Origin: an uncultured Pseudomonadales bacterium
GTDB taxonomy: Bacteria; Patescibacteriota; Microgenomatia; UBA1400; UBA1396
Reading direction: 5' to 3'
Length of the DNA: 64,000 nt
NCBI GenBank assembly: GCA_964598125.1
Contig: CAZRAG010000001.1
Coordinates: 8,810 to 72,809 of the forward strand
A program made the position numbers and the translations under genes. How positions within the stretch are numbered: the stretch's first letter is position 1; every line of letters begins with the position of its first letter. Of the stretch, positions 1 to 64,000 are shown in pieces. The notes beneath the pieces are model-generated. The model had not been told where the DNA came from. It was given only the letters and a program-made list of their open reading frames with translations, and ran no database searches.

Positions 1-255
1 GCTCGCACTAAGGATGGAGAAAGATATTCACCAGGTGAAGTTCACCAAGCCCAAGTATCCTTTGAGACAAACTGGAACAATGACCCCAAGCTTTTATCGG
101 GATCGATTGCCATGTTACGAGGATGGTTAGAATTACATCCCGAAGCGCCCGAGCAGGAGCGTGAGCAGACTGCCCGCACCATAGTGAAGTATGTGCATTT
201 GGCGGATGTTCTGGGAATTGATATCGAACCCATGGCTCAGGCCGTAACGCGCTGA
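1..255 (+). CDS. 3' end of an upstream hypothetical protein; start lies outside the window
   Basis: Frame 1 is open from the window edge for 84 codons and ends at TGA 253-255. A tRNA promoter follows it. The opposing 63-aa ORF 42..233 (-) is judged less likely. Confidence 0.35.
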   Translation, partial: ARTKDGERYSPGEVHQAQVSFETNWNNDPKLLSGSIAMLRGWLELHPEAPEQEREQTARTIVKYVHLADVLGIDIEPMAQAVTR

Positions 256-336
256 GTCATTGGTGGCGGTGGTGATCTGAGGTGAAGGCTGGTGATATCT
301 CGTTTGGAGAGCCTCCGACCTCTGGCAAACTCCTGT

Positions 337-364
337 TTGGAAACTTGAGGAAATTGAGTATAAT
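337..364 (+). promoter_or_regulatory. sigma70-like promoter candidate for the tRNA-Asn gene
   Basis: ttggaa (337-342), a 16-nt spacer, then tataat (359-364). The tRNA starts about 33 nt downstream. Confidence 0.4.
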
Positions 365-396
365 TACCCGTATCGCATGGCGCCTGCGCCAGACGA

Positions 397-468
397 TCCC
401 CTGTAGCTCAACGGTAGAGCAGGAAGCTGTTAACTTCAAGGTTCGTGGTTCGAATCCACGCGGGGGAG
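397..468 (+). tRNA. tRNA-Asn (anticodon GTT)
   Basis: Hand-folded cloverleaf. Acceptor stem 397-403 pairs with 461-467 (7 bp, one G-U). D arm is gctc/gagc. Anticodon stem ggaag/cttca carries loop cTGTTAa with U33 and A37, giving anticodon GTT. T arm is cgtgg-TTCGAAT-ccacg, with discriminator G468. The 3' CCA is not encoded. Confidence 0.85.
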
Positions 469-628
469 CATAGAAAAATCCGCATTTGCGGTTTTTTTAT
501 GCTCTCTTGCTAAGGAGGGAGCCATGTTCCGAAGGGGTCGAGCATTCCTTACTCTTGATGCATGCGAGACAACCCGAGTGCAGGCTAAGCGAGTGGAAGC
601 GAGCGAAGTCGCTAAGACACGCGGGGAT
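461..628. repeat. Direct repeat copy 1: tRNA 3' end plus ~160-bp downstream flank, attL-like
   Basis: Positions 462-580 are near-identical to 4155-4272. Similarity continues at about 75% identity to about 628/4322. The repeat begins inside the tRNA acceptor 3' strand (gggggagcat). Confidence 0.7.
474..498 (+). terminator. Hairpin plus T-run downstream of the tRNA; also present in repeat copy 2
   Basis: aaaaatccgcatttgcggttttttt has a short GC stem (ccgc/gcgg) extended by an A/T arm, then T7. It is a weak stem, and bidirectional in principle. Confidence 0.4.
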
Positions 629-715
629 CCAGATCGTTATGACAATTCTCAAAACAGTTATTGGGAAAAGGGTCTTCCTGTCAAATCGACTTCATTAACT
701 GAAAATGTTCTTTAA
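524..715 (+). CDS. Small hypothetical protein (63 aa) encoded within the repeat. Its N-terminal 19 aa are duplicated at 4218
   Basis: A strong SD (aaggaggg) lies 5-6 nt upstream of the ATG. The first 19 codons are identical to the copy at 4218..4355 apart from synonymous changes, after which the two diverge. It could instead be non-coding att-flank sequence. Confidence 0.25.
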   Translation: MFRRGRAFLTLDACETTRVQAKRVEASEVAKTRGDPDRYDNSQNSYWEKGLPVKSTSLTENVL

Positions 716-1646
716 TTGCAAAGTTCACGCTACTCCTGTCTCGGGATTTATCAAAACCAGTAACCCGATAATAGTCCTTTTTCCCACCATGGCTTAAGGC
801 AAGTGACCTGTTGGGCCAGAGCTTGTACAGATTTTTCAACCACTTTTTTTCATTACGTTTGGTAATGGAGCTCATTATTGTGTAACCGATGAAATCAGGC
901 AAAAATAGTTGGAGATGCTCCTGCTCACTACCGATAATAAAGTCTTCGAAAAATTTCTTAGCATTATGATGGTGAACATCACCATTCTCAGAGTGGTAGA
1001 CAAGATAGGGATGCTCAGCGTCCCATTCTTCAGGAGTATATATGCTGTATTTATGGTTAAGTTCGCTGGTTGTAAGAATCATCGTTGCCTGAACCAGGCG
1101 AATGAATTTATTTGGTTGATTCTGGGTATCAATAATATGGTGCATGCGCCATTCATCCCTGGATACATGTGTGTAAACATAGTCAAACTGGAAAAATCTT
1201 TGCCATTCAAGAAATATTTCTGTAAACATCACAAATTTTGCGTAATCTCCGACGCTATAATTTCTTAATTGATCAAAATAAAGGCGCAAGTCATCAACGT
1301 ATGATGGTTGTAGCTGATCGCCCATTTCTACAATTTTCTCCTCAGCCTTTTTAATAGTCTCTGTGCAGTGTCTTTCAACCCAGGTTTCGTCCTCTGAAGT
1401 CAAGTCATAAATGAATGATGTGTATTTTATTTCTTGATGCGCGTTAATATAATTAAGCACTTTTTTTCTTACTTCGTCATTAATGGTTTTTCCTTTAACA
1501 CCCATCAAACCTTGAGGAAATAGTCGGTCCATGAACTTTTGAAAAGAAGACCATTCTGCGTCAGTAATAGTTACCAAAGTAACAATTCCAAATCGTTTTT
1601 TTGTCGAATCACGAAAAGAGCCAGTTTCGTCCAAGACAACGTACAT
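681..1646 (-). CDS. DUF3800-like protein (N-terminal MYVVLDETG motif)
   Basis: 321-aa ORF. The N-terminal hydrophobic-x-DE(S/T)G motif is characteristic of DUF3800. It is the first gene of the islet next to the tRNA. Confidence 0.5.
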   Translation of the reverse strand: MYVVLDETGSFRDSTKKRFGIVTLVTITDAEWSSFQKFMDRLFPQGLMGVKGKTINDEVRKKVLNYINAHQEIKYTSFIYDLTSEDETWVERHCTETIKKAEEKIVEMGDQLQPSYVDDLRLYFDQLRNYSVGDYAKFVMFTEIFLEWQRFFQFDYVYTHVSRDEWRMHHIIDTQNQPNKFIRLVQATMILTTSELNHKYSIYTPEEWDAEHPYLVYHSENGDVHHHNAKKFFEDFIIGSEQEHLQLFLPDFIGYTIMSSITKRNEKKWLKNLYKLWPNRSLALSHGGKKDYYRVTGFDKSRDRSSVNFAIKEHFQLMKSI

Positions 1647-1722
1647 ATTCTAATCATATAAGATAATTTAGAACAAATCGATCAACTATCTTCGCTTATT
1701 ATAAAATTGATATGATGTATTC

Positions 1723-2004
1723 ATGAAATCTCTATTCGGATTAGTAATTATCTGCTTCATATCGTTTTGGTTATGGAATAACGTTATTTCCCCTCCAAAG
1801 TACATTGGCTTCTACTATCCTGATTCTAGTAACCTTTTTATCTACAAGCAAAGTCCAGAGTTAAGCTCACTAGAGCAATGCCATGAATGGGTTAATGAAG
1901 TTAGTAATGAAAGGACAGACACGAATTTTGACTATGAATGCGGTAAAGATTGTAAATTGAGTAAAAGTGGTGAAATGTATGTCTGTGATGAGACTCTCAA
2001 ATAA
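1723..2004 (+). CDS. Small secreted or membrane-anchored hypothetical protein
   Basis: 93-aa ORF with an N-terminal hydrophobic segment and several Cys in the C-terminal part. Confidence 0.4.
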   Translation: MKSLFGLVIICFISFWLWNNVISPPKYIGFYYPDSSNLFIYKQSPELSSLEQCHEWVNEVSNERTDTNFDYECGKDCKLSKSGEMYVCDETLK

Positions 2005-2042
2005 ATTGTAATTCTTGCATAAGTAGATATAGAATATCGTTA

Positions 2043-2585
2043 ATGGGAAAAAGATTCCTTATATATCTTACAGTTTTTGTTTTTTTGCTTTCATTTTCTC
2101 CATCCGTTTTAGCTCATCCCGGTAGAACAGCGGCTGATGGCTGTCACTACTGTCGAACAAATTGTGATAAGTGGGGAGTACCTTGGGACGAACGACATTG
2201 TCACAACGGTGGAAGTGCACCAGCTGTGACCCCTCCAAAACCAGTTGCCACACGAAAGCCATACGCTGCACCAACCTCCAAACCGACCCTCAGACCCACC
2301 TACAAACCTGTAGCTTCGCCAACACCCCTTCGAACATGTTCAGCTACCAGTGACGGTATTTGTCCAAACAACTGTACGGCTGGAAACGATAGTGATTGCT
2401 GTGCTAGAAAATCAGACTACAAATGGTATGACAACTGGGGATGTTATCCCAAAAAACTTTTTTGTTCTGCTCAATCCGATGGTGTGTGTCACTGGTACTG
2501 TTCAGCAGGAAATGACGCCGATTGCTGTGAACAAAAATTAGAGAGTTATCAGTGGTATGAAAACTGGGGATGTTATGAAAAATGA
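2043..2585 (+). CDS. Secreted cysteine-rich protein with two tandem ~43-aa Cys repeats and an N-terminal H-x-G-x4-DGCHYC motif
   Basis: Signal peptide MGKRFLIYLTVFVFLLSFSPSVLA. Repeats are CSATSDGICPNNCTAGNDSDCCARKSDYKWYDNWGCYPKK and CSAQSDGVCHWYCSAGNDADCCEQKLESYQWYENWGCYEK, separated by a Pro/Thr-rich linker. Confidence 0.6.
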   Translation: MGKRFLIYLTVFVFLLSFSPSVLAHPGRTAADGCHYCRTNCDKWGVPWDERHCHNGGSAPAVTPPKPVATRKPYAAPTSKPTLRPTYKPVASPTPLRTCSATSDGICPNNCTAGNDSDCCARKSDYKWYDNWGCYPKKLFCSAQSDGVCHWYCSAGNDADCCEQKLESYQWYENWGCYEK

Positions 2586-3054
2586 CAGTTATTCATTGGA
2601 CAAGTCAATAAAATTTTTACTCATGATTGCAGTATGTGTAATTTTTTTGCTGTTTGGTTTGGCCTATTGGTATCTACATCTGTCTGGTGATAACTGTCAA
2701 TCAGCAACGACTGAGAACCAAATTGATGGCGTATCTATCCATAATATAAACAATAAAATCTCTTATTTGGAAATCGTTGATCTCAATGACGATGGAATTG
2801 ATGAAGGAATTTTTCGTCTAACAAGTATGTCTTGGATTTCTGAGATTCGAATTCTTAATGATGAGCTATTGCCTCTCTGCGATAAATGCGACTTTTTAGT
2901 TCGCAATGGTGGTCTCGAATACGTTGATCTTGATAATGATAAAGTCTTTGAACTCATTATCACGAATGAAGTTGAATACACAAATGAAGTAGAAGAGATT
3001 TTTTCGGAAAGAAGCACATATTGGTGGGTTAATGATAATTACGAGAAAAGATAG
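2575..3054 (+). CDS. Membrane-anchored hypothetical protein
   Basis: ORF 2557..3054. The internal ATG at 2575 gives a short overlap with the upstream stop. An N-terminal TM helix is followed by an acidic soluble domain. Confidence 0.45.
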   Translation: MKNDSYSLDKSIKFLLMIAVCVIFLLFGLAYWYLHLSGDNCQSATTENQIDGVSIHNINNKISYLEIVDLNDDGIDEGIFRLTSMSWISEIRILNDELLPLCDKCDFLVRNGGLEYVDLDNDKVFELIITNEVEYTNEVEEIFSERSTYWWVNDNYEKR

Positions 3055-3198
3055 AAAAATGTGTTTGAATATGCTTTTTAATAACCTCAACAAGCTAATA
3101 CTCATCTACAACAAAAAATTGTCAAGAATTGGTAAGACCTCTAATAAGTTAGGCAAACGATTGAAAAAGCAGATAAAGTCTCATCATGTTATAGAACA

Positions 3199-4002
3199 TC
3201 ATTTCCTATATTTCCCACCACAGAAATTTGCTGTCATCGTAAGTAACATTTCGTGAGGGATGTAACCCAACATGTTTTCTTTACCAGTTGGTTTTTTTAC
3301 ATATGTCATTTTACAAGCATCCCTATATATAGTAATTTCTTCTTCTATGCTCTCAGTTGTAGATACGGCAAATATTTTTTCTTCATCCCATTTAGTAACA
3401 TTAAACAAAGATTTGTCCACTGTTAACCATCCATTATTCCATTTTTGAACTGTACCTGTAAGCCATTCGCATTGCATCTTATCCTGATCACAGTCCACAG
3501 AAATCCACCTTGCCTCATCTGCTAACTTGCTTACATCATCCCAGTCTCCTTCAATTTTAACTGATCTTCCGTAATCATAAATATTTGAAAATCCTTCTAT
3601 ACTACTCGTCTTATAATAATATGAACCATCAAAAAGAATATATAAAATCAGCCATGCTAAAAAGAAAATCAAAAAAATATTCCACTTTTTATAACTCGGA
3701 AATATTTTTTCATTCCTCTTGCGTAAGATATCCCATATTTTTTTAATTCCCAAAATAACTAGTGAAAAAATATTCGTGATAACTAATATTCCTGTAATGA
3801 TCAAAAAGAATGATATAACATTGAGTTTAAGATCATTAGTAGATTCATAGAGAAAATATAGAGCTATGAAGGGTGATGACAAGTTGAAGAGAACTAGAAT
3901 GAATCTAGCAATTTTCAAAATGAGATTTTTTTCTATTAACTTTCCTTCTAAAAAAATTGGAAGTGTATTAAATAATGGGTTTTTTTCCACTTTTTTTATC
4001 AT
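3199..4002 (-). CDS. Polytopic membrane protein with a C-terminal soluble domain
   Basis: 267-aa ORF with about 4 predicted TM helices in the N-terminal half, followed by a Trp- and Cys-containing C-terminal domain. Confidence 0.5.
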   Translation of the reverse strand: MIKKVEKNPLFNTLPIFLEGKLIEKNLILKIARFILVLFNLSSPFIALYFLYESTNDLKLNVISFFLIITGILVITNIFSLVILGIKKIWDILRKRNEKIFPSYKKWNIFLIFFLAWLILYILFDGSYYYKTSSIEGFSNIYDYGRSVKIEGDWDDVSKLADEARWISVDCDQDKMQCEWLTGTVQKWNNGWLTVDKSLFNVTKWDEEKIFAVSTTESIEEEITIYRDACKMTYVKKPTGKENMLGYIPHEMLLTMTANFCGGKYRK

Positions 4003-4124
4003 AAGTTGAATATATCAATAAATTTCTTAATATGTGAAGTAAATTTTCATCAGCTTGTTGTAGTCATGAAGTCAGAATAAACAATTCCTCAAAGAATCAT
4101 GTCCACTAAATATGAATACCTCAA

Positions 4125-4322
4125 CCCACTCCCTTGTTCGTATACCAACCATCTGGGGGAGCATAGAAAAATCCGCATTTTCGGTTTTTTTTATGCTCTC
4201 TTGCTAAGGAGGGAGCCATGTTCCGAAGGGGTCGAGCATTCCTTACTCTTGATGCATGTGAGACCACCCGAGTGCTGATGGAGCGAGTGACAACGAGCGG
4301 AGACGCAAAGACACGCGAGGGA
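4125..4322. repeat. Islet right-end arm (4125-4154) plus direct repeat copy 2 (4155-4322), attR-like
   Basis: 4155-4272 matches 462-580. The preceding 30 bp (cccactcccttgttcgtataccaaccatct) resemble 11708-11737 (cccaccccctggttcgagtaccaaccatcc). Confidence 0.7.
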
Positions 4323-4355
4323 GGTAAATTGGATTGGCAGGTGCCACATCAATGA
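4218..4355 (+). CDS. Second copy of the repeat-encoded small ORF (45 aa)
   Basis: Same SD and N-terminus (MFRRGRAFLTLDACETTRV) as 524..715. It diverges downstream and is shorter. Confidence 0.2.
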   Translation: MFRRGRAFLTLDACETTRVLMERVTTSGDAKTREGGKLDWQVPHQ

Positions 4356-4510
4356 AGTACAATGCAAAATTTTCAATTGGATCAGTCAGAAATGCACAAA
4401 AAGGCAAAGGAATACCCGCTGCTTTTGAGGGTGAGCTTCCAAAAGGAAAATATGATATTCATTCTGAACTCAAAGTTCCCTAGGTGGTGGGAAATTTATG
4501 AGAGAGCAGC

Positions 4511-5284
4511 TTAGCCTACGAGGTTATAGAGTTGTTGGTTGATACTCTTCCAAGAAGCTTCAAACTGGTTCTTCAGTTCATTTGAGGACTCAATTTCATC
4601 CAAAAGTCTGAGCCCGATTTTTATCAAACTTCCATGAGTAATCATTAGGGCCATTTCAATATCTCTTTCAGATGCCCCAGTAATAAGTTCCTGAGTTGTG
4701 TGATCCAAGATGTCACTTGGTGAAGTGTGATTCTTTCGGTTTCCAGCCACATAGACCTTCAATACTGTTTCTTTTTCAGATGAATTTAACAATCCTTTGT
4801 TTACAAGCCATTCAATTATTTGCTCAACACTTTGGCCTGACCAATTGTTTCGTTTTCTTAGCTTCTCAGGAACTTGATCGTAGCTCTTATTCACCAGCTC
4901 TTGCACTTGTTCTTCAACAGTTGATCCGAATGATAATAGGAATTCCATATCATTTTTTTGATCTACAGCTACATAGTCTAAAAATTGATCTGTGTATTTC
5001 TCTTTATCTTTTTCCGCTATATATTCCATATAAATCATGTCTTCAAAAACTCTTCTTGATAAATCAAGCATTGATCCACCAACTACTATTTGTAAGTCTG
5101 GCATTTTTTCAACCTCATCAGCGAGCATCACAAGAGTTTGTAATGTGAAATAACCTTTTCTGAAAACAAGCTCAAGTATTCTGCCAAATTTTGACTTATA
5201 CTTATTTGGTCCCGTAACTACAGGGTGAGCAATTGATAAAAACTTCTGAGATTTATCAAGAAATTCTGGTCGTTTTGTTGACAT
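4511..5284 (-). CDS. Hypothetical protein
   Basis: The listed ORF 4511..5362 begins at a TTG. The internal ATG at 5284 (MSTKRPEFL...) avoids overlap with the divergent gene. No recognisable domain. Confidence 0.45.
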   Translation of the reverse strand: MSTKRPEFLDKSQKFLSIAHPVVTGPNKYKSKFGRILELVFRKGYFTLQTLVMLADEVEKMPDLQIVVGGSMLDLSRRVFEDMIYMEYIAEKDKEKYTDQFLDYVAVDQKNDMEFLLSFGSTVEEQVQELVNKSYDQVPEKLRKRNNWSGQSVEQIIEWLVNKGLLNSSEKETVLKVYVAGNRKNHTSPSDILDHTTQELITGASERDIEMALMITHGSLIKIGLRLLDEIESSNELKNQFEASWKSINQQLYNLVG

Positions 5285-5339
5285 ATCAGTATGATAACAA
5301 AACAGAGACAAACAAAGAAATAATATAGGTAACCATGTT

Positions 5340-6125
5340 ATGAAAAATAATCTTTTTTCCAAAGATGAAGTGGCTTGCTCTGATAAATTTGATCAACTCT
5401 TTTCAAGCGAGATCAAACTATTTTCAAATCTCTTTGAACAATTGGAAAGCTTTGTCAGTCAAATTAGTGGGAAAATAAAAGACACTGAGAGACCAGATTA
5501 TACTGTTGAAATATTACTGGTCCATAACCTTTCACTTTTCGCCTGTGCTTTCAACCAATTACGAAGTGGATACTTGGGGGTTTCTCAAGCAACTCTTCGC
5601 TCTATAGCTGAAAATCTTACAATGTCTATGTATTATTGGGAATTTCCAGAGCACGAAAAGAAATACCGGGACAATACGAGATCGTTGTGGAATTCTATAA
5701 AGCAAAAAGGGTATGCAGGTGAATGGATGGATTTGGCATTAGCTCGGATTGATAAAGAAGGAAAAGTTTTCAAAATTCTTGATGAAAGCGGTGAAAGAAG
5801 TTGGCAGAAGTTTATTTCTCAAAACCTGATGGAAGAAGCAAGTAGTTTTTTACATCAAAATTTTCACTTCGTTGAAGCACTTGTTTATCAAACTACTAGT
5901 AATGATGGTAAAAACCACTTTGTATATGGACCGCATTGGAACAACGATGAGGTCATGAAGAACGGACTCTGGAAACTTATTGAAGCACTGATATTTGAAA
6001 CAATTGTTTTTGACACAGTGTTCAAAAAATTTATAAATGTGAATGATAGGAAGCTGGTTGGTGAAGCGGTGGATCAGCTAAACGAATGGAAAATTGAATA
6101 CAATAAATCTGAGGAAAAATTATAA
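5340..6125 (+). CDS. Hypothetical protein
   Basis: 261-aa ORF, divergent from 4511..5284 across a 55-bp intergenic region. No recognisable motifs. Confidence 0.5.
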   Translation: MKNNLFSKDEVACSDKFDQLFSSEIKLFSNLFEQLESFVSQISGKIKDTERPDYTVEILLVHNLSLFACAFNQLRSGYLGVSQATLRSIAENLTMSMYYWEFPEHEKKYRDNTRSLWNSIKQKGYAGEWMDLALARIDKEGKVFKILDESGERSWQKFISQNLMEEASSFLHQNFHFVEALVYQTTSNDGKNHFVYGPHWNNDEVMKNGLWKLIEALIFETIVFDTVFKKFINVNDRKLVGEAVDQLNEWKIEYNKSEEKL

Positions 6126-6252
6126 GAAACACATCCTGATTTCTTCCAATGCGGTAAGCAGTTTATCAGACCTCAAGTAATACATCCCACAACTTAATAC
6201 ACCGAAATAGAAGCTAGAACCTTGATGAGTTTTTGATATACTTTGAGGCATT

Positions 6253-6900
6253 ATGCCTCCAGAAATAACCAACATCGATTTAATCAATCTTGTCGCTGCC
6301 ATAGCCTCACTAGTTTTGGCTGTTATAGCTATTTGGCAAGCTATCCATTTTTATAACCAAGCAAAGTCTACCGAGTTAAATACCGCACTTACACTAGAAA
6401 GTATAAAGACCCAATCAACCATGCTCGAGCGCTTAACTGCTAAATGGATGGACAGATTTACTAAATACGTTACTAATCCCAGACCGATTGATGAAACAAC
6501 TACTAAACTTTTGGAGTTTATAGAAATAAGGCAGATGGCTTTAAATTTACCTTCTCCTGAAGACAGTAAACAAAAAAGCGAGTTAATTCAGGAACTTATC
6601 ACAAGCTACATAGCAGTACTTTATTATGTTGGGATATCCAATATTACAACTCAGCAACATCTCCCTGAAGCAATTGAAGACCTAGATCAAAATGAAGGAA
6701 TTAAACAAATTGTTGATCAAAGTAAAGCCGATTACGTTTATTTGAAAGGTGTATTAGCTAATATTGACCAAACTCAACTTGAATCTAGTAGACTAAAACA
6801 TTTATACGATCAAGCTCTCGGATGGAATCAATTTATAAAAGATACTGCATCAGTTTATAGTAGTAGGGCAAGCAATACAAATCAAGGAAGTGGTACCTAA
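6253..6900 (+). CDS. Membrane-anchored hypothetical protein
   Basis: 215 aa with an N-terminal TM helix (LINLVAAIASLVLAVIAIW) followed by a helical soluble domain. Confidence 0.45.
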   Translation: MPPEITNIDLINLVAAIASLVLAVIAIWQAIHFYNQAKSTELNTALTLESIKTQSTMLERLTAKWMDRFTKYVTNPRPIDETTTKLLEFIEIRQMALNLPSPEDSKQKSELIQELITSYIAVLYYVGISNITTQQHLPEAIEDLDQNEGIKQIVDQSKADYVYLKGVLANIDQTQLESSRLKHLYDQALGWNQFIKDTASVYSSRASNTNQGSGT

Positions 6901-6933
6901 TAATAAAAGCAATTCCTGATTTCCTCTACAACG

Positions 6934-6949
6934 GGGAGCATACGAAAAC
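6934..6949. repeat. att-core-like fragment (ggggagcatacgaaaa)
   Basis: Matches the tRNA 3'-end/core gggggagcatagaaaa at 463-478 and 4156-4171. It lies in the intergenic region between two convergent genes. Confidence 0.3.
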
Positions 6950-6991
6950 CACACCATCTCCTAAAAAATTCACGCACTTCCTAAGCCTCCC

Positions 6992-8860
6992 TTACCCCAC
7001 CAACCTCTCTCTAAAATACTCCCTCGTCTCTGCATCAGCAGAAAAAATTGAGCAGCTCTTCATACCTCGGCTCATCAATGTTCGATAGGTGTTTTTAATA
7101 AGCGTATCAGCACGTTTTTGTGCTGCCTCCGGGTCCTCCTCATACGCCTTCTTATAACCTTTCAACGACTTGTCGAACTGATCTCGAGCGCCAGGATTCG
7201 TAACAACCTCACCATCTCTGACTATCAAATCAGGGCCAATAATGACGCCTACATGTTGTAACTCCAAGCCTTGGGCCGTGTGAATACAGCCCACTTGATC
7301 GATCGATTCTGGATTAATAATCCAAGTACCACCATGTTTTGATAAGTTCCACTGCATTTGGAATCCATATTCAGGGAACTCAATATCATACTCATTCGGA
7401 TTGTTCTTTGACTTCCACCGCCAACAGTATCCGGCCAGCATTCGAGCCCGATTGTCTGGTTTATTTAAAGTCTCAATATGCTGCTTTAAAAGCATCGGAT
7501 CATCAAAAACACGAAAGTCATACTCGGATTTTTCAAGCCGAATATTGGCCGTTGGTGTTATGCCCAAAGTATTGTCCAACCATGCTAAGTAACCATCCGA
7601 ACCATTGCACCGAAACTGTGATTCCAGTTCAAAAGAGTGAACATCTGCTCCATACCACTTCGCCCACTTTTCAATCTCCGCGACCGAACCCATATCTTGC
7701 CAAGTGACTTGTTGTGATTCATCAATAAAGAACACGGACACCTTAGCGGCACTTATGATTTCCTTTACCTGATTCTTCCCAAAATTGCTAAAAAGACCAC
7801 TTTTCTCTACTAAGCGGTGGGCCTCATCCGTAATCAGGGCATCGTACTCATTATCTGCAGAAGAAATGAAAGAGCCTGAACCGGTAAAGAGAGTATTAAT
7901 CTCTGATTGTTTGTAGGAGTTAGTGAGCTTTGCTTCAAAAACTTTCCGGGGCGCACTATTTTTTGTTACGTAACGGACATTCTTGCGGTGATCAATAATG
8001 CCAGCAGCTAGCAGGTTAATGGCGACCACAGACTTTCCTGTTCCTGGGCCACCCCGAATAATTATGACTTGCTTGCGAGCATGCTTGTCTGCATCCCGAA
8101 TGGCGCGAGAAGCATACTCAAAAACAATTTTTTGAGAGTCTACGAGCATGAAGGCTTGGTTCCCTTGCAGCATATCAAGCAATTTATTCGCCAACTCTTC
8201 TGTTGGCTTGTAGTTTGATTCCGATAGTACACGCAAAATGTTACAAGAATCCGACACAATACCGGCAGATTCGAAATGCTTAATCAGCTTTTCTCGATCC
8301 TGTTTTACAAATAGGGGAGACTGGGACCAATAGTGTCGGTAAAAATCACACAAAAGTTCGTTATTGGATTCACAATTATGAAGGTAGGCACAGGTACGAA
8401 TATCAATATTATGTTGTGAAACACTTTCGTTGAAGTTGCGCAAAAGGTGCGCGTAGGACAAAGCTTTCTGGGAGGGATGATTTGTTTCAGTATACCCACC
8501 GCCAAGCCAAGTCCGCACGATTCCATCCATGTCCGTTCTCTCAACTCGCGCCCACTGCTTGAGCTCCACAATATACACCTTCTGTTCACCCATAGATGTT
8601 TCACCAGCAAGAATAAAATCGATGCGCTTCTTGGTAAAGGGAATACCAAATTCTATCGCAACCGTTGCATCATCATGAAGATCAGCACTATTAACTACAT
8701 GGTACATGGCATTACCAATTGAGTTCTGCCACGCTTTGTACTCAGAGGATTGAGGTTTAATATTTATGAGTAGTTTTTCGCGAACTTGCTGGCGGACAAT
8801 ATCTTGGATATCTGGGGCATCTTGAAGAAACTGCTTCTTCGTAGCCTGGTAAACAATCAT
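6992..8860 (-). CDS. DUF2075-family protein: N-terminal PD-(D/E)xK nuclease-like module plus SF1-like ATPase (Schlafen-like helicase domain)
   Basis: 622 aa. The N-terminus has ...RIDFIL...(13 aa)...IVELKQW, a D...ExK restriction-endonuclease-like signature. Walker A is IIRGGPGTGKSVV, Walker B is LITDEAHRL, and a UvrD_C-like motif is IHTAQGLELQHVGVIIG. The start overlaps the MazG-like stop as ATGA. Confidence 0.75.
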   Translation of the reverse strand: MIVYQATKKQFLQDAPDIQDIVRQQVREKLLINIKPQSSEYKAWQNSIGNAMYHVVNSADLHDDATVAIEFGIPFTKKRIDFILAGETSMGEQKVYIVELKQWARVERTDMDGIVRTWLGGGYTETNHPSQKALSYAHLLRNFNESVSQHNIDIRTCAYLHNCESNNELLCDFYRHYWSQSPLFVKQDREKLIKHFESAGIVSDSCNILRVLSESNYKPTEELANKLLDMLQGNQAFMLVDSQKIVFEYASRAIRDADKHARKQVIIIRGGPGTGKSVVAINLLAAGIIDHRKNVRYVTKNSAPRKVFEAKLTNSYKQSEINTLFTGSGSFISSADNEYDALITDEAHRLVEKSGLFSNFGKNQVKEIISAAKVSVFFIDESQQVTWQDMGSVAEIEKWAKWYGADVHSFELESQFRCNGSDGYLAWLDNTLGITPTANIRLEKSEYDFRVFDDPMLLKQHIETLNKPDNRARMLAGYCWRWKSKNNPNEYDIEFPEYGFQMQWNLSKHGGTWIINPESIDQVGCIHTAQGLELQHVGVIIGPDLIVRDGEVVTNPGARDQFDKSLKGYKKAYEEDPEAAQKRADTLIKNTYRTLMSRGMKSCSIFSADAETREYFRERLVG

Positions 8861-9189
8861 AATTCAGAATATTTCTTGGCACTGCCACGGGCTTTTTCAA
8901 CTGGGTATTTTTGGGCGTTGTGCTCAATTTTTTGGAGAGCTGCTGCCTCAATGTCTATGCCTGCATCATGGGCGAGGAGGAGCACCCAGTTGTACACATC
9001 AGCCAGCTCATTACTAAGCGCTTCTTTTTGAGATTGAGTGAGACTTTCCTCTGTTGAGTGCCACTGAAATATTTCGAGAACTTCAGCTGCTTCTAAAACA
9101 AGTGACTGAGCGAGATTTTGCGGGCGGTGGTATTGTTTCCAGTCACGTTCCTCGCGGAAAGCGAGAAGTTTTTTGAGTACAGCATTCAT
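8857..9189 (-). CDS. MazG-like nucleoside triphosphate pyrophosphohydrolase (single domain)
   Basis: 110 aa carrying the MazG EExxE...ExxD pattern (LEAAEVLEIFQW ... ELADVYNWVLLLAHDAGIDIE). It is translationally coupled upstream of the DUF2075 gene. Confidence 0.75.
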   Translation of the reverse strand: MNAVLKKLLAFREERDWKQYHRPQNLAQSLVLEAAEVLEIFQWHSTEESLTQSQKEALSNELADVYNWVLLLAHDAGIDIEAAALQKIEHNAQKYPVEKARGSAKKYSEL

Positions 9190-9489
9190 AGGGTTATGAT
9201 ACCTCTTTTATTTGAATAGTTAAGAAACTGAGAAATTCTTAGAACAAAATCTTTCTAGTCTACTTATTGTCGTCAGCTTTTTTTGAAAAATAACTTTTAT
9301 CACCCTGAATAGCATCATCCTATAACATTTACTTTCTCCTTCATCTCTAATATAATCCCTCCGCCTAATCGTTACACCATTCAATTTTTGGTGCAAACGA
9401 TAAAGCAGCTCATGAACAGGTGAAAGTTTTTTAGCACAGGTTCGCGGGTAAAAACCTATCAGACGCTTTAGTTCCCTTGGAGGATACAA

Positions 9490-11079
9490 ATGTTGCGTCA
9501 AATCTTGTTCGTGCTTGTTGTCCTTTCCATTGTGATGACAGCTTGCGGGGGTGACGCCCAGCAGCCAGTCATTGTTGAAGATACCGCCCAGCCCATTCAG
9601 CCTTCGGTTGAAAATGTGGCCATTCAACCCACTGCTCAGAGTCAGAGCGCGACCTCACCAACTTGTCAAAACGAACCCCGTATTGGCATGCGCTTCGTTT
9701 GGAACGAGCTCCAACTCGCTTCCAATATTGGAGTTCGCGCTTGGCCTACCGCTGAAACCGCCCTAATGAATCTTGATTCCGGCTATGTTGAAATTGCCGG
9801 AGAAATGATTCAGCAGAGCGGTTCAATTGATACACTTGCGTGGGATTTTCCATCAGCCATCATGGCGACCGATTTTACCCACCTCTATCAAGTCATTGAT
9901 GGGCCGGTGTGTAATGGCTCGCAGTGCGCTTGGCTTGTGACCTTGCTCAACGGAGAAATCGGTTGGACGCTGTGGAACAACGATTTTTGCGAGTGGGAAT
10001 ACAGCCAAGTTCCTAATTGGAAAGCTGGTGACTCACTGGTCGTTCAAGCGAATCCGTTCAACAATCTGCCGATTTTCTTTGGCGATCCAGTTCCTGGAAC
10101 ACCCGTCGATACTCTCCCAAACGGCACCATTGTTTCGGTTATTCAAGGGCCAGTTATTAATGGCCAGTGGTACAGTCAATGGTTTGACCTTCAGTCTGTG
10201 ATTGCTCCAGGCCCAAATGCCCACGGCTATCGCTGGTGGCTCGTACGCTTGGAAAATGGAAGTCAGGGATACGTTCCCGAAGGACTTCCCATGGACAATC
10301 CCTGGCTGGCAAACTCAGCCGTCCCACAGCAATTTGTTGGCGCGGATGAGCCGTGGAGTATTACCTACCTGCGTGTTCCCGCTCCCGTCGCTTTGGACAG
10401 CATAGCCGTTTATGAGCAGCCAATCGATGGAAGCTCAGTTCTCGGCTACCTAGAGCCACTTCGTTACTATGAGTACGTGGCAACCCAACAGTCTTCCAAC
10501 TGGCTGCAGGTTCGCAATCCCTACGGCCTCAATGGCTGGATTGACCTACGTCAGTCACGCAATCTGATCAGAGTAGGCAATCTCCAACAAAGCACTCTCG
10601 CAGAGCTGCCCGTTGATCAGATCATCGAGCAAGCAAGCGTCGCAACGATCACAACGGTTGCAGATCTGGAGCCAGAACAACTGCAAGCTCTGCAAACAAT
10701 CCTCAACCAAGAACAATTGCAACTAGTTGTTCCAATGACAGAAGCGGTGGGAGTAATTGTCCAATACTTCCGAACAGGAAAGGCAGGATCTCTTACAGAT
10801 GCCGTGTGTCTTCCGGTTTCAATTCTGACCGGAGAATCACTTAGCACCCAAACCGCTGATAGCATTTGCCTATTTATAGGTCTAGGCAGTGCAAATCCCT
10901 ATTTTGCTTGGGCTTCTATTACCGCTGACCCATCACGTTACATCGACTCCTGGTATATTCCTTTGCAAACCCAAATCTTGGATCGTACTTCCGGCTCCTG
11001 CCTATTTGCCAAGTACTTTGTACCAGGCGGAGGCGGGGAGCGCTGTGAAGGTATGAACCAATACGATATCTGGGATTAA
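9490..11079 (+). CDS. Secreted lipoprotein, hypothetical
   Basis: 529 aa. N-terminus MLRQILFVLVVLSIVMTACGG is a lipobox-type signal peptide. SD ggagg lies 7 nt upstream. GC is higher than in neighbouring genes, and the protein is Trp-rich. Confidence 0.6.
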   Translation: MLRQILFVLVVLSIVMTACGGDAQQPVIVEDTAQPIQPSVENVAIQPTAQSQSATSPTCQNEPRIGMRFVWNELQLASNIGVRAWPTAETALMNLDSGYVEIAGEMIQQSGSIDTLAWDFPSAIMATDFTHLYQVIDGPVCNGSQCAWLVTLLNGEIGWTLWNNDFCEWEYSQVPNWKAGDSLVVQANPFNNLPIFFGDPVPGTPVDTLPNGTIVSVIQGPVINGQWYSQWFDLQSVIAPGPNAHGYRWWLVRLENGSQGYVPEGLPMDNPWLANSAVPQQFVGADEPWSITYLRVPAPVALDSIAVYEQPIDGSSVLGYLEPLRYYEYVATQQSSNWLQVRNPYGLNGWIDLRQSRNLIRVGNLQQSTLAELPVDQIIEQASVATITTVADLEPEQLQALQTILNQEQLQLVVPMTEAVGVIVQYFRTGKAGSLTDAVCLPVSILTGESLSTQTADSICLFIGLGSANPYFAWASITADPSRYIDSWYIPLQTQILDRTSGSCLFAKYFVPGGGGERCEGMNQYDIWD

Positions 11080-11100
11080 CTTTCCACCTGTTCCAACTAA

Positions 11101-11122
11101 GTGGCCCTCTTCGGAGGGCCAC
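11101..11122 (+). terminator. Stem-loop after the lipoprotein gene, with no U-tract
   Basis: gtggccctc-ttcg-gagggccac is a perfect 9-bp stem with a tetraloop. No T-run follows, so it may not be a classical intrinsic terminator. Confidence 0.3.
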
Positions 11123-11138
11123 CAAACTTAAATGTAAT

Positions 11139-11477
11139 TCATTTTCCCAAATATGCTCTCAGAATAAGTACGAGTACAACAATTGGAACCGCTATGGAAC
11201 TCCAAAGTTGTTTCCCTGTTATGTTATATGAAGAAATTGGCGATATTTTTCCAGTAGAGAAAAAGCTTCCTACAAAACCTATGGGTGGTAGAAGGTAAAC
11301 AAGAGCAGTGTATGGTAGCAAATAGCTCATAATTCCAACTGATCCAAGATAGATCCATAGAGAAATTCCTTGCAGATTAAAGTAGTTTTTCTGCACTTGA
11401 AATTTAATGGTAAACAACAATAAGAAAACGAAAAGATAGAGTGACTGCAGAGGGGTCATGTATTGATTATAGTTCAA
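11139..11477 (-). CDS. Small polytopic membrane protein
   Basis: 112 aa with about 3 hydrophobic helices. Confidence 0.4.
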   Translation of the reverse strand: MNYNQYMTPLQSLYLFVFLLLFTIKFQVQKNYFNLQGISLWIYLGSVGIMSYLLPYTALVYLLPPIGFVGSFFSTGKISPISSYNITGKQLWSSIAVPIVVLVLILRAYLGK

Positions 11478-11707
11478 AGCAGTGACAACGAAAATGCGTT
11501 CAAAAATTTCCAGCCGTCATCTCAAACTTTCAACTCGTTCAATCTTCAGGCCGCTAAGAAATTATTGGAATAACAGCCCACAAAATGTACTCCTGTTGAA
11601 CCACTAAAGCTAGTCCTATGCCAGCAATTCCATAACCCCACAACGGCCACCCAGTTAATTGAATCCTTCGCATATCTGCATTTTAGCAGTAAACAAATAC
11701 TGTGATA

Positions 11708-11748
11708 CCCACCCCCTGGTTCGAGTACCAACCATCCGGGGAGCATCC
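11708..11748. repeat. Islet right-end arm plus att-core-like fragment (distal boundary of the island array)
   Basis: cccaccccctggttcgagtaccaaccatccggggagcat is about 80% identical to 4125-4164, which directly precedes direct repeat copy 2. Confidence 0.5.
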
Positions 11749-11811
11749 TTTTCCGATATGAAGTGATCTGCATAAAATGGCTGGAAGTTTTCTTATGTTA
11801 CACTCAGATCT

Positions 11812-12438
11812 ATGAATAAATTTCTTGCTACAAGAGATATTTATAACAAATTCGCTTCCCAATTTGCCGACAAACTCGACAAAATTCCCGAAACAACCCA
11901 ACTCGATGAATTTATAGCAATGCTACCTCCTCAAGCCACGGTCCTTGATCTAGGTTGTGGAGCGGGGCGAGACTCAGAATACCTGCACCAAAAGGGATTG
12001 CAGGTTATTGCCGTCGATCTTTCCGAAAACCTCATCGCCGAGGCAAAAAAGAGAAGACCACAAATAGATTTTCGCGTGATGGATATGGAAAATCTGGATT
12101 TTCCTCGTGAGACCTTTGATGGCATCTGGTCAAAACTCACTATTATCCACGTTGCGAGAGAGACGCTTCCAATGATTCTCGCAGACATTTATAAACTCTT
12201 AAAACCTGGTGGTGTCTTGATGATTGAAACGAAAGCTGGGGAGGGGGAGGGCTTTGAGCCAGTGAGTTTCAAAAATGATGAGCAACGGTACTTTGTTTAC
12301 TATGAGTTAGAGGAACTTATTCAACTCTTTCGGGACGCTGGATTTGAGAATGTCCAAGGCTACGAATACTCCGTCAAGAACGAACATGCCACCAAGAAAA
12401 AGGAACGAGTCGTTGTGAGTGGTCAAAAAGCAGCCTGA
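11812..12438 (+). CDS. Class I SAM-dependent methyltransferase
   Basis: Motif I VLDLGCGAGRDSEYL, followed by an acidic motif II (VAVDLSE). Confidence 0.75.
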   Translation: MNKFLATRDIYNKFASQFADKLDKIPETTQLDEFIAMLPPQATVLDLGCGAGRDSEYLHQKGLQVIAVDLSENLIAEAKKRRPQIDFRVMDMENLDFPRETFDGIWSKLTIIHVARETLPMILADIYKLLKPGGVLMIETKAGEGEGFEPVSFKNDEQRYFVYYELEELIQLFRDAGFENVQGYEYSVKNEHATKKKERVVVSGQKAA

Positions 12439-12508
12439 GTTCCACCTCAGAACAACAAAAGCCTTTGCTCTCCTTGCGCCCTTCTTACTAACTGCTAAAA
12501 TCGTTGTC

Positions 12509-13522
12509 ATGTCCACCCATCCGGACTCGCAACCCGTTGCCCTTAAATCGTTAAACATAGCTATTTTGTACTCCGACGCTAAACGTGAGTATTTTCAAAC
12601 CGAAGAACACTACTTAACTGAGGCTGAGGTTTTTCACCGGGCCCAAACCATTGCTAAGCAACTCGAAAAAGATGGCCACCATTGTTTCTTACTCCCAGGC
12701 AATCAAGATCTCGCTGAAAATCTCAAAGAGTGCAAGCCAGACATGGCCCTGAACTTAGTTGATTCTGTGTATGGTAAAGAGTTCTTGAGTGGTTCTATAC
12801 CTGGACTTTTGGAACTTCTTCAAATTCCGTACACGGGTTCCGGAATCCTTGGACAATCCATTAACAGTAACAAATACTTAACCAAGTCACTCATGAGGCA
12901 ATATGGAATAACCACACCAAAATTCCAGTTGGTTACTTCGGCCAATGATGAAATTGATCACCTCCTTGATTATCCCCTGATTGCTAAACTCAATGAGGTC
13001 CACGGTTCTTTAGAAATAAGCCGAGATTCTATTTGTTTTGATGAAAAGTCGCTCAAACAGGTTCTGAAACGCTTGTTTGCTACCTATGATCAACCCGTTC
13101 TCATTGAGGAGTTTATTGCAGGCAAAGAAATCACGGCAATTGTGGCCGAAGGAGGAGTAACCAAAATCTATGCCGGTGAAAGGCATTTTCTCAAACGCTC
13201 AGCATCGCCTTTTGAACAGATTGCCGCCTATGAAGATGTTTGGAGTGATGAACAAACAGTGGGCTATGATAAGTACGAACTGCCACTGACCGTAAAGGAA
13301 ATGATCAAGCTCACCTACAGCATTCTTCGCTTGGAAGATTATGCCCGCTTTGATATGCGGCTCGATCAGTCTGGTAGGCACTATATTATTGATGCCAACA
13401 GCAACCCCGCTTTAGGGTTAAGAAATGACACCGCTATTGGCACTCTGCTTGATTTATATGGCATTTCAATCTCAACGTTTATGGAAAGGTTACTACGCAA
13501 CACGCTGTATCCCAATCAATAA
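12509..13522 (+). CDS. ATP-grasp domain protein, D-Ala-D-Ala ligase-like
   Basis: The ATP-grasp fold pattern runs from IAILYSDAKRE through PLIAKLNEVHGSLEIS to IEEFIAGKEITAIV. The listed ORF starts at 12419 with a 20-nt overlap on the methyltransferase; the ATG at 12509 is used here. Confidence 0.6.
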   Translation: MSTHPDSQPVALKSLNIAILYSDAKREYFQTEEHYLTEAEVFHRAQTIAKQLEKDGHHCFLLPGNQDLAENLKECKPDMALNLVDSVYGKEFLSGSIPGLLELLQIPYTGSGILGQSINSNKYLTKSLMRQYGITTPKFQLVTSANDEIDHLLDYPLIAKLNEVHGSLEISRDSICFDEKSLKQVLKRLFATYDQPVLIEEFIAGKEITAIVAEGGVTKIYAGERHFLKRSASPFEQIAAYEDVWSDEQTVGYDKYELPLTVKEMIKLTYSILRLEDYARFDMRLDQSGRHYIIDANSNPALGLRNDTAIGTLLDLYGISISTFMERLLRNTLYPNQ

Positions 13523-13539
13523 AACCAGCTTTTAGCTTA

Positions 13540-14253
13540 GTGGAAATTGAGGATGTCTGTTTGCGAGATGCACGCTGGGTGGAACTTTCCCTTGCGAATG
13601 CATCACCTTCAGACATAAAACCTATGTATAAGGAAGCACGGGCATTTGCCCGAACACAGTCTGCCCAAAAAATAGAGTCAACAATGAGTGTGGCCAGCAT
13701 GGAGAAATGGGAGAAACCGCTCAAAGATTTGGGGTTCCGTAATGGTCTGGTTGAACTTCGCAAGCCCATACCACAAGGACTTAACCCAGGCACTTTACAA
13801 GGAGAAAGTACCATCATTCTTCAAAACACCGTTAAATCAGATCAATTGCGACCCATACTGGAACAGCAGGCGCTCGTTCATTATGAATTAGAACCCAATT
13901 ATTATTTAGCGCCTAGTGAAATTAATTGGTCCTCATTACTTGCCGAACTAGAGCAGGAAAGACTCAATCCAGACGGAATTCAGTTGGTCGCCCTCACTGA
14001 TCAACAAGTATCCGGTCTCTTGTGGGGCGAAATTATTCGCGACGTTTTACATCTTTGGGATGCAGTTGTGGATCAATCCCTACGATCACAAGGCATTGGA
14101 ACCGCTTTGATGAATCAATGTTTTATGATTGCTCAAAAAAGAAATGTCCCTCTCCAACTTGAAACTTGGAGAACTCAGCGTTCATTTCAGTGGTATCAAA
14201 AGCTTGGATTCTCTGTCACTCACCAGTCCTTTTATCAAAGGATATCGCCCTAA
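13540..14253 (+). CDS. GNAT-family N-acetyltransferase
   Basis: C-terminal acetyl-CoA-binding motif VVDQSLRSQGIGTALMNQCFMIAQK. Third gene in the same-strand operon. Confidence 0.6.
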   Translation: MEIEDVCLRDARWVELSLANASPSDIKPMYKEARAFARTQSAQKIESTMSVASMEKWEKPLKDLGFRNGLVELRKPIPQGLNPGTLQGESTIILQNTVKSDQLRPILEQQALVHYELEPNYYLAPSEINWSSLLAELEQERLNPDGIQLVALTDQQVSGLLWGEIIRDVLHLWDAVVDQSLRSQGIGTALMNQCFMIAQKRNVPLQLETWRTQRSFQWYQKLGFSVTHQSFYQRISP

Positions 14254-14463
14254 GAAAAAGTGACCAACTCAATCTTTCTATAACCACTTTCTCTTGGTTA
14301 GTAATCTAAACTTATAACACAACATAATATCCTATAACAATTGTTTTCTTCATATTTTCCTCTATAATATCCTTCTTGCCTCTTTGTCCTGACGACATTT
14401 GGGGCGATCCTGAACATCAGTACTACGTTTTTATTTTCCTTTGTGTCACTGGAGGCACACAAT

Positions 14464-15246
14464 ATGGCAAGAATCGAAAACCCGTACGTAGGAGACCTCC
14501 ATCGGGGTCTCGAATTGGCACATTTATTGTGCACCGCCGTTCAGCAACACGCATTTGTGACCATCCTAAAGGGAGGGCGCAGCTACTTCCTGTCTGTAGG
14601 CGGCTGGGCCGGTGATAACCCACCACTGGACTCGCGCGCACCTTATGCATCAGGGGCTAAGGCACTGGAACTCTTGTGGAAGGGAGCACCGCGTCCTGGA
14701 CAACTGCTCTGCACCCCAACCGATCTGAGCCTGAGCTTGGGCTGGAAGGGCGGAGTGCGAAATACGGACTATATCGTGGGCGTCTCCAAGTGGGCAGAGG
14801 AACACGATCTCCTGCTGGCCCTTATCGTCCTGTACGGACTCCAACAGGAGGTTCGCCTCCATCATGTTGGGTTCCGTTATGCGTCCATTGACGCCTACTT
14901 CGCGGCTTCCAAGCTCTTAGGTGCGGGCGTTGACGTGCCGGCCAAAGATCACCTCCGGAGATACCACCGTGTTGAATCAAGCTTGACGCCAAACGGGGAA
15001 TACTGGCAAGAAATCCAGTTCTTTCCCCAGGGGCCGCACACCAGGGCCGTCCATTGGGACATCGCTACCAGCGATCCCATTGGACTGCTGATGCACGTCG
15101 CCAACGCCTTTGGCACCCAACCGTCTTTCTTTGCCGATGCCGGGAAATACGATCCGGTCGGCGTGGTCTGGATTGAAGGCGGGGACGGAAAAATCATGGG
15201 TCTTATGACCCGAGACCGCTGGAGCGATCCGGCAACCTGGCAATAA
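14464..15246 (+). CDS. Hypothetical protein; high-GC orphan gene
   Basis: ATG at 14464 has SD ggagg 8 nt upstream; the listed ORF starts at an upstream GTG. GC is clearly above that of its surroundings. A candidate promoter (ttgttt-16-tataat) lies about 14340-14368. A terminator follows the gene. Confidence 0.5.
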   Translation: MARIENPYVGDLHRGLELAHLLCTAVQQHAFVTILKGGRSYFLSVGGWAGDNPPLDSRAPYASGAKALELLWKGAPRPGQLLCTPTDLSLSLGWKGGVRNTDYIVGVSKWAEEHDLLLALIVLYGLQQEVRLHHVGFRYASIDAYFAASKLLGAGVDVPAKDHLRRYHRVESSLTPNGEYWQEIQFFPQGPHTRAVHWDIATSDPIGLLMHVANAFGTQPSFFADAGKYDPVGVVWIEGGDGKIMGLMTRDRWSDPATWQ

Positions 15247-15269
15247 TCGCGCAGTACTGATTGTGTTAT

Positions 15270-15307
15270 GGGCGCTCCTCTCAAAGGGAGCGCCCGCGTT
15301 CGTTTCA
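15270..15307 (+). terminator. Intrinsic terminator-like hairpin; member of a conserved pair
   Basis: gggcgctcc-tctcaaa-ggagcgccc followed by gcgttcgttt. The same 3' flank (agcgcccgcgttcgttt) recurs at 17785-17805. Confidence 0.5.
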
Positions 15308-15410
15308 ATGTACCTTTTCCTCATTAACCAGGGAAATCTTATTCTTACCCACTTCTTGCAAAAACCTTAATGTTCATTGCCTTTGATTCTCTAAACTTCC
15401 TTTATCAATA

Positions 15411-15824
15411 ATGGATAACAAGGAGGTTTTCGTGCCCAAATATGTCGATGGATTTGTTTTAGTTGTCCCAAAAGACAAAACTGAAGAATATAAGAAAATG
15501 GCTGAGGATGGCCGTGATTCGTGGATGAAGCATGGCGCGCTGGCCTACTATGAATGCCGTGGAGATGACCTTATCCCTCAAGAAATGGGTGGTGAAAAAG
15601 CCCGAGCCTTCCCAGAAATGGCTGGTGCGACCAATGATGAAACCGTGTGGTTTTCATTCGTTGTTTTTGAGTCCAAAGAGCATCGGGACCAAGTAAATGC
15701 CAAAGTCATGGCAGAAATGGGAGAAAAAGCATCCGAGTACAAGGACTTCCAAATGCCTTTTGACATGAAAAAAATGGCCTACGGTGGCTTTCGAGTTGAA
15801 GTTGAAGGGGAGAATACAGAATAA
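15411..15824 (+). CDS. DUF1428-family protein
   Basis: 137 aa. N-terminus VPKYVDGFVLVVPKDKTEEYKKMAE matches the conserved start of DUF1428 (YbaA-like) proteins. Confidence 0.55.
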   Translation: MDNKEVFVPKYVDGFVLVVPKDKTEEYKKMAEDGRDSWMKHGALAYYECRGDDLIPQEMGGEKARAFPEMAGATNDETVWFSFVVFESKEHRDQVNAKVMAEMGEKASEYKDFQMPFDMKKMAYGGFRVEVEGENTE

Positions 15825-15854
15825 TTCTCTCTTCATGGTTTCCCCACTGTTACA

Positions 15855-16493
15855 ATGAGAAGTATGGATAAAGAGCGAGCAAAAGAACTGAATAAACTGA
15901 ATATTCGAAGAGCAATCGCTGAAGTAAGTGCTTCCACCCGACCTGTGAGTACCGTACAGCTTGAGATTCAAACGCAAAAACTCCATAAATCATCGGTCAG
16001 CCGAGTAGTAATTGATCATGCAACCGCTGCACGACTTGAAGACAATTCCTTAAGACTTCAAAATGCTGACTTAGGAGTGCGTTTTTCCTTACATGATAGA
16101 AATGAACAACCAGCAATTTCGGCGGAACCTCAACTTGGCAAACAAGAATTGGCTTTTCTCCAAATGTATCTGCGCTATGATGCTAAAAAACAGCAAGTGA
16201 TCGTTACTTCAAATGTAGAAGTTGCCGATAATTACCAAGGTGAAGATTGCCAAGGATACGGTCTTGGTTCTGCCTTTATGCCCAAGCCAGGGTACGATAT
16301 GAGAGAAGAAGCCATTCGAGCGGTTGTTGCGACCCATTATCCAGAAGCGACCAGCATCGTGCTTTCCTTAAAAGACTTTGCTCACGGAAAGGCCGGAAAA
16401 GATCGTCAGCAATGGACCAGTAACTTAGCGGAACAGGCTGGCTATGAGAGTGTGCAGGGACATCTCATCAAAACTATTCACCTCGCAGACTAA
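15855..16493 (+). CDS. Hypothetical protein
   Basis: 212-aa ORF with no recognisable motif. Confidence 0.45.
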   Translation: MRSMDKERAKELNKLNIRRAIAEVSASTRPVSTVQLEIQTQKLHKSSVSRVVIDHATAARLEDNSLRLQNADLGVRFSLHDRNEQPAISAEPQLGKQELAFLQMYLRYDAKKQQVIVTSNVEVADNYQGEDCQGYGLGSAFMPKPGYDMREEAIRAVVATHYPEATSIVLSLKDFAHGKAGKDRQQWTSNLAEQAGYESVQGHLIKTIHLAD

Positions 16494-16506
16494 ATTACTC
16501 CGTTAC

Positions 16507-16722
16507 TTATGGGAAAATATCCTGCTTATACTCCAAAATATCTCCTGGCTGGCACTCCAAGGCCTGGCAAATTGCCTCAAGCGTAGAGAACCGAATCGCT
16601 TTGGCTTTACCGGTTTTTAAAACAGAAAGATTGGCGAGAGTGATTCCAACTTTTTCCGACAGTTGCGTCAAACTCATCTTGCGCTTGGCGAGTAAAACGT
16701 CAATGTTAATAAGAATTGCCAT
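16507..16722 (-). CDS. XRE/Cro-type helix-turn-helix transcriptional regulator (YozG-like)
   Basis: 71 aa with HTH MSLTQLSEKVGITLANLSVLKTGKAKAIRFSTLEAICQALECQPGDIL. Shows the classic pairing with an upstream DUF2975 membrane protein. Confidence 0.75.
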   Translation of the reverse strand: MAILINIDVLLAKRKMSLTQLSEKVGITLANLSVLKTGKAKAIRFSTLEAICQALECQPGDILEYKQDIFP

Positions 16723-16731
16723 ACATGTTCC

Positions 16732-17214
16732 TTAGACCGTTAAGTCATTCTCCGATTTAAGATTAACTGCACTCTGTAAAAGTGTTTGAAAAATGCCAGC
16801 AGCCGTGGCAACAACACTTGCCGCCAAAATAATGAGCAGCCCCAGCAAAACCACTCCTGGCGCGTCATCTTGTTCGCCAAAAATCATGATTTTGGGTAAA
16901 GCCAAGAGCATAAATCCTACACTGGCTACAAAACAGAACTTAATAGTACGCAAGGTGTTGACCGCTGCTTGGGAAAAAACTTTATTATGCTCAATATAAC
17001 CAAGGAGTTTCACTGCTTGATACAAGGCGGTAAAAAAAGGCAGAGAAGCTACATACATGTAAAGAATGACCGGATCGGCATAAATGTGAAAGAGATCGAG
17101 ATTGGCGGCTCTGCCTTCTGTTTGGGGAAACCAGATGAGAGCGAGCAAGTAGACAATACCGATAAGTAAAATAATAAATTTCAAAAAGAGTGTTGAATGG
17201 TGTTTGATTCTCAT
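16732..17214 (-). CDS. DUF2975-family membrane protein
   Basis: Start ATG at 17214 with SD ggagg 4-5 nt upstream. Four TM helices. Genomic partner of the YozG-like HTH gene. Confidence 0.6.
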   Translation of the reverse strand: MRIKHHSTLFLKFIILLIGIVYLLALIWFPQTEGRAANLDLFHIYADPVILYMYVASLPFFTALYQAVKLLGYIEHNKVFSQAAVNTLRTIKFCFVASVGFMLLALPKIMIFGEQDDAPGVVLLGLLIILAASVVATAAGIFQTLLQSAVNLKSENDLTV

Positions 17215-17401
17215 ATTCCTCCATTTGGTAATTGTTGGTATGATAGTCAATTATTTATTGTTTGTCAATATATTGTTATCGCTATTCGATATATTTTTAA
17301 TATACTCATTACTCCTTTTAATCCTATAGCATTCCATTTATGACTCTTTCTGATATACTTCACCCCGTGAGGGCACTTCATCACGGAAAAGTGCTTTTGT
17401 C

Positions 17402-17743
17402 ATGAAGAACTCTCACGTGTTCTTGAATTTGTGGCCATTAACCGAGAGGAAAATCCCTATGTGGTCAAGCAATACAGGTCGCTTCGGCGACGAAGAAATG
17501 ATCTTGATGGAAACAACCGATGCGTCGGAATTGATAGGTCTCATCCTCAACTCCGACCCACTGGTGGCGCTCCGCGTTTTGGCTGAAATCATGCTCAACG
17601 AGGATTTCGAAAAACTCGATGAGCTGCTGCGTGATGCTGAAGTCAACGAGCACTGGCAAAAGTATCCAGGAGACTCCGAAATTGACATTCGGGATCTCAT
17701 CTACGCCACAAGGCTGCGTGAACGACTGGAATCTCTTTCGTGA
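17402..17743 (+). CDS. Hypothetical protein
   Basis: 113-aa ORF. The start could be the internal ATG at 17459 (gagg SD). A terminator follows. Confidence 0.4.
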   Translation: MKNSHVFLNLWPLTERKIPMWSSNTGRFGDEEMILMETTDASELIGLILNSDPLVALRVLAEIMLNEDFEKLDELLRDAEVNEHWQKYPGDSEIDIRDLIYATRLRERLESLS

Positions 17744-17768
17744 CACGTCCCGCAATTCAAGTTTGGAA

Positions 17769-17805
17769 GGGCGCTACTGTAACAGGTAGCGCCCGCGTTC
17801 GTTTT
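17769..17805 (+). terminator. Intrinsic terminator-like hairpin; second member of the conserved pair
   Basis: gggcgctac-tgtaacag-gtagcgccc followed by gcgttcgtttt. Stem changes relative to 15270 are compensatory (cc/gg to ac/gt). Confidence 0.5.
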
Positions 17806-17818
17806 GTCCTGTACTCAA

Positions 17819-18517
17819 CTAAGCAAGAAGAGGAATCTGCAAAACGGTATTGGGATCGGGAAACAAAAGACTATTTTTGGGCAAATCCTTTACCGTGGAA
17901 TACCCAATAGGGGGGGCGCCTTTTTTTGGGAGTGATGTCAGAAGTTGAATGTGTACATGCCGGGACCAACCACCGTTTTCGTCATTTTTGTAATCTCCAA
18001 GAGAAGCAAACTGTTGACCAGCTTTTAGCTCCAATCCTACTTTAGGAAGTAGAGAAGAGAGGTGCCCATAAAACGTAAAAAAATGTGCCTCACCGAGCGA
18101 ATGTTCCAAAATGCAGTAATTACCGTAGGAATGGGAACTGTTTTCTCTATCAGCGACAACGACCCTTGCCTGATAGGGAGCGTACACGGGTGCTGTGTCT
18201 TTGGTAAACAGATCGATGCCTAAATGTATGGTCCGGCCCTCTAGGGCAATTCGCGACCCGCGAAGCATCTCAATTCTGTTTTCTTGATAACGACCAATGA
18301 GAACAGTCTTGTGAGCAGTGTGCAAAAAAGTGTCATTAAAGATTTGTCTGTTTTCGGGAAGCTTAGGATCTGTTCCTTGAGCGATTGCGTCTTCAAAAAA
18401 AAGGTGAATATTTTTATATTTTGGCAAATCCTTTGGAATTTGATGAAAGTCAAGAAAAACAATCTCCGACTGATGTCTCATACCTTTTATTACTTCAAAA
18501 GATGGATTTGCGATCAT
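17819..18517 (-). CDS. M23-family metallopeptidase
   Basis: HxxxD (HLGIDL) and HxH (HVHIQL) zinc-ligand motifs with typical spacing. Confidence 0.7.
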   Translation of the reverse strand: MIANPSFEVIKGMRHQSEIVFLDFHQIPKDLPKYKNIHLFFEDAIAQGTDPKLPENRQIFNDTFLHTAHKTVLIGRYQENRIEMLRGSRIALEGRTIHLGIDLFTKDTAPVYAPYQARVVVADRENSSHSYGNYCILEHSLGEAHFFTFYGHLSSLLPKVGLELKAGQQFASLGDYKNDENGGWSRHVHIQLLTSLPKKGAPPIGYSTVKDLPKNSLLFPDPNTVLQIPLLA

Positions 18518-18552
18518 ATCAATATATTAACCCAATACCTTTCCGGAAGCTA

Positions 18553-19401
18553 TTATTTTTCCTTTTTGTGCATATAGTTCAAAAAGCGAAAGAGCAGAAA
18601 GCTTGCCACCACTACAAAAAGAATGTCTAGTCCCGGGAGTTTATTGACCCAAGCCGATATTGTTACCGCAACATTTTGAATGGTTTGAGTAATACTTTCT
18701 TCACTACGATCCATGCTTAGCTTCCCTGACTGTGAAAGAAAAATGGTTAAAAGACCAATCCCGGCAAACATCATAAATGAGACAAGATTGGACAGGGTAA
18801 TCATGTGTGTTTTCCCAAAGTACTGAACTTCTCGCACTGGTCGACGCAGTATTGGTTTTTCTAAGAAATTACGCGTATCAATAAATACGCTCGCCAAGTA
18901 AAGAGGGGTAACCATACCCAGAACATACGAGAATCCAACCAGTAATGATTGAGCCGTCGTCGGACTCAAGTTTGAAAGGGCAAGAACACCTATTAACACC
19001 GGTGCACAACAGGCACTGGTCACGCCAGAAAAGATTCCCAAAATATAGGTTGAAAGGGGATCATCAGCTTGCTTGGCAAACTGGAATCTTGGCATAGGTA
19101 ACTTAAAACCCAAAAGCGAACTAAAACCAACAAAGATGAGAAACAGTCCACCAATGGCATATGTTTGGTCATGTGAATTGAAGAAAAATTGACTGAGAGC
19201 TTTGGCACCTAAAACCACGGGCAACATCACGGTGAATATGCCAAGCGAGTAAATAAAGGTCATTAAAACTACTCGCTTTTTTTCCTTAAAGACATTGGCA
19301 AAATAAGCGGGCAAAAGAAAAGTGATACAGCACGGAGCAAATAAGGCGACCATTCCCGCAATGAATGAAGCGAGCACTGAAAGCTGAAACAAGGTATCCA
19401 T
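18553..19401 (-). CDS. Cytochrome c biogenesis CcdA / DsbD-family transmembrane thiol-disulfide transporter
   Basis: 282 aa and polytopic. Two membrane-embedded Cys pairs (FAPCC and SACCAP) in a DsbD_2-like arrangement. Confidence 0.65.
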   Translation of the reverse strand: MDTLFQLSVLASFIAGMVALFAPCCITFLLPAYFANVFKEKKRVVLMTFIYSLGIFTVMLPVVLGAKALSQFFFNSHDQTYAIGGLFLIFVGFSSLLGFKLPMPRFQFAKQADDPLSTYILGIFSGVTSACCAPVLIGVLALSNLSPTTAQSLLVGFSYVLGMVTPLYLASVFIDTRNFLEKPILRRPVREVQYFGKTHMITLSNLVSFMMFAGIGLLTIFLSQSGKLSMDRSEESITQTIQNVAVTISAWVNKLPGLDILFVVVASFLLFRFLNYMHKKEK

Positions 19402-19402
19402 A

Positions 19403-20170
19403 TTACTTCTTTTTAATTACATTGGCGGTGATTTGGGCTTCGATCTCAGAAAAATTGGGGCTATCGGTCTCAATATAAATCGTTCTACTGAGTTCCCCTA
19501 AGTCGGTATCGTCCTTGTGTACCGCTGGATCGAATGAAACCTTCACCGTTGTACTTTCATAGGCACCTAACTCCTCCTTTTCAATAGTGGCTTTGGTACA
19601 GCCACAAGAGGTTGATACCCGAGTAACTTTCATGGGGAGAGGAGAGTAATTGGTTAAGGTAAAGTCGGTTGTTGCTACATAACCATAGATGACGGTACCA
19701 AGATCCTGTTTTTGAGGCCATAACTCAACTGAGACATTCTGTTCTTTGAAGGCATTCGTCCCACCTTCTAGATCGTACACGTTGGTATAGCCCAACTGAG
19801 CAATTTCCTGACTGGCCTGAGAGCTCATACCTCCGGAGCGACAATACACCAGAATGGGTGTGGTCTTATCTTGTGGTAATTTTGAGAGATTGTTTTGTAT
19901 TTGGTCAAACGGGATAAAAGCGTCTGTACCTGGTATATGTGTTTGTTGCGGGGTATGAACATCAATAACAAATGCTTTTTCTTCTTCCAAAAGCTGTCCG
20001 AACTCTTGAGAATTTACACGCTTGACTGCAGGACTGGATGACTCCTCTTCACGGCGATCGCTGGTATTATTTCCCAAAGTTGGCATTTTTTCTGCGGTCA
20101 CCCACCATAATCCTATGCCAGCTAAGAACACAACAAGGAGGATACCAAGAGAGACAGTTATTTTATTCAT
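19403..20170 (-). CDS. Secreted rhodanese-domain protein fused to a C-terminal DUF1573 domain
   Basis: Signal/TM N-terminus. Rhodanese active-site loop YCRSGGMSS. The C-terminal beta-sandwich has a SCGCT motif typical of DUF1573. Confidence 0.65.
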   Translation of the reverse strand: MNKITVSLGILLVVFLAGIGLWWVTAEKMPTLGNNTSDRREEESSSPAVKRVNSQEFGQLLEEEKAFVIDVHTPQQTHIPGTDAFIPFDQIQNNLSKLPQDKTTPILVYCRSGGMSSQASQEIAQLGYTNVYDLEGGTNAFKEQNVSVELWPQKQDLGTVIYGYVATTDFTLTNYSPLPMKVTRVSTSCGCTKATIEKEELGAYESTTVKVSFDPAVHKDDTDLGELSRTIYIETDSPNFSEIEAQITANVIKKK

Positions 20171-20176
20171 ACTTAT

Positions 20177-20761
20177 CTATTGCTTCACTACCGTGGCTGT
20201 TACTTGGAAAGATAATGAAGGATTACTGGCGTCATTGGTGTTAATGGTGACGGTTCGGGAAATAGGTCCAACACCACTTGGTCCATGAAAGGCCGGATCA
20301 AACTCCACCAGTAATTCTGCCTTCTCTCCAGGATTCACTTCAAAAACACTGCCATTCTTTTCGTGCATGCTAAAGCGCTTTGAGGATCGACCCTGAGATT
20401 GAAGTTGAGCCGTAGTACACATACACGATGTTTGAACATCATAGAGTTTAAGGGGAGAGGATCCTTTATTTTCTATAGTAAATGTCTTGCTGACAACACC
20501 ACCATCAATGTCTATGGTTCCCCAATCATGTCTGGTATTTTCTATCTGAGTAGTAACCTGACTATCTGCCACCACTTGTGTTGTGGCACCCAATCTTGCC
20601 CCAAAGAAAATGGCACCACCTAGGAGTAAGACTGTAACAACAATAATTCCCAGTAAAAATGAATCAATACCTTTTTTTGTTTTTTGTTTTTTTACTTTGG
20701 TAGTACAGCAATTCTGTTGCATATGTATTTCTCCTGTTATGGTTGATATTTCGTTGGTCAT
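20177..20761 (-). CDS. DUF1573 domain protein, membrane-anchored
   Basis: TM anchor followed by FTIENKGSSPLKLYDVQTSCMCT, a DUF1573 signature. Confidence 0.6.
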   Translation of the reverse strand: MTNEISTITGEIHMQQNCCTTKVKKQKTKKGIDSFLLGIIVVTVLLLGGAIFFGARLGATTQVVADSQVTTQIENTRHDWGTIDIDGGVVSKTFTIENKGSSPLKLYDVQTSCMCTTAQLQSQGRSSKRFSMHEKNGSVFEVNPGEKAELLVEFDPAFHGPSGVGPISRTVTINTNDASNPSLSFQVTATVVKQ

Positions 20762-20767
20762 GATTCC

Positions 20768-21796
20768 CTAGGCCCCACAGCCCCCACCGCCCTGTGGTAT
20801 TTCGGGCAGGCTTTGAATTTGTTGACGAGCTTGCTGATAACCTTGGGCACTGGAATATTCTTTCCCTAACACAATCTTGGGGTCGACTTGATTCCAATCT
20901 TGTCCTTGTTCTTTAAAGTAGGTAGCCAGATCCATATACGTTTGAGGGAACCAATAAGCGTTAACTTGCAAAGCAACTCGGTACATTTCCTCTTTGGAAA
21001 CTCCATTTTTAGCCATGAGTTCAAGCAATCCGAGCATAGCCATACCATGATTACAATCAGGGAAATGGGTTGAGTTTCCACAACATGGCCGGTAAATACC
21101 TCTGGAGACTTCGTCAACAAGCGCTTGTTGTTCACTTGATAGCATTACATAGGCGTGTTTACTATAGTGATCAAAGCCTGGCCCTTTAGCTAAAGACCAA
21201 CCTCCGGTGGAAGCAAACTGACTCGCGTCACCACCATATTCGGGATCAGTCATTTCTCCCATCTCCAGGATTTCATTCTTGTTTCCTAAACCGAATGCCC
21301 AAAGGATATCAAGGATAAAGCGACTATTTTCCTGGTTGATGACGATTGGTTCAGTCACGTTACCAGTGAGAATCTGTTCATCTTGATTGGTGAGTCCACC
21401 TTCGAAAAGAGCTCGAAATTTTGCTTCATCGATCACACCGTCGTCGATCATTTTCTTTCCGAGATCTCCCCAGGTTATGGGGAGGGCAAGACCTTCTGAC
21501 GGGAGTACTTGTTGACTAAGACTATTGGTATCAATAGAGGCAGATGAATTATCTGGGTTCAACGTAACCGATTGAGTTTGATTCGTATTCAAAAGAGATT
21601 GTAAAATCTGTAATTTCGGCGTGATACGAACGTCAAATAACTGTGTCAAAACAATTATGGCAAACAGTAATAAGGCCATCGCTTTCCAGAAATTGCCCTG
21701 CTCCATGAGTTGTGGAACTTGGGAAACCATTTTTTTGTTACTTGTTTCGTTGTTGTCGGTCATGAATCTCCTTTGACTGATAGATGCCAGGAGCAT
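20768..21796 (-). CDS. Membrane-anchored hypothetical protein with a Cys-rich C-terminal domain
   Basis: 342 aa with an N-terminal TM helix. Cys cluster RPCCGNSTHFPDCNHG and a C-terminal GGGGCGA. Its stop abuts the next gene's start. Confidence 0.5.
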   Translation of the reverse strand: MLLASISQRRFMTDNNETSNKKMVSQVPQLMEQGNFWKAMALLLFAIIVLTQLFDVRITPKLQILQSLLNTNQTQSVTLNPDNSSASIDTNSLSQQVLPSEGLALPITWGDLGKKMIDDGVIDEAKFRALFEGGLTNQDEQILTGNVTEPIVINQENSRFILDILWAFGLGNKNEILEMGEMTDPEYGGDASQFASTGGWSLAKGPGFDHYSKHAYVMLSSEQQALVDEVSRGIYRPCCGNSTHFPDCNHGMAMLGLLELMAKNGVSKEEMYRVALQVNAYWFPQTYMDLATYFKEQGQDWNQVDPKIVLGKEYSSAQGYQQARQQIQSLPEIPQGGGGCGA

Positions 21797-21831
21797 AACA
21801 AGTAGAAGATGAAAAGAAGATGAAATATGAG

Positions 21832-23190
21832 TTAAGGGAGGGTAATGGTCACGGTTGAGCCCTTACCGACCCGAGACTCGAAATGAATGGTGCCTCCCAT
21901 ACTTTCAATCACCGCTTGAGAAATAGACAAACCTAATCCAGAACCAGCAGCCTTTGCCTGTGTTCCTCGGAAAAATCTAGAAAATATCTTATCTTTGTCT
22001 TGTGCAGTCACCCCAATTCCCGTATCAGCTAGAGTGAGGAGAATTCCATTAGGGGATTGACTCATCTCGATAGTGATCGACCCCGCTTGCCGGTTATAGA
22101 TTACGGCGTTGTGAGCAATGTTACTTATAGCCCGTAAAAAGAGTGGCCTGTTTCCCCGGATTGATATGTTCTTTTCAATCTTTGCGTGGACAGTAATATT
22201 TTTTTGCTCAGCCAAAGTCGAAGTAATCTCTACAAGCTCTGAAACAAGTTCGGAAAGAGAGAAGGTTGTCAATTCTTGATTATGGCTGTCTACCTTTGAG
22301 AGAAAAAGCAAATCCTGAATAGTTTCGTTAGTACTCTCAATGACATTTTGGAGTTCTGTTTTCTGGCGTAAGCTGATTGGCAAATTCTCTATTTGTGCAT
22401 GTAAAACCGCGAGTGGTGTTTTGAGGGTGTGAGCCGCATCTGAAAAGAAAATTCTTTCTCGAATAAAAACATCTTCCAGTTGGGCAAGCATGTGGTTGAG
22501 AGTTTTCTGAATCGTGGCTAACTCCTCCGTAGGTTGAGCGAGCTCTATCCGACGTGACAAGGATGTGCTGGTATTAATCTTCTGAGCCTGCTGAGCAATA
22601 CTCTGTAGTGGAGCCAACTGCTTTCGTAATAATCTATAACCCAAATACGTTAAGGGAACTATGCAAAACACGATGATGAGACCAACAATAAAGAGAATAT
22701 TTGTAAAGGTTGAGGTGAGAATCTGAGTAGAATAGCCAACTGCCAAAATACCTTTCCCGGCATTGATTTGCACCGGAACAGCGGCAAAGCGAATGCCACT
22801 CTCAGTAAAGTGGCTGGGAACAGAGTCGTTTACGTTACTTGAAGAAAGAATGCCTTGTAATTGATGCTCAGTCACAACCGCAACATCAGGACTATTGGTT
22901 TCTAAAATAGGTGAACCATCAGGTGAGAGCAGAACTATGGTCATACCTTTAGCACTTACCAGATTCTTCAATAACTCTTGGCGTTGCTCATTCTGAAACT
23001 GCTGCACAATCTGGGCTGCCTCGGTAACCACAATATGGACATGGTGATCAATCTGACTTTGCAACGTAAACCAAAAAAGAATACTCGTAGAAAGCAAGAG
23101 AAGAGAAACAATTGTTATGATCGAGCCTACATACCAGAGAGCAAGTTTACCCTGTAGACTCGTCCTGAAAGCGCTAAGAGTCTTTTTCAT
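21832..23190 (-). CDS. Sensor histidine kinase (HAMP-HisKA-HATPase)
   Basis: Two TM helices, an H-box (AAHTLKTPL), and C-terminal N/G-box motifs (GSGLGLSI). Confidence 0.8.
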   Translation of the reverse strand: MKKTLSAFRTSLQGKLALWYVGSIITIVSLLLLSTSILFWFTLQSQIDHHVHIVVTEAAQIVQQFQNEQRQELLKNLVSAKGMTIVLLSPDGSPILETNSPDVAVVTEHQLQGILSSSNVNDSVPSHFTESGIRFAAVPVQINAGKGILAVGYSTQILTSTFTNILFIVGLIIVFCIVPLTYLGYRLLRKQLAPLQSIAQQAQKINTSTSLSRRIELAQPTEELATIQKTLNHMLAQLEDVFIRERIFFSDAAHTLKTPLAVLHAQIENLPISLRQKTELQNVIESTNETIQDLLFLSKVDSHNQELTTFSLSELVSELVEITSTLAEQKNITVHAKIEKNISIRGNRPLFLRAISNIAHNAVIYNRQAGSITIEMSQSPNGILLTLADTGIGVTAQDKDKIFSRFFRGTQAKAAGSGLGLSISQAVIESMGGTIHFESRVGKGSTVTITLP

Positions 23191-23195
23191 CTTTT

Positions 23196-23864
23196 TTACG
23201 TCCTAATAATGTATCCTTTTCCACGGATAGTCGTTATGAATCCCTTGTCAGTGTGTTCACCAATCTTTCTTCTCAGATTTCTAATATAAACGTCAATAAC
23301 ATTGGAAAAAGAGTCAAAATCATTTCCCCAAATATGTTCCATGAGCATAGTCCTTGTTACCACTTGGTTGCTATGAAAGGCAAGATATTCAAGGAGGGCA
23401 AATTCTTTAGCGGTTAAATCAAGTTCGTGATTATTAATGGAGGCCTTATGCTCAGACGGTTGAATAATCAGTTCCCCTAGGGTAATTATGGGGAGGGTAT
23501 GCTGACTGTTTCGACGAATAACGGCCCGTACCCGAGCCACTAATTCATTGCTATCAATAGGTTTCGGAACGTAATCATCTGCACCTAAATTGAGTCCCTT
23601 GATTCGATCCTCCACTTCTCCTCGAGCGGTGATAATAATTATGGGAGTCTGAAATGATTTCGCTCTCAATCGCTCCAAAAAGGAGAGTCCACTCCCATCA
23701 GGAAGGTTAATATCCAGGATAAGGCAGTCATATTCATTGACATCTATTTCAATTTCTGCCTTTTCCAAGGAGTGAGCAAGATTAACGGCAAATCCCTCTT
23801 TATAAAGTGTTTTTCTCACATTTTCTGCGAGAGCAAGATCATCTTCTACCAGGAGTAATTTCAT
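23196..23864 (-). CDS. OmpR-family response regulator
   Basis: Receiver domain (LVEDD...DINLPDGSG) plus a winged-helix C-terminus ending GKGYIIRT. Confidence 0.85.
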   Translation of the reverse strand: MKLLLVEDDLALAENVRKTLYKEGFAVNLAHSLEKAEIEIDVNEYDCLILDINLPDGSGLSFLERLRAKSFQTPIIIITARGEVEDRIKGLNLGADDYVPKPIDSNELVARVRAVIRRNSQHTLPIITLGELIIQPSEHKASINNHELDLTAKEFALLEYLAFHSNQVVTRTMLMEHIWGNDFDSFSNVIDVYIRNLRRKIGEHTDKGFITTIRGKGYIIRT

Positions 23865-23949
23865 ATTTTGGCAATAATTAAAACATATTCGCTAATTTGA
23901 ATATGTATACTATACCATGCAATGAGAACTCTCTTTACCTAATGTAAAT

Positions 23950-24390
23950 TTATTCTAACCGCCCTAAAATTCTCTCCATTTGATCAATCTCTTCTTGTTG
24001 GGAAGAAATGATCTGAGAGCAGAGTTGTCTCAACTCAGAATCATTGATTTGTGACCGTTCACACATCAAGATAGCTCCTGAGTGGTGAGGAATCATGGAA
24101 CGAATAAACTCTTTATCCTCAATAAAGGACTGCTGACGGATAAAGAGAAAGGCCAAGAAAAGTACGAACACACCTATTGCTCCCACGGCTCGAAGCGCAT
24201 TTTTCTGCTCATACATGGAGCCCATGAGAAACACTTCGATAATAAGCATAGGAGCCGTCATTACGGCTGCCATATAAAAGTTATTGAGACTGGGATATAT
24301 ATTGTCCCAGGTGTTCACCATGGCGTACATAAGAATATACATCGCAATAAAGTGCAAAAGAGACATTACGGCCAAACGATTGATATGCAT
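23950..24390 (-). CDS. DUF305-family membrane protein
   Basis: C-terminal MIPHHSGAILM motif characteristic of DUF305; N-terminal TM helices. Confidence 0.55.
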   Translation of the reverse strand: MHINRLAVMSLLHFIAMYILMYAMVNTWDNIYPSLNNFYMAAVMTAPMLIIEVFLMGSMYEQKNALRAVGAIGVFVLFLAFLFIRQQSFIEDKEFIRSMIPHHSGAILMCERSQINDSELRQLCSQIISSQQEEIDQMERILGRLE

Positions 24391-24416
24391 AGCTATGCAC
24401 TGTAACTTTTTTTAAA

Positions 24417-24980
24417 GTGAATTTTGTGAAAAGCGAGAAATACCCATGTAAGAGTATTTTGAATTTTCCTCTCTCTTTTCGATATACTGATTCTATGAAC
24501 AAACTAAACACTGATGTCTGTTGCCAACAATTTGAACCAGCCAAATTCCATGAAAAAACTCATGTCTGGAAAAACAAACTCTTTCTTCAAGATGACGTAC
24601 TTCAATTCATGCATATTCCCCTCAACATGGGTTCCGTGATTAAAAGAATGTTTGCCACAATCGAAAATGCTAAAGCCATGCCCAAAACTGAAGACTTCTT
24701 AATGCTCTGTTATGATCCGTCACCATGGAAATCACAGATACACATGATCGTTACCAAAGAAATACCAGATGGAAAAATGGTCAGCTTATCGGGCACCTAC
24801 TTAAGCAAAGTGTACGATGGGCCCTATAACGCCGTCCCGGAGTGGATCAAAGATATGGATACCTACGTTGCCCAAAAAGGGAAGAGCATTAAAAAATACT
24901 ATTTCCATTATGCTTATTGCCCCAAATGTGCCAAAAAATACGGGCATAACTATTGTGTGGCTTTTGCTCAGATTGATTGA
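24417..24980 (+). CDS. Hypothetical Cys-containing protein
   Basis: 187-aa ORF with a C-terminal CPKC...C motif. It directly abuts a deacetylase gene remnant. Confidence 0.4.
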   Translation: MNFVKSEKYPCKSILNFPLSFRYTDSMNKLNTDVCCQQFEPAKFHEKTHVWKNKLFLQDDVLQFMHIPLNMGSVIKRMFATIENAKAMPKTEDFLMLCYDPSPWKSQIHMIVTKEIPDGKMVSLSGTYLSKVYDGPYNAVPEWIKDMDTYVAQKGKSIKKYYFHYAYCPKCAKKYGHNYCVAFAQID

Positions 24981-24981
24981 G

Positions 24982-25116
24982 TTTTCATTGCTGCATCCCT
25001 TTTGCGAATCTTGTTCCAGTGACCGGCAAGCCTTACCCGCCATAATAGAAAACTTACAATCAAAGGGCTATACTTTTGTTACCGTATCCGATCTTTTGAA
25101 CTATGATACTGACTAA
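24982..25116 (+). pseudogene. C-terminal remnant of a polysaccharide deacetylase (NodB-family) gene
   Basis: Translation SLLHPFCESCSSDRQALPAIIENLQSKGYTFVTVSDLLNY resembles the conserved C-terminus of NodB deacetylases (LLHD...ALP.II..L...GY.FVT.SEL). No upstream catalytic region is present in that frame. Confidence 0.4.
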
Positions 25117-25456
25117 AAAAAGAGTTCGTTGGATACCAAGCATCCTGAGCTTGGGATTCGTGGCGTTTCTTTCACTTTTCTCGCTTGATGTTTTTTCGCA
25201 GTATTCCGGATTGAATGTTGTCTTACCTTTACTTATTCATCTCATCCCATCTTTGTTACTCATAGGAATAACGGCTATTGCCTGGAAACTAGAATGGGTT
25301 GGCACACTGGTGTATTGGGGATTTGCGGTTTGGTATATCTCAAATGTTGGATTTTCCCGGCCTGTAAGCTGGTATCTCGGCATTGCCTTGCCAGCCTTTA
25401 TTGTTGGAACGCTGTACTTGATGAGCTGGCTACTTAGAAGACGAGTGAGAAAATAA
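25103..25456 (+). CDS. Small polytopic membrane protein
   Basis: 117 aa with 3-4 TM helices. Confidence 0.45.
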   Translation: MILTKKRVRWIPSILSLGFVAFLSLFSLDVFSQYSGLNVVLPLLIHLIPSLLLIGITAIAWKLEWVGTLVYWGFAVWYISNVGFSRPVSWYLGIALPAFIVGTLYLMSWLLRRRVRK

Positions 25457-25491
25457 ATAATCTTGTCCGCATTCGTTTTTCATCCATAAGT

Positions 25492-26370
25492 ATGGCTCCA
25501 AACGAGCCCCTTTTTTTGTGTTACACTCATGGCCTAGCCACCAAAAAACGTGAGGGGATGTGCATGTACGTAACCATTATTAATGATTGCAAAGATAATA
25601 ATGCCATGAATCGTCAAGCGACCCGAGCGGCCGCTTTTTTTGGGGCCCCTGTTTCCAAACTCGGTGTTACCGACTTTGGCGAGCAGGGGAGTGGGGAAAT
25701 CGAGGCCGCAGGCAACATTATTGAAACCATCGACGCTGCCCAAGATAACCCTGGAATCATTCTGGCGAATGTTGCTATCCGCCATGGCAAAGGCAAGCGC
25801 TTCCCGAACGGCACACCATTTGGCTACTTTACCTACAAAGACACCTTTGTTTTTGCCTCGATTGATGGCTTCACGCTGTCACTCGTCAAAAAATTTGGTC
25901 TCACCAAAACAATCAATGTTTTTGATATACCGACAGTTATGGATGCCATGATTGCACAAGGTGTTTTTCCCAAGCAGCAACGCGAACTCGTGGTGGATAG
26001 TCAATTCCGAAGCTTTGAATTTTTGCCCCGTGTTGCCCAGTGGATTACCAAGGGTCTCGAAGTACCAAGTACCCCGCAAAGCATTGACGAGGTAGTGGAT
26101 ATGCCCAACTGTATTTGGTGGGTTGATAATTTTGGCAACTGTATTACCTCATTGTTGCCAGCAGATGTAGATTTTGCTCCAGGCAAGAAAGTTTCAACCA
26201 AACTTGGTGAGTTCACCTGTTACCAAAAACTTAAAGACGTCCCTAACGGTGAAGAGGGCTTGATTATTGGAAGTTCTGGTTTAGGGTTGCAACGCTTTTT
26301 GTGGCTCGTCATCCAGGGTGGTAATTTTGCCAAAAAACACAGTGTCGTTACCGGTACGGAAATTCTCTAA
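25492..26370 (+). CDS. SAM hydroxide adenosyltransferase-like (DUF62 / fluorinase-fold) protein, tentative
   Basis: C-terminal motif WVDNFGNCITSL resembles the D.FGN..TNI motif of the DUF62 C-terminal domain. The N-terminal match is weak. The start may be the internal Met (MCMYVTI). Confidence 0.4.
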   Translation: MAPNEPLFLCYTHGLATKKREGMCMYVTIINDCKDNNAMNRQATRAAAFFGAPVSKLGVTDFGEQGSGEIEAAGNIIETIDAAQDNPGIILANVAIRHGKGKRFPNGTPFGYFTYKDTFVFASIDGFTLSLVKKFGLTKTINVFDIPTVMDAMIAQGVFPKQQRELVVDSQFRSFEFLPRVAQWITKGLEVPSTPQSIDEVVDMPNCIWWVDNFGNCITSLLPADVDFAPGKKVSTKLGEFTCYQKLKDVPNGEEGLIIGSSGLGLQRFLWLVIQGGNFAKKHSVVTGTEIL

Positions 26371-26373
26371 TTC

Positions 26374-26664
26374 CTACTGGCCATCCTGGTCGTTACGAAC
26401 ATTGACGTCAACTTCATCTGGTATCGGTACGTTTATATTGGTATCGCCCCCTTCTGGTTGTGCTTGATCTGGGACGCTCGGTGCCTGAACGTTATTCTCA
26501 ACATTTGTGGTGGGAGCTCCACCCGTATTGCCGCCTCTTAAGTAGGGCATACCAAAAAACCAAAAGAGGAAAACCAGTGCCAAGACCAGCAATATGACGG
26601 CCAATATTCCGCTCGAGTTCGATGACTCAGTTGGTGTGCCTGGTGTATTTACAATCGTTGCCAT
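26374..26664 (-). CDS. Small membrane protein
   Basis: 96 aa with one TM helix and a Pro/Thr/Asn-rich tail. Confidence 0.35.
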   Translation of the reverse strand: MATIVNTPGTPTESSNSSGILAVILLVLALVFLFWFFGMPYLRGGNTGGAPTTNVENNVQAPSVPDQAQPEGGDTNINVPIPDEVDVNVRNDQDGQ

Positions 26665-26895
26665 ATGACTCCATTCCTCTTTGTATTTTTACAAGCATGG
26701 GCAAGGTGCATGAAAATTGCATATGCACACCATAAGAAGTTGGTATGAATTCTCCAAATAAAATAGAGCTTTCCCTGGATGATCTTATTGAGTTGAAGAG
26801 AGTATGACTGTCCTATTACTCCCTCTTTACGAGGATCTCACTTGCTAACGGTAATGTTCATTTGTGAGTCCAAAGAATAAAGAGAAAGGAAATAT

Positions 26896-27396
26896 ATGTC
26901 TGAAACAGTCATAGGATTATTCACTGATAGTAAGCGAGCCGGAGAAGCAGTCAGTGATTTTATTGACCTTGGGATAAGCCAGGATATTACGGTTATCGCC
27001 AAAGATGAGATGAATGGGGAAGTTACTACCCATAAAGTGCAAAGTGACGTCAGTGATGGAGCAGCTGCTGGCGCAGCAACCGGGGCGGTCATTGGAGGAC
27101 TTACCGCTCTCCTTGTTGGGGCCGCTTCGTTTACCCTCCCCGGTGTCGGTCTGGTTGTTTTGGGTCCATTGGCTTCAGTTTTAACGGGAATTGGAGCAGG
27201 CGCCCTTACTGGAGGGGTCGTGGGGGCGCTCATTGACTGGGGTGTCCCAGAGGAATCAGCTAAGATGTATGAAGAACGCCTGCAGGCGGGCGATGTGCTC
27301 GTCGGCGTTTCCACCGACCGAGTTTCCGTGGATGACGCGCGAGCCATTTTTGACCGATACGGGGCAACTTCTACCCAAACGTTTTATAACGAATAA
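26896..27396 (+). CDS. General stress protein 17M / YflT-like glycine-zipper protein
   Basis: N-terminus MSETVIGLFTDSKRAGEAVSDFIDLGI and C-terminus DVLVGVSTD...ARAIFDRYGA both match the YflT domain pattern. A central Gly/Ala zipper is present. Confidence 0.6.
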   Translation: MSETVIGLFTDSKRAGEAVSDFIDLGISQDITVIAKDEMNGEVTTHKVQSDVSDGAAAGAATGAVIGGLTALLVGAASFTLPGVGLVVLGPLASVLTGIGAGALTGGVVGALIDWGVPEESAKMYEERLQAGDVLVGVSTDRVSVDDARAIFDRYGATSTQTFYNE

Positions 27397-27547
27397 ACTC
27401 TTCGCTCGCCTTTGAAGCCCGGTGTATCTAGACAATCATGGGCAGAATTATCCTATAACATTGAACTTTTTGTTTCTTTAGCCTATAATAGAATTTCTGT
27501 ATTCGCCAGATTTGCTCTGGCTGTTCATGAAAAAGGAGTCTGTTGTA

Positions 27548-27976
27548 ATGGATACCAAACCCATGGGGATTGATGATAGCTTGATCAGCGGCCCTGAGTC
27601 GCAGATTCAAGAAGTTACTGATCCCGTCCAACGCGCACTGTTTGAAAAGTGGCTCCAGAACGACGTCCGTGACCTGATCGAGCGGGCACGCCATGATCAT
27701 GGGGGCAACACTGAAGCGCTGCGCTCACGGCACTACGCGCTTCACCTGCTGCGCCGTTCTCTTGAGCTGGGCGAAGTAGACCAGCAGTTGTTCACCTACT
27801 CGTTCGCTGCTCTAGAAGTTCGCCTGGGACTCGCCCTCGGCGGAGCGCTGAAATGCCAGCGCATCGGCCTGGCTGTGTGTCAGGAAGAAGGCATAACTCT
27901 CCAGGAGGTTATCGAAATACAGGCTAACCTCCCCGAACCCCCTCCGCCGCCTGCAAGGAGGGAACTGGGCGAATAA
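27548..27976 (+). CDS. Hypothetical protein, higher GC
   Basis: ATG at 27548 with SD aaggag 10 nt upstream; a hairpin terminator follows. Confidence 0.5.
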   Translation: MDTKPMGIDDSLISGPESQIQEVTDPVQRALFEKWLQNDVRDLIERARHDHGGNTEALRSRHYALHLLRRSLELGEVDQQLFTYSFAALEVRLGLALGGALKCQRIGLAVCQEEGITLQEVIEIQANLPEPPPPPARRELGE

Positions 27977-27995
27977 ATGCTCGGTTGGCAACTTA

Positions 27996-28031
27996 TGGGC
28001 GCGGCTGTAATAGGCGGCGCCCATTTCTTTT
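27996..28031 (+). terminator. Intrinsic terminator-like hairpin
   Basis: atgggcgc...gcgcccat is an 8-bp stem followed by ttctttt. Confidence 0.45.
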
Positions 28032-28139
28032 CTCCGTTGTTTTGACCAAATTATTATGTCCTATAGTATTTTCCTGTTAAGATTGTGGTGTATAATCCTT
28101 GATGCACACGTGTTTCTTTAGTGAAAGGGGTACTTTCGT

Positions 28140-28646
28140 ATGTCTCATCACATGATTGACGTGCACGACATCCGTTTGGCAATCGTCGCTAAGGGAGTAG
28201 ACCTCTGGACGCTGGAACCAAAGGGAAATGACGATTCGCGTTATCCGCTGGTCGTCAATGGGGTGGAGATGGCTCGCTTTTTCTTCGACAAAGAAGGCGT
28301 GTTCGTCGTCCACTACCGCTCGGTGAATAATGGCGCCATCTTTGTTGATGGTCAAGTGATTCACCAGCTCGGATTCGCGCAGCCTGTCCCCAGTGGCAGT
28401 TTGGTCGAGATCCGCAACGGGGCAGTCTACATTACCACGTCTGGCCCGTTGGCACGATTTCTGTGCGGCAATACAAACGATGTTGATGATCTGTTTGCAG
28501 TGCGCGATCAAGATCACAACATCAACAACGCCCTGGCGGTCTGGGAAGACACTGCTGTCAGCCCTGACTACCTGGGTACAACTGGGCGCGCTGTCTATGA
28601 TCGCATTGTCAAAGTGACGGGCCGCCGTTACCAAGACCGCGCGTAA
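28140..28646 (+). CDS. Hypothetical protein, higher GC
   Basis: 168 aa with SD aaagggg 6 nt upstream. Preferred over the overlapping antisense ORF 28077..28634. A hairpin at about 28663-28695 follows. Confidence 0.5.
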
Positions 28647-28722
28647 TAGCTGCCCAACAGTTTCGGGGGGCGAGAGAAATCTCGTCCCTTTTCATACCCA
28701 ACTCTCACACTTATTTGCCAGC

Positions 28723-29643
28723 ATGGCGGGTATGCAAAAAATTATTCCCCATTTATGGTTTGATACCCAAGCCAAAGAAGCCGCCGAATTCTACACTTCC
28801 ATTTTCCCTAATTCGCGTATTACTCACATCACCACTCTTCATGACACTCCTTCTGGCGATACCGATATCGTCTCTTTTAATCTATCGGGCTTTTCCTTTA
28901 TGGCCATAAGCGCTGGCCCACTTTTTACCTTTAATCCCTCCATTTCTTTTATGGTGAATTTTGATCCTTCCCAAGATGCGAACGCCAAAGAAAACCTTGA
29001 CGCTCTTTGGCAAAAATTAGCCGATGGAGGCGAGGTGCTTATGCCTCTGCAAGAATACCCCTTCAGTAAACATTATGGCTGGATACAGGATAAGTATGGA
29101 CTTTCCTGGCAGCTCATTCTCACCGATCCTGATGGTGAACCGCGCCCTTTTATTATTCCTTCGCTTTTATTTACCCAAGACGCGGCTGGTAAAGCTGAAG
29201 AAGCCATCAACTTTTATCTTTCTGTCTTTAAAAACTCGCAATTAGGCATGATTGCCCGTTACGGCGAAGGGCACGAACCAAATACACCTGATATGGTGAT
29301 GTTTGCCGACTTTCAACTCGAAGATATCTGGTTCGCTGCCATGGACAGCGCCAATGATCATAAGTTCCGGTTTACTGAAGCCATTTCCTTGCTCGTTAAT
29401 TGCGATACACAAGAGGAGATTGATTACTATTGGGAAAAAATGTCAGCGGTTCCAGAATCTGAACAGTGTGGTTGGCTGAAGGACAGTTTTGGCGTTTCTT
29501 GGCAAATTTCTCCCTCTTCACTCAGGCAAATGATGGAAAAAGGAACACCAGAACAAATAGATCGAGTGACACAGGCCTTCCTACCCATGAAAAAATTTAA
29601 TCTCGCCAAGCTGCAGGCTGCATATGAGGGCAGTGAAGTGTAA
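28723..29643 (+). CDS. VOC-superfamily protein with two tandem PhnB-like / 3-demethylubiquinone-9 3-methyltransferase-like domains
   Basis: Internal duplication: [24 protein letters not shown] versus [29 protein letters not shown]. Confidence 0.7.
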
Positions 29644-29724
29644 TCATTCGTTTTACTAGCGAGTGACCCAGATTTTCTAATCTTTCACTTTTGCATTTGA
29701 GAGTGTTTCTCTATAATCAAGAGT

Positions 29725-30531
29725 ATGAAAAATAAAAAAAACATACTCCTTGCCTTGATCTTTCTGTTCATCAGTTTAATTATTTTGGGAATAAGTTACG
29801 TTACCTTACGTCCACAGAGATCTGTTTCTTCCCAAGAAAATAATGCAACGAGCAGTGCTACAGGTAAGGAAAGTGGAAAAATTAACTACATGTTAGATGG
29901 ATATCCCATTGATGAAGTTCCCCTTTACAAGTCAATATCGGTCAGCTCTATGAAGTATTTTGTTAATGATGATCCTCAGGGATATCCAGGATACTTTGGC
30001 AAACCAGTTAACTACTACAACGTTGTTTTTGAAACGGAAGCGAGTCCTAAAGAACTCCTTCAGTATTACCGGTCCATGATGAGCGAAATCAATGAAGAAT
30101 ACGTCTCGGATGAGCAGATCCAGGGAAAAATTGGTAAGTATGGTATTTCGGCATCACACTATGGCAATAATCCTCAAAACTACGCCTATCTTCAGGTGTA
30201 TTTGCCTGCCGAGGAATACCAAGAAACAAATCGCTTCTCCCACGAATATCCCAATGCTGTGGAAATTCAGCCAGATTGGACCGAGTATGAAAGCAGTTAT
30301 GGACTCCTGAATCAAAAGGGTGGAGAAAAAGAATACACGCAATACTTCACCATGCCTGAGAAAATTGATGAGCAGATACAAGATTACCAAGCGAAGTATC
30401 AGAACAGCCCCGAATATAGTTTTAATAGTGAAAATGGGGCAATGGCTTGGAAAAGCGGAGAGTGGAAAATTGTCCTGACATTTTCAAAAAGTCATGGTCG
30501 AATTTACCTCATGATGAGAAAACCAATGTAA
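29725..30531 (+). CDS. Membrane-anchored or secreted hypothetical protein
   Basis: 268 aa with an N-terminal TM/signal segment, then a Tyr-rich soluble domain. Confidence 0.5.
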   Translation: MKNKKNILLALIFLFISLIILGISYVTLRPQRSVSSQENNATSSATGKESGKINYMLDGYPIDEVPLYKSISVSSMKYFVNDDPQGYPGYFGKPVNYYNVVFETEASPKELLQYYRSMMSEINEEYVSDEQIQGKIGKYGISASHYGNNPQNYAYLQVYLPAEEYQETNRFSHEYPNAVEIQPDWTEYESSYGLLNQKGGEKEYTQYFTMPEKIDEQIQDYQAKYQNSPEYSFNSENGAMAWKSGEWKIVLTFSKSHGRIYLMMRKPM

Positions 30532-30601
30532 CTTCATAAAGAAGTATGCGGTGAATCAGCAAAATATTGAAAAGAATACGCAACCAGACTATACTTAGTC
30601 T

Positions 30602-30901
30602 ATGAACAAGAATCCTCTGTTGAATGCCTTGGCCGCCCTGGCCTATATTTCTCTCGTGGCAACAGTCATGAACTTTGGGAGCCGTCTCGCTAACCAGCCA
30701 GACACCTTTATTGCCCCCATTGCCTTCATTTCCCTCTTTACACTCTCAGCGGCCGTCATGGGCTACATTTTTTGCTATCAACCTCTCGTTTTGCTCATTG
30801 ATGGCAAAAAGAAACAAGCGGTAAAACTCTTTCTGCAGACAGTCGCTATTTTTGGCGTTATCACCGCTACCATACTCGGCTTGCTCTTTCTCGGCTTATG
30901 A
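30602..30901 (+). CDS. Small membrane protein
   Basis: 99 aa with three hydrophobic helices. Confidence 0.4.
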   Translation: MNKNPLLNALAALAYISLVATVMNFGSRLANQPDTFIAPIAFISLFTLSAAVMGYIFCYQPLVLLIDGKKKQAVKLFLQTVAIFGVITATILGLLFLGL

Positions 30902-31008
30902 GCCAGAGACCACTACCGCTGATCTGGCATTTTCTGACCACATTCTTACATTTATTGTTATACTGAGCTTCTCCTGATTTTTTAGAAAACATTCAGAGTG
31001 CTTAAAAA

Positions 31009-32316
31009 ATGAAAAATTTTTACCACCTTCTGGCGAATTCACTTATTGCTTCTATAACCAACTTTACGGTTTGGTTTGCTCTGGTTTTTTATGCCTACTT
31101 ACAAACACAGTCAGTCTTGGTCACCGGTGTTATTTCTGGTCTTTACTTAGTTGCTATTGCTTTATCTGGGTTTTGGTTTGGCAGTTTAGTTGATCACTAC
31201 AACAAAAAAAAACTCTTGATCGCTTCGAGTTTTCTCTCCCTGATTGCCTATGCTTCTGGCTTGGCCATCTACCTGACCAATTCGGGAGAAACCTTTGCCA
31301 ATCAAACCAGTCCGGTGTTATGGCTGCTGATTGTTATCTTGATGTTTGGTGTCGTATTAGGTGGGATTCGTAATATTACGGTTCCTACCATTGTCACCAT
31401 TATCGCTCCTGTTGACCAGAGGGACCGAGCGAATGGCCTGGTGGGGACGACATCAGGTATTTCTTTTCTAATTACATCAGTGATCAGCGGACTCCTGGTT
31501 GGTTCTTCTGGCTTGTACTGGGTTTTGATTCTTTCATTGATCGCTACGAGCATTTCCATTTTTGATTTATCGTTTATCTCCATTCACGAAATACCACAAG
31601 TAAAGAGCTCTGATCAATCCGCCCCGAAAAATATGGATGTCCGAGGAACAATCAAGCTCATTATGTCTATACCAGGTTTTATGGCCCTCATTGCTTTCAC
31701 CACCTTCAACAATTTTCTAGGGGGCGTGTTCATGGCTTTGATGGATGCGTATGGTCTTTCTCTTGTGTCGGTAGAAATCTGGGGCCTTATTTGGGGAGGC
31801 CTGAGCACCGGTTTTATCATTGGTGGTCTTTTGATCTCAAAGTTTGGTTTGGGAAAGAACCCTCTATACACACTCTTTGCGGCCAACCTGGTGATTTGGA
31901 CCGTGAGTAGTCTTTTCACGCTTCAATCTTCCATTGTGTTACTGGTAATAGGTATGTTTATTTACCTAACCATTGTTCCGTTTATAGAAGCAGCCGAACA
32001 AACTATCATTCAAAAGGTCGTTCCACAGGAACGGCAGGGGAGAGTATTTGGTTTTGCGCACAGTGTTGAGCAAGCTGCTTCTCCGCTGACCGCTTTCTTT
32101 ATTGGCCCCTTGACCCAAATGGTCTTTATTCCCTTTATGACCACCGGTGCTGGCATTGACCTCATTGGCAGCTGGTTTGGCACCGGTGCAGATCGCGGTA
32201 TTGCCCTGGTGTTTACCTTAACGGGAGTTTTGGGATTACTGATTACAATTCTTGCTCGGCGTTCTCAAGCTACTCACCAGCTGGCCAAAGCCTATATTGA
32301 CCACCCGGGGAATTGA
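31009..32316 (+). CDS. MFS-family transporter
   Basis: 435 aa with about 12 TM helices and major-facilitator-like topology. Confidence 0.8.
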   Translation: MKNFYHLLANSLIASITNFTVWFALVFYAYLQTQSVLVTGVISGLYLVAIALSGFWFGSLVDHYNKKKLLIASSFLSLIAYASGLAIYLTNSGETFANQTSPVLWLLIVILMFGVVLGGIRNITVPTIVTIIAPVDQRDRANGLVGTTSGISFLITSVISGLLVGSSGLYWVLILSLIATSISIFDLSFISIHEIPQVKSSDQSAPKNMDVRGTIKLIMSIPGFMALIAFTTFNNFLGGVFMALMDAYGLSLVSVEIWGLIWGGLSTGFIIGGLLISKFGLGKNPLYTLFAANLVIWTVSSLFTLQSSIVLLVIGMFIYLTIVPFIEAAEQTIIQKVVPQERQGRVFGFAHSVEQAASPLTAFFIGPLTQMVFIPFMTTGAGIDLIGSWFGTGADRGIALVFTLTGVLGLLITILARRSQATHQLAKAYIDHPGN

Positions 32317-32381
32317 TTCTTTGCACGAATCTTACAAAGCCTCGCTTTACTAAGGGTGTTTCAAAAGAGTAAGGAGTCCTC

Positions 32382-32804
32382 ATGGTATCCAGACTAAACC
32401 CTCATTTGGGATTTAAAGATAACGCTCGTGAAGCTATGCAGTTTTACCAATCCGTTTTTGGTGGGAAATTGAGTATCAATACGTTTAGCGAGTTCGAGGC
32501 ATCACAGGATAGTAACGAGGACAATAAGATCATGCACGCCATGCTCGAAGCAGAAAACGGCCTCATTCTTATGGCTGCAGATACACCAAATCACATGGAG
32601 TATAAGCCAGGCTCAGCAATTACCTTATCACTCAGTGGCGATAACGAAGCGGAGCTCAGGGGATATTGGGAAAAACTCCTAGAGGGTGGTTCTATCACCA
32701 TGCCTTTAGAGGCAGCTCCCTGGGGTGACACCTTTGGGATGCTGACTGATAAGTTTGGTACGGAGTGGATGGTCAATATCAGTTCTCCACAAGACAATAA
32801 ATAA
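32382..32804 (+). CDS. VOC-family (PhnB/YjdN-like glyoxalase-fold) protein
   Basis: 140 aa. LNPHLGFKDNAREAMQFYQSVFGG ... HAMLEAENGLILMAAD matches the PhnB-like pattern. Confidence 0.7.
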   Translation: MVSRLNPHLGFKDNAREAMQFYQSVFGGKLSINTFSEFEASQDSNEDNKIMHAMLEAENGLILMAADTPNHMEYKPGSAITLSLSGDNEAELRGYWEKLLEGGSITMPLEAAPWGDTFGMLTDKFGTEWMVNISSPQDNK

Positions 32805-32852
32805 CCTATAATATTTACTTCTGGACATTATTTTGGTATAATACACGGATTA

Positions 32853-33125
32853 TTGGCCGAGTTCTTGAAAAAGGATAACAGCATCATGGCATTCAAAGAT
32901 GATTGTCCGTATGGCGATGAATGGCGCAATGGTCGGCTCCTCAACCCGCGCAAGGCGGGTATGGGATACATTTGCGATATCGAAATCGCCGTCACTTCAG
33001 AATCGCTCGTTCCGAGCGACGCTGAAATTATTAATCATATTCGTAGGTATCATACCTATCTTTGTTACAAGGAAGTTGTTATAACGCAAGAACGGTACAA
33101 TGAGCTAACGAGTGGAGGCAACTAA
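32853..33125 (+). CDS. Hypothetical protein
   Basis: 90-aa ORF followed by a strong terminator. Confidence 0.4.
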   Translation: MAEFLKKDNSIMAFKDDCPYGDEWRNGRLLNPRKAGMGYICDIEIAVTSESLVPSDAEIINHIRRYHTYLCYKEVVITQERYNELTSGGN

Positions 33126-33164
33126 AAAAAACTTTTTACATTGCTCTCACCTGTTAAGAACCTA

Positions 33165-33200
33165 ATGGGCGCTGTTACATAACAGCGCCCATTTTCGTTT
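33165..33200 (+). terminator. Strong intrinsic terminator
   Basis: atgggcgctgtta-cat-aacagcgcccat is a perfect 13-bp stem, followed by tttcgtttt. Confidence 0.6.
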
Positions 33201-33254
33201 TCTCCGCTTTTACCATCAATCAATGATAAGATTTGAGAAGTTTAGCAGCCCATC

Positions 33255-34520
33255 ATGCTCAGCCATCATGCCCTCAATGGGGAATCAGCGCGGCCTCCTC
33301 GAGAACAAATGTTCGATTTGCGTTCTCATTACCGGGCAGTTCCTCCAGAACGACTGGAACTTATCTCTCAACGATTACAGCGAACCTGGAACTCTTTACG
33401 GCTCTTTTGGCAACCAGGAGCAACTCATTTCCCCGCCGACCGTCTTTGTATCACCGACTCAGAAATCATTACCTATCCCCGAACGAAACCGACTAACATC
33501 GGTCTGGCAATTTTGTCACAGTTAGCCGCAGAAAAAGTTGATCTCCTTACCATCCCAGAAGCCGAAAAACACATTCGGCAACTCCTTGACTCACTGGCTC
33601 ACATAGAACGGTGTAACGGTTTTTTTTACGACTGGTATGACACACAGACTGGTGAAAAACTCACCAAGTGGCCAGAAGGTGGCAACGAACTACAACCCTT
33701 CCTTTCCTCGGTCGATAATGCTTGGTTAGCTTTAGCTTTGCTGATCACTCAAAAAATAAAACCCTCTATGGCTGAATTCATCCAGGAGGAATTTCTCAGT
33801 CAAATGAATTTTGAGTCCTTTTTTGATCCTGATTCCCAAGAGCTTTGGGGAGGCTATGAAGTTGCCAAACAAGCCCACTCGCAGTTTCATTATTCCCGTG
33901 AACGCGTCTCGGAGCCGCGGATTATTCACTGGGTTAACGCCGCTCTTTGTCAGGATGAAGGTCAGAGACAAATCATTCTCAAAAGACTACTCGATAAACA
34001 GGGCAAAGTCCCCAAACAGCTCGCCGGTGGCGCCATGTTTGAGCTCCTTATGCCGCAACTGTTTATCCAGGAGGATTATTTGGAAGAAGCGGTCCAGGTT
34101 ATTTTTCAGCAGCACCGAGAATATGGTGAACAACATCTGGATGGCTGCATTGGTTTGTCAGTGGCCGACGATCCTACCCAAGATAATCACTACCGGGAAA
34201 TGGGAGTAGGAGGAACCTATCCGCCTGCTTCTGTTCTTTCTTCCCATGGAGTGGCTTTGGCCTTATTGGTTCAGCCTGATTTGGCTCTCCTCACTCTGCA
34301 AAAAATAGAAAAGTTGCCAGGATTCTATACCGAAGTAGGATACTTTGATGCTGTCGATTTAAAAACGGGGGCGGTTACCGATACCCAAGTATTTGTGAAT
34401 CAAGCCATGGTCTTTTTGAGTTTTTTTACCTACCTCGACGATTCTTTACGAGAAGCTTTTGCTGAATATTTCTCACCAAAACAAATCATATTCCCATTAC
34501 TCAAGAAGGAATTGCGCTAG
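33255..34520 (+). CDS. Glucoamylase-like (DUF3131/GH144-type, beta-1,2-glucan-active fold) protein, tentative
   Basis: NGFFYDWYDTQTGE resembles the conserved FYNWYDT motif of the glucoamylase-like domain found in cyclic beta-1,2-glucan synthases and GH144 endo-beta-1,2-glucanases. No signal peptide. Confidence 0.4.
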   Translation: MLSHHALNGESARPPREQMFDLRSHYRAVPPERLELISQRLQRTWNSLRLFWQPGATHFPADRLCITDSEIITYPRTKPTNIGLAILSQLAAEKVDLLTIPEAEKHIRQLLDSLAHIERCNGFFYDWYDTQTGEKLTKWPEGGNELQPFLSSVDNAWLALALLITQKIKPSMAEFIQEEFLSQMNFESFFDPDSQELWGGYEVAKQAHSQFHYSRERVSEPRIIHWVNAALCQDEGQRQIILKRLLDKQGKVPKQLAGGAMFELLMPQLFIQEDYLEEAVQVIFQQHREYGEQHLDGCIGLSVADDPTQDNHYREMGVGGTYPPASVLSSHGVALALLVQPDLALLTLQKIEKLPGFYTEVGYFDAVDLKTGAVTDTQVFVNQAMVFLSFFTYLDDSLREAFAEYFSPKQIIFPLLKKELR

Positions 34521-34617
34521 TAGAACAACCCTGCAGAATGTGTTCTTTTGTTACGAGAATTAACCTTGGAAATCTATCATTCTGTATATAACCTTAACCA
34601 AAGTGTATACTTTGAAA

Positions 34618-35412
34618 ATGCCGTCCAAAGTAATGGATAGACTGATAGTCCCTGGCGAGCATTTATATCAACCCTTTTCGGAAGCTCTCCCATTGGAAGC
34701 TCGCTCAATTCCAGGCTACGCCTGACGGCATCAACTGGACAGAAAGAGTTTGTCAACAAAGCTATGCACCTCAAGTTGAAAAACATATTTTTGAAAGAGC
34801 TTCCTTTGATTTTTATGGTTCTCTACGTGCTGAACTCGACTCTATAGACCCACAGACCACCCGAGAACTCCGCCGATCGCTTCGAGATCGAGGCGTTGGA
34901 GATCCATTCATCCATCCCATTCTTCCAGACTTAAGTGACACCGATATTGTGATTGCAATGGTCATCAATCAGGTCATTGGAAAGGGCCATTTTATGCCGC
35001 ACTTCACAAATTAAATGCCGCTGTTACAAAAATACTTGAAAATGAGGTTCGTTCTGAATATCCAGAATTGATTATTCAGCAGTTTCCCAAATTACTCAGC
35101 AATCAAGGTGGACAAAATAGCAATCCAACAATATCGCTCCTCAGCGCCAAGGCCTCAAGCCTGGCTGCTCTGACAAGTTGCGGTACTTTTTTTGACAACC
35201 CACATACTGCAGGACACATCAATATTGCATTTTGTCTGCAAGCTATCATTCATCTCCAAGATGCCGGTCTCATACAAGAGGCAAACATGATTTTGCAACA
35301 GTTTGAGAGAGACTTGTCACTGGTAGAAGATCCAAATCACCCGGGAGAAAACCTCACTTCCTTATTAAATGCGCTCCTTAACGATTCCACTCCAGTAGCG
35401 GTAACTCGTTGA
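34618..35412 (+). pseudogene. Gene disrupted by two frameshifts (unknown family)
   Basis: ATG at 34618 opens a 36-codon frame ending at 34725. A protein-like reading continues in a second frame (34649-35011), then switches by -1 near 34987 into the frame of ORF 35068..35412. Confidence 0.4.
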
Positions 35413-35605
35413 TAACCATACTCCTATAGGTACTTTTAAGAGATTGTTTCTCTTACTTTGTTCGTACTTGGAACATCCGGAAACTTCACGAAATTCACAT
35501 ACTCTCCTCAATAGGAAGGAGTTGTGACAGAGTGCCACACTTCATCGCGAAGCCCATGGCGAACAATCTGTCTCGGTCGTTCTTTCAAGAACTGGAGGAA
35601 CAACG

Positions 35606-35917
35606 ATGCCACAAAAAGGTCGTATCCCGAAGCAAGCACAGCAGCTTCGTACCACAGCCGGGCAGTATGCCCACGCGCTGATCAAGGGCGATGAGGCTAT
35701 GCTCAACCAAATGACCGTCTACTCAAGCCAGGGCGGCGTGGGGTCAACCCCGGCGTCTTTGCCTGGGAGTGTGACGGGGATTCACGAGATCGTGACACGC
35801 GGTAACCGAGCCATCGTCTTCTTCGAGGACGCCAGCAACGGCACCCCGTGCATCGGTCAGTTTACCGTTTTGGGCAACAAAGTCCTCAGCGACTGGAAGC
35901 TGTTCAAGCAGATCTAG
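35606..35917 (+). CDS. Hypothetical protein, high GC
   Basis: 103-aa ORF, GC-rich relative to its flanks. Confidence 0.4.
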   Translation: MPQKGRIPKQAQQLRTTAGQYAHALIKGDEAMLNQMTVYSSQGGVGSTPASLPGSVTGIHEIVTRGNRAIVFFEDASNGTPCIGQFTVLGNKVLSDWKLFKQI

Positions 35918-36025
35918 CGCTGAGAGCGACTCAACCATCGCAGCCTGAACCGACCTGATAAACAACTCGCTTCCTGGAGGGGTGCGGCTCACTCGAGACC
36001 GCATCCCTCCCATCCCTGTTAAACA

Positions 36026-36706
36026 TTAACGGAGGTTTCGGAGACTTTCAAACTCAAAAACAGCAATTACTCTATGAGGAGGTTTTGTTTCACTATAGCT
36101 TTGCCTTGCTTCGGCGGCTTCGAGACTATTATCTTCCGTCACAAAATGACTATTACCTCTTCCTGCTTGATGCAGAAGAATGGAGTAGGGCGGAACGATA
36201 GATTCCGTAGAAATCAGTTCTTCATTCGACACAACTGAAAGCGGAGGTCCAAATATTTTTTCCATTTGCGGACCAATCAGTGCCTGGCCATTTTCATTGA
36301 GTCGATAACGAGAAATTCGAATACCCCAAGCTCCATGGACTTGGAGAAAGGCTTGAGGAAGGTGTTCGTGTGAAATTAGCAATTTGTTGGGAACCAGGAG
36401 ATGCGCATATTCTCTCCAGGCGGTTTCCCAGATTTCATCGGCAGATGGTAATTGGCAATCTGGCTGTAGCGCATGACTTAAAGCGCTTAATCCAGCAAAA
36501 AAGCATCCCTCACCTGTTTCAAGTTGCCGACGAAGAAGGGCATTGATAACACTTCGGTTATAGCTCATATCAGAGTCAGAAATGGGAACATCTGCTTCTT
36601 GAAGAGAAGAGAAATCAATCTTGCGATCCAATACCGGAATTTTGGCAGACCAAGGATCTACTTCTACTGAGACTCGATTTAAAAAATTTCCCATACGCGC
36701 CAACAA
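36026..36706 (-). CDS. Hypothetical protein
   Basis: 226-aa ORF. Confidence 0.45.
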   Translation of the reverse strand: MLARMGNFLNRVSVEVDPWSAKIPVLDRKIDFSSLQEADVPISDSDMSYNRSVINALLRRQLETGEGCFFAGLSALSHALQPDCQLPSADEIWETAWREYAHLLVPNKLLISHEHLPQAFLQVHGAWGIRISRYRLNENGQALIGPQMEKIFGPPLSVVSNEELISTESIVPPYSILLHQAGRGNSHFVTEDNSLEAAEARQSYSETKPPHRVIAVFEFESLRNLR

Positions 36707-36815
36707 TCTTTCCGCTGGGTTTTCGGCTCTCGCCAGTGTAATGTGAATTTGAGTAATCTTCAGTAATAGAAATTATCTTTACTCAATTATTACGTAAATC
36801 ACACACAAAAATGAC

Positions 36816-37907
36816 TTATTCGTTGGATAAATTTTTTTTATAAAATTCGATTGTTCTCTGCATCGCTAAAGAAAAAGTACTACCTGTAAGGTTGTGTCCA
36901 CCTTGAGGATACTCATGAAGTTCATGGGAAATTTGGGTTTTATCAAGAAGTTGATTGAGATTCTGACCATACTGAATACTGACCACGGCATCATCGGCTG
37001 CATAATGCATCTGCACTGCGCCCTGCAAATCATTTAAGTAATTTGTAGGCACAACCTGCTGCCAAAAAAGACTCTCGGGATCAAACTGCCCGTGCATATC
37101 AAACAGAGCTTGTCGACGTTGTTGACTTGGTGATTCCTGCCTTGGCCGCTGGTACGATTGATCTTGAATGCCAAATTCTTGGAGGTCGGAATAGGTAAAA
37201 ACAGCTCCCGCCCAAATCACAATTGCCGGAATCTCGGGTTGAGCAACCGCGCTACGCAACACGACATTGCCAGCCATGCTGTGCCCCCACAAGCCAACTT
37301 TTTCCGGATTCACAAAGGATGCTGACTGGAGGGCTGCTCGCGCGTTGAGAGTATCGATAACATAATCACTGGAAAAATACGCTCCGCCAGCAATTCCTTC
37401 TGAATCTCCATGCCCACGCAGGTCAATTTTGAGTACTACAAGACCGCTCTTGGCTAAAGCATCGACGTAAGCCTGATAACGCTCCTCAGTATCATACTGA
37501 TCTGGAGGAATATATCCATGCACAAAAACTATAGCTGGCCATCCACCCTCCGGTTCTGGAGTGATAGGAATGGTGAGCAGGGCTTGGATTCGTAAGCCAT
37601 CGGATTGATATGAGGTGAGAAATGTTTCATAAGAATCATTGCGAGCAAGGCGCTCTCTTTCACCCAGCTCGCTTTGATACTTCCGTTGTCGCAAATAGGG
37701 AATGGTGAGTTCGGCGTAGGGAAAAGGGGTGGGGGACGGTGGGCCAGAGAATGCTGTTTGATTAATCGGAAAAAAGGAGTGTTTCAAAACCAGAGAAACA
37801 AAAATACTGAATGCAAGCAGTATCACTGCAGCTAGTCCGAAACGACCATGAAAAAAATGCCGGTTTTTTTGTTGGGCGGATGATTCAGAAGAACTCAGTG
37901 TCTGCAT
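36816..37907 (-). CDS. Alpha/beta-hydrolase (S9 / dienelactone-hydrolase-like) with an N-terminal TM anchor
   Basis: Nucleophile elbow GHSMAG; His and Asp lie downstream in alpha/beta-hydrolase order. Confidence 0.7.
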   Translation of the reverse strand: MQTLSSSESSAQQKNRHFFHGRFGLAAVILLAFSIFVSLVLKHSFFPINQTAFSGPPSPTPFPYAELTIPYLRQRKYQSELGERERLARNDSYETFLTSYQSDGLRIQALLTIPITPEPEGGWPAIVFVHGYIPPDQYDTEERYQAYVDALAKSGLVVLKIDLRGHGDSEGIAGGAYFSSDYVIDTLNARAALQSASFVNPEKVGLWGHSMAGNVVLRSAVAQPEIPAIVIWAGAVFTYSDLQEFGIQDQSYQRPRQESPSQQRRQALFDMHGQFDPESLFWQQVVPTNYLNDLQGAVQMHYAADDAVVSIQYGQNLNQLLDKTQISHELHEYPQGGHNLTGSTFSLAMQRTIEFYKKNLSNE

Positions 37908-38028
37908 GCTTGAAAAGCTACCCTAACACACTTGTCTGGTGATTTGTGTAAAAAATGAGTGAGAACGTTCAAGAGATCCGCTGGTTCTCCCCATAACAAT
38001 AGATTAGAATAGAGCCTATCTGGAAAAT

Positions 38029-39168
38029 ATGACTGAGAGCACACACACCCGAGGACCCGTCAGAGAGAACCGACTTTCTGAACAGTTTAACATTCCTCCT
38101 TTGTCTTCCTTGATAGTTTCTGCGCTCATAGTTCTCCTCATCTTTGCCTTCTTCAAAGGTTATATCTACAATTTTTATGCGAGCTTTCTTTTTCTTTTTT
38201 ATGGCTTCACCCAACACATGTGGGTCTCGGTTATCCTTCTTGGTGTTTTTCAAACGCTTATCCTTATTCCTTTTCGTGTTATTCGCATCTGGAAATCCGA
38301 TAATATTTCTGAATTCCAAAAATCCATCGAGGAAATGGATCATGAATCCTTTCAACGCAAAGAATTTAAGCAACGATTTGATGTTGGGAGCCTGACTTTT
38401 CTTTTCTATTTGTTTGATTTTATGGTGCAACTCACAACCTTCCTTACTATTGGAAGACTTTTCCTGACAAATTTTTACCAATACCCTTTGGCAGAAAAAA
38501 TTCTCTATTCCTTTGTTCCGTATCCGGAATATCCTATTCAACACACGTTTTTCAAGCTCCCATATGTAGCGGTAACCAATACCATCGATTTGGGGTGGCG
38601 AGTACTGATACCAGTTTGGGCGGTCATTCTCCTTTTAGCCGGATACTATCTGTATCAACGCCGACGAAAGGAAGCGGAAAATACTGGCTCAACAGGATCA
38701 AGATACGCCTGGGCGTACATTTTCATCATCATGGCAGTAACCTGGTTTGTGGTCAGACACTTCCCCGTTGGTTGGCAACTCCAGATTTTTTCTGGAGACG
38801 TGAGCCAGCCAAATAGGACTCTGAATTTTGTTACGGCCATTGTTACCTTTCTTACATTGCTCTGGTTTGGAGCACAAAAAATTATTCGAAAAGGCAAACT
38901 TGCCCGGGAACAAGGCATTCCCTCTACAATAATAAATAGAACTCAGAAGAATATGTTTGGGCAATCTATTTTTGACTCGTTACTCGTTGGATTAGGTGCT
39001 TTCTTTATTACGAATCAAATTCCCTCTGCCTTTGAACTTTCCATTTTTACTTTAGAAGTTATCTCATTATTTTCACCATTTACACTCGATAAGTTGATTC
39101 ATCGAATAAAAGATAGAGTGGTCAACCCAACTCCAGTGGCAGCCAGCTCTGAGACAAGTTCAGAGTGA
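38029..39168 (+). CDS. Polytopic membrane protein (faint YidC/Oxa1-like pattern, unconfirmed)
   Basis: 379 aa with at least 6 hydrophobic helices. The overlapping antisense lysine-rich ORF 37969..38544 is judged spurious. Confidence 0.5.
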   Translation: MTESTHTRGPVRENRLSEQFNIPPLSSLIVSALIVLLIFAFFKGYIYNFYASFLFLFYGFTQHMWVSVILLGVFQTLILIPFRVIRIWKSDNISEFQKSIEEMDHESFQRKEFKQRFDVGSLTFLFYLFDFMVQLTTFLTIGRLFLTNFYQYPLAEKILYSFVPYPEYPIQHTFFKLPYVAVTNTIDLGWRVLIPVWAVILLLAGYYLYQRRRKEAENTGSTGSRYAWAYIFIIMAVTWFVVRHFPVGWQLQIFSGDVSQPNRTLNFVTAIVTFLTLLWFGAQKIIRKGKLAREQGIPSTIINRTQKNMFGQSIFDSLLVGLGAFFITNQIPSAFELSIFTLEVISLFSPFTLDKLIHRIKDRVVNPTPVAASSETSSE

Positions 39169-39169
39169 G

Positions 39170-40141
39170 ATGAGTTCTGGCCAAGCAAGTACTATCATGA
39201 AAAATGGGCAGTCATTAAAGGGTACCTCTTCAAACCCAAACTCTTTAGCAAACATCGGCTACACTCAAAATTTTTTACGAGATACCAAACTTGTTGAAAC
39301 CTTGATCAACAAGTCAAATATCACTTCAGGGATTACAGTTCTCGAAATTGGCCCAGGAAAAGGAATTATTACTGAAGCATTGGCAAGACGGGTTGGTCCG
39401 ACTGGTCGGGTAGTGGCAGTTGAGTTTGATCCTCATCTCGCAATGCAACTCCGCGCACGCTTTACTGATTTATCCCAAGTAAACATCATTCAACAAGATA
39501 TTCTTTCTTTTTCATTGGACTCTCTTCCTCATAATTACCGAGTTTTTGCCAATGTTCCCTTCAACATCACCGCCAAAATTTTTCATTATATCTTCCAGCC
39601 TCTTTCTGGACCCCAGGATGCTTACCTCATTGTCCAAAAGGAGTCTATTCAGGAAGTAGGACAAAAAAAAGAACCAAGAGCCACCCTGAAGTCTCTTTTC
39701 CTGGAACCCATCTACCAAATTCGGCTCATTCACACGTTCTCTCCCCATGATTTTTCTCCTCCTCCAGGTGTGAAAACTGCACTCTTTCATTTCCAAAAAA
39801 AAACGCCACCAGCCCTCACTGCGCAGCAATACACACAGTTTTGCGACTTTCTGGCTTTTATCAGCCGAGATCGGATAGGTGAGGGATCCTGGCTGCGACT
39901 ATTTTCCAAAAAGGATTTGAGAAGCATGGTAGAGAAAAATCGTCTTCTCTGGGGCAGGGGCCTAAAGTCGCAAGCTGGGCACAGTCTCATGACAGCATTT
40001 CTCAATACCGTGGCCCAAGATGAAATGTTACAAAAAAAAGTTGTGGGTGCGCTTAAGGTTCTACAAAAAGAACAAGAAAAAAGAGAGTTAATCAATTTTT
40101 TTGGTGGACACCACCGCTCGAAAATGGAAAAAAAACGTTGA
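39170..40141 (+). CDS. Erm-family 23S rRNA adenine N6-methyltransferase-like protein with a ~75-aa C-terminal extension
   Basis: QNFL (Erm-type; KsgA has QHFL). SAM motif LEIGPGKGIITEAL. The sequence RVFANVPFNITAKIFHYIF parallels ErmC [20 protein letters not shown]. Confidence 0.7.
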   Translation: MSSGQASTIMKNGQSLKGTSSNPNSLANIGYTQNFLRDTKLVETLINKSNITSGITVLEIGPGKGIITEALARRVGPTGRVVAVEFDPHLAMQLRARFTDLSQVNIIQQDILSFSLDSLPHNYRVFANVPFNITAKIFHYIFQPLSGPQDAYLIVQKESIQEVGQKKEPRATLKSLFLEPIYQIRLIHTFSPHDFSPPPGVKTALFHFQKKTPPALTAQQYTQFCDFLAFISRDRIGEGSWLRLFSKKDLRSMVEKNRLLWGRGLKSQAGHSLMTAFLNTVAQDEMLQKKVVGALKVLQKEQEKRELINFFGGHHRSKMEKKR

Positions 40142-40218
40142 TCTAAAAATAATTTTACTAGCTTCGCTTACAGCAACTTTTCCTAACTATTACCAATTTC
40201 ACATGTTGTCCTTGAATA

Positions 40219-41403
40219 ATGAAAATCACGGAAAGGACAACGGACTCGATGAATATTGCCATGGTATCAAGTCCACATGTTCCTGTTCCTCCAAAAAAAT
40301 ATGGTGGCACGGAACGAGTGGTCTACGCCCTTATTAAGGGTTTAAGTGAGCTCGGTCATAAAGTATTTTTGCTTGCTCCAGGTGACTCCGATGTTTCAGG
40401 TCTCAATTGTGAACTTATTCCCATCACTCCTGAACACATTTTTTTTGGGAAAGATAAGTTGAGCCAGGAAAAAGTTGAGGCAGAAACACAAAAAATTCGC
40501 CAACACACAAAACAATTACTGAAGGAAGTTCTTCCTGAGGTAGACATCATTCATTCACACGGCTTTGATCTCATCGATTTTCAAGATTTTCCCAACCTCA
40601 CCACCTTACATGGCATGTTTCTCCTGGAAAAAATGGACTATTTTGAACAGCGCCGAGGATTAAACTTTGTAAGTATCTCAAAAAACCAGCAAAATTCTTT
40701 TCCAGATCTGCAGTATGTTGGTGTTATTTATAACGGACTCATTCCTGAGCGCTTTCCCTTTAATCCTGATCCGCAAGAGTATGTGTGTTTTTTAGGAAGA
40801 TTCGATCGAGAAAAGAACCCTCATGAAGCCATCAGCTTGGCCGTTCATCTGGGCATACCAATCAAACTCGCTGGAAAAATTGATTTTTTAGGAAAAGATT
40901 ACTTTGAGGAAGAGGTACAACCACATTTTGATAATCCACTTGTAAGTTATTTGGGTGAGCTTGAATTACCAGAAAAAATTGAATTGCTCAAAAATGCTGT
41001 CTGCAATTTACATCCGGCAAATTTCCGCGAGCCTTTTGGGTTGACTGTCATGGAAGCTGCCTACTGTGGAACTCCCACCTTGGCAATTCGCCGCGGTTCA
41101 ATGTCAGAGCTTATCGAAAATGGTCGAACTGGCATCCTCGTTGAGGACTTTGCCGAAGGGTATCATCGCCTTGAAGAGATACGTGAGTTTGACCGAAGGT
41201 ATATTTCTCAGCGTGCCAGAATGCTGTTTAACTACAAAACTATGAGTCGACAGTACGAATATGCTTACCAAGAAGTTATTGCTTCTCAGAAAAAGTCTTC
41301 CTCTCTGACCAACGGCAAAGCTGAACACATGAACAAGCTCCGTCAGGAAATAACGGCCATTTGGAATGAAAGACACGGTACACAGAATAGTTCTGAAATC
41401 TAA
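40219..41403 (+). CDS. GT4-family glycosyltransferase
   Basis: N-terminus MNIAMVSSPHVPVPPKKYGGTERVV, with a C-terminal E-x7-E region (FREPFGLTVMEAAYCGTP). Confidence 0.75.
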   Translation: MKITERTTDSMNIAMVSSPHVPVPPKKYGGTERVVYALIKGLSELGHKVFLLAPGDSDVSGLNCELIPITPEHIFFGKDKLSQEKVEAETQKIRQHTKQLLKEVLPEVDIIHSHGFDLIDFQDFPNLTTLHGMFLLEKMDYFEQRRGLNFVSISKNQQNSFPDLQYVGVIYNGLIPERFPFNPDPQEYVCFLGRFDREKNPHEAISLAVHLGIPIKLAGKIDFLGKDYFEEEVQPHFDNPLVSYLGELELPEKIELLKNAVCNLHPANFREPFGLTVMEAAYCGTPTLAIRRGSMSELIENGRTGILVEDFAEGYHRLEEIREFDRRYISQRARMLFNYKTMSRQYEYAYQEVIASQKKSSSLTNGKAEHMNKLRQEITAIWNERHGTQNSSEI

Positions 41404-41409
41404 CATCAA

Positions 41410-43239
41410 CTAGACCTGTAGCTTTTTAATCGCTGCATACTCTCGGACGATTCTAAGAAAGCCCACTGCCGACCAGAGCTGTAGCAAACTCATCTGTCCT
41501 TCGGCAGCTTCTTGATCCACATAAAACCTGGCTTTATCAAGATCTCGATCATAGTAATAGAGCTCGGGAATTGCTTCTAACTGCTCAAATCCCCGCAGGC
41601 TTGCCTCACAGTTAAGGGTAATACTCTGGTAGAGCGTATCCATTACTACTTCGGGCCACGAATATTTCATCCCTTTGCGATACTGCTTGGCCATACCTGC
41701 AATCGCAAAGGCAGCTTGTTTTGGCCAAATGACTTTTCCATGATAATGGCGTTCATCGAGATAAGGATTCTTTTGAGAAACAAGAATTGGTCCCACAGGA
41801 GTATAAAAATATTTTGGGGACATCATTCTTTTGGCAAAACTCACGACGTCTTCCAGTGATGGCTGCCCATAAAAAAGGGCGTAGCCTTCATCAATATGGG
41901 CAATTTTGAGTGTCCGTAGAGGATTGCCATGAAGTGCTAAAGCATATCCCTGAATGTGGAGGGGCTCAGTCAGGAGGTATTGATAGTGAACACTTGCCCA
42001 ACGTCGCATAATTTTTCGTAATTGTCGCGTTTGCGAGATATGCAACATTTCCCGGAAACGCCAGATCGTTCGTAAAGCTTCAGGATAAAAAACACAGTTC
42101 ACGTCATAGGGGGCTAAAGGTTGTTCATGTTGGTAAAAAGCGTCCTCACTGTCCCGCCAATTGCCGACTTTGTAGTAGGCCCCTGGCTCATTCTGAATCT
42201 CCTTGAAAGTAATATGCTCATTTTTTTCGGCTTTATTTATAAGGAATTCCGCCACAGCCTGGAATTTTTCCTGATTCGATTCGCGAAGAAGGAATTGTTT
42301 AGAAACGGTATTCAAGCTGAGAATATACAGTGGCTCAATATCCACCATCTTTCGATCCACCCATTCATCTTTTCCCACAAAATTTCGATACTCACCAATG
42401 ACTTCTTCATGCCATCCCTCACCTCCTTTGAGGTGTTTCATAGATTGCTCAACCATAAAATCTCGAGCAGCATGGGTAAGATCTTTTTCGCCAAGAAGGG
42501 CAGACTCAATCCAGTCACGAGGGAAGATAGTCCCAAACTCAAAACTACTCGTCCGGCTCGTGGAAACCAAGAAGTGAACTTGGCGACGCACTTCCTGCAC
42601 CATTCTCAGGATAGTTTCCGAAAATAAACCTGGGTCAAGCGCCAGTGGTTTATAGAGAATTTGTTCAATCTTTTCAGCAGACGGCACGGTTTTGGTATTA
42701 CTTTCGATCACGAACTCGACGGGTTGGGCATCATTATTGGTAATGGTAAGGGTATCGGCGGTCTGGGTGACCGTACAGTTTTGGGGAAAAATAACGTTTG
42801 CTCCATAGGTATTTTCTTCACCCTGAAAATCCCGATACGTTCGACTGAGGCGCAGCACTTTTCCTGACTGATATGGCAAAGTTAATGAATCCGAGTTTAT
42901 TTGCTCATACGAAACAAACTCTCGTACCTGCGGCAAGAGTTCAGCAATTTTTTGCGAGGCAAGTTCAAGATAACTGGGTTTATTGGCCGAACCCTCGGTG
43001 TATTTACGCAACGTCCGAATATTGCAGACAAGGGGCTGAGAAATGGTTACTTCGGGGGCTTCAAATTCCAGCGTGAGCTGAATGACATGTTCATCAAAAA
43101 TAACCGCTTCGCCAAAATTAACTTCTGACTGATGAAAAATAGAAAAGCCCAACAAAAGATGATTGTTTGGACCGGTTAAACGAAACTGATTCCGAGAATC
43201 AATGTCAAAATAGTAATCACTGAGAATCCCATACTTCAT
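41410..43239 (-). CDS. Hypothetical protein; possible (alpha/alpha)6-barrel glycoside hydrolase (GDE_C / GH63-like)
   Basis: ATG at 43239 (MKYGILSD...). C-terminal HGKVIWPKQAAFAIAGM and GQMSLLQLWSAVGFL resemble amylo-alpha-1,6-glucosidase-type barrels. Weak call. Confidence 0.45.
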   Translation of the reverse strand: MKYGILSDYYFDIDSRNQFRLTGPNNHLLLGFSIFHQSEVNFGEAVIFDEHVIQLTLEFEAPEVTISQPLVCNIRTLRKYTEGSANKPSYLELASQKIAELLPQVREFVSYEQINSDSLTLPYQSGKVLRLSRTYRDFQGEENTYGANVIFPQNCTVTQTADTLTITNNDAQPVEFVIESNTKTVPSAEKIEQILYKPLALDPGLFSETILRMVQEVRRQVHFLVSTSRTSSFEFGTIFPRDWIESALLGEKDLTHAARDFMVEQSMKHLKGGEGWHEEVIGEYRNFVGKDEWVDRKMVDIEPLYILSLNTVSKQFLLRESNQEKFQAVAEFLINKAEKNEHITFKEIQNEPGAYYKVGNWRDSEDAFYQHEQPLAPYDVNCVFYPEALRTIWRFREMLHISQTRQLRKIMRRWASVHYQYLLTEPLHIQGYALALHGNPLRTLKIAHIDEGYALFYGQPSLEDVVSFAKRMMSPKYFYTPVGPILVSQKNPYLDERHYHGKVIWPKQAAFAIAGMAKQYRKGMKYSWPEVVMDTLYQSITLNCEASLRGFEQLEAIPELYYYDRDLDKARFYVDQEAAEGQMSLLQLWSAVGFLRIVREYAAIKKLQV

Positions 43240-43452
43240 TTTTTTGTTTCTATTACGGGTAGGTAGTAAGTAAAACAGTTTGAAGTGTAGCCCTACTTTC
43301 CAATAATTAGAGGGAAAATTCGTAAAATTCTGGTAAGAATATGCCAGAAACTTGAATTTTGAGCATTTAAAGTGGCACATTCCTGTTCTTACACCGTTCT
43401 TAAAAACAACCAGTAGGGTAGTGTCTATTCAAAAAGAAAGGATGATTCTGCT

Positions 43453-44319
43453 ATGAAGCAATTCCTCTTTACGCCACTGGTGGTGGCTCTGGTAGGAGCG
43501 GCCGTCTTTGCCGTCAGCCAACCAGTGCTCGCCTCGGTGGCCCCCGTTTGGGATCAAGGATTCGAAGAGTCGACAGATGGTTGGCTTGACTCCAGTGATG
43601 CCTGGTATGGCGAGATTACTCGAGTTCCTTCTGGTACTGATGGTATCGTCGCCTCTAGAGGTGACTGGTTTGCCTTGGTGGAAGGTGATAGTGATTCCGG
43701 ACCATTTTCTCGTTTTGATGGCTATCGCGATGAGTGGCCAGGAGAATGGGTGTCGGAAATCGATGTGTATCTGGACCCAAGTTGGGCTGCTGGCACAGGG
43801 TTTGATTACTCGGTATCAGCTAACGGAACCGACAATAATCACCAACGAGACTTCATTTTCCATGTAACCAAGGATACCTCGACAAACGAACTTTTGGTGG
43901 GTGGTTCGAATAACTCCAACTTTGCGGTTCGTGAAGACCTCGAAAACATCAATCACTACGTCGTCACTTCTGCTGGGTGGTACACCTTACAACACGTTTT
44001 TCGAGATGATGGGGGAACTTTAGCCGTCGATCTCCGACTGCTCGATGATGAAGGTAATGTTCTGTTCACGGAGACAAGAAATGATCCCACTGATCTTATC
44101 CCTTCTGAAGTTGGTGGTAATCGCTATTCATGGTTCACCTTCATTACCGTGGATGGTCTCCCGATAGATGAGCACCAACTCCTCATGGATGTTCCGGATA
44201 AGAATGACATGCTTCTCGAGAGTGGCGTTCCAGGAAGAGGTATTGAGAATGCTCCTGGATTGCAAAAACCATTTAACCCCAAATCGCAAGCGGCTGAGCA
44301 TGCTGGCAAGAAAAAGTAA
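43453..44319 (+). CDS. Secreted hypothetical protein
   Basis: Signal peptide MKQFLFTPLVVALVGAAVFAVSQPVLA. 288 aa. Confidence 0.5.
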   Translation: MKQFLFTPLVVALVGAAVFAVSQPVLASVAPVWDQGFEESTDGWLDSSDAWYGEITRVPSGTDGIVASRGDWFALVEGDSDSGPFSRFDGYRDEWPGEWVSEIDVYLDPSWAAGTGFDYSVSANGTDNNHQRDFIFHVTKDTSTNELLVGGSNNSNFAVREDLENINHYVVTSAGWYTLQHVFRDDGGTLAVDLRLLDDEGNVLFTETRNDPTDLIPSEVGGNRYSWFTFITVDGLPIDEHQLLMDVPDKNDMLLESGVPGRGIENAPGLQKPFNPKSQAAEHAGKKK

Positions 44320-44345
44320 GTTATTTTACTAAAGCTCTTTAAAAG

Positions 44346-44372
44346 GTGCCTCCAAACGGGGGCACTTTTTTT
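44346..44372 (+). terminator. Intrinsic terminator
   Basis: ggtgcc-tccaaacgg-gggcac followed by ttttttt. Confidence 0.6.
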
Positions 44373-44454
44373 GATTTTTCATCTTGTCACAACAAAGACT
44401 ATTGTATAATCCGGTCAACCTTTATTGGCTTATGCTGAAGGAGAATCTGCAAAG

Positions 44455-44586
44455 ATGTGTGATTCACCCCGTTGCAAAGGCCCCGACACGGAAAAATTGC
44501 AACCGCGTTGTGGAGGACGAGTCAAGTGGTTTTGCGAGAAATGCGCAAAAATAATGAAGGCCAGAGGTTGGGTGAAGTGCCGATAG
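44455..44586 (+). CDS. Small zinc-ribbon-like protein (43 aa, four CxxC-type Cys pairs); absent from the ORF track
   Basis: SD aaggag lies 11 nt upstream. Translation is MCDSPRCKGPDTEKLQPRCGGRVKWFCEKCAKIMKARGWVKCR. Terminators flank it on both sides. Confidence 0.45.
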   Translation: MCDSPRCKGPDTEKLQPRCGGRVKWFCEKCAKIMKARGWVKCR

Positions 44587-44635
44587 CGATACCTCATCCG
44601 ATCTCACATCGTAGCTGAACCCTGTTCAGCCATCA

Positions 44636-44672
44636 CCCCAGTCGGGTAACCGGCTGGGGATTTCTTTTTTTT
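44636..44672 (+). terminator. Intrinsic terminator
   Basis: ccccagtcgg-gtaa-ccggctgggg followed by atttctttttttt. It is preceded by a second hairpin (gctgaac-cct-gttcagc). Confidence 0.6.
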
Positions 44673-44916
44673 AAACACACCCCGCATCAATTTAGATGTA
44701 TCAGTTAGAAAACTTCGAGAGACCTCTCTCGCCATTTCTTCTGTTTCCAACTGTACTTGCTTAAATAGCAGGAAAATATCGCTTTCTCTTTTCTCTATCA
44801 TATCCTATAATACTAGACTTGTTCTCAAAAACATTGATATCTACGTCTTTTGCTTTTTGAGAGCAGCTCGTGAACATGTTAACGATTTTATTTTTCGAAT
44901 GCACAGGAGGTGTATT

Positions 44917-45327
44917 TTGCTTATACGCGCGATTCAGTTCGCGGCGGCTCATCAGCGATTTTTGCTGTTTGCCGTTATCGGAGGATACGTCACCCTGCAA
45001 GGGGCGGCTATCCTGTGGTTATTAGTCGAGGCCGAATTACGGCCTGAAATCGCCAACATAGGTCAAATGATTGTAAGCATCGAAACAAATTTCTTTGCCA
45101 ACAACTGGCTGACCTGGCGTGACCGGCGTGAGCGCTCGCTGTGGGACCGCTACAAACGATTCCACTTTGCCAAGATAGGAACAGTGGTGCTCAACAGCCT
45201 GCTGTTCGCCGCCCTGATCTGGCTAAAGATTCCCTACATGTTGGTGTACATCATCAACGTGGGAGTCTTTACCGCGATCAACTTCCTGGTAAATGAAAAG
45301 TTTGTGTTCAAAAAGGAAGGTGCGTGA
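44917..45327 (+). CDS. GtrA-family small membrane protein (polyprenyl-P-sugar flippase-like)
   Basis: Four TM helices, GtrA-like. The listed ORF starts at 44857; TTG at 44917 has an aggagg SD 6 nt upstream. High GC. The stop overlaps the next start as ATGA. Confidence 0.6.
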   Translation: MLIRAIQFAAAHQRFLLFAVIGGYVTLQGAAILWLLVEAELRPEIANIGQMIVSIETNFFANNWLTWRDRRERSLWDRYKRFHFAKIGTVVLNSLLFAALIWLKIPYMLVYIINVGVFTAINFLVNEKFVFKKEGA

Positions 45328-46418
45328 TGATTATGCCGACGAAAGTGTCGGTGATCGTCCCTCTCAGAAACTCTGGCGCCCATATTACTGGGTTGCTGGA
45401 TTCTCTCCTTTCCCAAGATTACCCCAGCTTCGAAATACTGTTGGTAGGTAATCAGGGCGATACAACCTGGTCGGCTCTGCCAAGTGACTTGGACCCACGG
45501 GTTCACATCATAGAGGTTGAGCTACCCGAAGGTTGGATGGGCCGCGACTCCAATTTCAAACGGAATCGCGGTGCCGAAGCCGCAACGGGCATCGTCCTGT
45601 TTTACACGGACGTCAAAATCCGCCACCAACCAGACTGGATCAGTACCGGTCTGCGCTTGATGCGCGAAAACCAGGTTGAGGCAGTTGCCGGCATCATGCT
45701 CGGCACAGCGGAATCGACTCAGAGTTTTTTGGGTCGCTTCACTGATAGCGCCCTCATCCGGCGCAATCCAGATTTTGGACAAGGTTACATCCTGAATGCC
45801 CAGAATTTTGGTAATCGGGAAAGTCTCCCCATCACCGCCTGCTGGGCGATGACGCGAGCCGCCTATGAAAACATGGGTGGCTTCGACGAAGACGCTCGTG
45901 ACTCATATGAAGACTACATGAGTGCGTGGAGAGCTGTCCGGGCTGGAGTCGAGTTCTTCGTCAGTAATCTCTGGACGGTTTTCCATAAGCACCGATCGAA
46001 ATTCAAACCAATGCAGCTGGAGTACGCCCGGTCTGCCCGTGGCGCAGCCCAGATGTTCGCCACCTATCCAGATTGCCCGTTCGGCCGCCGGCGTGCCGCT
46101 CAAGTCACCATTGTTCTCGCCATGGTGTTTGTTGGCGTGGTGACACTACTCATATCTCTCGTAGCCTTGGCGTTGGGAAACTGGCAGATCCTCGCTGGAT
46201 TATCAGCAATCGTCACAGCACTGTACGTGCTCGCTGGCACTGCCAATACGGTCAAGGCCCATCACTGGCAGGGATTTTTCTTCCCAGCCTTGACTGGCTG
46301 GTTTATTCTCTGGTTCGCCCTGCATTTTGCGCAGAAATTGCGCGAAGGTGGAGGAGTATCCAAAAACAATAGGTGGTTGCAAACAATGTTCTCTTTAGTC
46401 CTTCCGGGGGTGAAGTAA
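45324..46418 (+). CDS. GT2-family glycosyltransferase with C-terminal TM helices (GtrB-like polyprenyl-phosphate sugar synthase)
   Basis: N-terminus VSVIVPLRNSGAHITGLLDSLLSQDYPSFEILLVG in a GT-A fold, with 2-3 C-terminal TM helices. Confidence 0.75.
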   Translation: MMIMPTKVSVIVPLRNSGAHITGLLDSLLSQDYPSFEILLVGNQGDTTWSALPSDLDPRVHIIEVELPEGWMGRDSNFKRNRGAEAATGIVLFYTDVKIRHQPDWISTGLRLMRENQVEAVAGIMLGTAESTQSFLGRFTDSALIRRNPDFGQGYILNAQNFGNRESLPITACWAMTRAAYENMGGFDEDARDSYEDYMSAWRAVRAGVEFFVSNLWTVFHKHRSKFKPMQLEYARSARGAAQMFATYPDCPFGRRRAAQVTIVLAMVFVGVVTLLISLVALALGNWQILAGLSAIVTALYVLAGTANTVKAHHWQGFFFPALTGWFILWFALHFAQKLREGGGVSKNNRWLQTMFSLVLPGVK

Positions 46419-46420
46419 CC

Positions 46421-47839
46421 ATGAAAACAAAAACGGCCATGACCATCCTGGTCATTGTTTTGCTGGCTGCAGGCCTGCGGCTAGCATTTATGGGCGTAAC
46501 TCCGTGGGACTGGGATGAACCGGTATATACGCGGATCGCCAACAATGTTCAGTCCATGGGTCATCCCAGTCTGGATATTGGCGGGGAAGAGGAATGGTAT
46601 ACCTACCATCCCCCCTTCCATTTCTGGCTTTTGTCCGGGTGGTACGCCCTCATCGGCGATGATACCATCTGGGCGGGGCGCTTGTTCAGCAGCCTAGCTG
46701 CCACAATTTGTGTAGTTTTGTTGATGGTTCTGGTCTGGGAAATCAGTCAGGACAAGCAACTCACCCTTTTTGCCGGATTTCTTTTTGCAACGGATGGCTG
46801 GTTTGGCTACACGAGCTTGCTCGTGAAACTGGACACCACCGCGGTTGCGATTGGGATCGCCGGCCTTATCCTGTTCGTGCAGGCGCTCAAAACCCCAAAA
46901 ACCGGCCTATTTATAGCGACCGGTTTAGTTATTGGGATAGCAACAATCTACAAGCACGTTGCGGCTGTTTTTCTCCTGACGATCGCCATTCATTGGCTGA
47001 TCACAAAGGGAAATCGCAGACAACATCTCATCGTCCTCGCTGCCGCGGGCTTCGTTATCGTCCTGTACATCCTAGGTATGGCGATTTTTGTGGGTGAACC
47101 TTTTACCCACGCTACCGTTGTTCAGGTCCGCAGAACGCTCGGACAGCAAGAGGCTCGTGGTCTGCAGTATGGCCTGGTCGAAACGCTCCAAGCGATGTTC
47201 AATACCTACTGGGCATTCAGTGGCACCGTACTTGTTCTATTCATCGGAGGCATCATATCCATATGGATGGGCAGACTCCACTGGCAGGGAGAGGAACACT
47301 GGCTAGCAGTCATCACCGCTTGGGCGCTCGCCGCCCTCTTGATGCTCGGCGGGATCAAGCTACGAAATCCGCATTACCTCGTGTATGCAATTCCACCCGC
47401 AACCGTGCTCGTAGCTGAGTTTTTGCTTGGCCTGATTGAACAGCGTCGCAACAAACTGGCTGGCCGCTTGCTGGCTGTGCTGCTTGTGATGAGCTTTAGT
47501 ACCTTCAGCATCCGTGCAACACGTTTTTCACCCACCAATGCACTGGGAGAGCTCCAATACCAAATGGATCAACTCCCTGCGGACGTGACTGTACTCTCTG
47601 AGGAAAGCATCTGCGCTCTGATCGATCAGCCCTGTTATCCCTTCGGGCACTACCAGACTGCCGGACAGATCGCCTCTATCCCTGGAGGAAAACCGCAATA
47701 TGTGGTCGTGTACACCACGACCACGCAAAAGCCACCCCAAACTGAGGCGGTGTTGGAGCTTATCTCAGAAGGTCAGGTTATCTACTCCATCTCTGGGTGG
47801 AAAGAAACCTTGACCATCATCCAGGTCGAGAGTCCATGA
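46421..47839 (+). CDS. GT83/GT39-like (ArnT/PMT-type) polyprenyl-phosphate-sugar-dependent glycosyltransferase
   Basis: N-terminus MKTKTAMTILVIVLLAAGLRLAFMG...WDEPVY. 10 or more TM helices, ArnT/PMT_2-like. Confidence 0.7.
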   Translation: MKTKTAMTILVIVLLAAGLRLAFMGVTPWDWDEPVYTRIANNVQSMGHPSLDIGGEEEWYTYHPPFHFWLLSGWYALIGDDTIWAGRLFSSLAATICVVLLMVLVWEISQDKQLTLFAGFLFATDGWFGYTSLLVKLDTTAVAIGIAGLILFVQALKTPKTGLFIATGLVIGIATIYKHVAAVFLLTIAIHWLITKGNRRQHLIVLAAAGFVIVLYILGMAIFVGEPFTHATVVQVRRTLGQQEARGLQYGLVETLQAMFNTYWAFSGTVLVLFIGGIISIWMGRLHWQGEEHWLAVITAWALAALLMLGGIKLRNPHYLVYAIPPATVLVAEFLLGLIEQRRNKLAGRLLAVLLVMSFSTFSIRATRFSPTNALGELQYQMDQLPADVTVLSEESICALIDQPCYPFGHYQTAGQIASIPGGKPQYVVVYTTTTQKPPQTEAVLELISEGQVIYSISGWKETLTIIQVESP

Positions 47840-48026
47840 CCTGGTCGTTAACATGTTTGACAATTCGGGGGGTGTGGTTAGCAATAACTGCATCTCCCGT
47901 TTTCTTTTTTTGTAAGAAATTTGTAAATAAAGTGTGACTTTTTTTCGGGAAAAGGTGAAGTCCCTGGGAGGGACTTTCGGTATGAGCCAAGGGCTTTCGC
48001 CCAAGGCATGTTTTCCGACCACACGA

Positions 48027-48299
48027 TTAGCTTGCGCTGGACGCGGCGTCCAACTTCCAATCGGCGGTCAGCCATTTGCTCAAGCCACGCAAGGCGAGCA
48101 CAATCAAGGCCAAACCGAAAACGGCGGGTACAACAGCAAGCGGCCCATGCGACGCGCACAGCGCCGACAGACCGAGTATGATCACACCAGCCGCCGAAAA
48201 AAGGGTATCGCTTGCGACTTCGCCGACCCACTTGAGCCGACGAACCAATACTGCTGCGACCAACAAGATCACAACCAGTGCGACAAGAAAAAGCTCCAT
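48027..48299 (-). CDS. Small membrane protein
   Basis: ATG at 48299 with SD ggagg about 10 nt upstream. Two to three TM helices. High GC. Confidence 0.4.
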   Translation of the reverse strand: MELFLVALVVILLVAAVLVRRLKWVGEVASDTLFSAAGVIILGLSALCASHGPLAVVPAVFGLALIVLALRGLSKWLTADWKLDAASSAS

Positions 48300-48408
48300 G
48301 GTATTTCTACCTCCGCTTTCCATCTAACCCTCCCAGGCTTCCCCTATATTATACGCTATAGGATCAAAAAATAGCTTGATTTACACAAGAAAAGAGTAAG
48401 AGGAGGGC

Positions 48409-51400
48409 CTATAAGCTGGCTGAGTCCGTGGCAACAGGAGTCTCAATACTTGCCTCAGACGTGGCTACGCTCTCCTGCGCCAACACAATTGACGTTGGCT
48501 CAGGTTGGATTATGGGACTGGGAGTAGGGGAGTTATTGAGGATAATCACCGGGTCTGGACTGTCTGATTGAATCGCAGCTGGGACAATGACCGGTGTGTC
48601 TCCAACAGACGTGTTCGGAGTATCAACCTGTAAAGCGATCCAAGAAAAGCGGGTTCTTTGGGTAGCTGGACCGTTCAAAACAATGCGGAAACTGTTGGGG
48701 GTGACGTCAGTTATTACAAAGCGTTGGCCACTAGAAAAGACAGCGTCTATAGAATCTTCACTCGTTAACATTTGGCTGACATTTACAATAGGCGCAACAG
48801 AGTAAGGACGATCAAAGGTCACCACTACTTCTTGGGCGGCTGGTTGAATGATAGCTAAGCCAGCAGTTTCGGTGGAAAATTCAGGAGCACGTCGAAAACG
48901 AGCAACACCGGCAAACACCACCTCCTTAGAAAAGGTAACGAGCTGCTCAAACTGAGCCTGTCCAACCGCAAGAAATTTCCCCAGTGATTGCAGTGTTTGC
49001 TTCACGGCAAAATTATCAGTTTCATCCGGAAAAACAACCGCCTGGCTTTCTGGTTCAACCGCGGCTGCTTGCTCCAAAGCAGCCACATCCGCAGTGAGAA
49101 GGTTCATCTTAAGGTAAAGACCCTGCACACCAGCCAAGGCAATCCCCGAGGGATCAATGGTTGAAATTGAGGTGTTATTATTCCCCAAACCAAAAATGGT
49201 ATAAAAATCTTGAGCCATTGGTCCAAAGTGGCGAACATTTTGGTCAACTTCCGTCTTAAAACTCCACTCTACTAAAGGAAGCGCGGCAATTTTATCTAAA
49301 ATAAGGTCGTTATCTAAATCGATAAAATTCGTTTTCAAGTTACGGTCAGAGGCGTTTGTCCAATCACCTCCAGCGGTAACATAGGCACCGCTGGCCATGT
49401 GAAGAGGACCCAAAGTTGGTGCTATACCGATCCCCATTTTCCCTGTTGAATCAATGGTTACGGCTGTACCTTGGCCAAAAGAGGAGTTATTTACATTGAA
49501 TTTAATACTTTTACTATTGCCGCCTTGAATGACAGCAGCTGATCCATCATACCCAACCATCATTCGAGTGCTCTGAAAATCAATATATCCAGTAGAGTTA
49601 GCGCCTGAACCAAATTTTCCTGAGAGACCATCAAAAGCAACATGGAACCGCGCCAAAGGATCTGTCGTTCCAATACCTACTTCGCCGGTAGTTGCTTTGG
49701 GCATAACAATAACATTACCGGTTGCCCCGCCCCCCAAAGTCAGATCACCATCACCACTAGTTTGTACACTGGAAGCAGCACTAAATGTTAAGGCCCCACT
49801 TGAAGTAATATTCCCAACAGACACAATATGTCCGCTACTATCTACTTGGAACTGAGAGGTTTCGCCAACACTAAAAAGAGAAGTGGGCGTAACGGTGCCG
49901 ATTCCAACGAGTCCTGTCGGCATGATAGTGACAGCCGTTCCTTGACCATAAGAAGAATTACCAACATTGAGCTTCACCCCTTTACTTGGACCTCCCTGTA
50001 AAACAGCGTAAGAACCATCATACCCAACCATGGCGCGATTACTCTGAAAATTCAGAAAAGAGCGAACGTTTGTTCCTCCCCCAAAAAAAGCCGTTTCATC
50101 ATCACCATAGACCCGCAAAGTACCTGTCCCGGCATTCACGGCAAATGATTCTGTTGTCGTGCCATCTCCTTTATGGATAACAAAACGACGCTGACCACTA
50201 GTATCCGTTTCTCGCAGCCAACGAACGGTCACATCCTTGGTTGCGTCGATGGTTTTGGCATCCAGAGACATCACCGTCATGTCGTTTGTACCTAGCTCAG
50301 TAACCCATTGGCCAATGTTGTAGCTTGCCGTTTTGGCAGCATTCGTCATGTTATGCACCATCTGAATTCGGTCGCCATAATTGTTGTGAACACCATACGT
50401 ATCTACGTTGCTGTAAAGAACATGAGCCAAGTCACGGTTATAGTCGATGGCATACCGAGTAAGCATGACACCTGGTTGGCTGCCGTTAGGATCGGCAGCT
50501 GTTTTCAATTCCCACCGATTGTGAGTATCACCATCGGTGTAGTTCACTCCATGAATGCCAAAGGCCGCCACATGTCGTCCTGTAGAATCAAGGCTGCTGA
50601 TCCAGGGACGATCATACTGACTCGTGGCTTGAAGGATAATAAGCCGAGAGATACTTCCCGTAGTCGGCGTATTCGCTTTGAGTTTGATACCATAGTTTGT
50701 GCTCACTCGAAGATCTCCATTCACTTCCAGGGTTGAAGTTGGATTACTCGTGTTGATACCCACTTTGCCATTACTCACTACGAGCTGATTGGAACCTACC
50801 TGCAAACCATTGGATGGTAGCGATAGTGAACCGGTAGCGGAAAACCAGGCTAAAGCATTACCTGAATTACTCTGTAATTGCAAAAGAGAACTGGAAGATT
50901 GATTGCTTGCTCCCCGAATTACCAGTTGTTTCTCATCAGTGTCACCCAAAATAGTGACTTTCCCCAGTGTTGATCCATTACCAATAACAACATCTGAGGT
51001 TGGAGTGCTAAGGCTCACTGAGTTTGTCAAAGAATTCCAACCATTCAGTGTGGCAGAAGTAATGGTATTTTCAATGGTGATGACATCCTCATCTGCGTTG
51101 AGAGAAAGGTTAATACCATTGCCAGCCTTGAAAGTAAGTGTATCGTTGTTTTGATCTGCACCCAGCGTTTCTGAGTCATTGACTTTTATAGTTTTAAAAA
51201 TTGACTGGCTGGAACCAAGGTCAGAATTTTTGATAATCCCATCTTGCAAAAAAAGACCATCACTTGCCGTCAAACTTAATACTCCCGTATTGCTGATAAA
51301 GTTTCCCGAAATCGCAATGCCTTTACCAGCTTGCCAGATTTCACTTGGTGGATCTGATGGGGGAATGAGTTCTGCAAAAATCGACTGAAGATCACTTGCT

Positions 51401-51660
51401 GTGAATGAGCTCAGCATGATCTCTTTGAACTCCTCATTGCTGAGTCGTAGAGGACTTATAGAACGAGTTGCATTGTCAAAAGCAGGACCATTGCCCAAAA
51501 TTTTTGAAACCGAAGAAAGCGGTTTATCAAACCAACTTGCCACAACAATTTGATCAGGAGAAATCAGTCCATACTTGGCCAAAACGAGCGAGGAGCTAGT
51601 CATGGAAACAACTGCAGAAGTAAACACCAACCACCACCAACGACGCAACGACTTCCACAT
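48409..51660 (-). CDS. Large secreted tail-fibre-like / adhesin protein with a peptidase S74 (intramolecular chaperone auto-processing) domain
   Basis: 1083 aa with a signal peptide. Internal ~70-aa repeats are present. ASDRNLKTNFIDLDNDLILDKIAALPLVEWSFK...GPMAQDF at aa ~770-865 (nt ~49066-49368) matches the endosialidase/tail-spike chaperone domain, with the predicted autocleavage Ser in the SDRNLK motif. Confidence 0.7.
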   Translation of the reverse strand: MWKSLRRWWWLVFTSAVVSMTSSSLVLAKYGLISPDQIVVASWFDKPLSSVSKILGNGPAFDNATRSISPLRLSNEEFKEIMLSSFTASDLQSIFAELIPPSDPPSEIWQAGKGIAISGNFISNTGVLSLTASDGLFLQDGIIKNSDLGSSQSIFKTIKVNDSETLGADQNNDTLTFKAGNGINLSLNADEDVITIENTITSATLNGWNSLTNSVSLSTPTSDVVIGNGSTLGKVTILGDTDEKQLVIRGASNQSSSSLLQLQSNSGNALAWFSATGSLSLPSNGLQVGSNQLVVSNGKVGINTSNPTSTLEVNGDLRVSTNYGIKLKANTPTTGSISRLIILQATSQYDRPWISSLDSTGRHVAAFGIHGVNYTDGDTHNRWELKTAADPNGSQPGVMLTRYAIDYNRDLAHVLYSNVDTYGVHNNYGDRIQMVHNMTNAAKTASYNIGQWVTELGTNDMTVMSLDAKTIDATKDVTVRWLRETDTSGQRRFVIHKGDGTTTESFAVNAGTGTLRVYGDDETAFFGGGTNVRSFLNFQSNRAMVGYDGSYAVLQGGPSKGVKLNVGNSSYGQGTAVTIMPTGLVGIGTVTPTSLFSVGETSQFQVDSSGHIVSVGNITSSGALTFSAASSVQTSGDGDLTLGGGATGNVIVMPKATTGEVGIGTTDPLARFHVAFDGLSGKFGSGANSTGYIDFQSTRMMVGYDGSAAVIQGGNSKSIKFNVNNSSFGQGTAVTIDSTGKMGIGIAPTLGPLHMASGAYVTAGGDWTNASDRNLKTNFIDLDNDLILDKIAALPLVEWSFKTEVDQNVRHFGPMAQDFYTIFGLGNNNTSISTIDPSGIALAGVQGLYLKMNLLTADVAALEQAAAVEPESQAVVFPDETDNFAVKQTLQSLGKFLAVGQAQFEQLVTFSKEVVFAGVARFRRAPEFSTETAGLAIIQPAAQEVVVTFDRPYSVAPIVNVSQMLTSEDSIDAVFSSGQRFVITDVTPNSFRIVLNGPATQRTRFSWIALQVDTPNTSVGDTPVIVPAAIQSDSPDPVIILNNSPTPSPIIQPEPTSIVLAQESVATSEASIETPVATDSASL

Positions 51661-51705
51661 ACTTTCATAGTAGCGGAATACCTGAGAAATCTGAAGTGTA
51701 AATCC

Positions 51706-51951
51706 ATGGATATCATATTTAACTCATCTAAGACACCAATGATGTTATACTTTAAACACATGGCGAGACGACTGGTCATTGACGAAAATTTAAACAGTCA
51801 TTGGGTGGATGAAAACAATAGGCTCATCCCAGAAGAACCGGAACAAAAAGTTGATCAGATACCTCTAACTCATGAAAGTTCGGTTCAACAAATCATCGAC
51901 TTTATTGAAACACTCCAACCTGGAGAACACCTTGTTTTTTTTTGGCGCTAA
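51706..51951 (+). CDS. Small hypothetical protein
   Basis: The listed ORF 51550..51951 overlaps the start of the large gene; the internal ATG at 51706 (MDIIFN...) is used instead. Confidence 0.3.
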   Translation: MDIIFNSSKTPMMLYFKHMARRLVIDENLNSHWVDENNRLIPEEPEQKVDQIPLTHESSVQQIIDFIETLQPGEHLVFFWR

Positions 51952-52811
51952 ACATACCTCTTGAATATCTTGTGTCGGAAATAGGTGATCGTCCTCGATC
52001 TTACGAATTTGGCGGTTTTTTCAATCCAAGTACACGAGAAATAAGTATCGTTCGTGGTTTCGAAAATGACACGTATGGACCATTTACCGGTGTTGGCGTA
52101 AATTTCAAGCCAGAATTAATCTCCAGAGACGAACAAGGCAGGGTTAGTGGTCTTTTCTGGCATACGCACCCATGGAACCAGGTTGCATCGACACTTGGTG
52201 GCAAGCGGGAAGTTGATAAAAATCGCTGCCTTCCAGGAGACAGAGATAATACGATTCTCATGGCTATGTCTCGAATTGAACAAGAGGAGGGTCATGGTGG
52301 TACCCCTCTCGTATCAATTATTGGTTCTAAAGGATATATCAGCATTACCACCGCCAGTGGACTTGCTTGGAATCGAGAACAATTTCTATCGGCTCAAATA
52401 CCGACAGAGACCGTTGAGGCTCTAGAGAAATCACTCGGCATTGTTCCTCCCATCTGGATTCGCAACCTGGCATCCCCAGGAAAAGAAGATGAATTGTTTG
52501 GTGAAGTTAAAGGCTACTATCAAAAAAAGTTAGCTTTTGATGGCAGTTTTTCGAGTGAAATTGACGTTTTTTTAGACGGATTAGAGCAGAACAGTCTCTT
52601 GAATGCGGCCTGGGCAAGCCGCAGGTACAGCTCTGCTCGATTGTCACTTCGAGCAGAAATGCTCCATTCGCTCCCTGATTTTTCTTTCCGCTGGTTAGAA
52701 AGTCGAGGTCTCACCACAGAACAAGTTCAGCTTGTGAAAACACAAATTGGCATTCAAACACAGGTCTATACTGTGAACGAAGCTGGCCAAAAAACAGTAG
52801 CTCTTTCGTAA
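51942..52811 (+). CDS. Hypothetical protein (contains an FWHTHPW motif)
   Basis: 289-aa ORF. The HTHP motif is faintly reminiscent of JAB/MPN metal sites, but the rest of the signature is not satisfied. Confidence 0.45.
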   Translation: MALNIPLEYLVSEIGDRPRSYEFGGFFNPSTREISIVRGFENDTYGPFTGVGVNFKPELISRDEQGRVSGLFWHTHPWNQVASTLGGKREVDKNRCLPGDRDNTILMAMSRIEQEEGHGGTPLVSIIGSKGYISITTASGLAWNREQFLSAQIPTETVEALEKSLGIVPPIWIRNLASPGKEDELFGEVKGYYQKKLAFDGSFSSEIDVFLDGLEQNSLLNAAWASRRYSSARLSLRAEMLHSLPDFSFRWLESRGLTTEQVQLVKTQIGIQTQVYTVNEAGQKTVALS

Positions 52812-52874
52812 AAATTAAAAATCTGTCGATGAAAAAAGCCCTCTTCACAGAGGGCTTTCTTGAAAACTACAGAA

Positions 52875-54086
52875 TTATCCAATAAAAGTTAAAGCTTTAC
52901 CGATTTTCCCGGCCCGGCCAGTACGACCAATACGGTGAATGTAATCATCATAAGAACCAGGCTCATCATAGTTAATAACATGGCTAACGCCATCGATATC
53001 AATTCCACGAGCAGCAACATCGGTAGCAAGCAGGGCCTGGACTCTTCCTTTTTTGAATTCATCCAGTGAGCGTTGGCGGGCAGCTTGTGTTTTATTTCCG
53101 TGGATAGAGGTCACACGCAAGCCACGCTGTGAAAGGATTTTTTCAAGTTTATTAATTCCGTGTTTGGTGCGACCAAAAACGATAACTTTTTCGAAATCAT
53201 CCCCTTGCATCAGCATATCAGAAAGAACATCAACCTTATTTAAGCCGGGTCGAATCTTAACAATATCCTGATCAACTTGGGTACTGGTGTCTCGAGATTG
53301 AATCTTTACCACTTCCGGATTTGGGGAAAAGGAATGCATTACCCCTTCGGCTTCGCGTGTCATGGTTGCACTAAAAAAGAGTGATTGACGCTCTTTTGGC
53401 ATTTGATCGATTAAGTATCGAATATCTCGAATAAAGCCGATGTCGAGCATACGGTCCACTTCGTCTAAAACAATGTTGGTAAAAAGTGAAAGATCAATAA
53501 AGCCACGATCAACTAAGTCCTTTAAACGACCTGGAGTACCAATAATAAAATGAGGGTTGTTTCGTAAGGACCGAATTTGATTGTTCATGCTCATTCCACC
53601 GACACAAAGCACTTTGCTCATGGGCAAGCCGTAGGCAAACTTATGAAATTCATCACTAATTTGACTGGCAAGTTCGCGAGTAGGAACAATAATGAGTACA
53701 CCTTGTTGATTATCAAGTAAAACCTTGTTAATGAGCGGCAAAAGAAAAGCAGCCGTTTTACCCGTACCGGTTTGGGCTAAACCAACCACATCCTTGTTTT
53801 GCAAGATAAGGGGAATTGCCTGATCCTGAATAGGAGTAGGAGAGGTATAGCCTTGATGCTTGATGTTTGCTTGCAGTTCTGGTTGCAGATCAAAATCAGC
53901 AAAAGCATGCTGAATATGAAATTGCTCCTCCTGTGGAGTAACAACTACCTTGTTGATGTATTTCGAAGGATGAATCGATGCGCCTTTAGCGGCAAATCGA
54001 TTTCTGTTTCCTCGAAAGGGTGGTCGTCCGTGAGAACGGCCAAATTGAGAGCGAGATCGCCCACGATTCTGATATGACATGGTCAT
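52875..54086 (-). CDS. DEAD-box ATP-dependent RNA helicase with an N-terminal RG-rich basic tail
   Basis: Q-motif (FADFDL...TPIQ), motif I AQTGTGKT, DEVD, SAT, and motif VI HRIGRTGRAG. The first ~45 aa are R/G/S-rich. Confidence 0.85.
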   Translation of the reverse strand: MTMSYQNRGRSRSQFGRSHGRPPFRGNRNRFAAKGASIHPSKYINKVVVTPQEEQFHIQHAFADFDLQPELQANIKHQGYTSPTPIQDQAIPLILQNKDVVGLAQTGTGKTAAFLLPLINKVLLDNQQGVLIIVPTRELASQISDEFHKFAYGLPMSKVLCVGGMSMNNQIRSLRNNPHFIIGTPGRLKDLVDRGFIDLSLFTNIVLDEVDRMLDIGFIRDIRYLIDQMPKERQSLFFSATMTREAEGVMHSFSPNPEVVKIQSRDTSTQVDQDIVKIRPGLNKVDVLSDMLMQGDDFEKVIVFGRTKHGINKLEKILSQRGLRVTSIHGNKTQAARQRSLDEFKKGRVQALLATDVAARGIDIDGVSHVINYDEPGSYDDYIHRIGRTGRAGKIGKALTFIG

Positions 54087-54328
54087 TTCCTTTTTTCGCC
54101 AAGCAGAATTTGACGCTCAAAAAGCGGCAAATACACTGTTTTTTACGTTTTTCGGAAAGAATCATGCCTGTTCTAGGTGGCGATGAATGAGAAGCGGGAG
54201 CACGCTTGGTGGTGCTTGAGTGAAGGCTTTGCGCCTTGGCTCCACATCAGGTTATTGAAAACTACCTTTCAAACCGAGGAGAGTAGTATAACAGAAATTG
54301 TCCTATAAGATAGAGAGAGTTTCCTCAA

Positions 54329-54706
54329 TCAGGAAAACTCAACTTTTGCCTGACGATCTGGCTCAGTCGTAGTAGCGAAGACAGCTGCTTCGAGAAGGCC
54401 CTCTCGTTGACGCTTTTTTTCCTGTTCACTGATGATCATATTTCTTCCCTCAACATCGAGAATATCGAGGATGGCACTCCTTAAAAGGTTATAGCATCCA
54501 GAATTGACAACAATATATCGAAGTTGATTATCGGTGAGTTTATCAAGAACTCGCTCGGGATCAGGACAAAAACCTTTTATTTCCACAACCTCTTGAATGG
54601 AACCAGCGACATATTCCGCCTCAACAACTTCTTGTGGGGTAAGCTCACCTTTAATTTGAAAGAGAGCTGCCTGTAATTCTTCTTCTTTCACTTCTTCGTA
54701 CGGCAT
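54329..54706 (-). CDS. Hypothetical protein
   Basis: 125-aa acidic ORF. Confidence 0.4.
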   Translation of the reverse strand: MPYEEVKEEELQAALFQIKGELTPQEVVEAEYVAGSIQEVVEIKGFCPDPERVLDKLTDNQLRYIVVNSGCYNLLRSAILDILDVEGRNMIISEQEKKRQREGLLEAAVFATTTEPDRQAKVEFS

Positions 54707-54735
54707 ATGTAGGTAGTATAGAGTAAAATTTTTGT

Positions 54736-55209
54736 ATGAACATTCTTGTCAGCTACGACTCACAATTTGGAAATACGCAACAAGTTGCTGATGCTATTGG
54801 CAAAGCCCTCAATAAAAACCACTCTGTTCAGGTGAAACCTGTCAGCCAAACAAGTGTTGCTGATCTACAAAGAATTGATTTGCTTTTCTTAGGATCACCT
54901 ACCCAAGGAGGCCAGGCAAAGCCAACCACAAAGAGTCTCATCTCTCAGATTGTTGCCGAAAGCATTCCTCTCAAATATGCCTGTTTTGATACTCGCTTCT
55001 CTCCTGACAACGTTGGACTTGGTCTCAAGCTCTTAATGTCTATCATTGGCTATGCTAGCCCAAAAATGGCGAAAGCCTTAAGCAAAAACCCTGCTGGACG
55101 GGTAATTGGTGAGGAAGGATTTATAGTCCTGGGCAAAGAAGGGCCATTAGCAGAGGGAGAACTCAGTCGATGCCAAACCTGGGCAAAAAAACTGGTGAGC
55201 GTCATATGA
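54736..55209 (+). CDS. Flavodoxin-like fold protein
   Basis: N-terminus MNILVSYDSQFGNTQQVADAI is an FMN-binding T/S-x-T-G-x-T-like loop. Also LFLGSPTQGG. Confidence 0.6.
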   Translation: MNILVSYDSQFGNTQQVADAIGKALNKNHSVQVKPVSQTSVADLQRIDLLFLGSPTQGGQAKPTTKSLISQIVAESIPLKYACFDTRFSPDNVGLGLKLLMSIIGYASPKMAKALSKNPAGRVIGEEGFIVLGKEGPLAEGELSRCQTWAKKLVSVI

Positions 55210-55619
55210 ATAAGCAACTGTTTCTAAAAACACTCCAGTTATGGATACTGTTTACACCTCTCGCTATCATTAACGGGAGCATAAGAAATTATGTCTATCA
55301 GCCTGTACTTGGTGATTTAGCCGCTCACCAGTTGAGTACTGTCTTGGCAGTAATTTTGTTTATATGCGTTGCTTACATATTCCTTGGCTCAACAACAAAA
55401 CACGCCACCAATACCTCACTGTTTCTTGCTGGGTTTGGCCTACTTCTCATAACCATCCTTTTTGAGTTCGTCTTTGGTCATTACGTGGTCGGGCACCCAT
55501 GGTCAAGATTATTGGCAGATTACAACGTACAACAGGGAAGGGTATGGTCTCTTTTTCTCATCACCTTATTCTTTACACCCTTCATTGTTAAACAGCTCAA
55601 AATTCATCGTTCACAGTAA
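55206..55619 (+). CDS. Polytopic membrane protein
   Basis: ATG at 55206 overlaps the flavodoxin stop as ATGA. Four TM helices. Confidence 0.45.
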   Translation: MNKQLFLKTLQLWILFTPLAIINGSIRNYVYQPVLGDLAAHQLSTVLAVILFICVAYIFLGSTTKHATNTSLFLAGFGLLLITILFEFVFGHYVVGHPWSRLLADYNVQQGRVWSLFLITLFFTPFIVKQLKIHRSQ

Positions 55620-55665
55620 TCGTTCTTTCCCCGGATAATTTGCATCTGCCCTGTATGATAGAGGC

Positions 55666-56844
55666 ATGGATATTCCTACTCAACTTCGATGTGTCATCCT
55701 GCAAGTTGTGAATCCTCACCAAACTCATGAGGATCCTGAACTTGCGGCAAAAAACCTGACTGAGCTTGAACTCTTAGTAGAAACCCTCGGTGGCGAAGTG
55801 GTGGCTACGACCACCCAACACCGAGTTAATCCCCATCCGGCTACGTTTGTTGGTGGGGGAAAGGTTGAGTGGCTTAAGCAGATTGTCAAAGACGAGGCCA
55901 TTGATGTGGTTATTCTCAATCGAATTGCCAAAACAAGTCAGATATTCCGTTTAGAACAGATCCTTTGGGAAGTAAATACCAGGATTCAAGTTTGGGATCG
56001 AGTTGATCTTATTCTGAACATCTTTGATTTGCATGCCAATACCAAACAAGCCAAACTCCAAATTGAACTTGCTCGAATCGAACACCTTGGACCAAGAATT
56101 TATGGTTTGGGTGGAACGGTGCTTTCTCGACAAGGCGGCGGCATTGGTGGCCGAGGTCTGGGTGAGACAAACATTGAGCTCGAAAAACGAAAAATGAAAC
56201 GAATCAAGCAACAGCTGCGAAAAGAGCTTGATGTTCTCGATCAGGGAACTCTCGAACGAATTCAGAAGAGAACGGAAAAGGGCACAAAAACTGTTGCCCT
56301 CGTTGGCTATACGAGTGCGGGAAAGACCACTCTGTTTAATACTTTGACTGGTAAAAATCAACAAACTGACCAATCACTATTTACCACATTAGACAGTGTT
56401 ACCGGTCGAGTAAAGCTGGTTGATTACACCAAAAACATTATCGTTTCCGATACCATTGGATTCATTGATGACCTTCCCCCCAACCTTATAAATGCCTTTC
56501 GCTCGACACTCCAGGAATCACTGGAAGCTGATATTTTGCTCCATGTTATTGATGGTGCTGATCCATTCTGGGAAGCAAAGTTTTTAGTGGTGGAAGAAAT
56601 TCTTCATGACTTGTCAGTGGAGAGAACCCCCATTCTTGTGTTTAATAAGGTCGATCTTATGGACGCCTCTCGACAACAAACAATTCGTGATCAATTCAAG
56701 GACAGGGAAATTGTCTTCATTTCTGCAGCCCAAAAAATGGGAATCAATACCTTAAAAGACATGTTAGTAAATGTGTCCTATCCAAATACCCAGCCTACAG
56801 CCAATCTTGCTGAGCAAACACCACAATCAGACTCAAAACAATAA
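55666..56844 (+). CDS. hflX: GTPase HflX
   Basis: HflX N-terminal domain followed by a G-domain with G1 motif GYTSAGKTTLFNTLTG, DTIGF and NKVD. Confidence 0.8.
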   Translation: MDIPTQLRCVILQVVNPHQTHEDPELAAKNLTELELLVETLGGEVVATTTQHRVNPHPATFVGGGKVEWLKQIVKDEAIDVVILNRIAKTSQIFRLEQILWEVNTRIQVWDRVDLILNIFDLHANTKQAKLQIELARIEHLGPRIYGLGGTVLSRQGGGIGGRGLGETNIELEKRKMKRIKQQLRKELDVLDQGTLERIQKRTEKGTKTVALVGYTSAGKTTLFNTLTGKNQQTDQSLFTTLDSVTGRVKLVDYTKNIIVSDTIGFIDDLPPNLINAFRSTLQESLEADILLHVIDGADPFWEAKFLVVEEILHDLSVERTPILVFNKVDLMDASRQQTIRDQFKDREIVFISAAQKMGINTLKDMLVNVSYPNTQPTANLAEQTPQSDSKQ

Positions 56845-57754
56845 CTCCCGTTATCGAGCCAATAAAGAAATAGGCTAGGGAACTGCTATCAAAGGGCAGT
56901 GGAACATTCATTCCGTAAAAACTAAAAACGATGGTCGGAAGAGTGAGTAAAACGGTAAGTGAGGTAAAAAGCTTCATGACTCGGTTGAGGTTATTGGTCA
57001 TGATGGTGGTGTAGGCCTCGCGGGTATTACGAATGTGCAGTAAACGATTATTGGCTAAAAGAATAATTTGTCCAGAGGCTAAGAAAAGGTCTTCCACTAA
57101 ATCACGATCCTCATCAAAAAGTGGAAATATCTTCCCGTTTAGCAAAGATTCCAAACTCGCATTCATGGGAACTATCGCGCCTAACAATTCATTAAATAAT
57201 TGCTCATAGGAGATCAGGCTTAGAATATCCTTATTGTTGATTTTTTCTGACCGATTGCGAACTGCGGTAAAATCACGACCAATGGTGTTACACGCATTTT
57301 GAAACGCTTTTAAAATATCCATGTAAATAAGAATCAAACACTTCACTTTTTGCGTGGTATAGAAGTCAGTTCGCTTCCCTAAACGGTCTAAAAAAGCAAA
57401 GTCATTTTCAGAAATCGTGGCAAAAAACTTAGGTGCCAAAATAAACAATAATGGTTGGGTTGTCAGCTTTTCATTTTTTACAAACGGAACACGTAAAAAG
57501 AGATATAACACCTCATCTTCTCGCTCCACCCGAGGAACTTCATTTGGGTCAAGTGCATCTCGCAAGTGACCACCATCAAGTTGGAATCTTTGCTCCAACT
57601 GTTGGAGTTCTTCTTCATTGGGACTATGCACGTCAAGCCAACAGCCGGTTTTAAAATCGGGAATCTGATTGAGTTTCTTTTCTCGCAGTGTCCTGGACCA
57701 AAATTGGATCATAGGTATCTTTCCTAATTCACATGCATTCTCGTAAGAAACCAT
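56795..57754 (-). CDS. CorA-family magnesium/cobalt transporter
   Basis: C-terminal FYGMN motif plus two TM helices. Convergent 50-nt overlap with the hflX 3' end. Confidence 0.7.
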   Translation of the reverse strand: MVSYENACELGKIPMIQFWSRTLREKKLNQIPDFKTGCWLDVHSPNEEELQQLEQRFQLDGGHLRDALDPNEVPRVEREDEVLYLFLRVPFVKNEKLTTQPLLFILAPKFFATISENDFAFLDRLGKRTDFYTTQKVKCLILIYMDILKAFQNACNTIGRDFTAVRNRSEKINNKDILSLISYEQLFNELLGAIVPMNASLESLLNGKIFPLFDEDRDLVEDLFLASGQIILLANNRLLHIRNTREAYTTIMTNNLNRVMKLFTSLTVLLTLPTIVFSFYGMNVPLPFDSSSLAYFFIGSITGVIVLSLIVVFAQQDWL

Positions 57755-57809
57755 GATTACACAATGTTAAAAGATTATTACTGATGAATCAGGTTTTCTT
57801 GCAAATCTC

Positions 57810-58313
57810 TTGCAAATATCCGTTACGGTGAGAACGTTGAAGGAAGAACTAATGGTAAATCGAATCCACGATGGAAGTCAATTGCATCCTGATAGCAGTG
57901 CAGACATACCCACACGTCCTGTATATTCATCAATACCAGACCAACCAGCGGTTACAACAGGTGATGCGCCAGATCTGCACCCTGAAAAAGTAGACAAAAA
58001 AACAGAGCAACGCACTGAAATTGAAAGGATGAAGGACATCATGCAAAACGTGGAATTTGTTCTCGCCATCCATACGAAACTCGTCCGGCTTATGGACCTC
58101 AACCAAGTTGATTTAGTCGTGAGTGTGCTCACTCAAATGCGAAGGGTGTTATCCCAGGAACAAATGTCGGATGAGGATTATGAATCTCTCGTGGAAAACT
58201 TAATGACCTATCATCAAGAAAAATTTAACGACAATAAGCTAGGATATTCAGTTGCCCGCCGAAAAATGACCATGCTCTTTAAAAAAAGAGAGGAATTCTT
58301 TCACAATCGCTAG
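57810..58313 (+). CDS. Hypothetical protein
   Basis: 167-aa ORF. Confidence 0.45.
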   Translation: MQISVTVRTLKEELMVNRIHDGSQLHPDSSADIPTRPVYSSIPDQPAVTTGDAPDLHPEKVDKKTEQRTEIERMKDIMQNVEFVLAIHTKLVRLMDLNQVDLVVSVLTQMRRVLSQEQMSDEDYESLVENLMTYHQEKFNDNKLGYSVARRKMTMLFKKREEFFHNR

Positions 58314-58349
58314 TACTTTCACCACTGTTTCTTACATTTATTCGACACA

Positions 58350-58694
58350 ATGCCAAAAAAGGACAGTCACTTTAAAGGGGCAGATATGGAAAATCGAAAC
58401 ATGAATATTGCTCTCTTTGTGGGAATACTCATATTATTAGGAACCTTGGGAGTATGGGCAGTAATGCAACAAAATCAAGTACCAATGCAGGAAGCTGGCA
58501 GGGAGTTGCCAGCGACAAGTAGCCCTGAAATAACCCCTAATGATTCTTTTGAAGATAACTCTCGTGACGAAATAAATATTATCATTCCAGAAGAAGATGA
58601 TGAGAATCTTGAAACACCCCTCATTGATTCCGAAACTTCACCAACACCAACTTCCACCAATGGTGCCCAACTAGACGCTCCTCTTATCCAGTAA
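58350..58694 (+). CDS. Small membrane-anchored acidic protein
   Basis: 114 aa with a TM helix, then a Pro/Glu-rich tail. Confidence 0.4.
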   Translation: MPKKDSHFKGADMENRNMNIALFVGILILLGTLGVWAVMQQNQVPMQEAGRELPATSSPEITPNDSFEDNSRDEINIIIPEEDDENLETPLIDSETSPTPTSTNGAQLDAPLIQ

Positions 58695-58747
58695 CCAGAA
58701 ATTACAGTAGTAAAAAGCTGATTGAAATTCTGCTGTATGCTGACAGC

Positions 58748-59338
58748 ATGAAAATGAAACGGCATATCATTCGAAATCAAATTTTTTCTTCCTCCGATTT
58801 GCAAGGAAAGGATTTTTCGGAAATAGAGTTCGTGGGTTGTCGTTTTGCCGGACAATCTTTCCGCTTTGTTCATTTCTCAAAATGTCAGTTTCGTGCCTGT
58901 GACTTGGCGAACACTTCTCTAGAAATTACCAGTTTCACTGATTGTGATTTCCCTGATAGTAAAATGAGCTACATTGATTTTAGTGATGTGAACCTGGAAA
59001 AATGTGACTTTTCCCAAACAGTCATGGAAAATTGTCTTTTTGCAAAAAATCCTCATCTCAACACTCCTCAAAAAGTTGATTTACAAAGCTGCCGTTTCCA
59101 GGCAGCTCAGCTCAAGCAATCCATTTTCCGTCAGTGCAATCTCAAAAGTGTTGATTTTAGCCAGGCAAACTTAGAACGTGTCTCATTTGAAAAATGCTTT
59201 CTCCAAAAGGCAAACCTCTCCCAAGCTGAACTCAAAGGAGTAAGTTTTCTCGATTGCCGTTTGGAGGCGACTATTCTTGACCTTGATGGCTTTTTACAGC
59301 TTGGCTATAACCAAGGATTCGAGTTAACCCAAGAGTAA
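58748..59338 (+). CDS. Pentapeptide-repeat protein
   Basis: Consecutive A(D/N)LxX-type pentapeptides (e.g. CDLANTSLEIT, ANLSQAELKGVSF). Confidence 0.7.
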   Translation: MKMKRHIIRNQIFSSSDLQGKDFSEIEFVGCRFAGQSFRFVHFSKCQFRACDLANTSLEITSFTDCDFPDSKMSYIDFSDVNLEKCDFSQTVMENCLFAKNPHLNTPQKVDLQSCRFQAAQLKQSIFRQCNLKSVDFSQANLERVSFEKCFLQKANLSQAELKGVSFLDCRLEATILDLDGFLQLGYNQGFELTQE

Positions 59339-59377
59339 TATCTGGAAAATCCAGCTGCATTTTGTTATTATAGGCCC

Positions 59378-59686
59378 ATGGCATTTTCCCCTAAAGACTC
59401 TGAACGCGCCGGGGTTCCAGAGGAAGAGCAGAACTATACCTTTCAACCTGGTACGGTAATTTATCCCTATGGTGGAAATTTTGGCTGGACTATTTCTGAA
59501 AGATCGGTTGAAGCACTTGAAGCGGTGCTAACCACAGGAAAGCAGGGGAAATTGAGCGTATTTACTGCAAAAAAACGCGCAATTCTCTATCGAGATGGGA
59601 AATATATTACGTTAGTTGAGGGAAAAACATTTTGTGCCTACAAACCCCGAAAAACGAAAACAAAGAATCAGGCTGAAGTTCGCTAA
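59378..59686 (+). CDS. Hypothetical protein
   Basis: 102-aa ORF. Confidence 0.4.
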   Translation: MAFSPKDSERAGVPEEEQNYTFQPGTVIYPYGGNFGWTISERSVEALEAVLTTGKQGKLSVFTAKKRAILYRDGKYITLVEGKTFCAYKPRKTKTKNQAEVR

Positions 59687-59736
59687 TCACTTTGTTTCTC
59701 ACTGACCTGGGACTTGGTATACTCAGTTCCTAACCT

Positions 59737-60927
59737 ATGCGCTTTCCCAATTCTCATCGCTGGCAACAGTTATCTCTTCCTACACTGAGCAACTTACCGT
59801 ATCGCACCCTTCTTATGGCGACACTTGGTTTGATTACCGGATTATTTCTATTGCTTGGAATGTTTCTCTGGAAAACCATGCACACTATTCTCGTGAGTAA
59901 TTCTCCTCTTACCTTAAGTGCAACCCAGAGTGCTTCTCTGGAAGAGAACGAGCCATCTGACTTCAGCATTCTCCTCCTTGGCTATGGAGGCAATGGTCAC
60001 GCTGGAGGACTGCTCACCGATACAATGATTGTTGCTCACATTCAACCGGAAAAAGAAAGTATCACCCTCATCACTTTACCCCGAGATTTATGGGTTCATT
60101 TCCCAAGCAGCCAGAATGGTGAAACGGGCTGGAAAATCAACGCGGCGTACCAGATTGGTTCCGACGACGCTTCTTATCCTCATAAGCCAACCCAGTTTAC
60201 TGGCGAAAGTGGGGGAGGGGCCCTTGCCAAGTATGCTGTCCAAAAGGTGGTCGGGTTTCCCATTGATTCTTTTGTCGCAGTGAGTTTTCTTGGTTTTACG
60301 GAAACGGTTGACGTGCTTGGCGGCTTGGATGTCCAAGTGGAGAAAACCTTTGACGACTTCTGGTATCCCATTGAAGGTGAAGAGGAGAATACATGTGGCC
60401 GTAGTACTGAAGATATTGCTACTCTTTCGGCAACTCTCTCAGGTTACCTCTTGGAACAACAATTCCCTTGTCGTTATGAGACCCTTCACTTTGACCGTGG
60501 CCTCGTCTCGATGGATGGTGAGACTGCATTAAAATATGCTCGTTCCCGACATTCCTCGCAGGACGGCAGCGATTTTGCCCGCTCTCAAAGGCAAAAACAA
60601 GTTCTCTTAGCAGCGAGAAAAAAGGCCCTTTCATTAAATCTTATTTCCAAGTTTTTCCCTCTGGTAAATTCCTTAGGCCAAAATATTCGCACAGACCTTT
60701 CGCTCGAAGATCTCCAGAATTTCGTCGCAAAAAAGGATACCTACAGCCAATACACCATTAAGAGTATTTCTCTCACTGATAAAAATGTCCTTGTACATGG
60801 TCGTAGCTCTAATGGTCAATACATCCTTAATCCTCGAGGGGGAGAAGAAAATTGGAGCGAAATTCATGCCTGGATCCAGGAGCAACTCGATAATCCCCAG
60901 GCTACCACAGCCGCTGAGCTGGAGTAA
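59737..60927 (+). CDS. LCP-family (LytR-CpsA-Psr) cell-envelope phosphotransferase
   Basis: TM anchor followed by LLLGYGGNGHAGGLLTDTMIVAHIQPEKESITLITLPRDLWV, an LCP signature. Confidence 0.75.
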   Translation: MRFPNSHRWQQLSLPTLSNLPYRTLLMATLGLITGLFLLLGMFLWKTMHTILVSNSPLTLSATQSASLEENEPSDFSILLLGYGGNGHAGGLLTDTMIVAHIQPEKESITLITLPRDLWVHFPSSQNGETGWKINAAYQIGSDDASYPHKPTQFTGESGGGALAKYAVQKVVGFPIDSFVAVSFLGFTETVDVLGGLDVQVEKTFDDFWYPIEGEEENTCGRSTEDIATLSATLSGYLLEQQFPCRYETLHFDRGLVSMDGETALKYARSRHSSQDGSDFARSQRQKQVLLAARKKALSLNLISKFFPLVNSLGQNIRTDLSLEDLQNFVAKKDTYSQYTIKSISLTDKNVLVHGRSSNGQYILNPRGGEENWSEIHAWIQEQLDNPQATTAAELE

Positions 60928-61030
60928 ATGTTTCAAATATCTTTTTATATAGTCACCATAATCAAACAAAAGCTACCCAACCGAGTAAATTCTTACTTCT
61001 TTCTCACAAACTCTATTGATAATACCCACC

Positions 61031-61510
61031 ATGCAACAGCGAAATATCCTCAATGTCTTTATCATTCTCATTTTTTTGGTCGCCGGTGGAGCCATCCTCT
61101 GGCAAAGTTTCCAGCCAAGTGATCAACCTGTAGATGTGTTTACCACTCCTATGGATACCGTCACCAAGGCAGAAAGTGCGCAAAGTAGTCCAACTTTGGT
61201 TGAAGACGCTATTCCGGTAGAAAAAATGGAAACAGCCCAAGAAATGACCATTATTGCCAAGAATTTTTCTTATTCCCAAAAAGAAATTCGCGTTAAAGCC
61301 GGTGAAAAAGTTACTTTGACGTTACAAAATGACGAAGGCTTTCATGACTTGAGAATCGATGAACTCAACGCTGCTACAGAAGTTATCAAAGCAGGCGAAT
61401 CTGAAACCATAGAGTTCACCCCAGTGGAAGCCGGTGAATACGAATACTACTGTAGTGTTGGTGAACATCGTGCCATGGGAATGGCAGGCAAACTCATAGT
61501 TGAGGAGTAA
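61031..61510 (+). CDS. Cupredoxin (plastocyanin/azurin-like) type-1 copper protein, membrane-anchored
   Basis: C-terminal copper ligands YYCSVGEHRAMGM (Cys-x4-His-x2-Met-x-Met) with an upstream His. N-terminal TM helix. Confidence 0.6.
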   Translation: MQQRNILNVFIILIFLVAGGAILWQSFQPSDQPVDVFTTPMDTVTKAESAQSSPTLVEDAIPVEKMETAQEMTIIAKNFSYSQKEIRVKAGEKVTLTLQNDEGFHDLRIDELNAATEVIKAGESETIEFTPVEAGEYEYYCSVGEHRAMGMAGKLIVEE

Positions 61511-61639
61511 GATCACCAGACGAACTTAGTCTCTTACTTTTTTATTACGAGATCAACACACAATCATCACTTGAATAGTCGATAGTATTTACAGTCGCGC
61601 TGAGACGCACTTTATTGTCGATACCTAGATGGGCTGGTA

Positions 61640-61671
61640 CCGGCAGCAGAACCACCCGCTTTTGGCGGGTG
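61640..61671 (+). terminator. Hairpin with a weak U-tract
   Basis: aaccacccgc-ttttg-gcgggtggtt followed by ttgtaat. Confidence 0.35.
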
Positions 61672-62047
61672 GTTTTGTAATAGAATCCGTAAATCTTCGT
61701 AGTTATCAGCTATGATGAAATTGATACTATACCTAACTGGAATCGCTATGCGAGCAGTACTATTCCTCCTTTTTCTCACGACACCTTCTATCAACAGTTG
61801 CAGGGATATGAATCGAAATATGAAAGACTCTTTGTCGTACTGTCGTATGATCAGGGGTATGAAAGTGATATTCGTGGAGTACTTGATAGGGCCTATTTTT
61901 CACAAGATATCAAAGAATTCTCGAGCGGTTTAGAAGTGCGTGAGTATTCTTTGCACAATGATCCCCAAACCCAAAGTAGTGAGGAAGATGTTTCCCTTAG
62001 CTCACCATAACGCATCCCAAAAAAACGCTAGAAAATAGTGACGGTTT

Positions 62048-62365
62048 TTGCTACTGTTATCTCTTATGCCAAGAGCAAAGTACCAACAGTATCTGACACA
62101 AATGTATGAGGAAAACCAGGAATTATTCCAATCTTTTCGAGAAATTCATGATCTCTATGCAACGGATAAACGGAAATGGCAGGAAAAGTATAACGAGCAG
62201 GGAAAACCTGTTCTAAGAATCATTGAGGACTTTGAGAGTCGTCTGTGCTCACAAATGGAGAGTGGTTTTAACGCTGCCTATTCTGATCGCCTGGCAGAAA
62301 AATTTCGTCAAGCCATCAAGAAAGATTATCCCTACATTGATTTTATTGGCATGATTCGCAAGTAA
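62048..62365 (+). CDS. Hypothetical protein
   Basis: 105-aa ORF. Confidence 0.45.
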   Translation: MLLLSLMPRAKYQQYLTQMYEENQELFQSFREIHDLYATDKRKWQEKYNEQGKPVLRIIEDFESRLCSQMESGFNAAYSDRLAEKFRQAIKKDYPYIDFIGMIRK

Positions 62366-62379
62366 TGAGTTAAAGACGA

Positions 62380-62823
62380 CTATTCAGCAGCTTCAACAAC
62401 GCTCTCTTGTTTTCGGCGCAATAAGATAAGCGACAAAACGAAAACGGTGAGCATGTCTAGCTGACACAGAATACATACCGGACAAATAACCTTTAACACA
62501 AAGACTTCCAAGAAAGTGAGGCGCAAGCAAAACAGCATGCCAAAAGTGGTCATGGCCAAGGCAAGTTTCTTTTTCTTGTAGTACGCAGCAATCAAAATAA
62601 TTATGTAACCGAGTAAGCCAACAAAGGGGACCGGAATACCGAGCCACTGACGAAGTTCGCCTTTAGTTACGGCATCACAATTAATGGTTGAGTTTATCGT
62701 ACAAAATTGTAATGGGTTGGGAGAGAGATAGTTATAGGAAAGATAAATGGCTAAGCCAATGCCAATCGTGGCTAAAATTGAAATCAAGGTCCAGATCTTG
62801 TGTTCTCTGAGCATAGTGTTCAT
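62380..62823 (-). CDS. Vitamin K epoxide reductase (VKOR) family protein
   Basis: Four TM helices. Loop Cys pair C-x6-C (CTINSTINC) and active-site CPVC in TM4. The start is taken at the internal ATG (MNTMLREHK). Confidence 0.6.
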   Translation of the reverse strand: MNTMLREHKIWTLISILATIGIGLAIYLSYNYLSPNPLQFCTINSTINCDAVTKGELRQWLGIPVPFVGLLGYIIILIAAYYKKKKLALAMTTFGMLFCLRLTFLEVFVLKVICPVCILCQLDMLTVFVLSLILLRRKQESVVEAAE

Positions 62824-62843
62824 TATAAAGAAATCTCCAAGAT

Positions 62844-63248
62844 ATGAAAGACGAAAATCTCCAGCAGCAAAAAAGAGAGAGACAAAAAGGCAGGCGTATT
62901 GCCGTTGTAGGAGTCTCACAAGACCCTCAAAAAAAAGGTCATCAAATTTTTGTAGATTTACTCCATTCAGGATATGAAGTTGTCGGCGTTCATCCTCAGG
63001 GTGGCGAAGTAGAGGGCCAGGCTCTTTTTTCTTCTTTGAAGGAGATCCATCCTCTCCCAGAAATGGTGATTACCGTGGTGCCCCCTCCCGTCACCGAATC
63101 TATCGTGAGGCAATGTATTGAACTCGGTATTTCTCATATTTGGATGCAGCCAGGATCAGAATCGCCTAACGCGCTTCAAGTAGCTCAACAGGCTGGTCTT
63201 GAGGTCGTTTCCTCCGCTTGTTTCATGAAAGATCAGCATCTTTGGTAA
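62844..63248 (+). CDS. CoA-binding domain protein (YccU-like)
   Basis: RRIAVVGVSQDPQKKGHQIF Rossmann start, and ...ISHIWMQPGSES. Confidence 0.6.
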   Translation: MKDENLQQQKRERQKGRRIAVVGVSQDPQKKGHQIFVDLLHSGYEVVGVHPQGGEVEGQALFSSLKEIHPLPEMVITVVPPPVTESIVRQCIELGISHIWMQPGSESPNALQVAQQAGLEVVSSACFMKDQHLW

Positions 63249-63339
63249 TTCACCCATTTCCTCTGAAAAATGGTATTATCCAGATGTATGCAGCCCATCA
63301 AGTTGCAGTTCAATACTCTCTCAGAAAGGGGGCAGCTAT

Positions 63340-64000
63340 GACCAAAAAAGCTGCGTCTCAAGTTTCGCCATTCCGCCAAAACCTTTGGCAAGATGAAATC
63401 AATGTTCGTGATTTTGTCTACACCAACATCACACCGTATGAAGGTGACGCATCGTTTCTGAGTGGTCCAACCGCCCGCACCAATAAAGTCTGGAAAAAAG
63501 TGAGCACACTTCTCAAGGAAGAAATTGCTCAAGGAGGTGTCCTCGACATTGATACGCAAACCATTTCCACTATTACCAGTCACAAACCAGGCTATATTGA
63601 TCAAAAACTCGAAAAAATCGTTGGCTTCCAGACCGATGCTCCGCTCAAGAGAGCGATCAAACCTTTTGGTGGCTATCGAGTGGTAGAGGCAGCTTGTGAC
63701 CAAAATGGCTACAAGCTCGATGGTGACGTTATCCGTATTTGCCGAGACTATCGTAAAACCCACAATGATGGCGTATTTGATGTGTACACCGAAGAAATGC
63801 GCAAACTTCGCAAGACAGGTGTGTTAACAGGACTCCCAGATAATTATGCTCGAGGCCGAATTATTGGCGATTATCGTCGTGTGGCCCTTTATGGCATTGA
63901 TGCCCTTATTGAGGCCAAACAAAAAGACAAAGATTCTCTCGATGGACCAATGACCGATGAACTCATGCGACTACGAGAAGAAGTGAGTGAGCAAATTCGC
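63340..64000 (+). CDS. pflB: Pyruvate formate-lyase (formate C-acetyltransferase), 5' part; continues beyond the window
   Basis: SD aaaggggg. Translation shows near-collinear identity to the PflB N-terminus, e.g. EINVRDFVYTNITPYEGDASFL and VLTGLPDNYARGRIIGDYRRVALYGID. The frame is open to the window end. The antisense ORF 63233..63763 is spurious. Confidence 0.85.

Follow-up and report, generated by a model that had tools for sequence, protein, structure and literature searches.

The locus

The window, by which we mean the whole 64,000-nucleotide (64-kb) stretch of DNA analyzed, encodes a predicted rRNA adenine N6-methyltransferase behind a membrane-protein gene. The features discussed below are as follows.

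38029..39168, + strand: membrane-protein gene, 379 aa, multi-pass, no Pfam match
39170..40141, + strand: predicted Erm(42)-like RrnaAD-family rRNA adenine N6-methyltransferase gene, 323 aa plus stop (ATG at 39170, TGA at 40139-40141)
39170..39259, + strand: N-terminal residues 1-30 of the methyltransferase, unconserved in the alignment; pLDDT 34-43, predicted to be disordered
39260..39802, + strand: catalytic Rossmann domain, residues 31-211, with motif X QNF, motif I EIGPGKG, E85, D110 and motif IV NVPF (Pfam/NCBIfam matches, column analysis, structural model)
39803..40012, + strand: C-terminal helical domain, residues 212-281 (alignment; hhalign against Erm(42)-type C-terminal domains)
40013..40138, + strand: Erm(42)-type C-terminal extension, residues 282-323 (structural model, multiple alignment with Erm(42) and relatives, hhalign, charge count)
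40219-41403: GT4 glycosyltransferase gene, downstream of the methyltransferase
41410-43380: 656-aa ORF, also downstream, without a significant family match
55666-56844: HflX GTPase gene, whose best named relatives are labeled "Patescibacteria group bacterium" (63% identity) and "Candidatus Woesebacteria" (56%)

The ORF at 39170-40141 is clearly a genuine gene and not a chance ORF, because its product matches RrnaAD (Pfam PF00398) at E 1e-40 over residues 27-256, has some 70 homologs of 295-315 aa (41-49% identity over about 90% of its length), and yields a confident AlphaFold2 model (mean pLDDT 87). The model was built on an alignment of the methyltransferase and its relatives (n = 25), in which 40 columns are invariant. 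Column analysis found every SAM-binding and catalytic position kept, namely Q33, N34 and F35, E59, G61/G63/G65, E85, D87, D110, N128, P130 and F131. The three motifs listed in the first-pass annotation are present in the order it gave: QNFL (T32-QNFL-36, 39263-39277), LEIGPGKG (L58-EIGPGKG-65, 39341-39364), and NVPFNIT(A) (N128-VPFNITA-135, 39551-39574). Two further motifs, D234-R-x-G-E-G-x-W241 and G264-x-K-x-Q268, are invariant in the C-terminal domain of the subfamily; both are missing from Erm(42).

Placement within the Erm/KsgA family

We compared the protein with the curated models for the two sides of this family. It scored 168.8 bits with Erm23S_rRNA_broad (NCBIfam NF000499; curated cut-off, 212), 140.7 bits with the Erm42 model (NF000077; cut-off, 600), and 126 bits with the ksgA model (TIGR00755; cut-off, 171). 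As neither the Erm cut-off of 212 nor the KsgA cut-off of 171 was reached, it would receive no more specific name under the NCBI scheme than "rRNA adenine N(6)-methyltransferase family protein". The ranking of both Erm models above the ksgA model was repeated in five subfamily members, whose Erm scores (146-176 bits) all lie below 212. By the same model Erm(42) itself scored 255 bits and a Ktedonobacterales relative 239 bits; the subfamily scores lower than the Ktedonobacteria and plasmid members of the Erm(42)-like clade.

The first-pass annotation had taken QNFL as a mark of Erm and QHFL as a mark of KsgA, a distinction that fails: in public records, KsgA from E. coli, Neisseria, Acetoanaerobium, and Azospirillum has GQNFL in every case, and Coxiella KsgA has QHFL. 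The query in fact has the fold and the SAM-binding and catalytic motifs, QNFL included, in common with KsgA/RsmA, and differs from them in its C-terminal domain, its sub-cut-off score, its position in the trees, and the absence of the QRRK motif; the C-terminal AFx[QK]RRKxL signature occurs in 4/4 KsgA references and is missing from the methyltransferase. Whatever the enzyme's target, then, short motifs such as QNFL are no guide to Erm versus KsgA, and the two are separated instead by the C-terminal domain together with profile and tree placement.

Phylogenetic placement, which the first-pass annotation had proposed as a check, was done with a full-length neighbor-joining (NJ) tree (100 bootstraps) of 87 sequences, comprising four KsgA proteins, ErmA/B/C/F/46/42 with further annotated Erm drawn from plasmid records, and genomic and metagenomic relatives. 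In this tree, which is a distance tree with four KsgA sequences only, the query subfamily received 100% support inside the Erm radiation, adjoining a large Erm(42)-like group, and the split between {ErmA/B/C/F, Erm(42)-like, query} and {KsgA plus actinobacterial Erm} received 90%. With the catalytic domain (176 columns), the subfamily and all Erm(42)-like proteins formed a clade in 75/100 NJ bootstraps; a grouping of the subfamily with KsgA was seen in 0/100. Catalytic-domain identities run the same way, at 40-41% to Erm(42)-like proteins, about 29% to actinobacterial Erm, 28% to ErmA/B/C, and 26% to KsgA. The earlier call of Erm-type rather than KsgA was borne out by the profile ranking, the NJ placement, and the alignment with Erm(42) described below.

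A structural search (Foldseek) against the PDB returned ErmE (6nvm) as the top match at E 2.5e-18, but KsgA, Dim1, and TFB1M matched equally well, so that the fold search has no power to separate Erm from KsgA. Taken together, profiles, trees, and alignments place the protein as a predicted RrnaAD-fold SAM methyltransferase on the Erm side of the Erm/KsgA family, where it is best classed with the Erm(42)-like branch, as one of its divergent members.

Relationship to Erm(42) and the C-terminal extension

By alignment, the closest characterized relative of the methyltransferase is Erm(42), which is reported as a proven 23S rRNA A2058 monomethyltransferase of Pasteurella/Mannheimia ICEs and enterobacterial plasmids (Desmolaize et al. 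2011, Mol Microbiol 80:184, as cited in PMC6028734). The two proteins are homologous over their full length: BLASTP aligned residues 29-321 of the query at 34% identity (E 5e-46), and in a tblastn search against plasmids the erm(42) match covered residues 32-321. They have in common EIGPGKGIIT, a motif IV of the form N-[IV]-P-F-N-I-T (NIPF in Erm(42), NVPF in the query), the KDFLAF stretch that opens the C-terminal domain, and extra C-terminal helices with a basic tail. They differ in that the query has E162 where Erm(42) has K (the ErmC' R134 position), carries its own invariant C-domain motifs, and falls far short of the Erm42 cut-off; moreover, the query gene is chromosomal in an uncultured lineage and not on an IS or ICE, and its function is a prediction. 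Under erm nomenclature, members of the same class are 80% or more identical, and at 34% the methyltransferase lies outside the Erm(42) class.

At 323 aa, compared with 244 aa for ErmC, the protein has 79 extra residues, which fall into three parts. The first is the N-terminus of about 30 residues, unconserved and predicted to be disordered (pLDDT below 50); M10, at 39197, could be the alternative true start. The second consists of a few residues in small internal insertions relative to ErmC. The third, about 42 residues (282-323), is the C-terminal extension, modeled as helices at 285-291 and 294-311 followed by the basic tail GGHHRSKMEKKR. The first-pass annotation, which had put the protein at about 75 aa longer than canonical Erm and assigned this length to a C-terminal extension, was therefore right about the length and only partly right about its location.

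Nor is the extension a feature of this protein's own; Erm(42) and hundreds of Erm(42)-like proteins end in a homologous region. Using hhalign, residues 212-323 matched profiles of the Erm(42) group with a probability of 96.6% (E 5e-10, 107 columns) to the very C-terminus, and those of other Erm(42)-like proteins with 97.7%. The same region gave 53.6% against ErmA/B/C, over 44 columns only, 1.9% against the C-termini of actinobacterial Erm and ErmF, and 0.8% against KsgA. Because the BLASTP match reaches residue 321 and the profile match runs to the C-terminus of Erm(42), the extension is best read as a known trait of the Erm(42) branch, whose members combine a length of about 290-310 aa with extra helices and a basic tail, rather than as something novel.

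The actinobacterial enzymes offer a second comparison. NVPF is also the motif IV of PikR1 and PikR2 (PMC6787224), and ErmE is the top structural match of the query model. Basic low-complexity tails in ErmE, PikR1, PikR2, and Erm38 have been proposed to aid in binding 50S precursors (PMC6787224); these tails, however, are long, Gly/Arg-rich, and disordered, and the hhalign comparison indicates that they are not homologous to the helical extension of the query.

Candidatus phyla and metagenomes were already known to harbor many members of the Erm(42)-like branch (PMC8914350). Published assays of such genes in E. coli are mixed: erythromycin resistance went up with a family 46-50% identical to Erm(42), UGF46 giving a 2.3-fold rise, and UGF122 gave no phenotype (Lund et al. 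2022, PMC8914350). The query belongs to the same broad clade as these Candidatus-phyla and metagenome genes, UGF46 and UGF122 included, but its subfamily (Anaerolineae plus the query's CPR lineage) stands apart as a group of its own, at 100% bootstrap support, in the full-length tree.

RNA-contact residues

Three basic residues of ErmC' that bear on activity have no basic counterpart in the query. In ErmC, erythromycin resistance is lost with R134A and lowered with R112A or K133A, and Erm38 mutants at the equivalent residues lose >90% of activity (PMC8844858). The query has H139, Q161, and E162 at the R112, K133, and R134 positions, and subfamily-wide the residues there are E/D, I/Q/V/L, and G/E/A/D, respectively. 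At the R134 position, R is found in 4/4 KsgA proteins, and K or R in 6/6 reference Erm, in 9/9 of the Erm(42) group, and in 32/45 other Erm(42)-like proteins (10 of which have M), whereas the query subfamily is never basic (G/E/A/D). Erm(42) keeps only the K equivalent to R134, the other two basic residues being gone; since it still methylates A2058 in the absence of two of the three, these residues are not absolute requirements. The loss of all three in the subfamily, together with its own C-domain motifs (DRxGEGxW and GxKxQ), would nonetheless leave room for altered RNA recognition.

Genomic setting

The stop codon of the upstream membrane-protein gene (39166-39168) lies one base before the ATG of the methyltransferase, which makes that gene a likely operon partner and leaves no room for a leader-peptide attenuator. 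An Rfam scan of the window returned one tRNA only, with no leader or riboswitch, and a promoter and terminator scan of 37700-40500 gave counts equal to shuffled expectation.

The window probably comes from a Patescibacteria/CPR bacterium. Anaerolineae had at first been taken as the host on the strength of the methyltransferase's nearest named homologs, an assignment given up once the relatives of HflX indicated Patescibacteria. The contig L096, which carries the closest homolog (P0002), is syntenic with the window. There, too, the orthologous methyltransferase gene (6001-6918) directly follows the membrane-protein gene. Identities between the two contigs are 78.6% for the membrane protein, 77% for a 290-aa protein, 84.7% for a DEAD helicase, 65% for a flavodoxin, and 78.5% for HflX; for the methyltransferase the figure is 48.5%. 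At about 48% against 65-85% for the flanking orthologs, the methyltransferase is among the fastest-evolving genes of the syntenic block. As it is found in L096 behind the same membrane-protein gene, we conclude that the gene is chromosomal and vertically inherited in the lineage of the window and L096, and its GC content (0.427), which matches that of the window (0.436), gives no sign of recent transfer. In more distant contigs, recognized by HflX at 63-65% identity, no RrnaAD gene was present within 10 kb, and synteny was lost.

Outside the orthologous CPR contig, no conserved partner gene was found across ten subfamily loci, and neither near the methyltransferase nor across these loci were there macrolide-related, PKS/antibiotic biosynthesis, or mobile-element genes. 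A tblastn search with four KsgA proteins, covering the 64-kb window and the fetched loci, matched only the methyltransferase itself, a result that speaks for those 64 kb and not for the sequence beyond them. Of the adjacent genes named in the first-pass annotation, the GT4 glycosyltransferase is indeed present at 40219-41403, but the one described as glycoside-hydrolase-like is the 656-aa ORF with no significant family match.

Abundance and distribution

We searched a profile against 1.84 billion representative proteins; the matches are given as clusters at 50% identity. RrnaAD-type clusters numbered 27,866 at E up to 0.001 and 15,776 at E up to 1e-10. About 670 clusters at E up to 1e-30 correspond roughly to the Erm(42)-like supergroup, and about 15 at E <1e-80 to the query's own subfamily. 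The rarity of the subfamily (about 15 clusters against 15,776) fits an accessory gene rather than a universal housekeeping one. Among the matches listed, the nearest named homologs are from Anaerolineae MAGs, and Erm(42)-like relatives are from Saccharibacteria, Dojkabacteria, Microgenomates, Nomurabacteria, Ktedonobacteria, and Clostridia.

Two observations concern other members of the Erm(42)-like group. Among the matches listed, near-identical 303-309-aa Erm(42)-like proteins occur in many gut Clostridia and Bacilli MAGs (loci L014-L054) and in Lachnoclostridium, Faecalibacterium, and Anaerostipes (loci L078-L082); this recurrence across different gut Firmicutes genomes suggests that Erm(42)-like genes are mobile in the gut microbiomes of animals. 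Separately, an Erm(42)-like gene stands beside the IS91-like element ISVsa3 on a Phytobacter IncC plasmid (L085, 992-1864) and on a Paenalcaligenes plasmid (L032). Although this ISVsa3-adjoining gene scores 213.5 bits, just over the Erm cut-off, its annotation goes no further than "rRNA adenine N(6)-methyltransferase family protein"; it may be one of the families assayed by Lund et al.

Predicted function and alternatives

We hold, with modest confidence, that the methyltransferase most likely methylates A2058 and gives some MLSB protection. SAM would be bound in the Rossmann domain and the target adenine flipped against the NVPF motif, and A2058 of 23S rRNA would be methylated in assembling 50S subunits, so that macrolides, lincosamides, and streptogramin B bind less well. 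The C-terminal helical domain, with the Erm(42)-type extra helices and basic tail, may add RNA contacts. Expression would be constitutive, with the gene as the second of a two-gene unit behind the membrane-protein gene. We infer the target nucleotide, the degree of methylation (mono- versus dimethylation), and the resistance phenotype from sequence. Against A2058 methylation and MLSB resistance stand the Erm score below 212 bits, the loss of the R112/K133/R134 equivalents, the lack of a phenotype for UGF122, and the absence of a macrolide-related neighbor, mobile element, or leader peptide at the locus.

A serious, though less likely, alternative is that the protein is an Erm-derived paralog with a changed RNA-recognition surface, which would modify another rRNA adenine or make a housekeeping modification intrinsic to the ribosomes of some Anaerolineae and CPR bacteria, and would not give classical MLSB resistance. 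Such a role is favored by the subfamily-wide loss of the basic residues that matter in ErmC, by the invariant DRxGEGxW and GxKxQ motifs that Erm(42) does not have, by a chromosomal gene of host-like GC that is syntenic in two related contigs and free of mobile elements and leader, and by the behavior of UGF122, an Erm(42)-like family without resistance in E. coli. It is opposed by Erm(42), an A2058 methyltransferase that has just one of the three basic residues, and by the rarity of the subfamily, which speaks against a housekeeping role; moreover, we know of no RrnaAD enzyme with a third bacterial target. At about the same level of confidence, the Anaerolineae/CPR subfamily might be a distinct Erm(42)-like offshoot in which its own C-domain motifs replace the basic residues; its members would then act elsewhere than at A2058, or modify the ribosome intrinsically, and not serve in resistance.

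It is improbable that the gene encodes the housekeeping KsgA/RsmA (the 16S rRNA A1518/A1519 dimethyltransferase), made divergent by fast CPR evolution. The proteins share a Pfam family, KsgA, Dim1, and TFB1M do as well as ErmE in the fold search, a KsgA-like "QKE" follows the strand at 150-156, and large CPR surveys give about one "erm" match per genome, probably with KsgA included; but the TIGR00755 score lies below both its cut-off and the Erm score, no bootstrap replicate joined the subfamily to KsgA, the C-terminal domain shows no KsgA similarity and is without the AFxQRRKxL signature, and the family is rare rather than universal. Firmicutes have KsgA, and among the matches listed cultured Firmicutes also carry Erm(42)-like genes. 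Least credible of all is a decaying or inactive gene copy, to which the identity of 48% (against 65-85% for the syntenic neighbors) might point, but the ORF is unbroken, none of the 40 subfamily-invariant residues and none of the SAM-binding and catalytic motifs has been lost, the structural model is confident, and pairwise identities of just 20-30% are typical of Erm proteins that share a function (PMC6787224).

If A2058 is methylated, as the favored assignment holds, a chromosomal and vertically kept Erm class would be added to an uncultured, probably CPR lineage, and the gene would help to map the environmental reservoir that may have given veterinary and enterobacterial pathogens their mobile Erm(42)-type genes. 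A functional enzyme would represent a new Erm class, given 34% identity against the 80% limit of the nomenclature. If A2058 is not methylated, homology-based "erm" calls, at about one per CPR genome, would prove to over-predict resistance, and the protein could lead to an rRNA target new to the family. CPR genome surveys have reported thousands of such "erm" matches, approximately one per genome, and MLS resistance has been assayed neither for any of these nor for a member of the query subfamily (PMC8651080; bioRxiv 10.64898/2026.07.13.738296).

Additional features of the window

Two blocks of the window are missing from L096. The first consists of the GT4 gene and the 656-aa ORF (40219-43380) and is an insertion unrelated to the methyltransferase. 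The second, at approximately 44300-52800, encodes GtrA, GT2, and PMT_2 glycosyltransferases, as well as a protein of 1083 aa that has a Peptidase_S74 (endosialidase chaperone) domain and weakly matches H-lectin. Both blocks look like lineage-specific cell-envelope or surface insertions.

Upstream, at 34618-35409 (+ strand), lies the remnant of a GH57 glycoside hydrolase gene, probably a pseudogene. Its intact L096 ortholog of 455 aa matches in three pieces and frames (aa 1-19, 19-118, and 275-455) at 57-79% identity, with aa 119-274 missing. Finally, a 622-aa protein encoded at 6992-8860 (- strand) has a Schlafen group 3 DNA/RNA helicase domain (E 2e-97).

Follow-up and report, generated by a model that had tools for sequence, protein, structure and literature searches.

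The window analysed here is a stretch of 64,000 nucleotides, and on its reverse strand lies a gene for a large fibre-like protein, whose proposed length of 1083 residues is borne out by the open reading frame. Next to it are a small membrane ORF and, on the opposite strand, three genes for a putative sugar-attachment system. The features are listed by position in the window, with residues (aa) counted in the fibre protein:

48409..51660, - strand, fibre gene, whole ORF including the stop codon, 1083 aa, ATG start (ORF list)
51577..51660, - strand, signal-peptide-like N-terminus, aa 1-28, MWKSLRRWWWLVFTSAVVSMTSSSLVLA followed by K, the sole hydrophobic segment
51343..51576, - strand, variable N-terminal region, aa 29-106, mean pairwise identity 16%
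50689..51342, - strand, beta-rich N-terminal fibre region, aa 107-324, mean pairwise identity 48%
50095..50688, - strand, putative core domain, YDRPWIS...HNNYGDR...RETNTSGQRR, aa 325-522, the best-conserved region
49882..50085, - strand, internal repeat copy 1, aa 526-593 (self-alignment)
49414..49614, - strand, internal repeat copy 2, aa 683-749, with the GKMGIGIAPTLGPL cap at its end, directly before S74
49093..49350, - strand, Peptidase_S74 intramolecular chaperone/autoprotease domain, aa 771-856 (Pfam and family profile)
48880..49092, - strand, poorly conserved helical linker, aa 857-927, 24% identity
48622..48879, - strand, H-type-lectin-like or tailspike-C-terminal-like beta-sandwich, aa 928-1013 (AF2, Foldseek, sub-cutoff Pfam)
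48412..48621, - strand, P/S/T-rich tail, aa 1014-1083, 42% P+S+T
48027..48323, - strand, small membrane ORF, 98 aa, co-directional with the fibre gene and 86 bp downstream of it
47866..47899, + strand, hairpin resembling a terminator, located behind the PMT gene where the two convergent units meet (consensus scan only)
46373..47839, + strand, GT-C glycosyltransferase of the PMT_2/PMT group (GT39-like), running convergently to the fibre operon (Pfam)
45324..46418, + strand, membrane GT2 glycosyltransferase, presumed polyprenyl-phosphate-sugar synthase (Pfam Glycos_transf_2)
44857..45327, + strand, small membrane protein of the GtrA/DPMS type, presumably a flippase or a subunit of the synthase (GtrA_DPMS_TM, 68.8 bits)

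The fibre protein belongs to a family of 11 homologues with identities of 36-99% (alignment A1). It is beta-rich and rich in S, T, G and N (Ser and Thr alone account for 21% of the residues), and it contains four GxVGIGTxxP motifs. Hence, in the earlier description as beta-rich low-complexity repeats, the repeats and the beta-rich character stand, while the term low-complexity is right only in the loose sense of this composition. The AF2 monomer models of the fibre are poor apart from the lectin-like domain.

At the N-terminus, a hydrophobic segment (aa 9-29) follows the basic residues K3, R6 and R7, with a possible cleavage site between VLA and K and no second such segment in the protein. The signal peptide that had been proposed for the window protein is thus a credible prediction, as an equivalent signal-like N-terminus is present in 11/11 homologues, with clear AxA sites in several of them. 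None of the 11 homologues has a further TM segment, and none carries a sorting signal of the LPXTG type at the C-terminus. The adjoining variable region contains a Cys-x-LPxISW-x-Cys motif in several homologues. The homologue P0002 shows a single internal LPxTG-like string at aa 550. The following beta-rich region (aa 107-324) is marked by the motifs GxGIxIxGNxISNTG and SSQSIFK and by the first VGINT; it gave a sub-threshold profile match to the neck of the TP901-1/p2 receptor-binding protein (E 0.06), and its AF2 monomer model, with a pLDDT of 41, cannot be relied on.

The core domain is conserved with 61% identity within the family, and many of its charged and aromatic residues are invariant. 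It also occurs in stand-alone form: homologues with a length of 260-342 aa (E 1e-20 to 3e-36) are encoded within phage structural (virion) modules. The internal repeats had been placed at aa 525-600 and 690-750 with a length of approximately 70 residues, which is essentially right: the self-alignment of aa 526-593 with aa 683-749 reaches a score of 216 compared to 38 +/- 7 for 200 shuffles and defines a repeat of about 68 aa, with the pattern FQSNRxMVGYDGSxAVLQGGxSKGVKLNVxxSSxGQGTAVTI..G.VGIGT..P in copy 1. In a profile-versus-PDB search, the GxVGIGTxxP motif aligns with the identical motif in Bdellovibrio Bd2133 (8ond) and in 8ojn.

The S74 domain noticed in the sequence-only reading is confirmed by a significant match to Pfam PF13884 at aa 771-823 (E 4.3e-12; 46.6 bits with a gathering cutoff of 22 bits), and the family profile carries it on to about aa 856. 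The predicted nucleophile is S771 and the predicted base K776, within the SDxxxK motif S771-D-R-N-L-K776. This motif is in register with that of the MYRF ICA domain (ADLRAK in 7dc3), which is also the best PDB sequence match (E 0.011). The SDxxxK motif is kept in 9/11 members and is degenerate in P0010 and P0011. Since these two proteins have lost the motif and kept the remaining protein, part of the family can do without cleavage. Of 77 sampled metagenomic S74 proteins that are nearest to the fibre, 75 end at most 90 residues after the domain, and the embedded position in the fibre family is therefore derived and presumably meaningful.

The window protein continues for 227 residues after aa 856, in line with the earlier estimate of approximately 220, and what had been overlooked is that these residues are a widespread lectin-like C-terminal module. 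An exhaustive profile search found this module on 2,996 cluster representatives, mostly without S74. For the linker part, AF2 predicts two long helices with low confidence (about aa 837-867 and 883-915), and the beta-sandwich is modelled well (pLDDT 75-92). In Foldseek, this sandwich is matched with a probability of 1.0 by the C-terminal domains of phage tailspikes, by the R-pyocin fibre and by the H-type lectins SLL-2 and HPA, the TM scores to SLL-2 and HPA being 0.5-0.6. The Pfam family H_lectin (PF09458) gives 15 bits for the window fibre, which is under the cutoff of 24, and matches 8/11 members at E < 0.1 (best E 1.1e-6). Within the family, the lectin-like domain (31% identity) ranks with the least conserved regions. 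H-type lectins and the C-termini of tailspikes and R-pyocins are trimer-forming carbohydrate-binding or trimer-capping domains, and the solved examples of this fold are generally trimeric. The P/S/T-rich tail is present in 9/11 members and missing from P0008 and P0009.

The surroundings of the fibre gene are cellular. Scans with Pfam and PHROG assigned the flanking ORFs to KsgA, GT4, GtrA, GT2, PMT_2, a DEAD helicase, flavodoxin, HflX, CorA, LCP and others of this kind, and revealed no virion gene within 10 kb on either side or among the other window ORFs scanned, as the earlier claim of missing phage structural neighbours had it. IMG/VR and the GenBank phages contained no relative. The closest named relatives of the HflX protein bear the labels Patescibacteria or Woesebacteria; judged by these labels, the window most likely stems from a MAG of an uncultured, ultrasmall Patescibacteria bacterium, a point that the sequence-only reading had overlooked.

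The gene order is conserved far beyond the window. In 8/9 independent loci (the P0011 locus lies outside the examined set), the fibre gene is followed by the small membrane ORF and then by the convergent genes for the PMT-like GT-C, GT2 and GtrA proteins, while the outer flanks are housekeeping genes that differ at every locus. The window GT-C protein scores above both Pfam cutoffs (PMT_2 56.9 bits, PMT 33 bits); its orthologues are 38-46% identical and unchanged in position in 8/9 loci. The GT2 orthologues are 43-52% identical, with a GT2-GtrA fusion in L004. At the position of the small ORF, 8/9 loci have a hydrophobic ORF of 61-98 aa, which is barely conserved in sequence and matched no Pfam or PHROG family. 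None of 31 comparison S74 loci with at least 6 kb of flank contains the glycosylation trio. In all eight module loci, most genes of the trio and the small ORF have a GC3 that is 0.1-0.2 above that of the fibre gene and the flanks (the exception being the GT2 gene of L002), and the GC3 of the fibre gene itself is host-like. This arrangement, which the sequence-only reading had overlooked, suggests that the fibre gene is coupled to the GtrA/GT2/PMT trio. The trio persists in the P0010 locus (L008) despite the degenerate S74 motif. Since P0009 lacks the P/S/T tail yet keeps the trio, and the P0008 locus lacks the trio, the tail cannot be the sole link between fibre and trio.

From these observations, we consider it probable, with some reserve, that the gene encodes a domesticated, phage-derived surface fibre of Patescibacteria (CPR), which is exported by the Sec pathway, trimeric and coupled to an extracytoplasmic glycosylation system. 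Sequence and fold comparisons strongly support a phage origin of the S74 domain, the tailspike-type C-terminal fold and the core shared with virion proteins. A host fibre using a co-opted phage mechanism, as proposed before, agrees with the signal-like N-termini in 11/11 homologues, the housekeeping surroundings and the fixed module in 8/9 loci; for the S-layer-like role suggested alongside it we found no support. The fibre would be exported via its N-terminal signal sequence, and the S74 domain would trimerise and serve as a folding template for the triple-beta-helix repeats and the core that precede it. It might then cut the chain at S771 through the Ser771/Lys776 dyad, which would leave approximately 740 aa as the N-terminal fibre and approximately 310 aa, comprising S74, the helices, the beta-sandwich and the tail, as the C-terminal trimer. 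The trio would assemble a sugar on a lipid carrier and pass it on at the outer side of the membrane, most probably to Ser/Thr residues of the fibre itself, which its Ser and Thr content and the P/S/T-rich tails of 9/11 members make a possible substrate. Since an S74 fibre with a lectin-like end is found next to sugar-attachment genes, it is a candidate attachment fibre, and its likely role would be glycan-directed adhesion, for instance to a host cell or surface, comparable to the Bdellovibrio MAT fibres. However, as S74 is not C-terminal, cleavage would part the fibre from the lectin-like domain, which is awkward if this domain is the adhesive tip.

It is possible, although we regard it as rather unlikely, that the same fibre exists but the trio glycosylates a polymer of the cell envelope, which might serve as a ligand for the lectin-like module and anchor the fibre to its own wall, or might mask the cell's own surface against fibre binding. 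Gtr-type systems of three components are well known as decorators of teichoic acids or O-antigen, and the P22 tailspike gene (gene 9) faces gtrC, gtrB and gtrA in an identical convergent geometry. The module also ends about 3,000 otherwise unlike giant secreted proteins, as is expected of anchoring or sorting and not of a variable tip, and P0009 keeps the trio without the tail. However, the similarity to P22 is weak and confined to GtrA, the GT-C protein falls into the PMT/PMT_2 group that is home to the protein O-mannosyltransferases, and the low identity of the lectin-like domain suits a diversifying binding tip no less than an anchor to a conserved self-glycan. The embedded S74 position, unusual among the nearest relatives and shared with MYRF, would also fit a switch in which the C-terminal fragment is fixed to the wall and self-cleavage frees the N-terminal fibre trimer in a soluble or transferable form. 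The tail resembles the P/S/T-rich C-terminal stretches that typically serve as wall-spanning spacers in monoderm surface proteins. We nevertheless judge such a release to be unlikely: the C-terminus has no TM segment or sorting signal, members with an inactive motif exist, a function of the freed fibre is not evident, and in MAT fibres the proposed cell-proximal end is the N-terminal domain.

That every recognisable part of the fibre has phage relatives, that an attP-adjacent tailspike-gtrCBA arrangement is a known phage layout and that the glycosylation genes differ in composition from their surroundings could also indicate a decaying prophage remnant, i.e. a tail-fibre gene with an att-proximal lysogenic-conversion cassette of gtr type and no present cellular role. 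Such a leftover, one of the options raised earlier, is very improbable. The ORFs are intact, the module is maintained in 8/9 diverged genomes (fibre 36-61%, PMT 38-46% identity) that share no other neighbours, all members have a signal peptide that a cytoplasmically assembled phage fibre does not need, the vicinity lacks an integrase, an att-linked tRNA and virion genes, and the GC3 of the fibre gene is host-like. The best reading is that of a fixed cellular gene outside any prophage. Least probable of all is a fibre belonging to a tailocin, an eCIS or another phage-tail-like particle with its genes in another part of the genome. Tail-fibre modules of eCIS do include both S74 and H-lectin domains (PMC12923769), and the C-terminal fold is common with R-pyocin fibres. 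However, sheath, tube and baseplate genes are absent from the window ORFs scanned and from the other loci examined, the signal peptide implies separate export, and the conserved partners are glycosyltransferases and not particle genes.

The preferred reading, a glycosylation-coupled cellular fibre, combines features of several known systems. With phage S74 proteins (K1F endosialidase, T5 pb1; PF13884), the fibre shares the Pfam family, the catalytic Ser/Lys pair and the placement right after a triple-beta-helix. The phage domain, however, is C-terminal and discarded after cleavage, whereas the window fibre extends beyond it, has a predicted signal peptide and lacks a phage context. The MYRF ICA domain is likewise an internal S74-type domain of a cellular protein, in which cleavage detaches an N-terminal trimer from the anchored C-terminal portion, but MYRF, a membrane-bound transcription factor of eukaryotes, has a C-terminal TM helix, which the fibre lacks, and unrelated other domains. 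The beta-sandwich resembles the fold of the H-type lectins (Helix pomatia agglutinin, SLL-2, discoidin II; PF09458) and differs from them in its placement after S74 and before the tail.

The gene arrangement matches that of P22 in all three functional classes, a polytopic transferase, a GT2 and a small membrane protein of the GtrA family, which are convergent with the gene of a receptor-binding fibre; GtrABC of P22 alters the O-antigen receptor of its own tailspike and thereby masks the producer surface. The sequence relation is negligible, though (GtrA E 2e-4; none for GT2 versus GtrB or GT-C versus GtrC), and the window locus has no attP, integrase or prophage, a PMT-like GT-C and an additional small membrane ORF between the units. 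The combination of GT-C with GT2 and GtrA_DPMS also underlies protein O-mannosylation by the actinobacterial Ppm1/Pmt enzymes, in which a polyprenyl-phosphate-sugar synthase (GT2 plus a GtrA/DPMS-type membrane part) and a PMT-family GT-C act on Sec-exported Ser/Thr/Pro-rich proteins. Unlike the window trio, these enzymes are general, and their genes are not known to lie next to that of one particular substrate.

The closest parallel as a whole are the mosaic adhesive trimer (MAT) fibres of Bdellovibrio bacteriovorus (Caulton et al. 2024, PMC10769870), cellular proteins that have a signal peptide and a length of approximately 1,000 aa and are trimeric, beta-helical and located on the cell surface, where they serve the recognition of other cells. 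Of the 21 MATs, 13 have an S74 domain with SDxxxK at their end, self-cleavage at the S74 serine having been demonstrated for one, and the remaining ones have lectin-like or beta-sandwich tips; glycosylation is never mentioned in the main text of that paper (PMC10769870). Cellular S74 surface fibres have thus already been characterised, and the general idea is less novel than the sequence-only reading implied. The GxVGIGTxxP cap motif is common to both families, and the profile search matches Bd2133/8ond with an E of 0.015. However, a MAT has either S74 or a tip domain and never both, whereas the window fibre carries S74 followed by a lectin-like domain in one chain. The hosts also differ, a diderm predator versus presumably monoderm Patescibacteria, and the window family is set apart by its distinctive core domain, which it has in common with phage virion proteins.

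The secreted protein analyzed here, termed the fibre, is considered together with its immediate neighbours (window coordinates):

48409-51660, minus strand: fibre of 1083 aa
48027-48323, minus strand: small ORF
44857-47839, plus strand: trio of a GtrA/DPMS-type protein, a GT2 and a PMT-like GT-C

The sequence-only reading of the fibre was confirmed in every testable part. The ORF has the described extent and length, its sole hydrophobic segment is N-terminal, as expected for the proposed signal peptide, and the two proposed internal repeats (aa 526-593 and 683-749) align with a score of 216, compared to 38 ± 7 for shuffled controls. The Pfam profile Peptidase_S74 (PF13884) matches aa 771-823 with 46.6 bits (cutoff 22 bits, E 4.3e-12), as expected for the predicted S74 domain. 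This domain is followed by 227 residues, where approximately 220 had been estimated, and is thus not terminal. The fibre belongs to a family of only 11 members among 5.8 billion clustered proteins, and all members carry a signal-like N-terminus.

PF13884 is matched by nine of the 11 family members. The residues S771-DRNL-K776 correspond to the SDxxxK Ser/Lys motif of S74, which is kept in nine of 11 homologues; the two members P0010 and P0011 have lost this catalytic motif. When the family profile was compared with PDB sequences, the motif of the fibre was in register with that of the intramolecular chaperone domain of MYRF (7dc3). It was the family profile alone that reached MYRF and the Bdellovibrio fibres in the PDB. 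Single-sequence PDB searches with the whole fibre and with the S74 region returned nothing useful, NCBIfam yielded no match to the fibre, and its matches to PHROG tail-fibre families are weak. From the conserved motif we infer that S74 might act as an autoprotease and as the chaperone of a fibre homotrimer.

In S74 proteins of phages the domain is located at the C-terminus and released after cleavage, whereas in the fibre it lies within the chain. Of the 77 closest metagenomic S74 ORFs with a C-terminus inside the examined locus, 75 have 90 or fewer residues after S74. An internal S74 is otherwise known from the eukaryotic protein MYRF. A further rare internal S74 was noted in an ORF that has an open 5' end and a length of 3,720 aa or more (L016, ERZ761601 NODE-78, 2-11161, plus strand). 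Here, the domain is located 273 residues from the C-terminus and the part after S74 does not match the lectin-like module of the fibre.

This lectin-like domain (aa 928-1013) is followed by a P/S/T-rich tail. The Pfam profile H_lectin (PF09458) scores 15 bits on the fibre, which is under the cutoff of 24. At the family level this weak match is credible, since eight of the 11 members match H_lectin at E < 0.1, with a best value of 1.1e-6. The AF2 monomer models, computed from the 11-sequence alignment, are confident solely for aa ~928-1015 (pLDDT 75-92) and unusable for S74 and the linker (pLDDT < 50) and for the N-terminal and core model (pLDDT 41). Foldseek linked the modelled domain with a probability of 1.0 to the C-terminal beta-sandwiches of the tailspikes of phages Pam1, phi297, AP22 and Sf6, and equally to the R-pyocin fibre and the H-type lectins SLL-2, HPA and discoidin II; the TM values to 3wmp, 2ccv and 4q56 were 0.52-0.60. 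The post-S74 domain is therefore predicted to have the H-lectin beta-sandwich fold.

An exhaustive search with a profile of aa 857-1013 recovered 2,996 cluster representatives at E ≤ 1e-3. Among these, the match is nearly always close to the C-terminus, and the proteins that carry it reach 5,771 aa. Signal peptides are present in many of the module-bearing proteins and collagen repeats in one. The approximately 3,000 clusters resemble a family of giant surface proteins that is as yet uncharacterised. Many of the giant proteins (within P0016-P0159, e.g. P0018, P0027, P0036, P0065 and P0087) start with a signal peptide and 'A(A/T)GIN(K/R)QINFQGK'. P0017 (2289 aa) and P0020 (3338 aa) share the C-terminal module and begin not with a signal peptide but with an excisionase/MerR-like helix-turn-helix ('KKLIPISEAAE.L.VS.DTIRRWD'), which is odd for presumed surface proteins. 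P0012 likewise possesses HTH_17/MerR domains according to Pfam.

The combination of S74 with this module is an uncommon junction between two common parts, since only about six of the best 150 module matches outside the family have an S74 upstream, and S74 is followed by 90 residues or fewer in 75 of the 77 S74 ORFs. A second lineage with S74 plus the module (L010) also has a cellular context and lacks the trio.

The most conserved region of the fibre is the core (aa 325-522) with 61% mean identity and many invariant charged or aromatic residues. A profile search with the core revealed five stand-alone proteins of 260-342 aa, two of which are located within phage structural modules:

L089, 8001-9029: core homologue P0283, between major head or tailspike genes and a head-tail adaptor
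L090, 8001-8783: core homologue P0282, between major head or tailspike genes and a head-tail adaptor

The neighbours of these phage core homologues include tail spike, head-tail adaptor, Neck1, tape measure and major head proteins and an integrase. P0280, P0283 and P0284 share the conserved terminal motif 'AAKP.V.G.R..NAALASLLTALAS.GL.TDS'. In addition, the fibre contains four GxVGIGTxxP...L motifs, which the profile aligns to Bd2133 (8ond) and 8ojn at E values of 0.015-0.4 only. A profile of aa 107-582 gave just one sub-threshold match in the PDB, the neck of the TP901-1/p2 RBP. Overall, virion relatives exist for essentially every recognisable part of the fibre. A scan of IMG/VR with the family alignment revealed no relative, and tblastn searches of GenBank phages with the fibre and a phage core homologue as queries found nothing.

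The gene neighbourhood of the fibre is cellular. When the window flanks and eight other loci were scanned with Pfam and PHROG, no virion or particle genes were detected, only housekeeping or envelope genes; the flanking ORFs in the window encode KsgA, glycosyltransferases, a DEAD-box helicase, HflX, CorA, an LCP protein and similar proteins. The sequence-only reading had likewise seen no adjacent phage structural genes and had offered two explanations, a host fibre with a co-opted phage mechanism or a lone prophage remnant. Our results support the former, while a decaying prophage remnant finds no support; readings as a prophage, an eCIS or an S-layer were rejected or down-weighted. Three further ORFs in the window deserve mention:

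6992-8860, minus strand: 622-aa protein, strong match to the Schlafen group-3 DNA/RNA helicase domain (E 2e-97)
17819-18517, minus strand: 232-aa protein, matched in PHROG by families of phage peptidases and endolysins
51942-52811, plus strand: 289-aa ORF, divergent from the fibre gene, no Pfam or PHROG match

The 232-aa protein is isolated, at a distance of approximately 30 kb from the fibre gene, and provides no evidence for a prophage. The 289-aa ORF carries 'FWHTHPWN', which recalls an HxH metal site of the JAB/MPN type, and is not kept beside the fibre in the other loci. Regarding the organism, the closest named relatives of the window HflX carry the labels 'Patescibacteria group bacterium' (63% and 57% identity) and 'Candidatus Woesebacteria' (56%). 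Judged by these labels of related sequences rather than by a phylogeny, the window most probably stems from a MAG of the CPR/Patescibacteria. Another HflX of 57% identity (P0201) is found on a 1.4-Mb contig and bears the name 'Vitreimonas sp.', a label that may be misassigned. The same might apply to the MAG with the family member P0009 (L001/L005, CAYOQI010000001.1), the one locus recovered by a scan of GTDB genomes, since its title 'uncultured Pseudomonadales bacterium' fits poorly with the Patescibacteria-labelled relatives and is regarded as unreliable.

The arrangement of fibre, small ORF and trio is identical in eight of nine independent loci (window, L002, L004, L005, L006/L007, L008, L093 and L094). 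In each of them the fibre is followed by a co-directional hydrophobic ORF of 61-98 aa and then by the convergent genes for a PMT/PMT_2-type GT-C, a membrane GT2 and a GtrA/DPMS-type protein. An all-against-all comparison revealed these module genes as the only genes common between loci; the outer flanks consist of housekeeping genes that are different at every locus. The ninth locus (L095) has no trio downstream and a lone PMT_2 gene 2.2 kb upstream. The trio is absent from all 31 S74 loci that were used for comparison and have 6 kb or more of flank. An assignment of the small ORF to the holins or another phage family was unsupported by Pfam, PHROG and sequence comparison.

The GT-C scores 33 bits with the Pfam profile PMT (cutoff 22.7) and 56.9 bits with PMT_2. 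In L004 (15412-16977, minus strand) a single 521-aa protein combines the GT2 with the membrane domain of the GtrA type, and this fusion supports that both act together. By sequence, the trio would thus be of the PMT type (GT39-like), with a PMT-family GT-C and a putative polyprenyl-phosphate-sugar synthase formed by the GT2 and a protein matching GtrA_DPMS_TM. The trio and the small ORF are also distinguished by their base composition. Their GC3 in the window is 0.60-0.63, compared to 0.40 for the fibre and 0.35-0.46 for the neighbours, and other membrane proteins of the window (MFS, CorA) show no such rise. In seven other loci (L002, L004, L005, L006, L008, L093 and L094) the GC3 of these genes is likewise increased by 0.1-0.2, with the GT2 of L002 as an exception, and the offset recurs whatever the base composition of the genome.

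The organisation resembles that of phage P22, where the order is tailspike-gtrC-gtrB-gtrA; the trio has the identical geometry and is convergent with the fibre. However, the window GtrA is similar to that of P22 at an E value of 2e-4 only, and GT2 and GtrB as well as GT-C and GtrC are not similar. PHROG scans gave no match for the window GT2 or GT-C, and the trio does not lie in a prophage. Homology of the trio to GtrABC of P22 was therefore rejected, apart from the weak GtrA signal, and the likeness is one of organisation and logic, not of family membership.

Taken together, these observations suggest the following mechanism. The fibre would be exported by the Sec pathway, given the N-terminus of all members. 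S74 would then trimerise, template the folding of the upstream beta-helical repeats and cut at S771, since the motif is kept and since such behaviour has been demonstrated for Bd3182 and phage S74 proteins (PMC10769870). The trio may synthesize a lipid-linked sugar and move this sugar onto an acceptor outside the membrane. We favour the fibre as this acceptor, because the GT-C passes the PMT cutoffs, the GT2 and GtrA are fused once, the fibre is S/T-rich and a P/S/T tail is usual. The case for Ser/Thr residues of the fibre is circumstantial and comprises this substrate composition and the adjacency in eight of nine loci. One member (P0009) lacks the P/S/T tail and keeps the trio, and the locus of one member is without the trio. 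The distances of fibre and PMT are star-like (r = 0.21) and carry no signal for or against co-divergence. A serious alternative is a wall polymer as the acceptor, which might provide a ligand for anchoring or mask the cell's own surface.

Several observations fit the proposed fibre mechanism poorly: cleavage at S771 would separate the lectin-like domain from the fibre, P0010 and P0011 are without the catalytic motif, tail and trio do not always occur together, and the GC3 of the trio and the small ORF is raised. A bolder reading, which we consider improbable, is that of a domesticated 'tailspike + gtr' unit for host recognition by a CPR epibiont. In such a unit the fibre would bind a glycan of the host surface, the trio would alter the own envelope or the fibre and thereby prevent self-binding, and the internal S74 would be a one-shot switch that parts the exposed fibre from a lectin-like base bound to the wall. 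Phage superinfection exclusion uses the same self-masking logic, which would here be reused for cell-cell attachment.

Little is known about host recognition and attachment of CPR/Patescibacteria beyond type IV pili. The literature searched on tail fibres or adhesins of Patescibacteria and episymbionts contained nothing on such fibres, and no paper linking S74 with H-type lectins was found in it. The fibre, which is phage-derived, conserved and fixed in the chromosome, contains a lectin-like domain and is accompanied by glycosylation genes of its own, is a testable candidate for CPR recognition. It is also of interest for folding biology as a bacterial mid-chain S74 chaperone-protease with natural 'dead-protease' variants for comparison, and the lectin-like module on approximately 3,000 clusters of giant secreted proteins represents a widespread, uncharacterised building block.

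The closest characterised system is the family of mosaic adhesive trimer (MAT) fibres of Bdellovibrio. These are cellular, trimeric proteins of approximately 1,000 aa with a signal peptide, which function in prey recognition and have as their terminal part a self-cleaving S74 or, alternatively, a tip of the lectin-like or beta-sandwich kind (PMC10769870). They possess the capping-loop motif V-G-x-x-x-x-P-x-x-x-L and an approximately 130-aa beta-rich domain that is conserved straight after the signal peptide (PMC10769870). The fibre corresponds to them in its length of 1083 aa and its signal-like N-terminus; the solved MAT structures that were matched are C-terminal tips only. In contrast to the MAT fibres, which have an S74 or a non-S74 tip, the fibre carries both in series, S74 followed by the lectin-like beta-sandwich. 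The family further differs from them by its phage-virion-type core, its probable occurrence in Patescibacteria and its genetic coupling to a glycosylation trio. The cellular reuse of phage receptor-binding fibres is thereby extended from Bdellovibrio to a very different lineage. Compared to the MAT family the fibre is not categorically new; its value is that of a testable CPR surface-recognition candidate in which S74 has an unusual internal position and the fibre and glycosylation genes form a conserved module.
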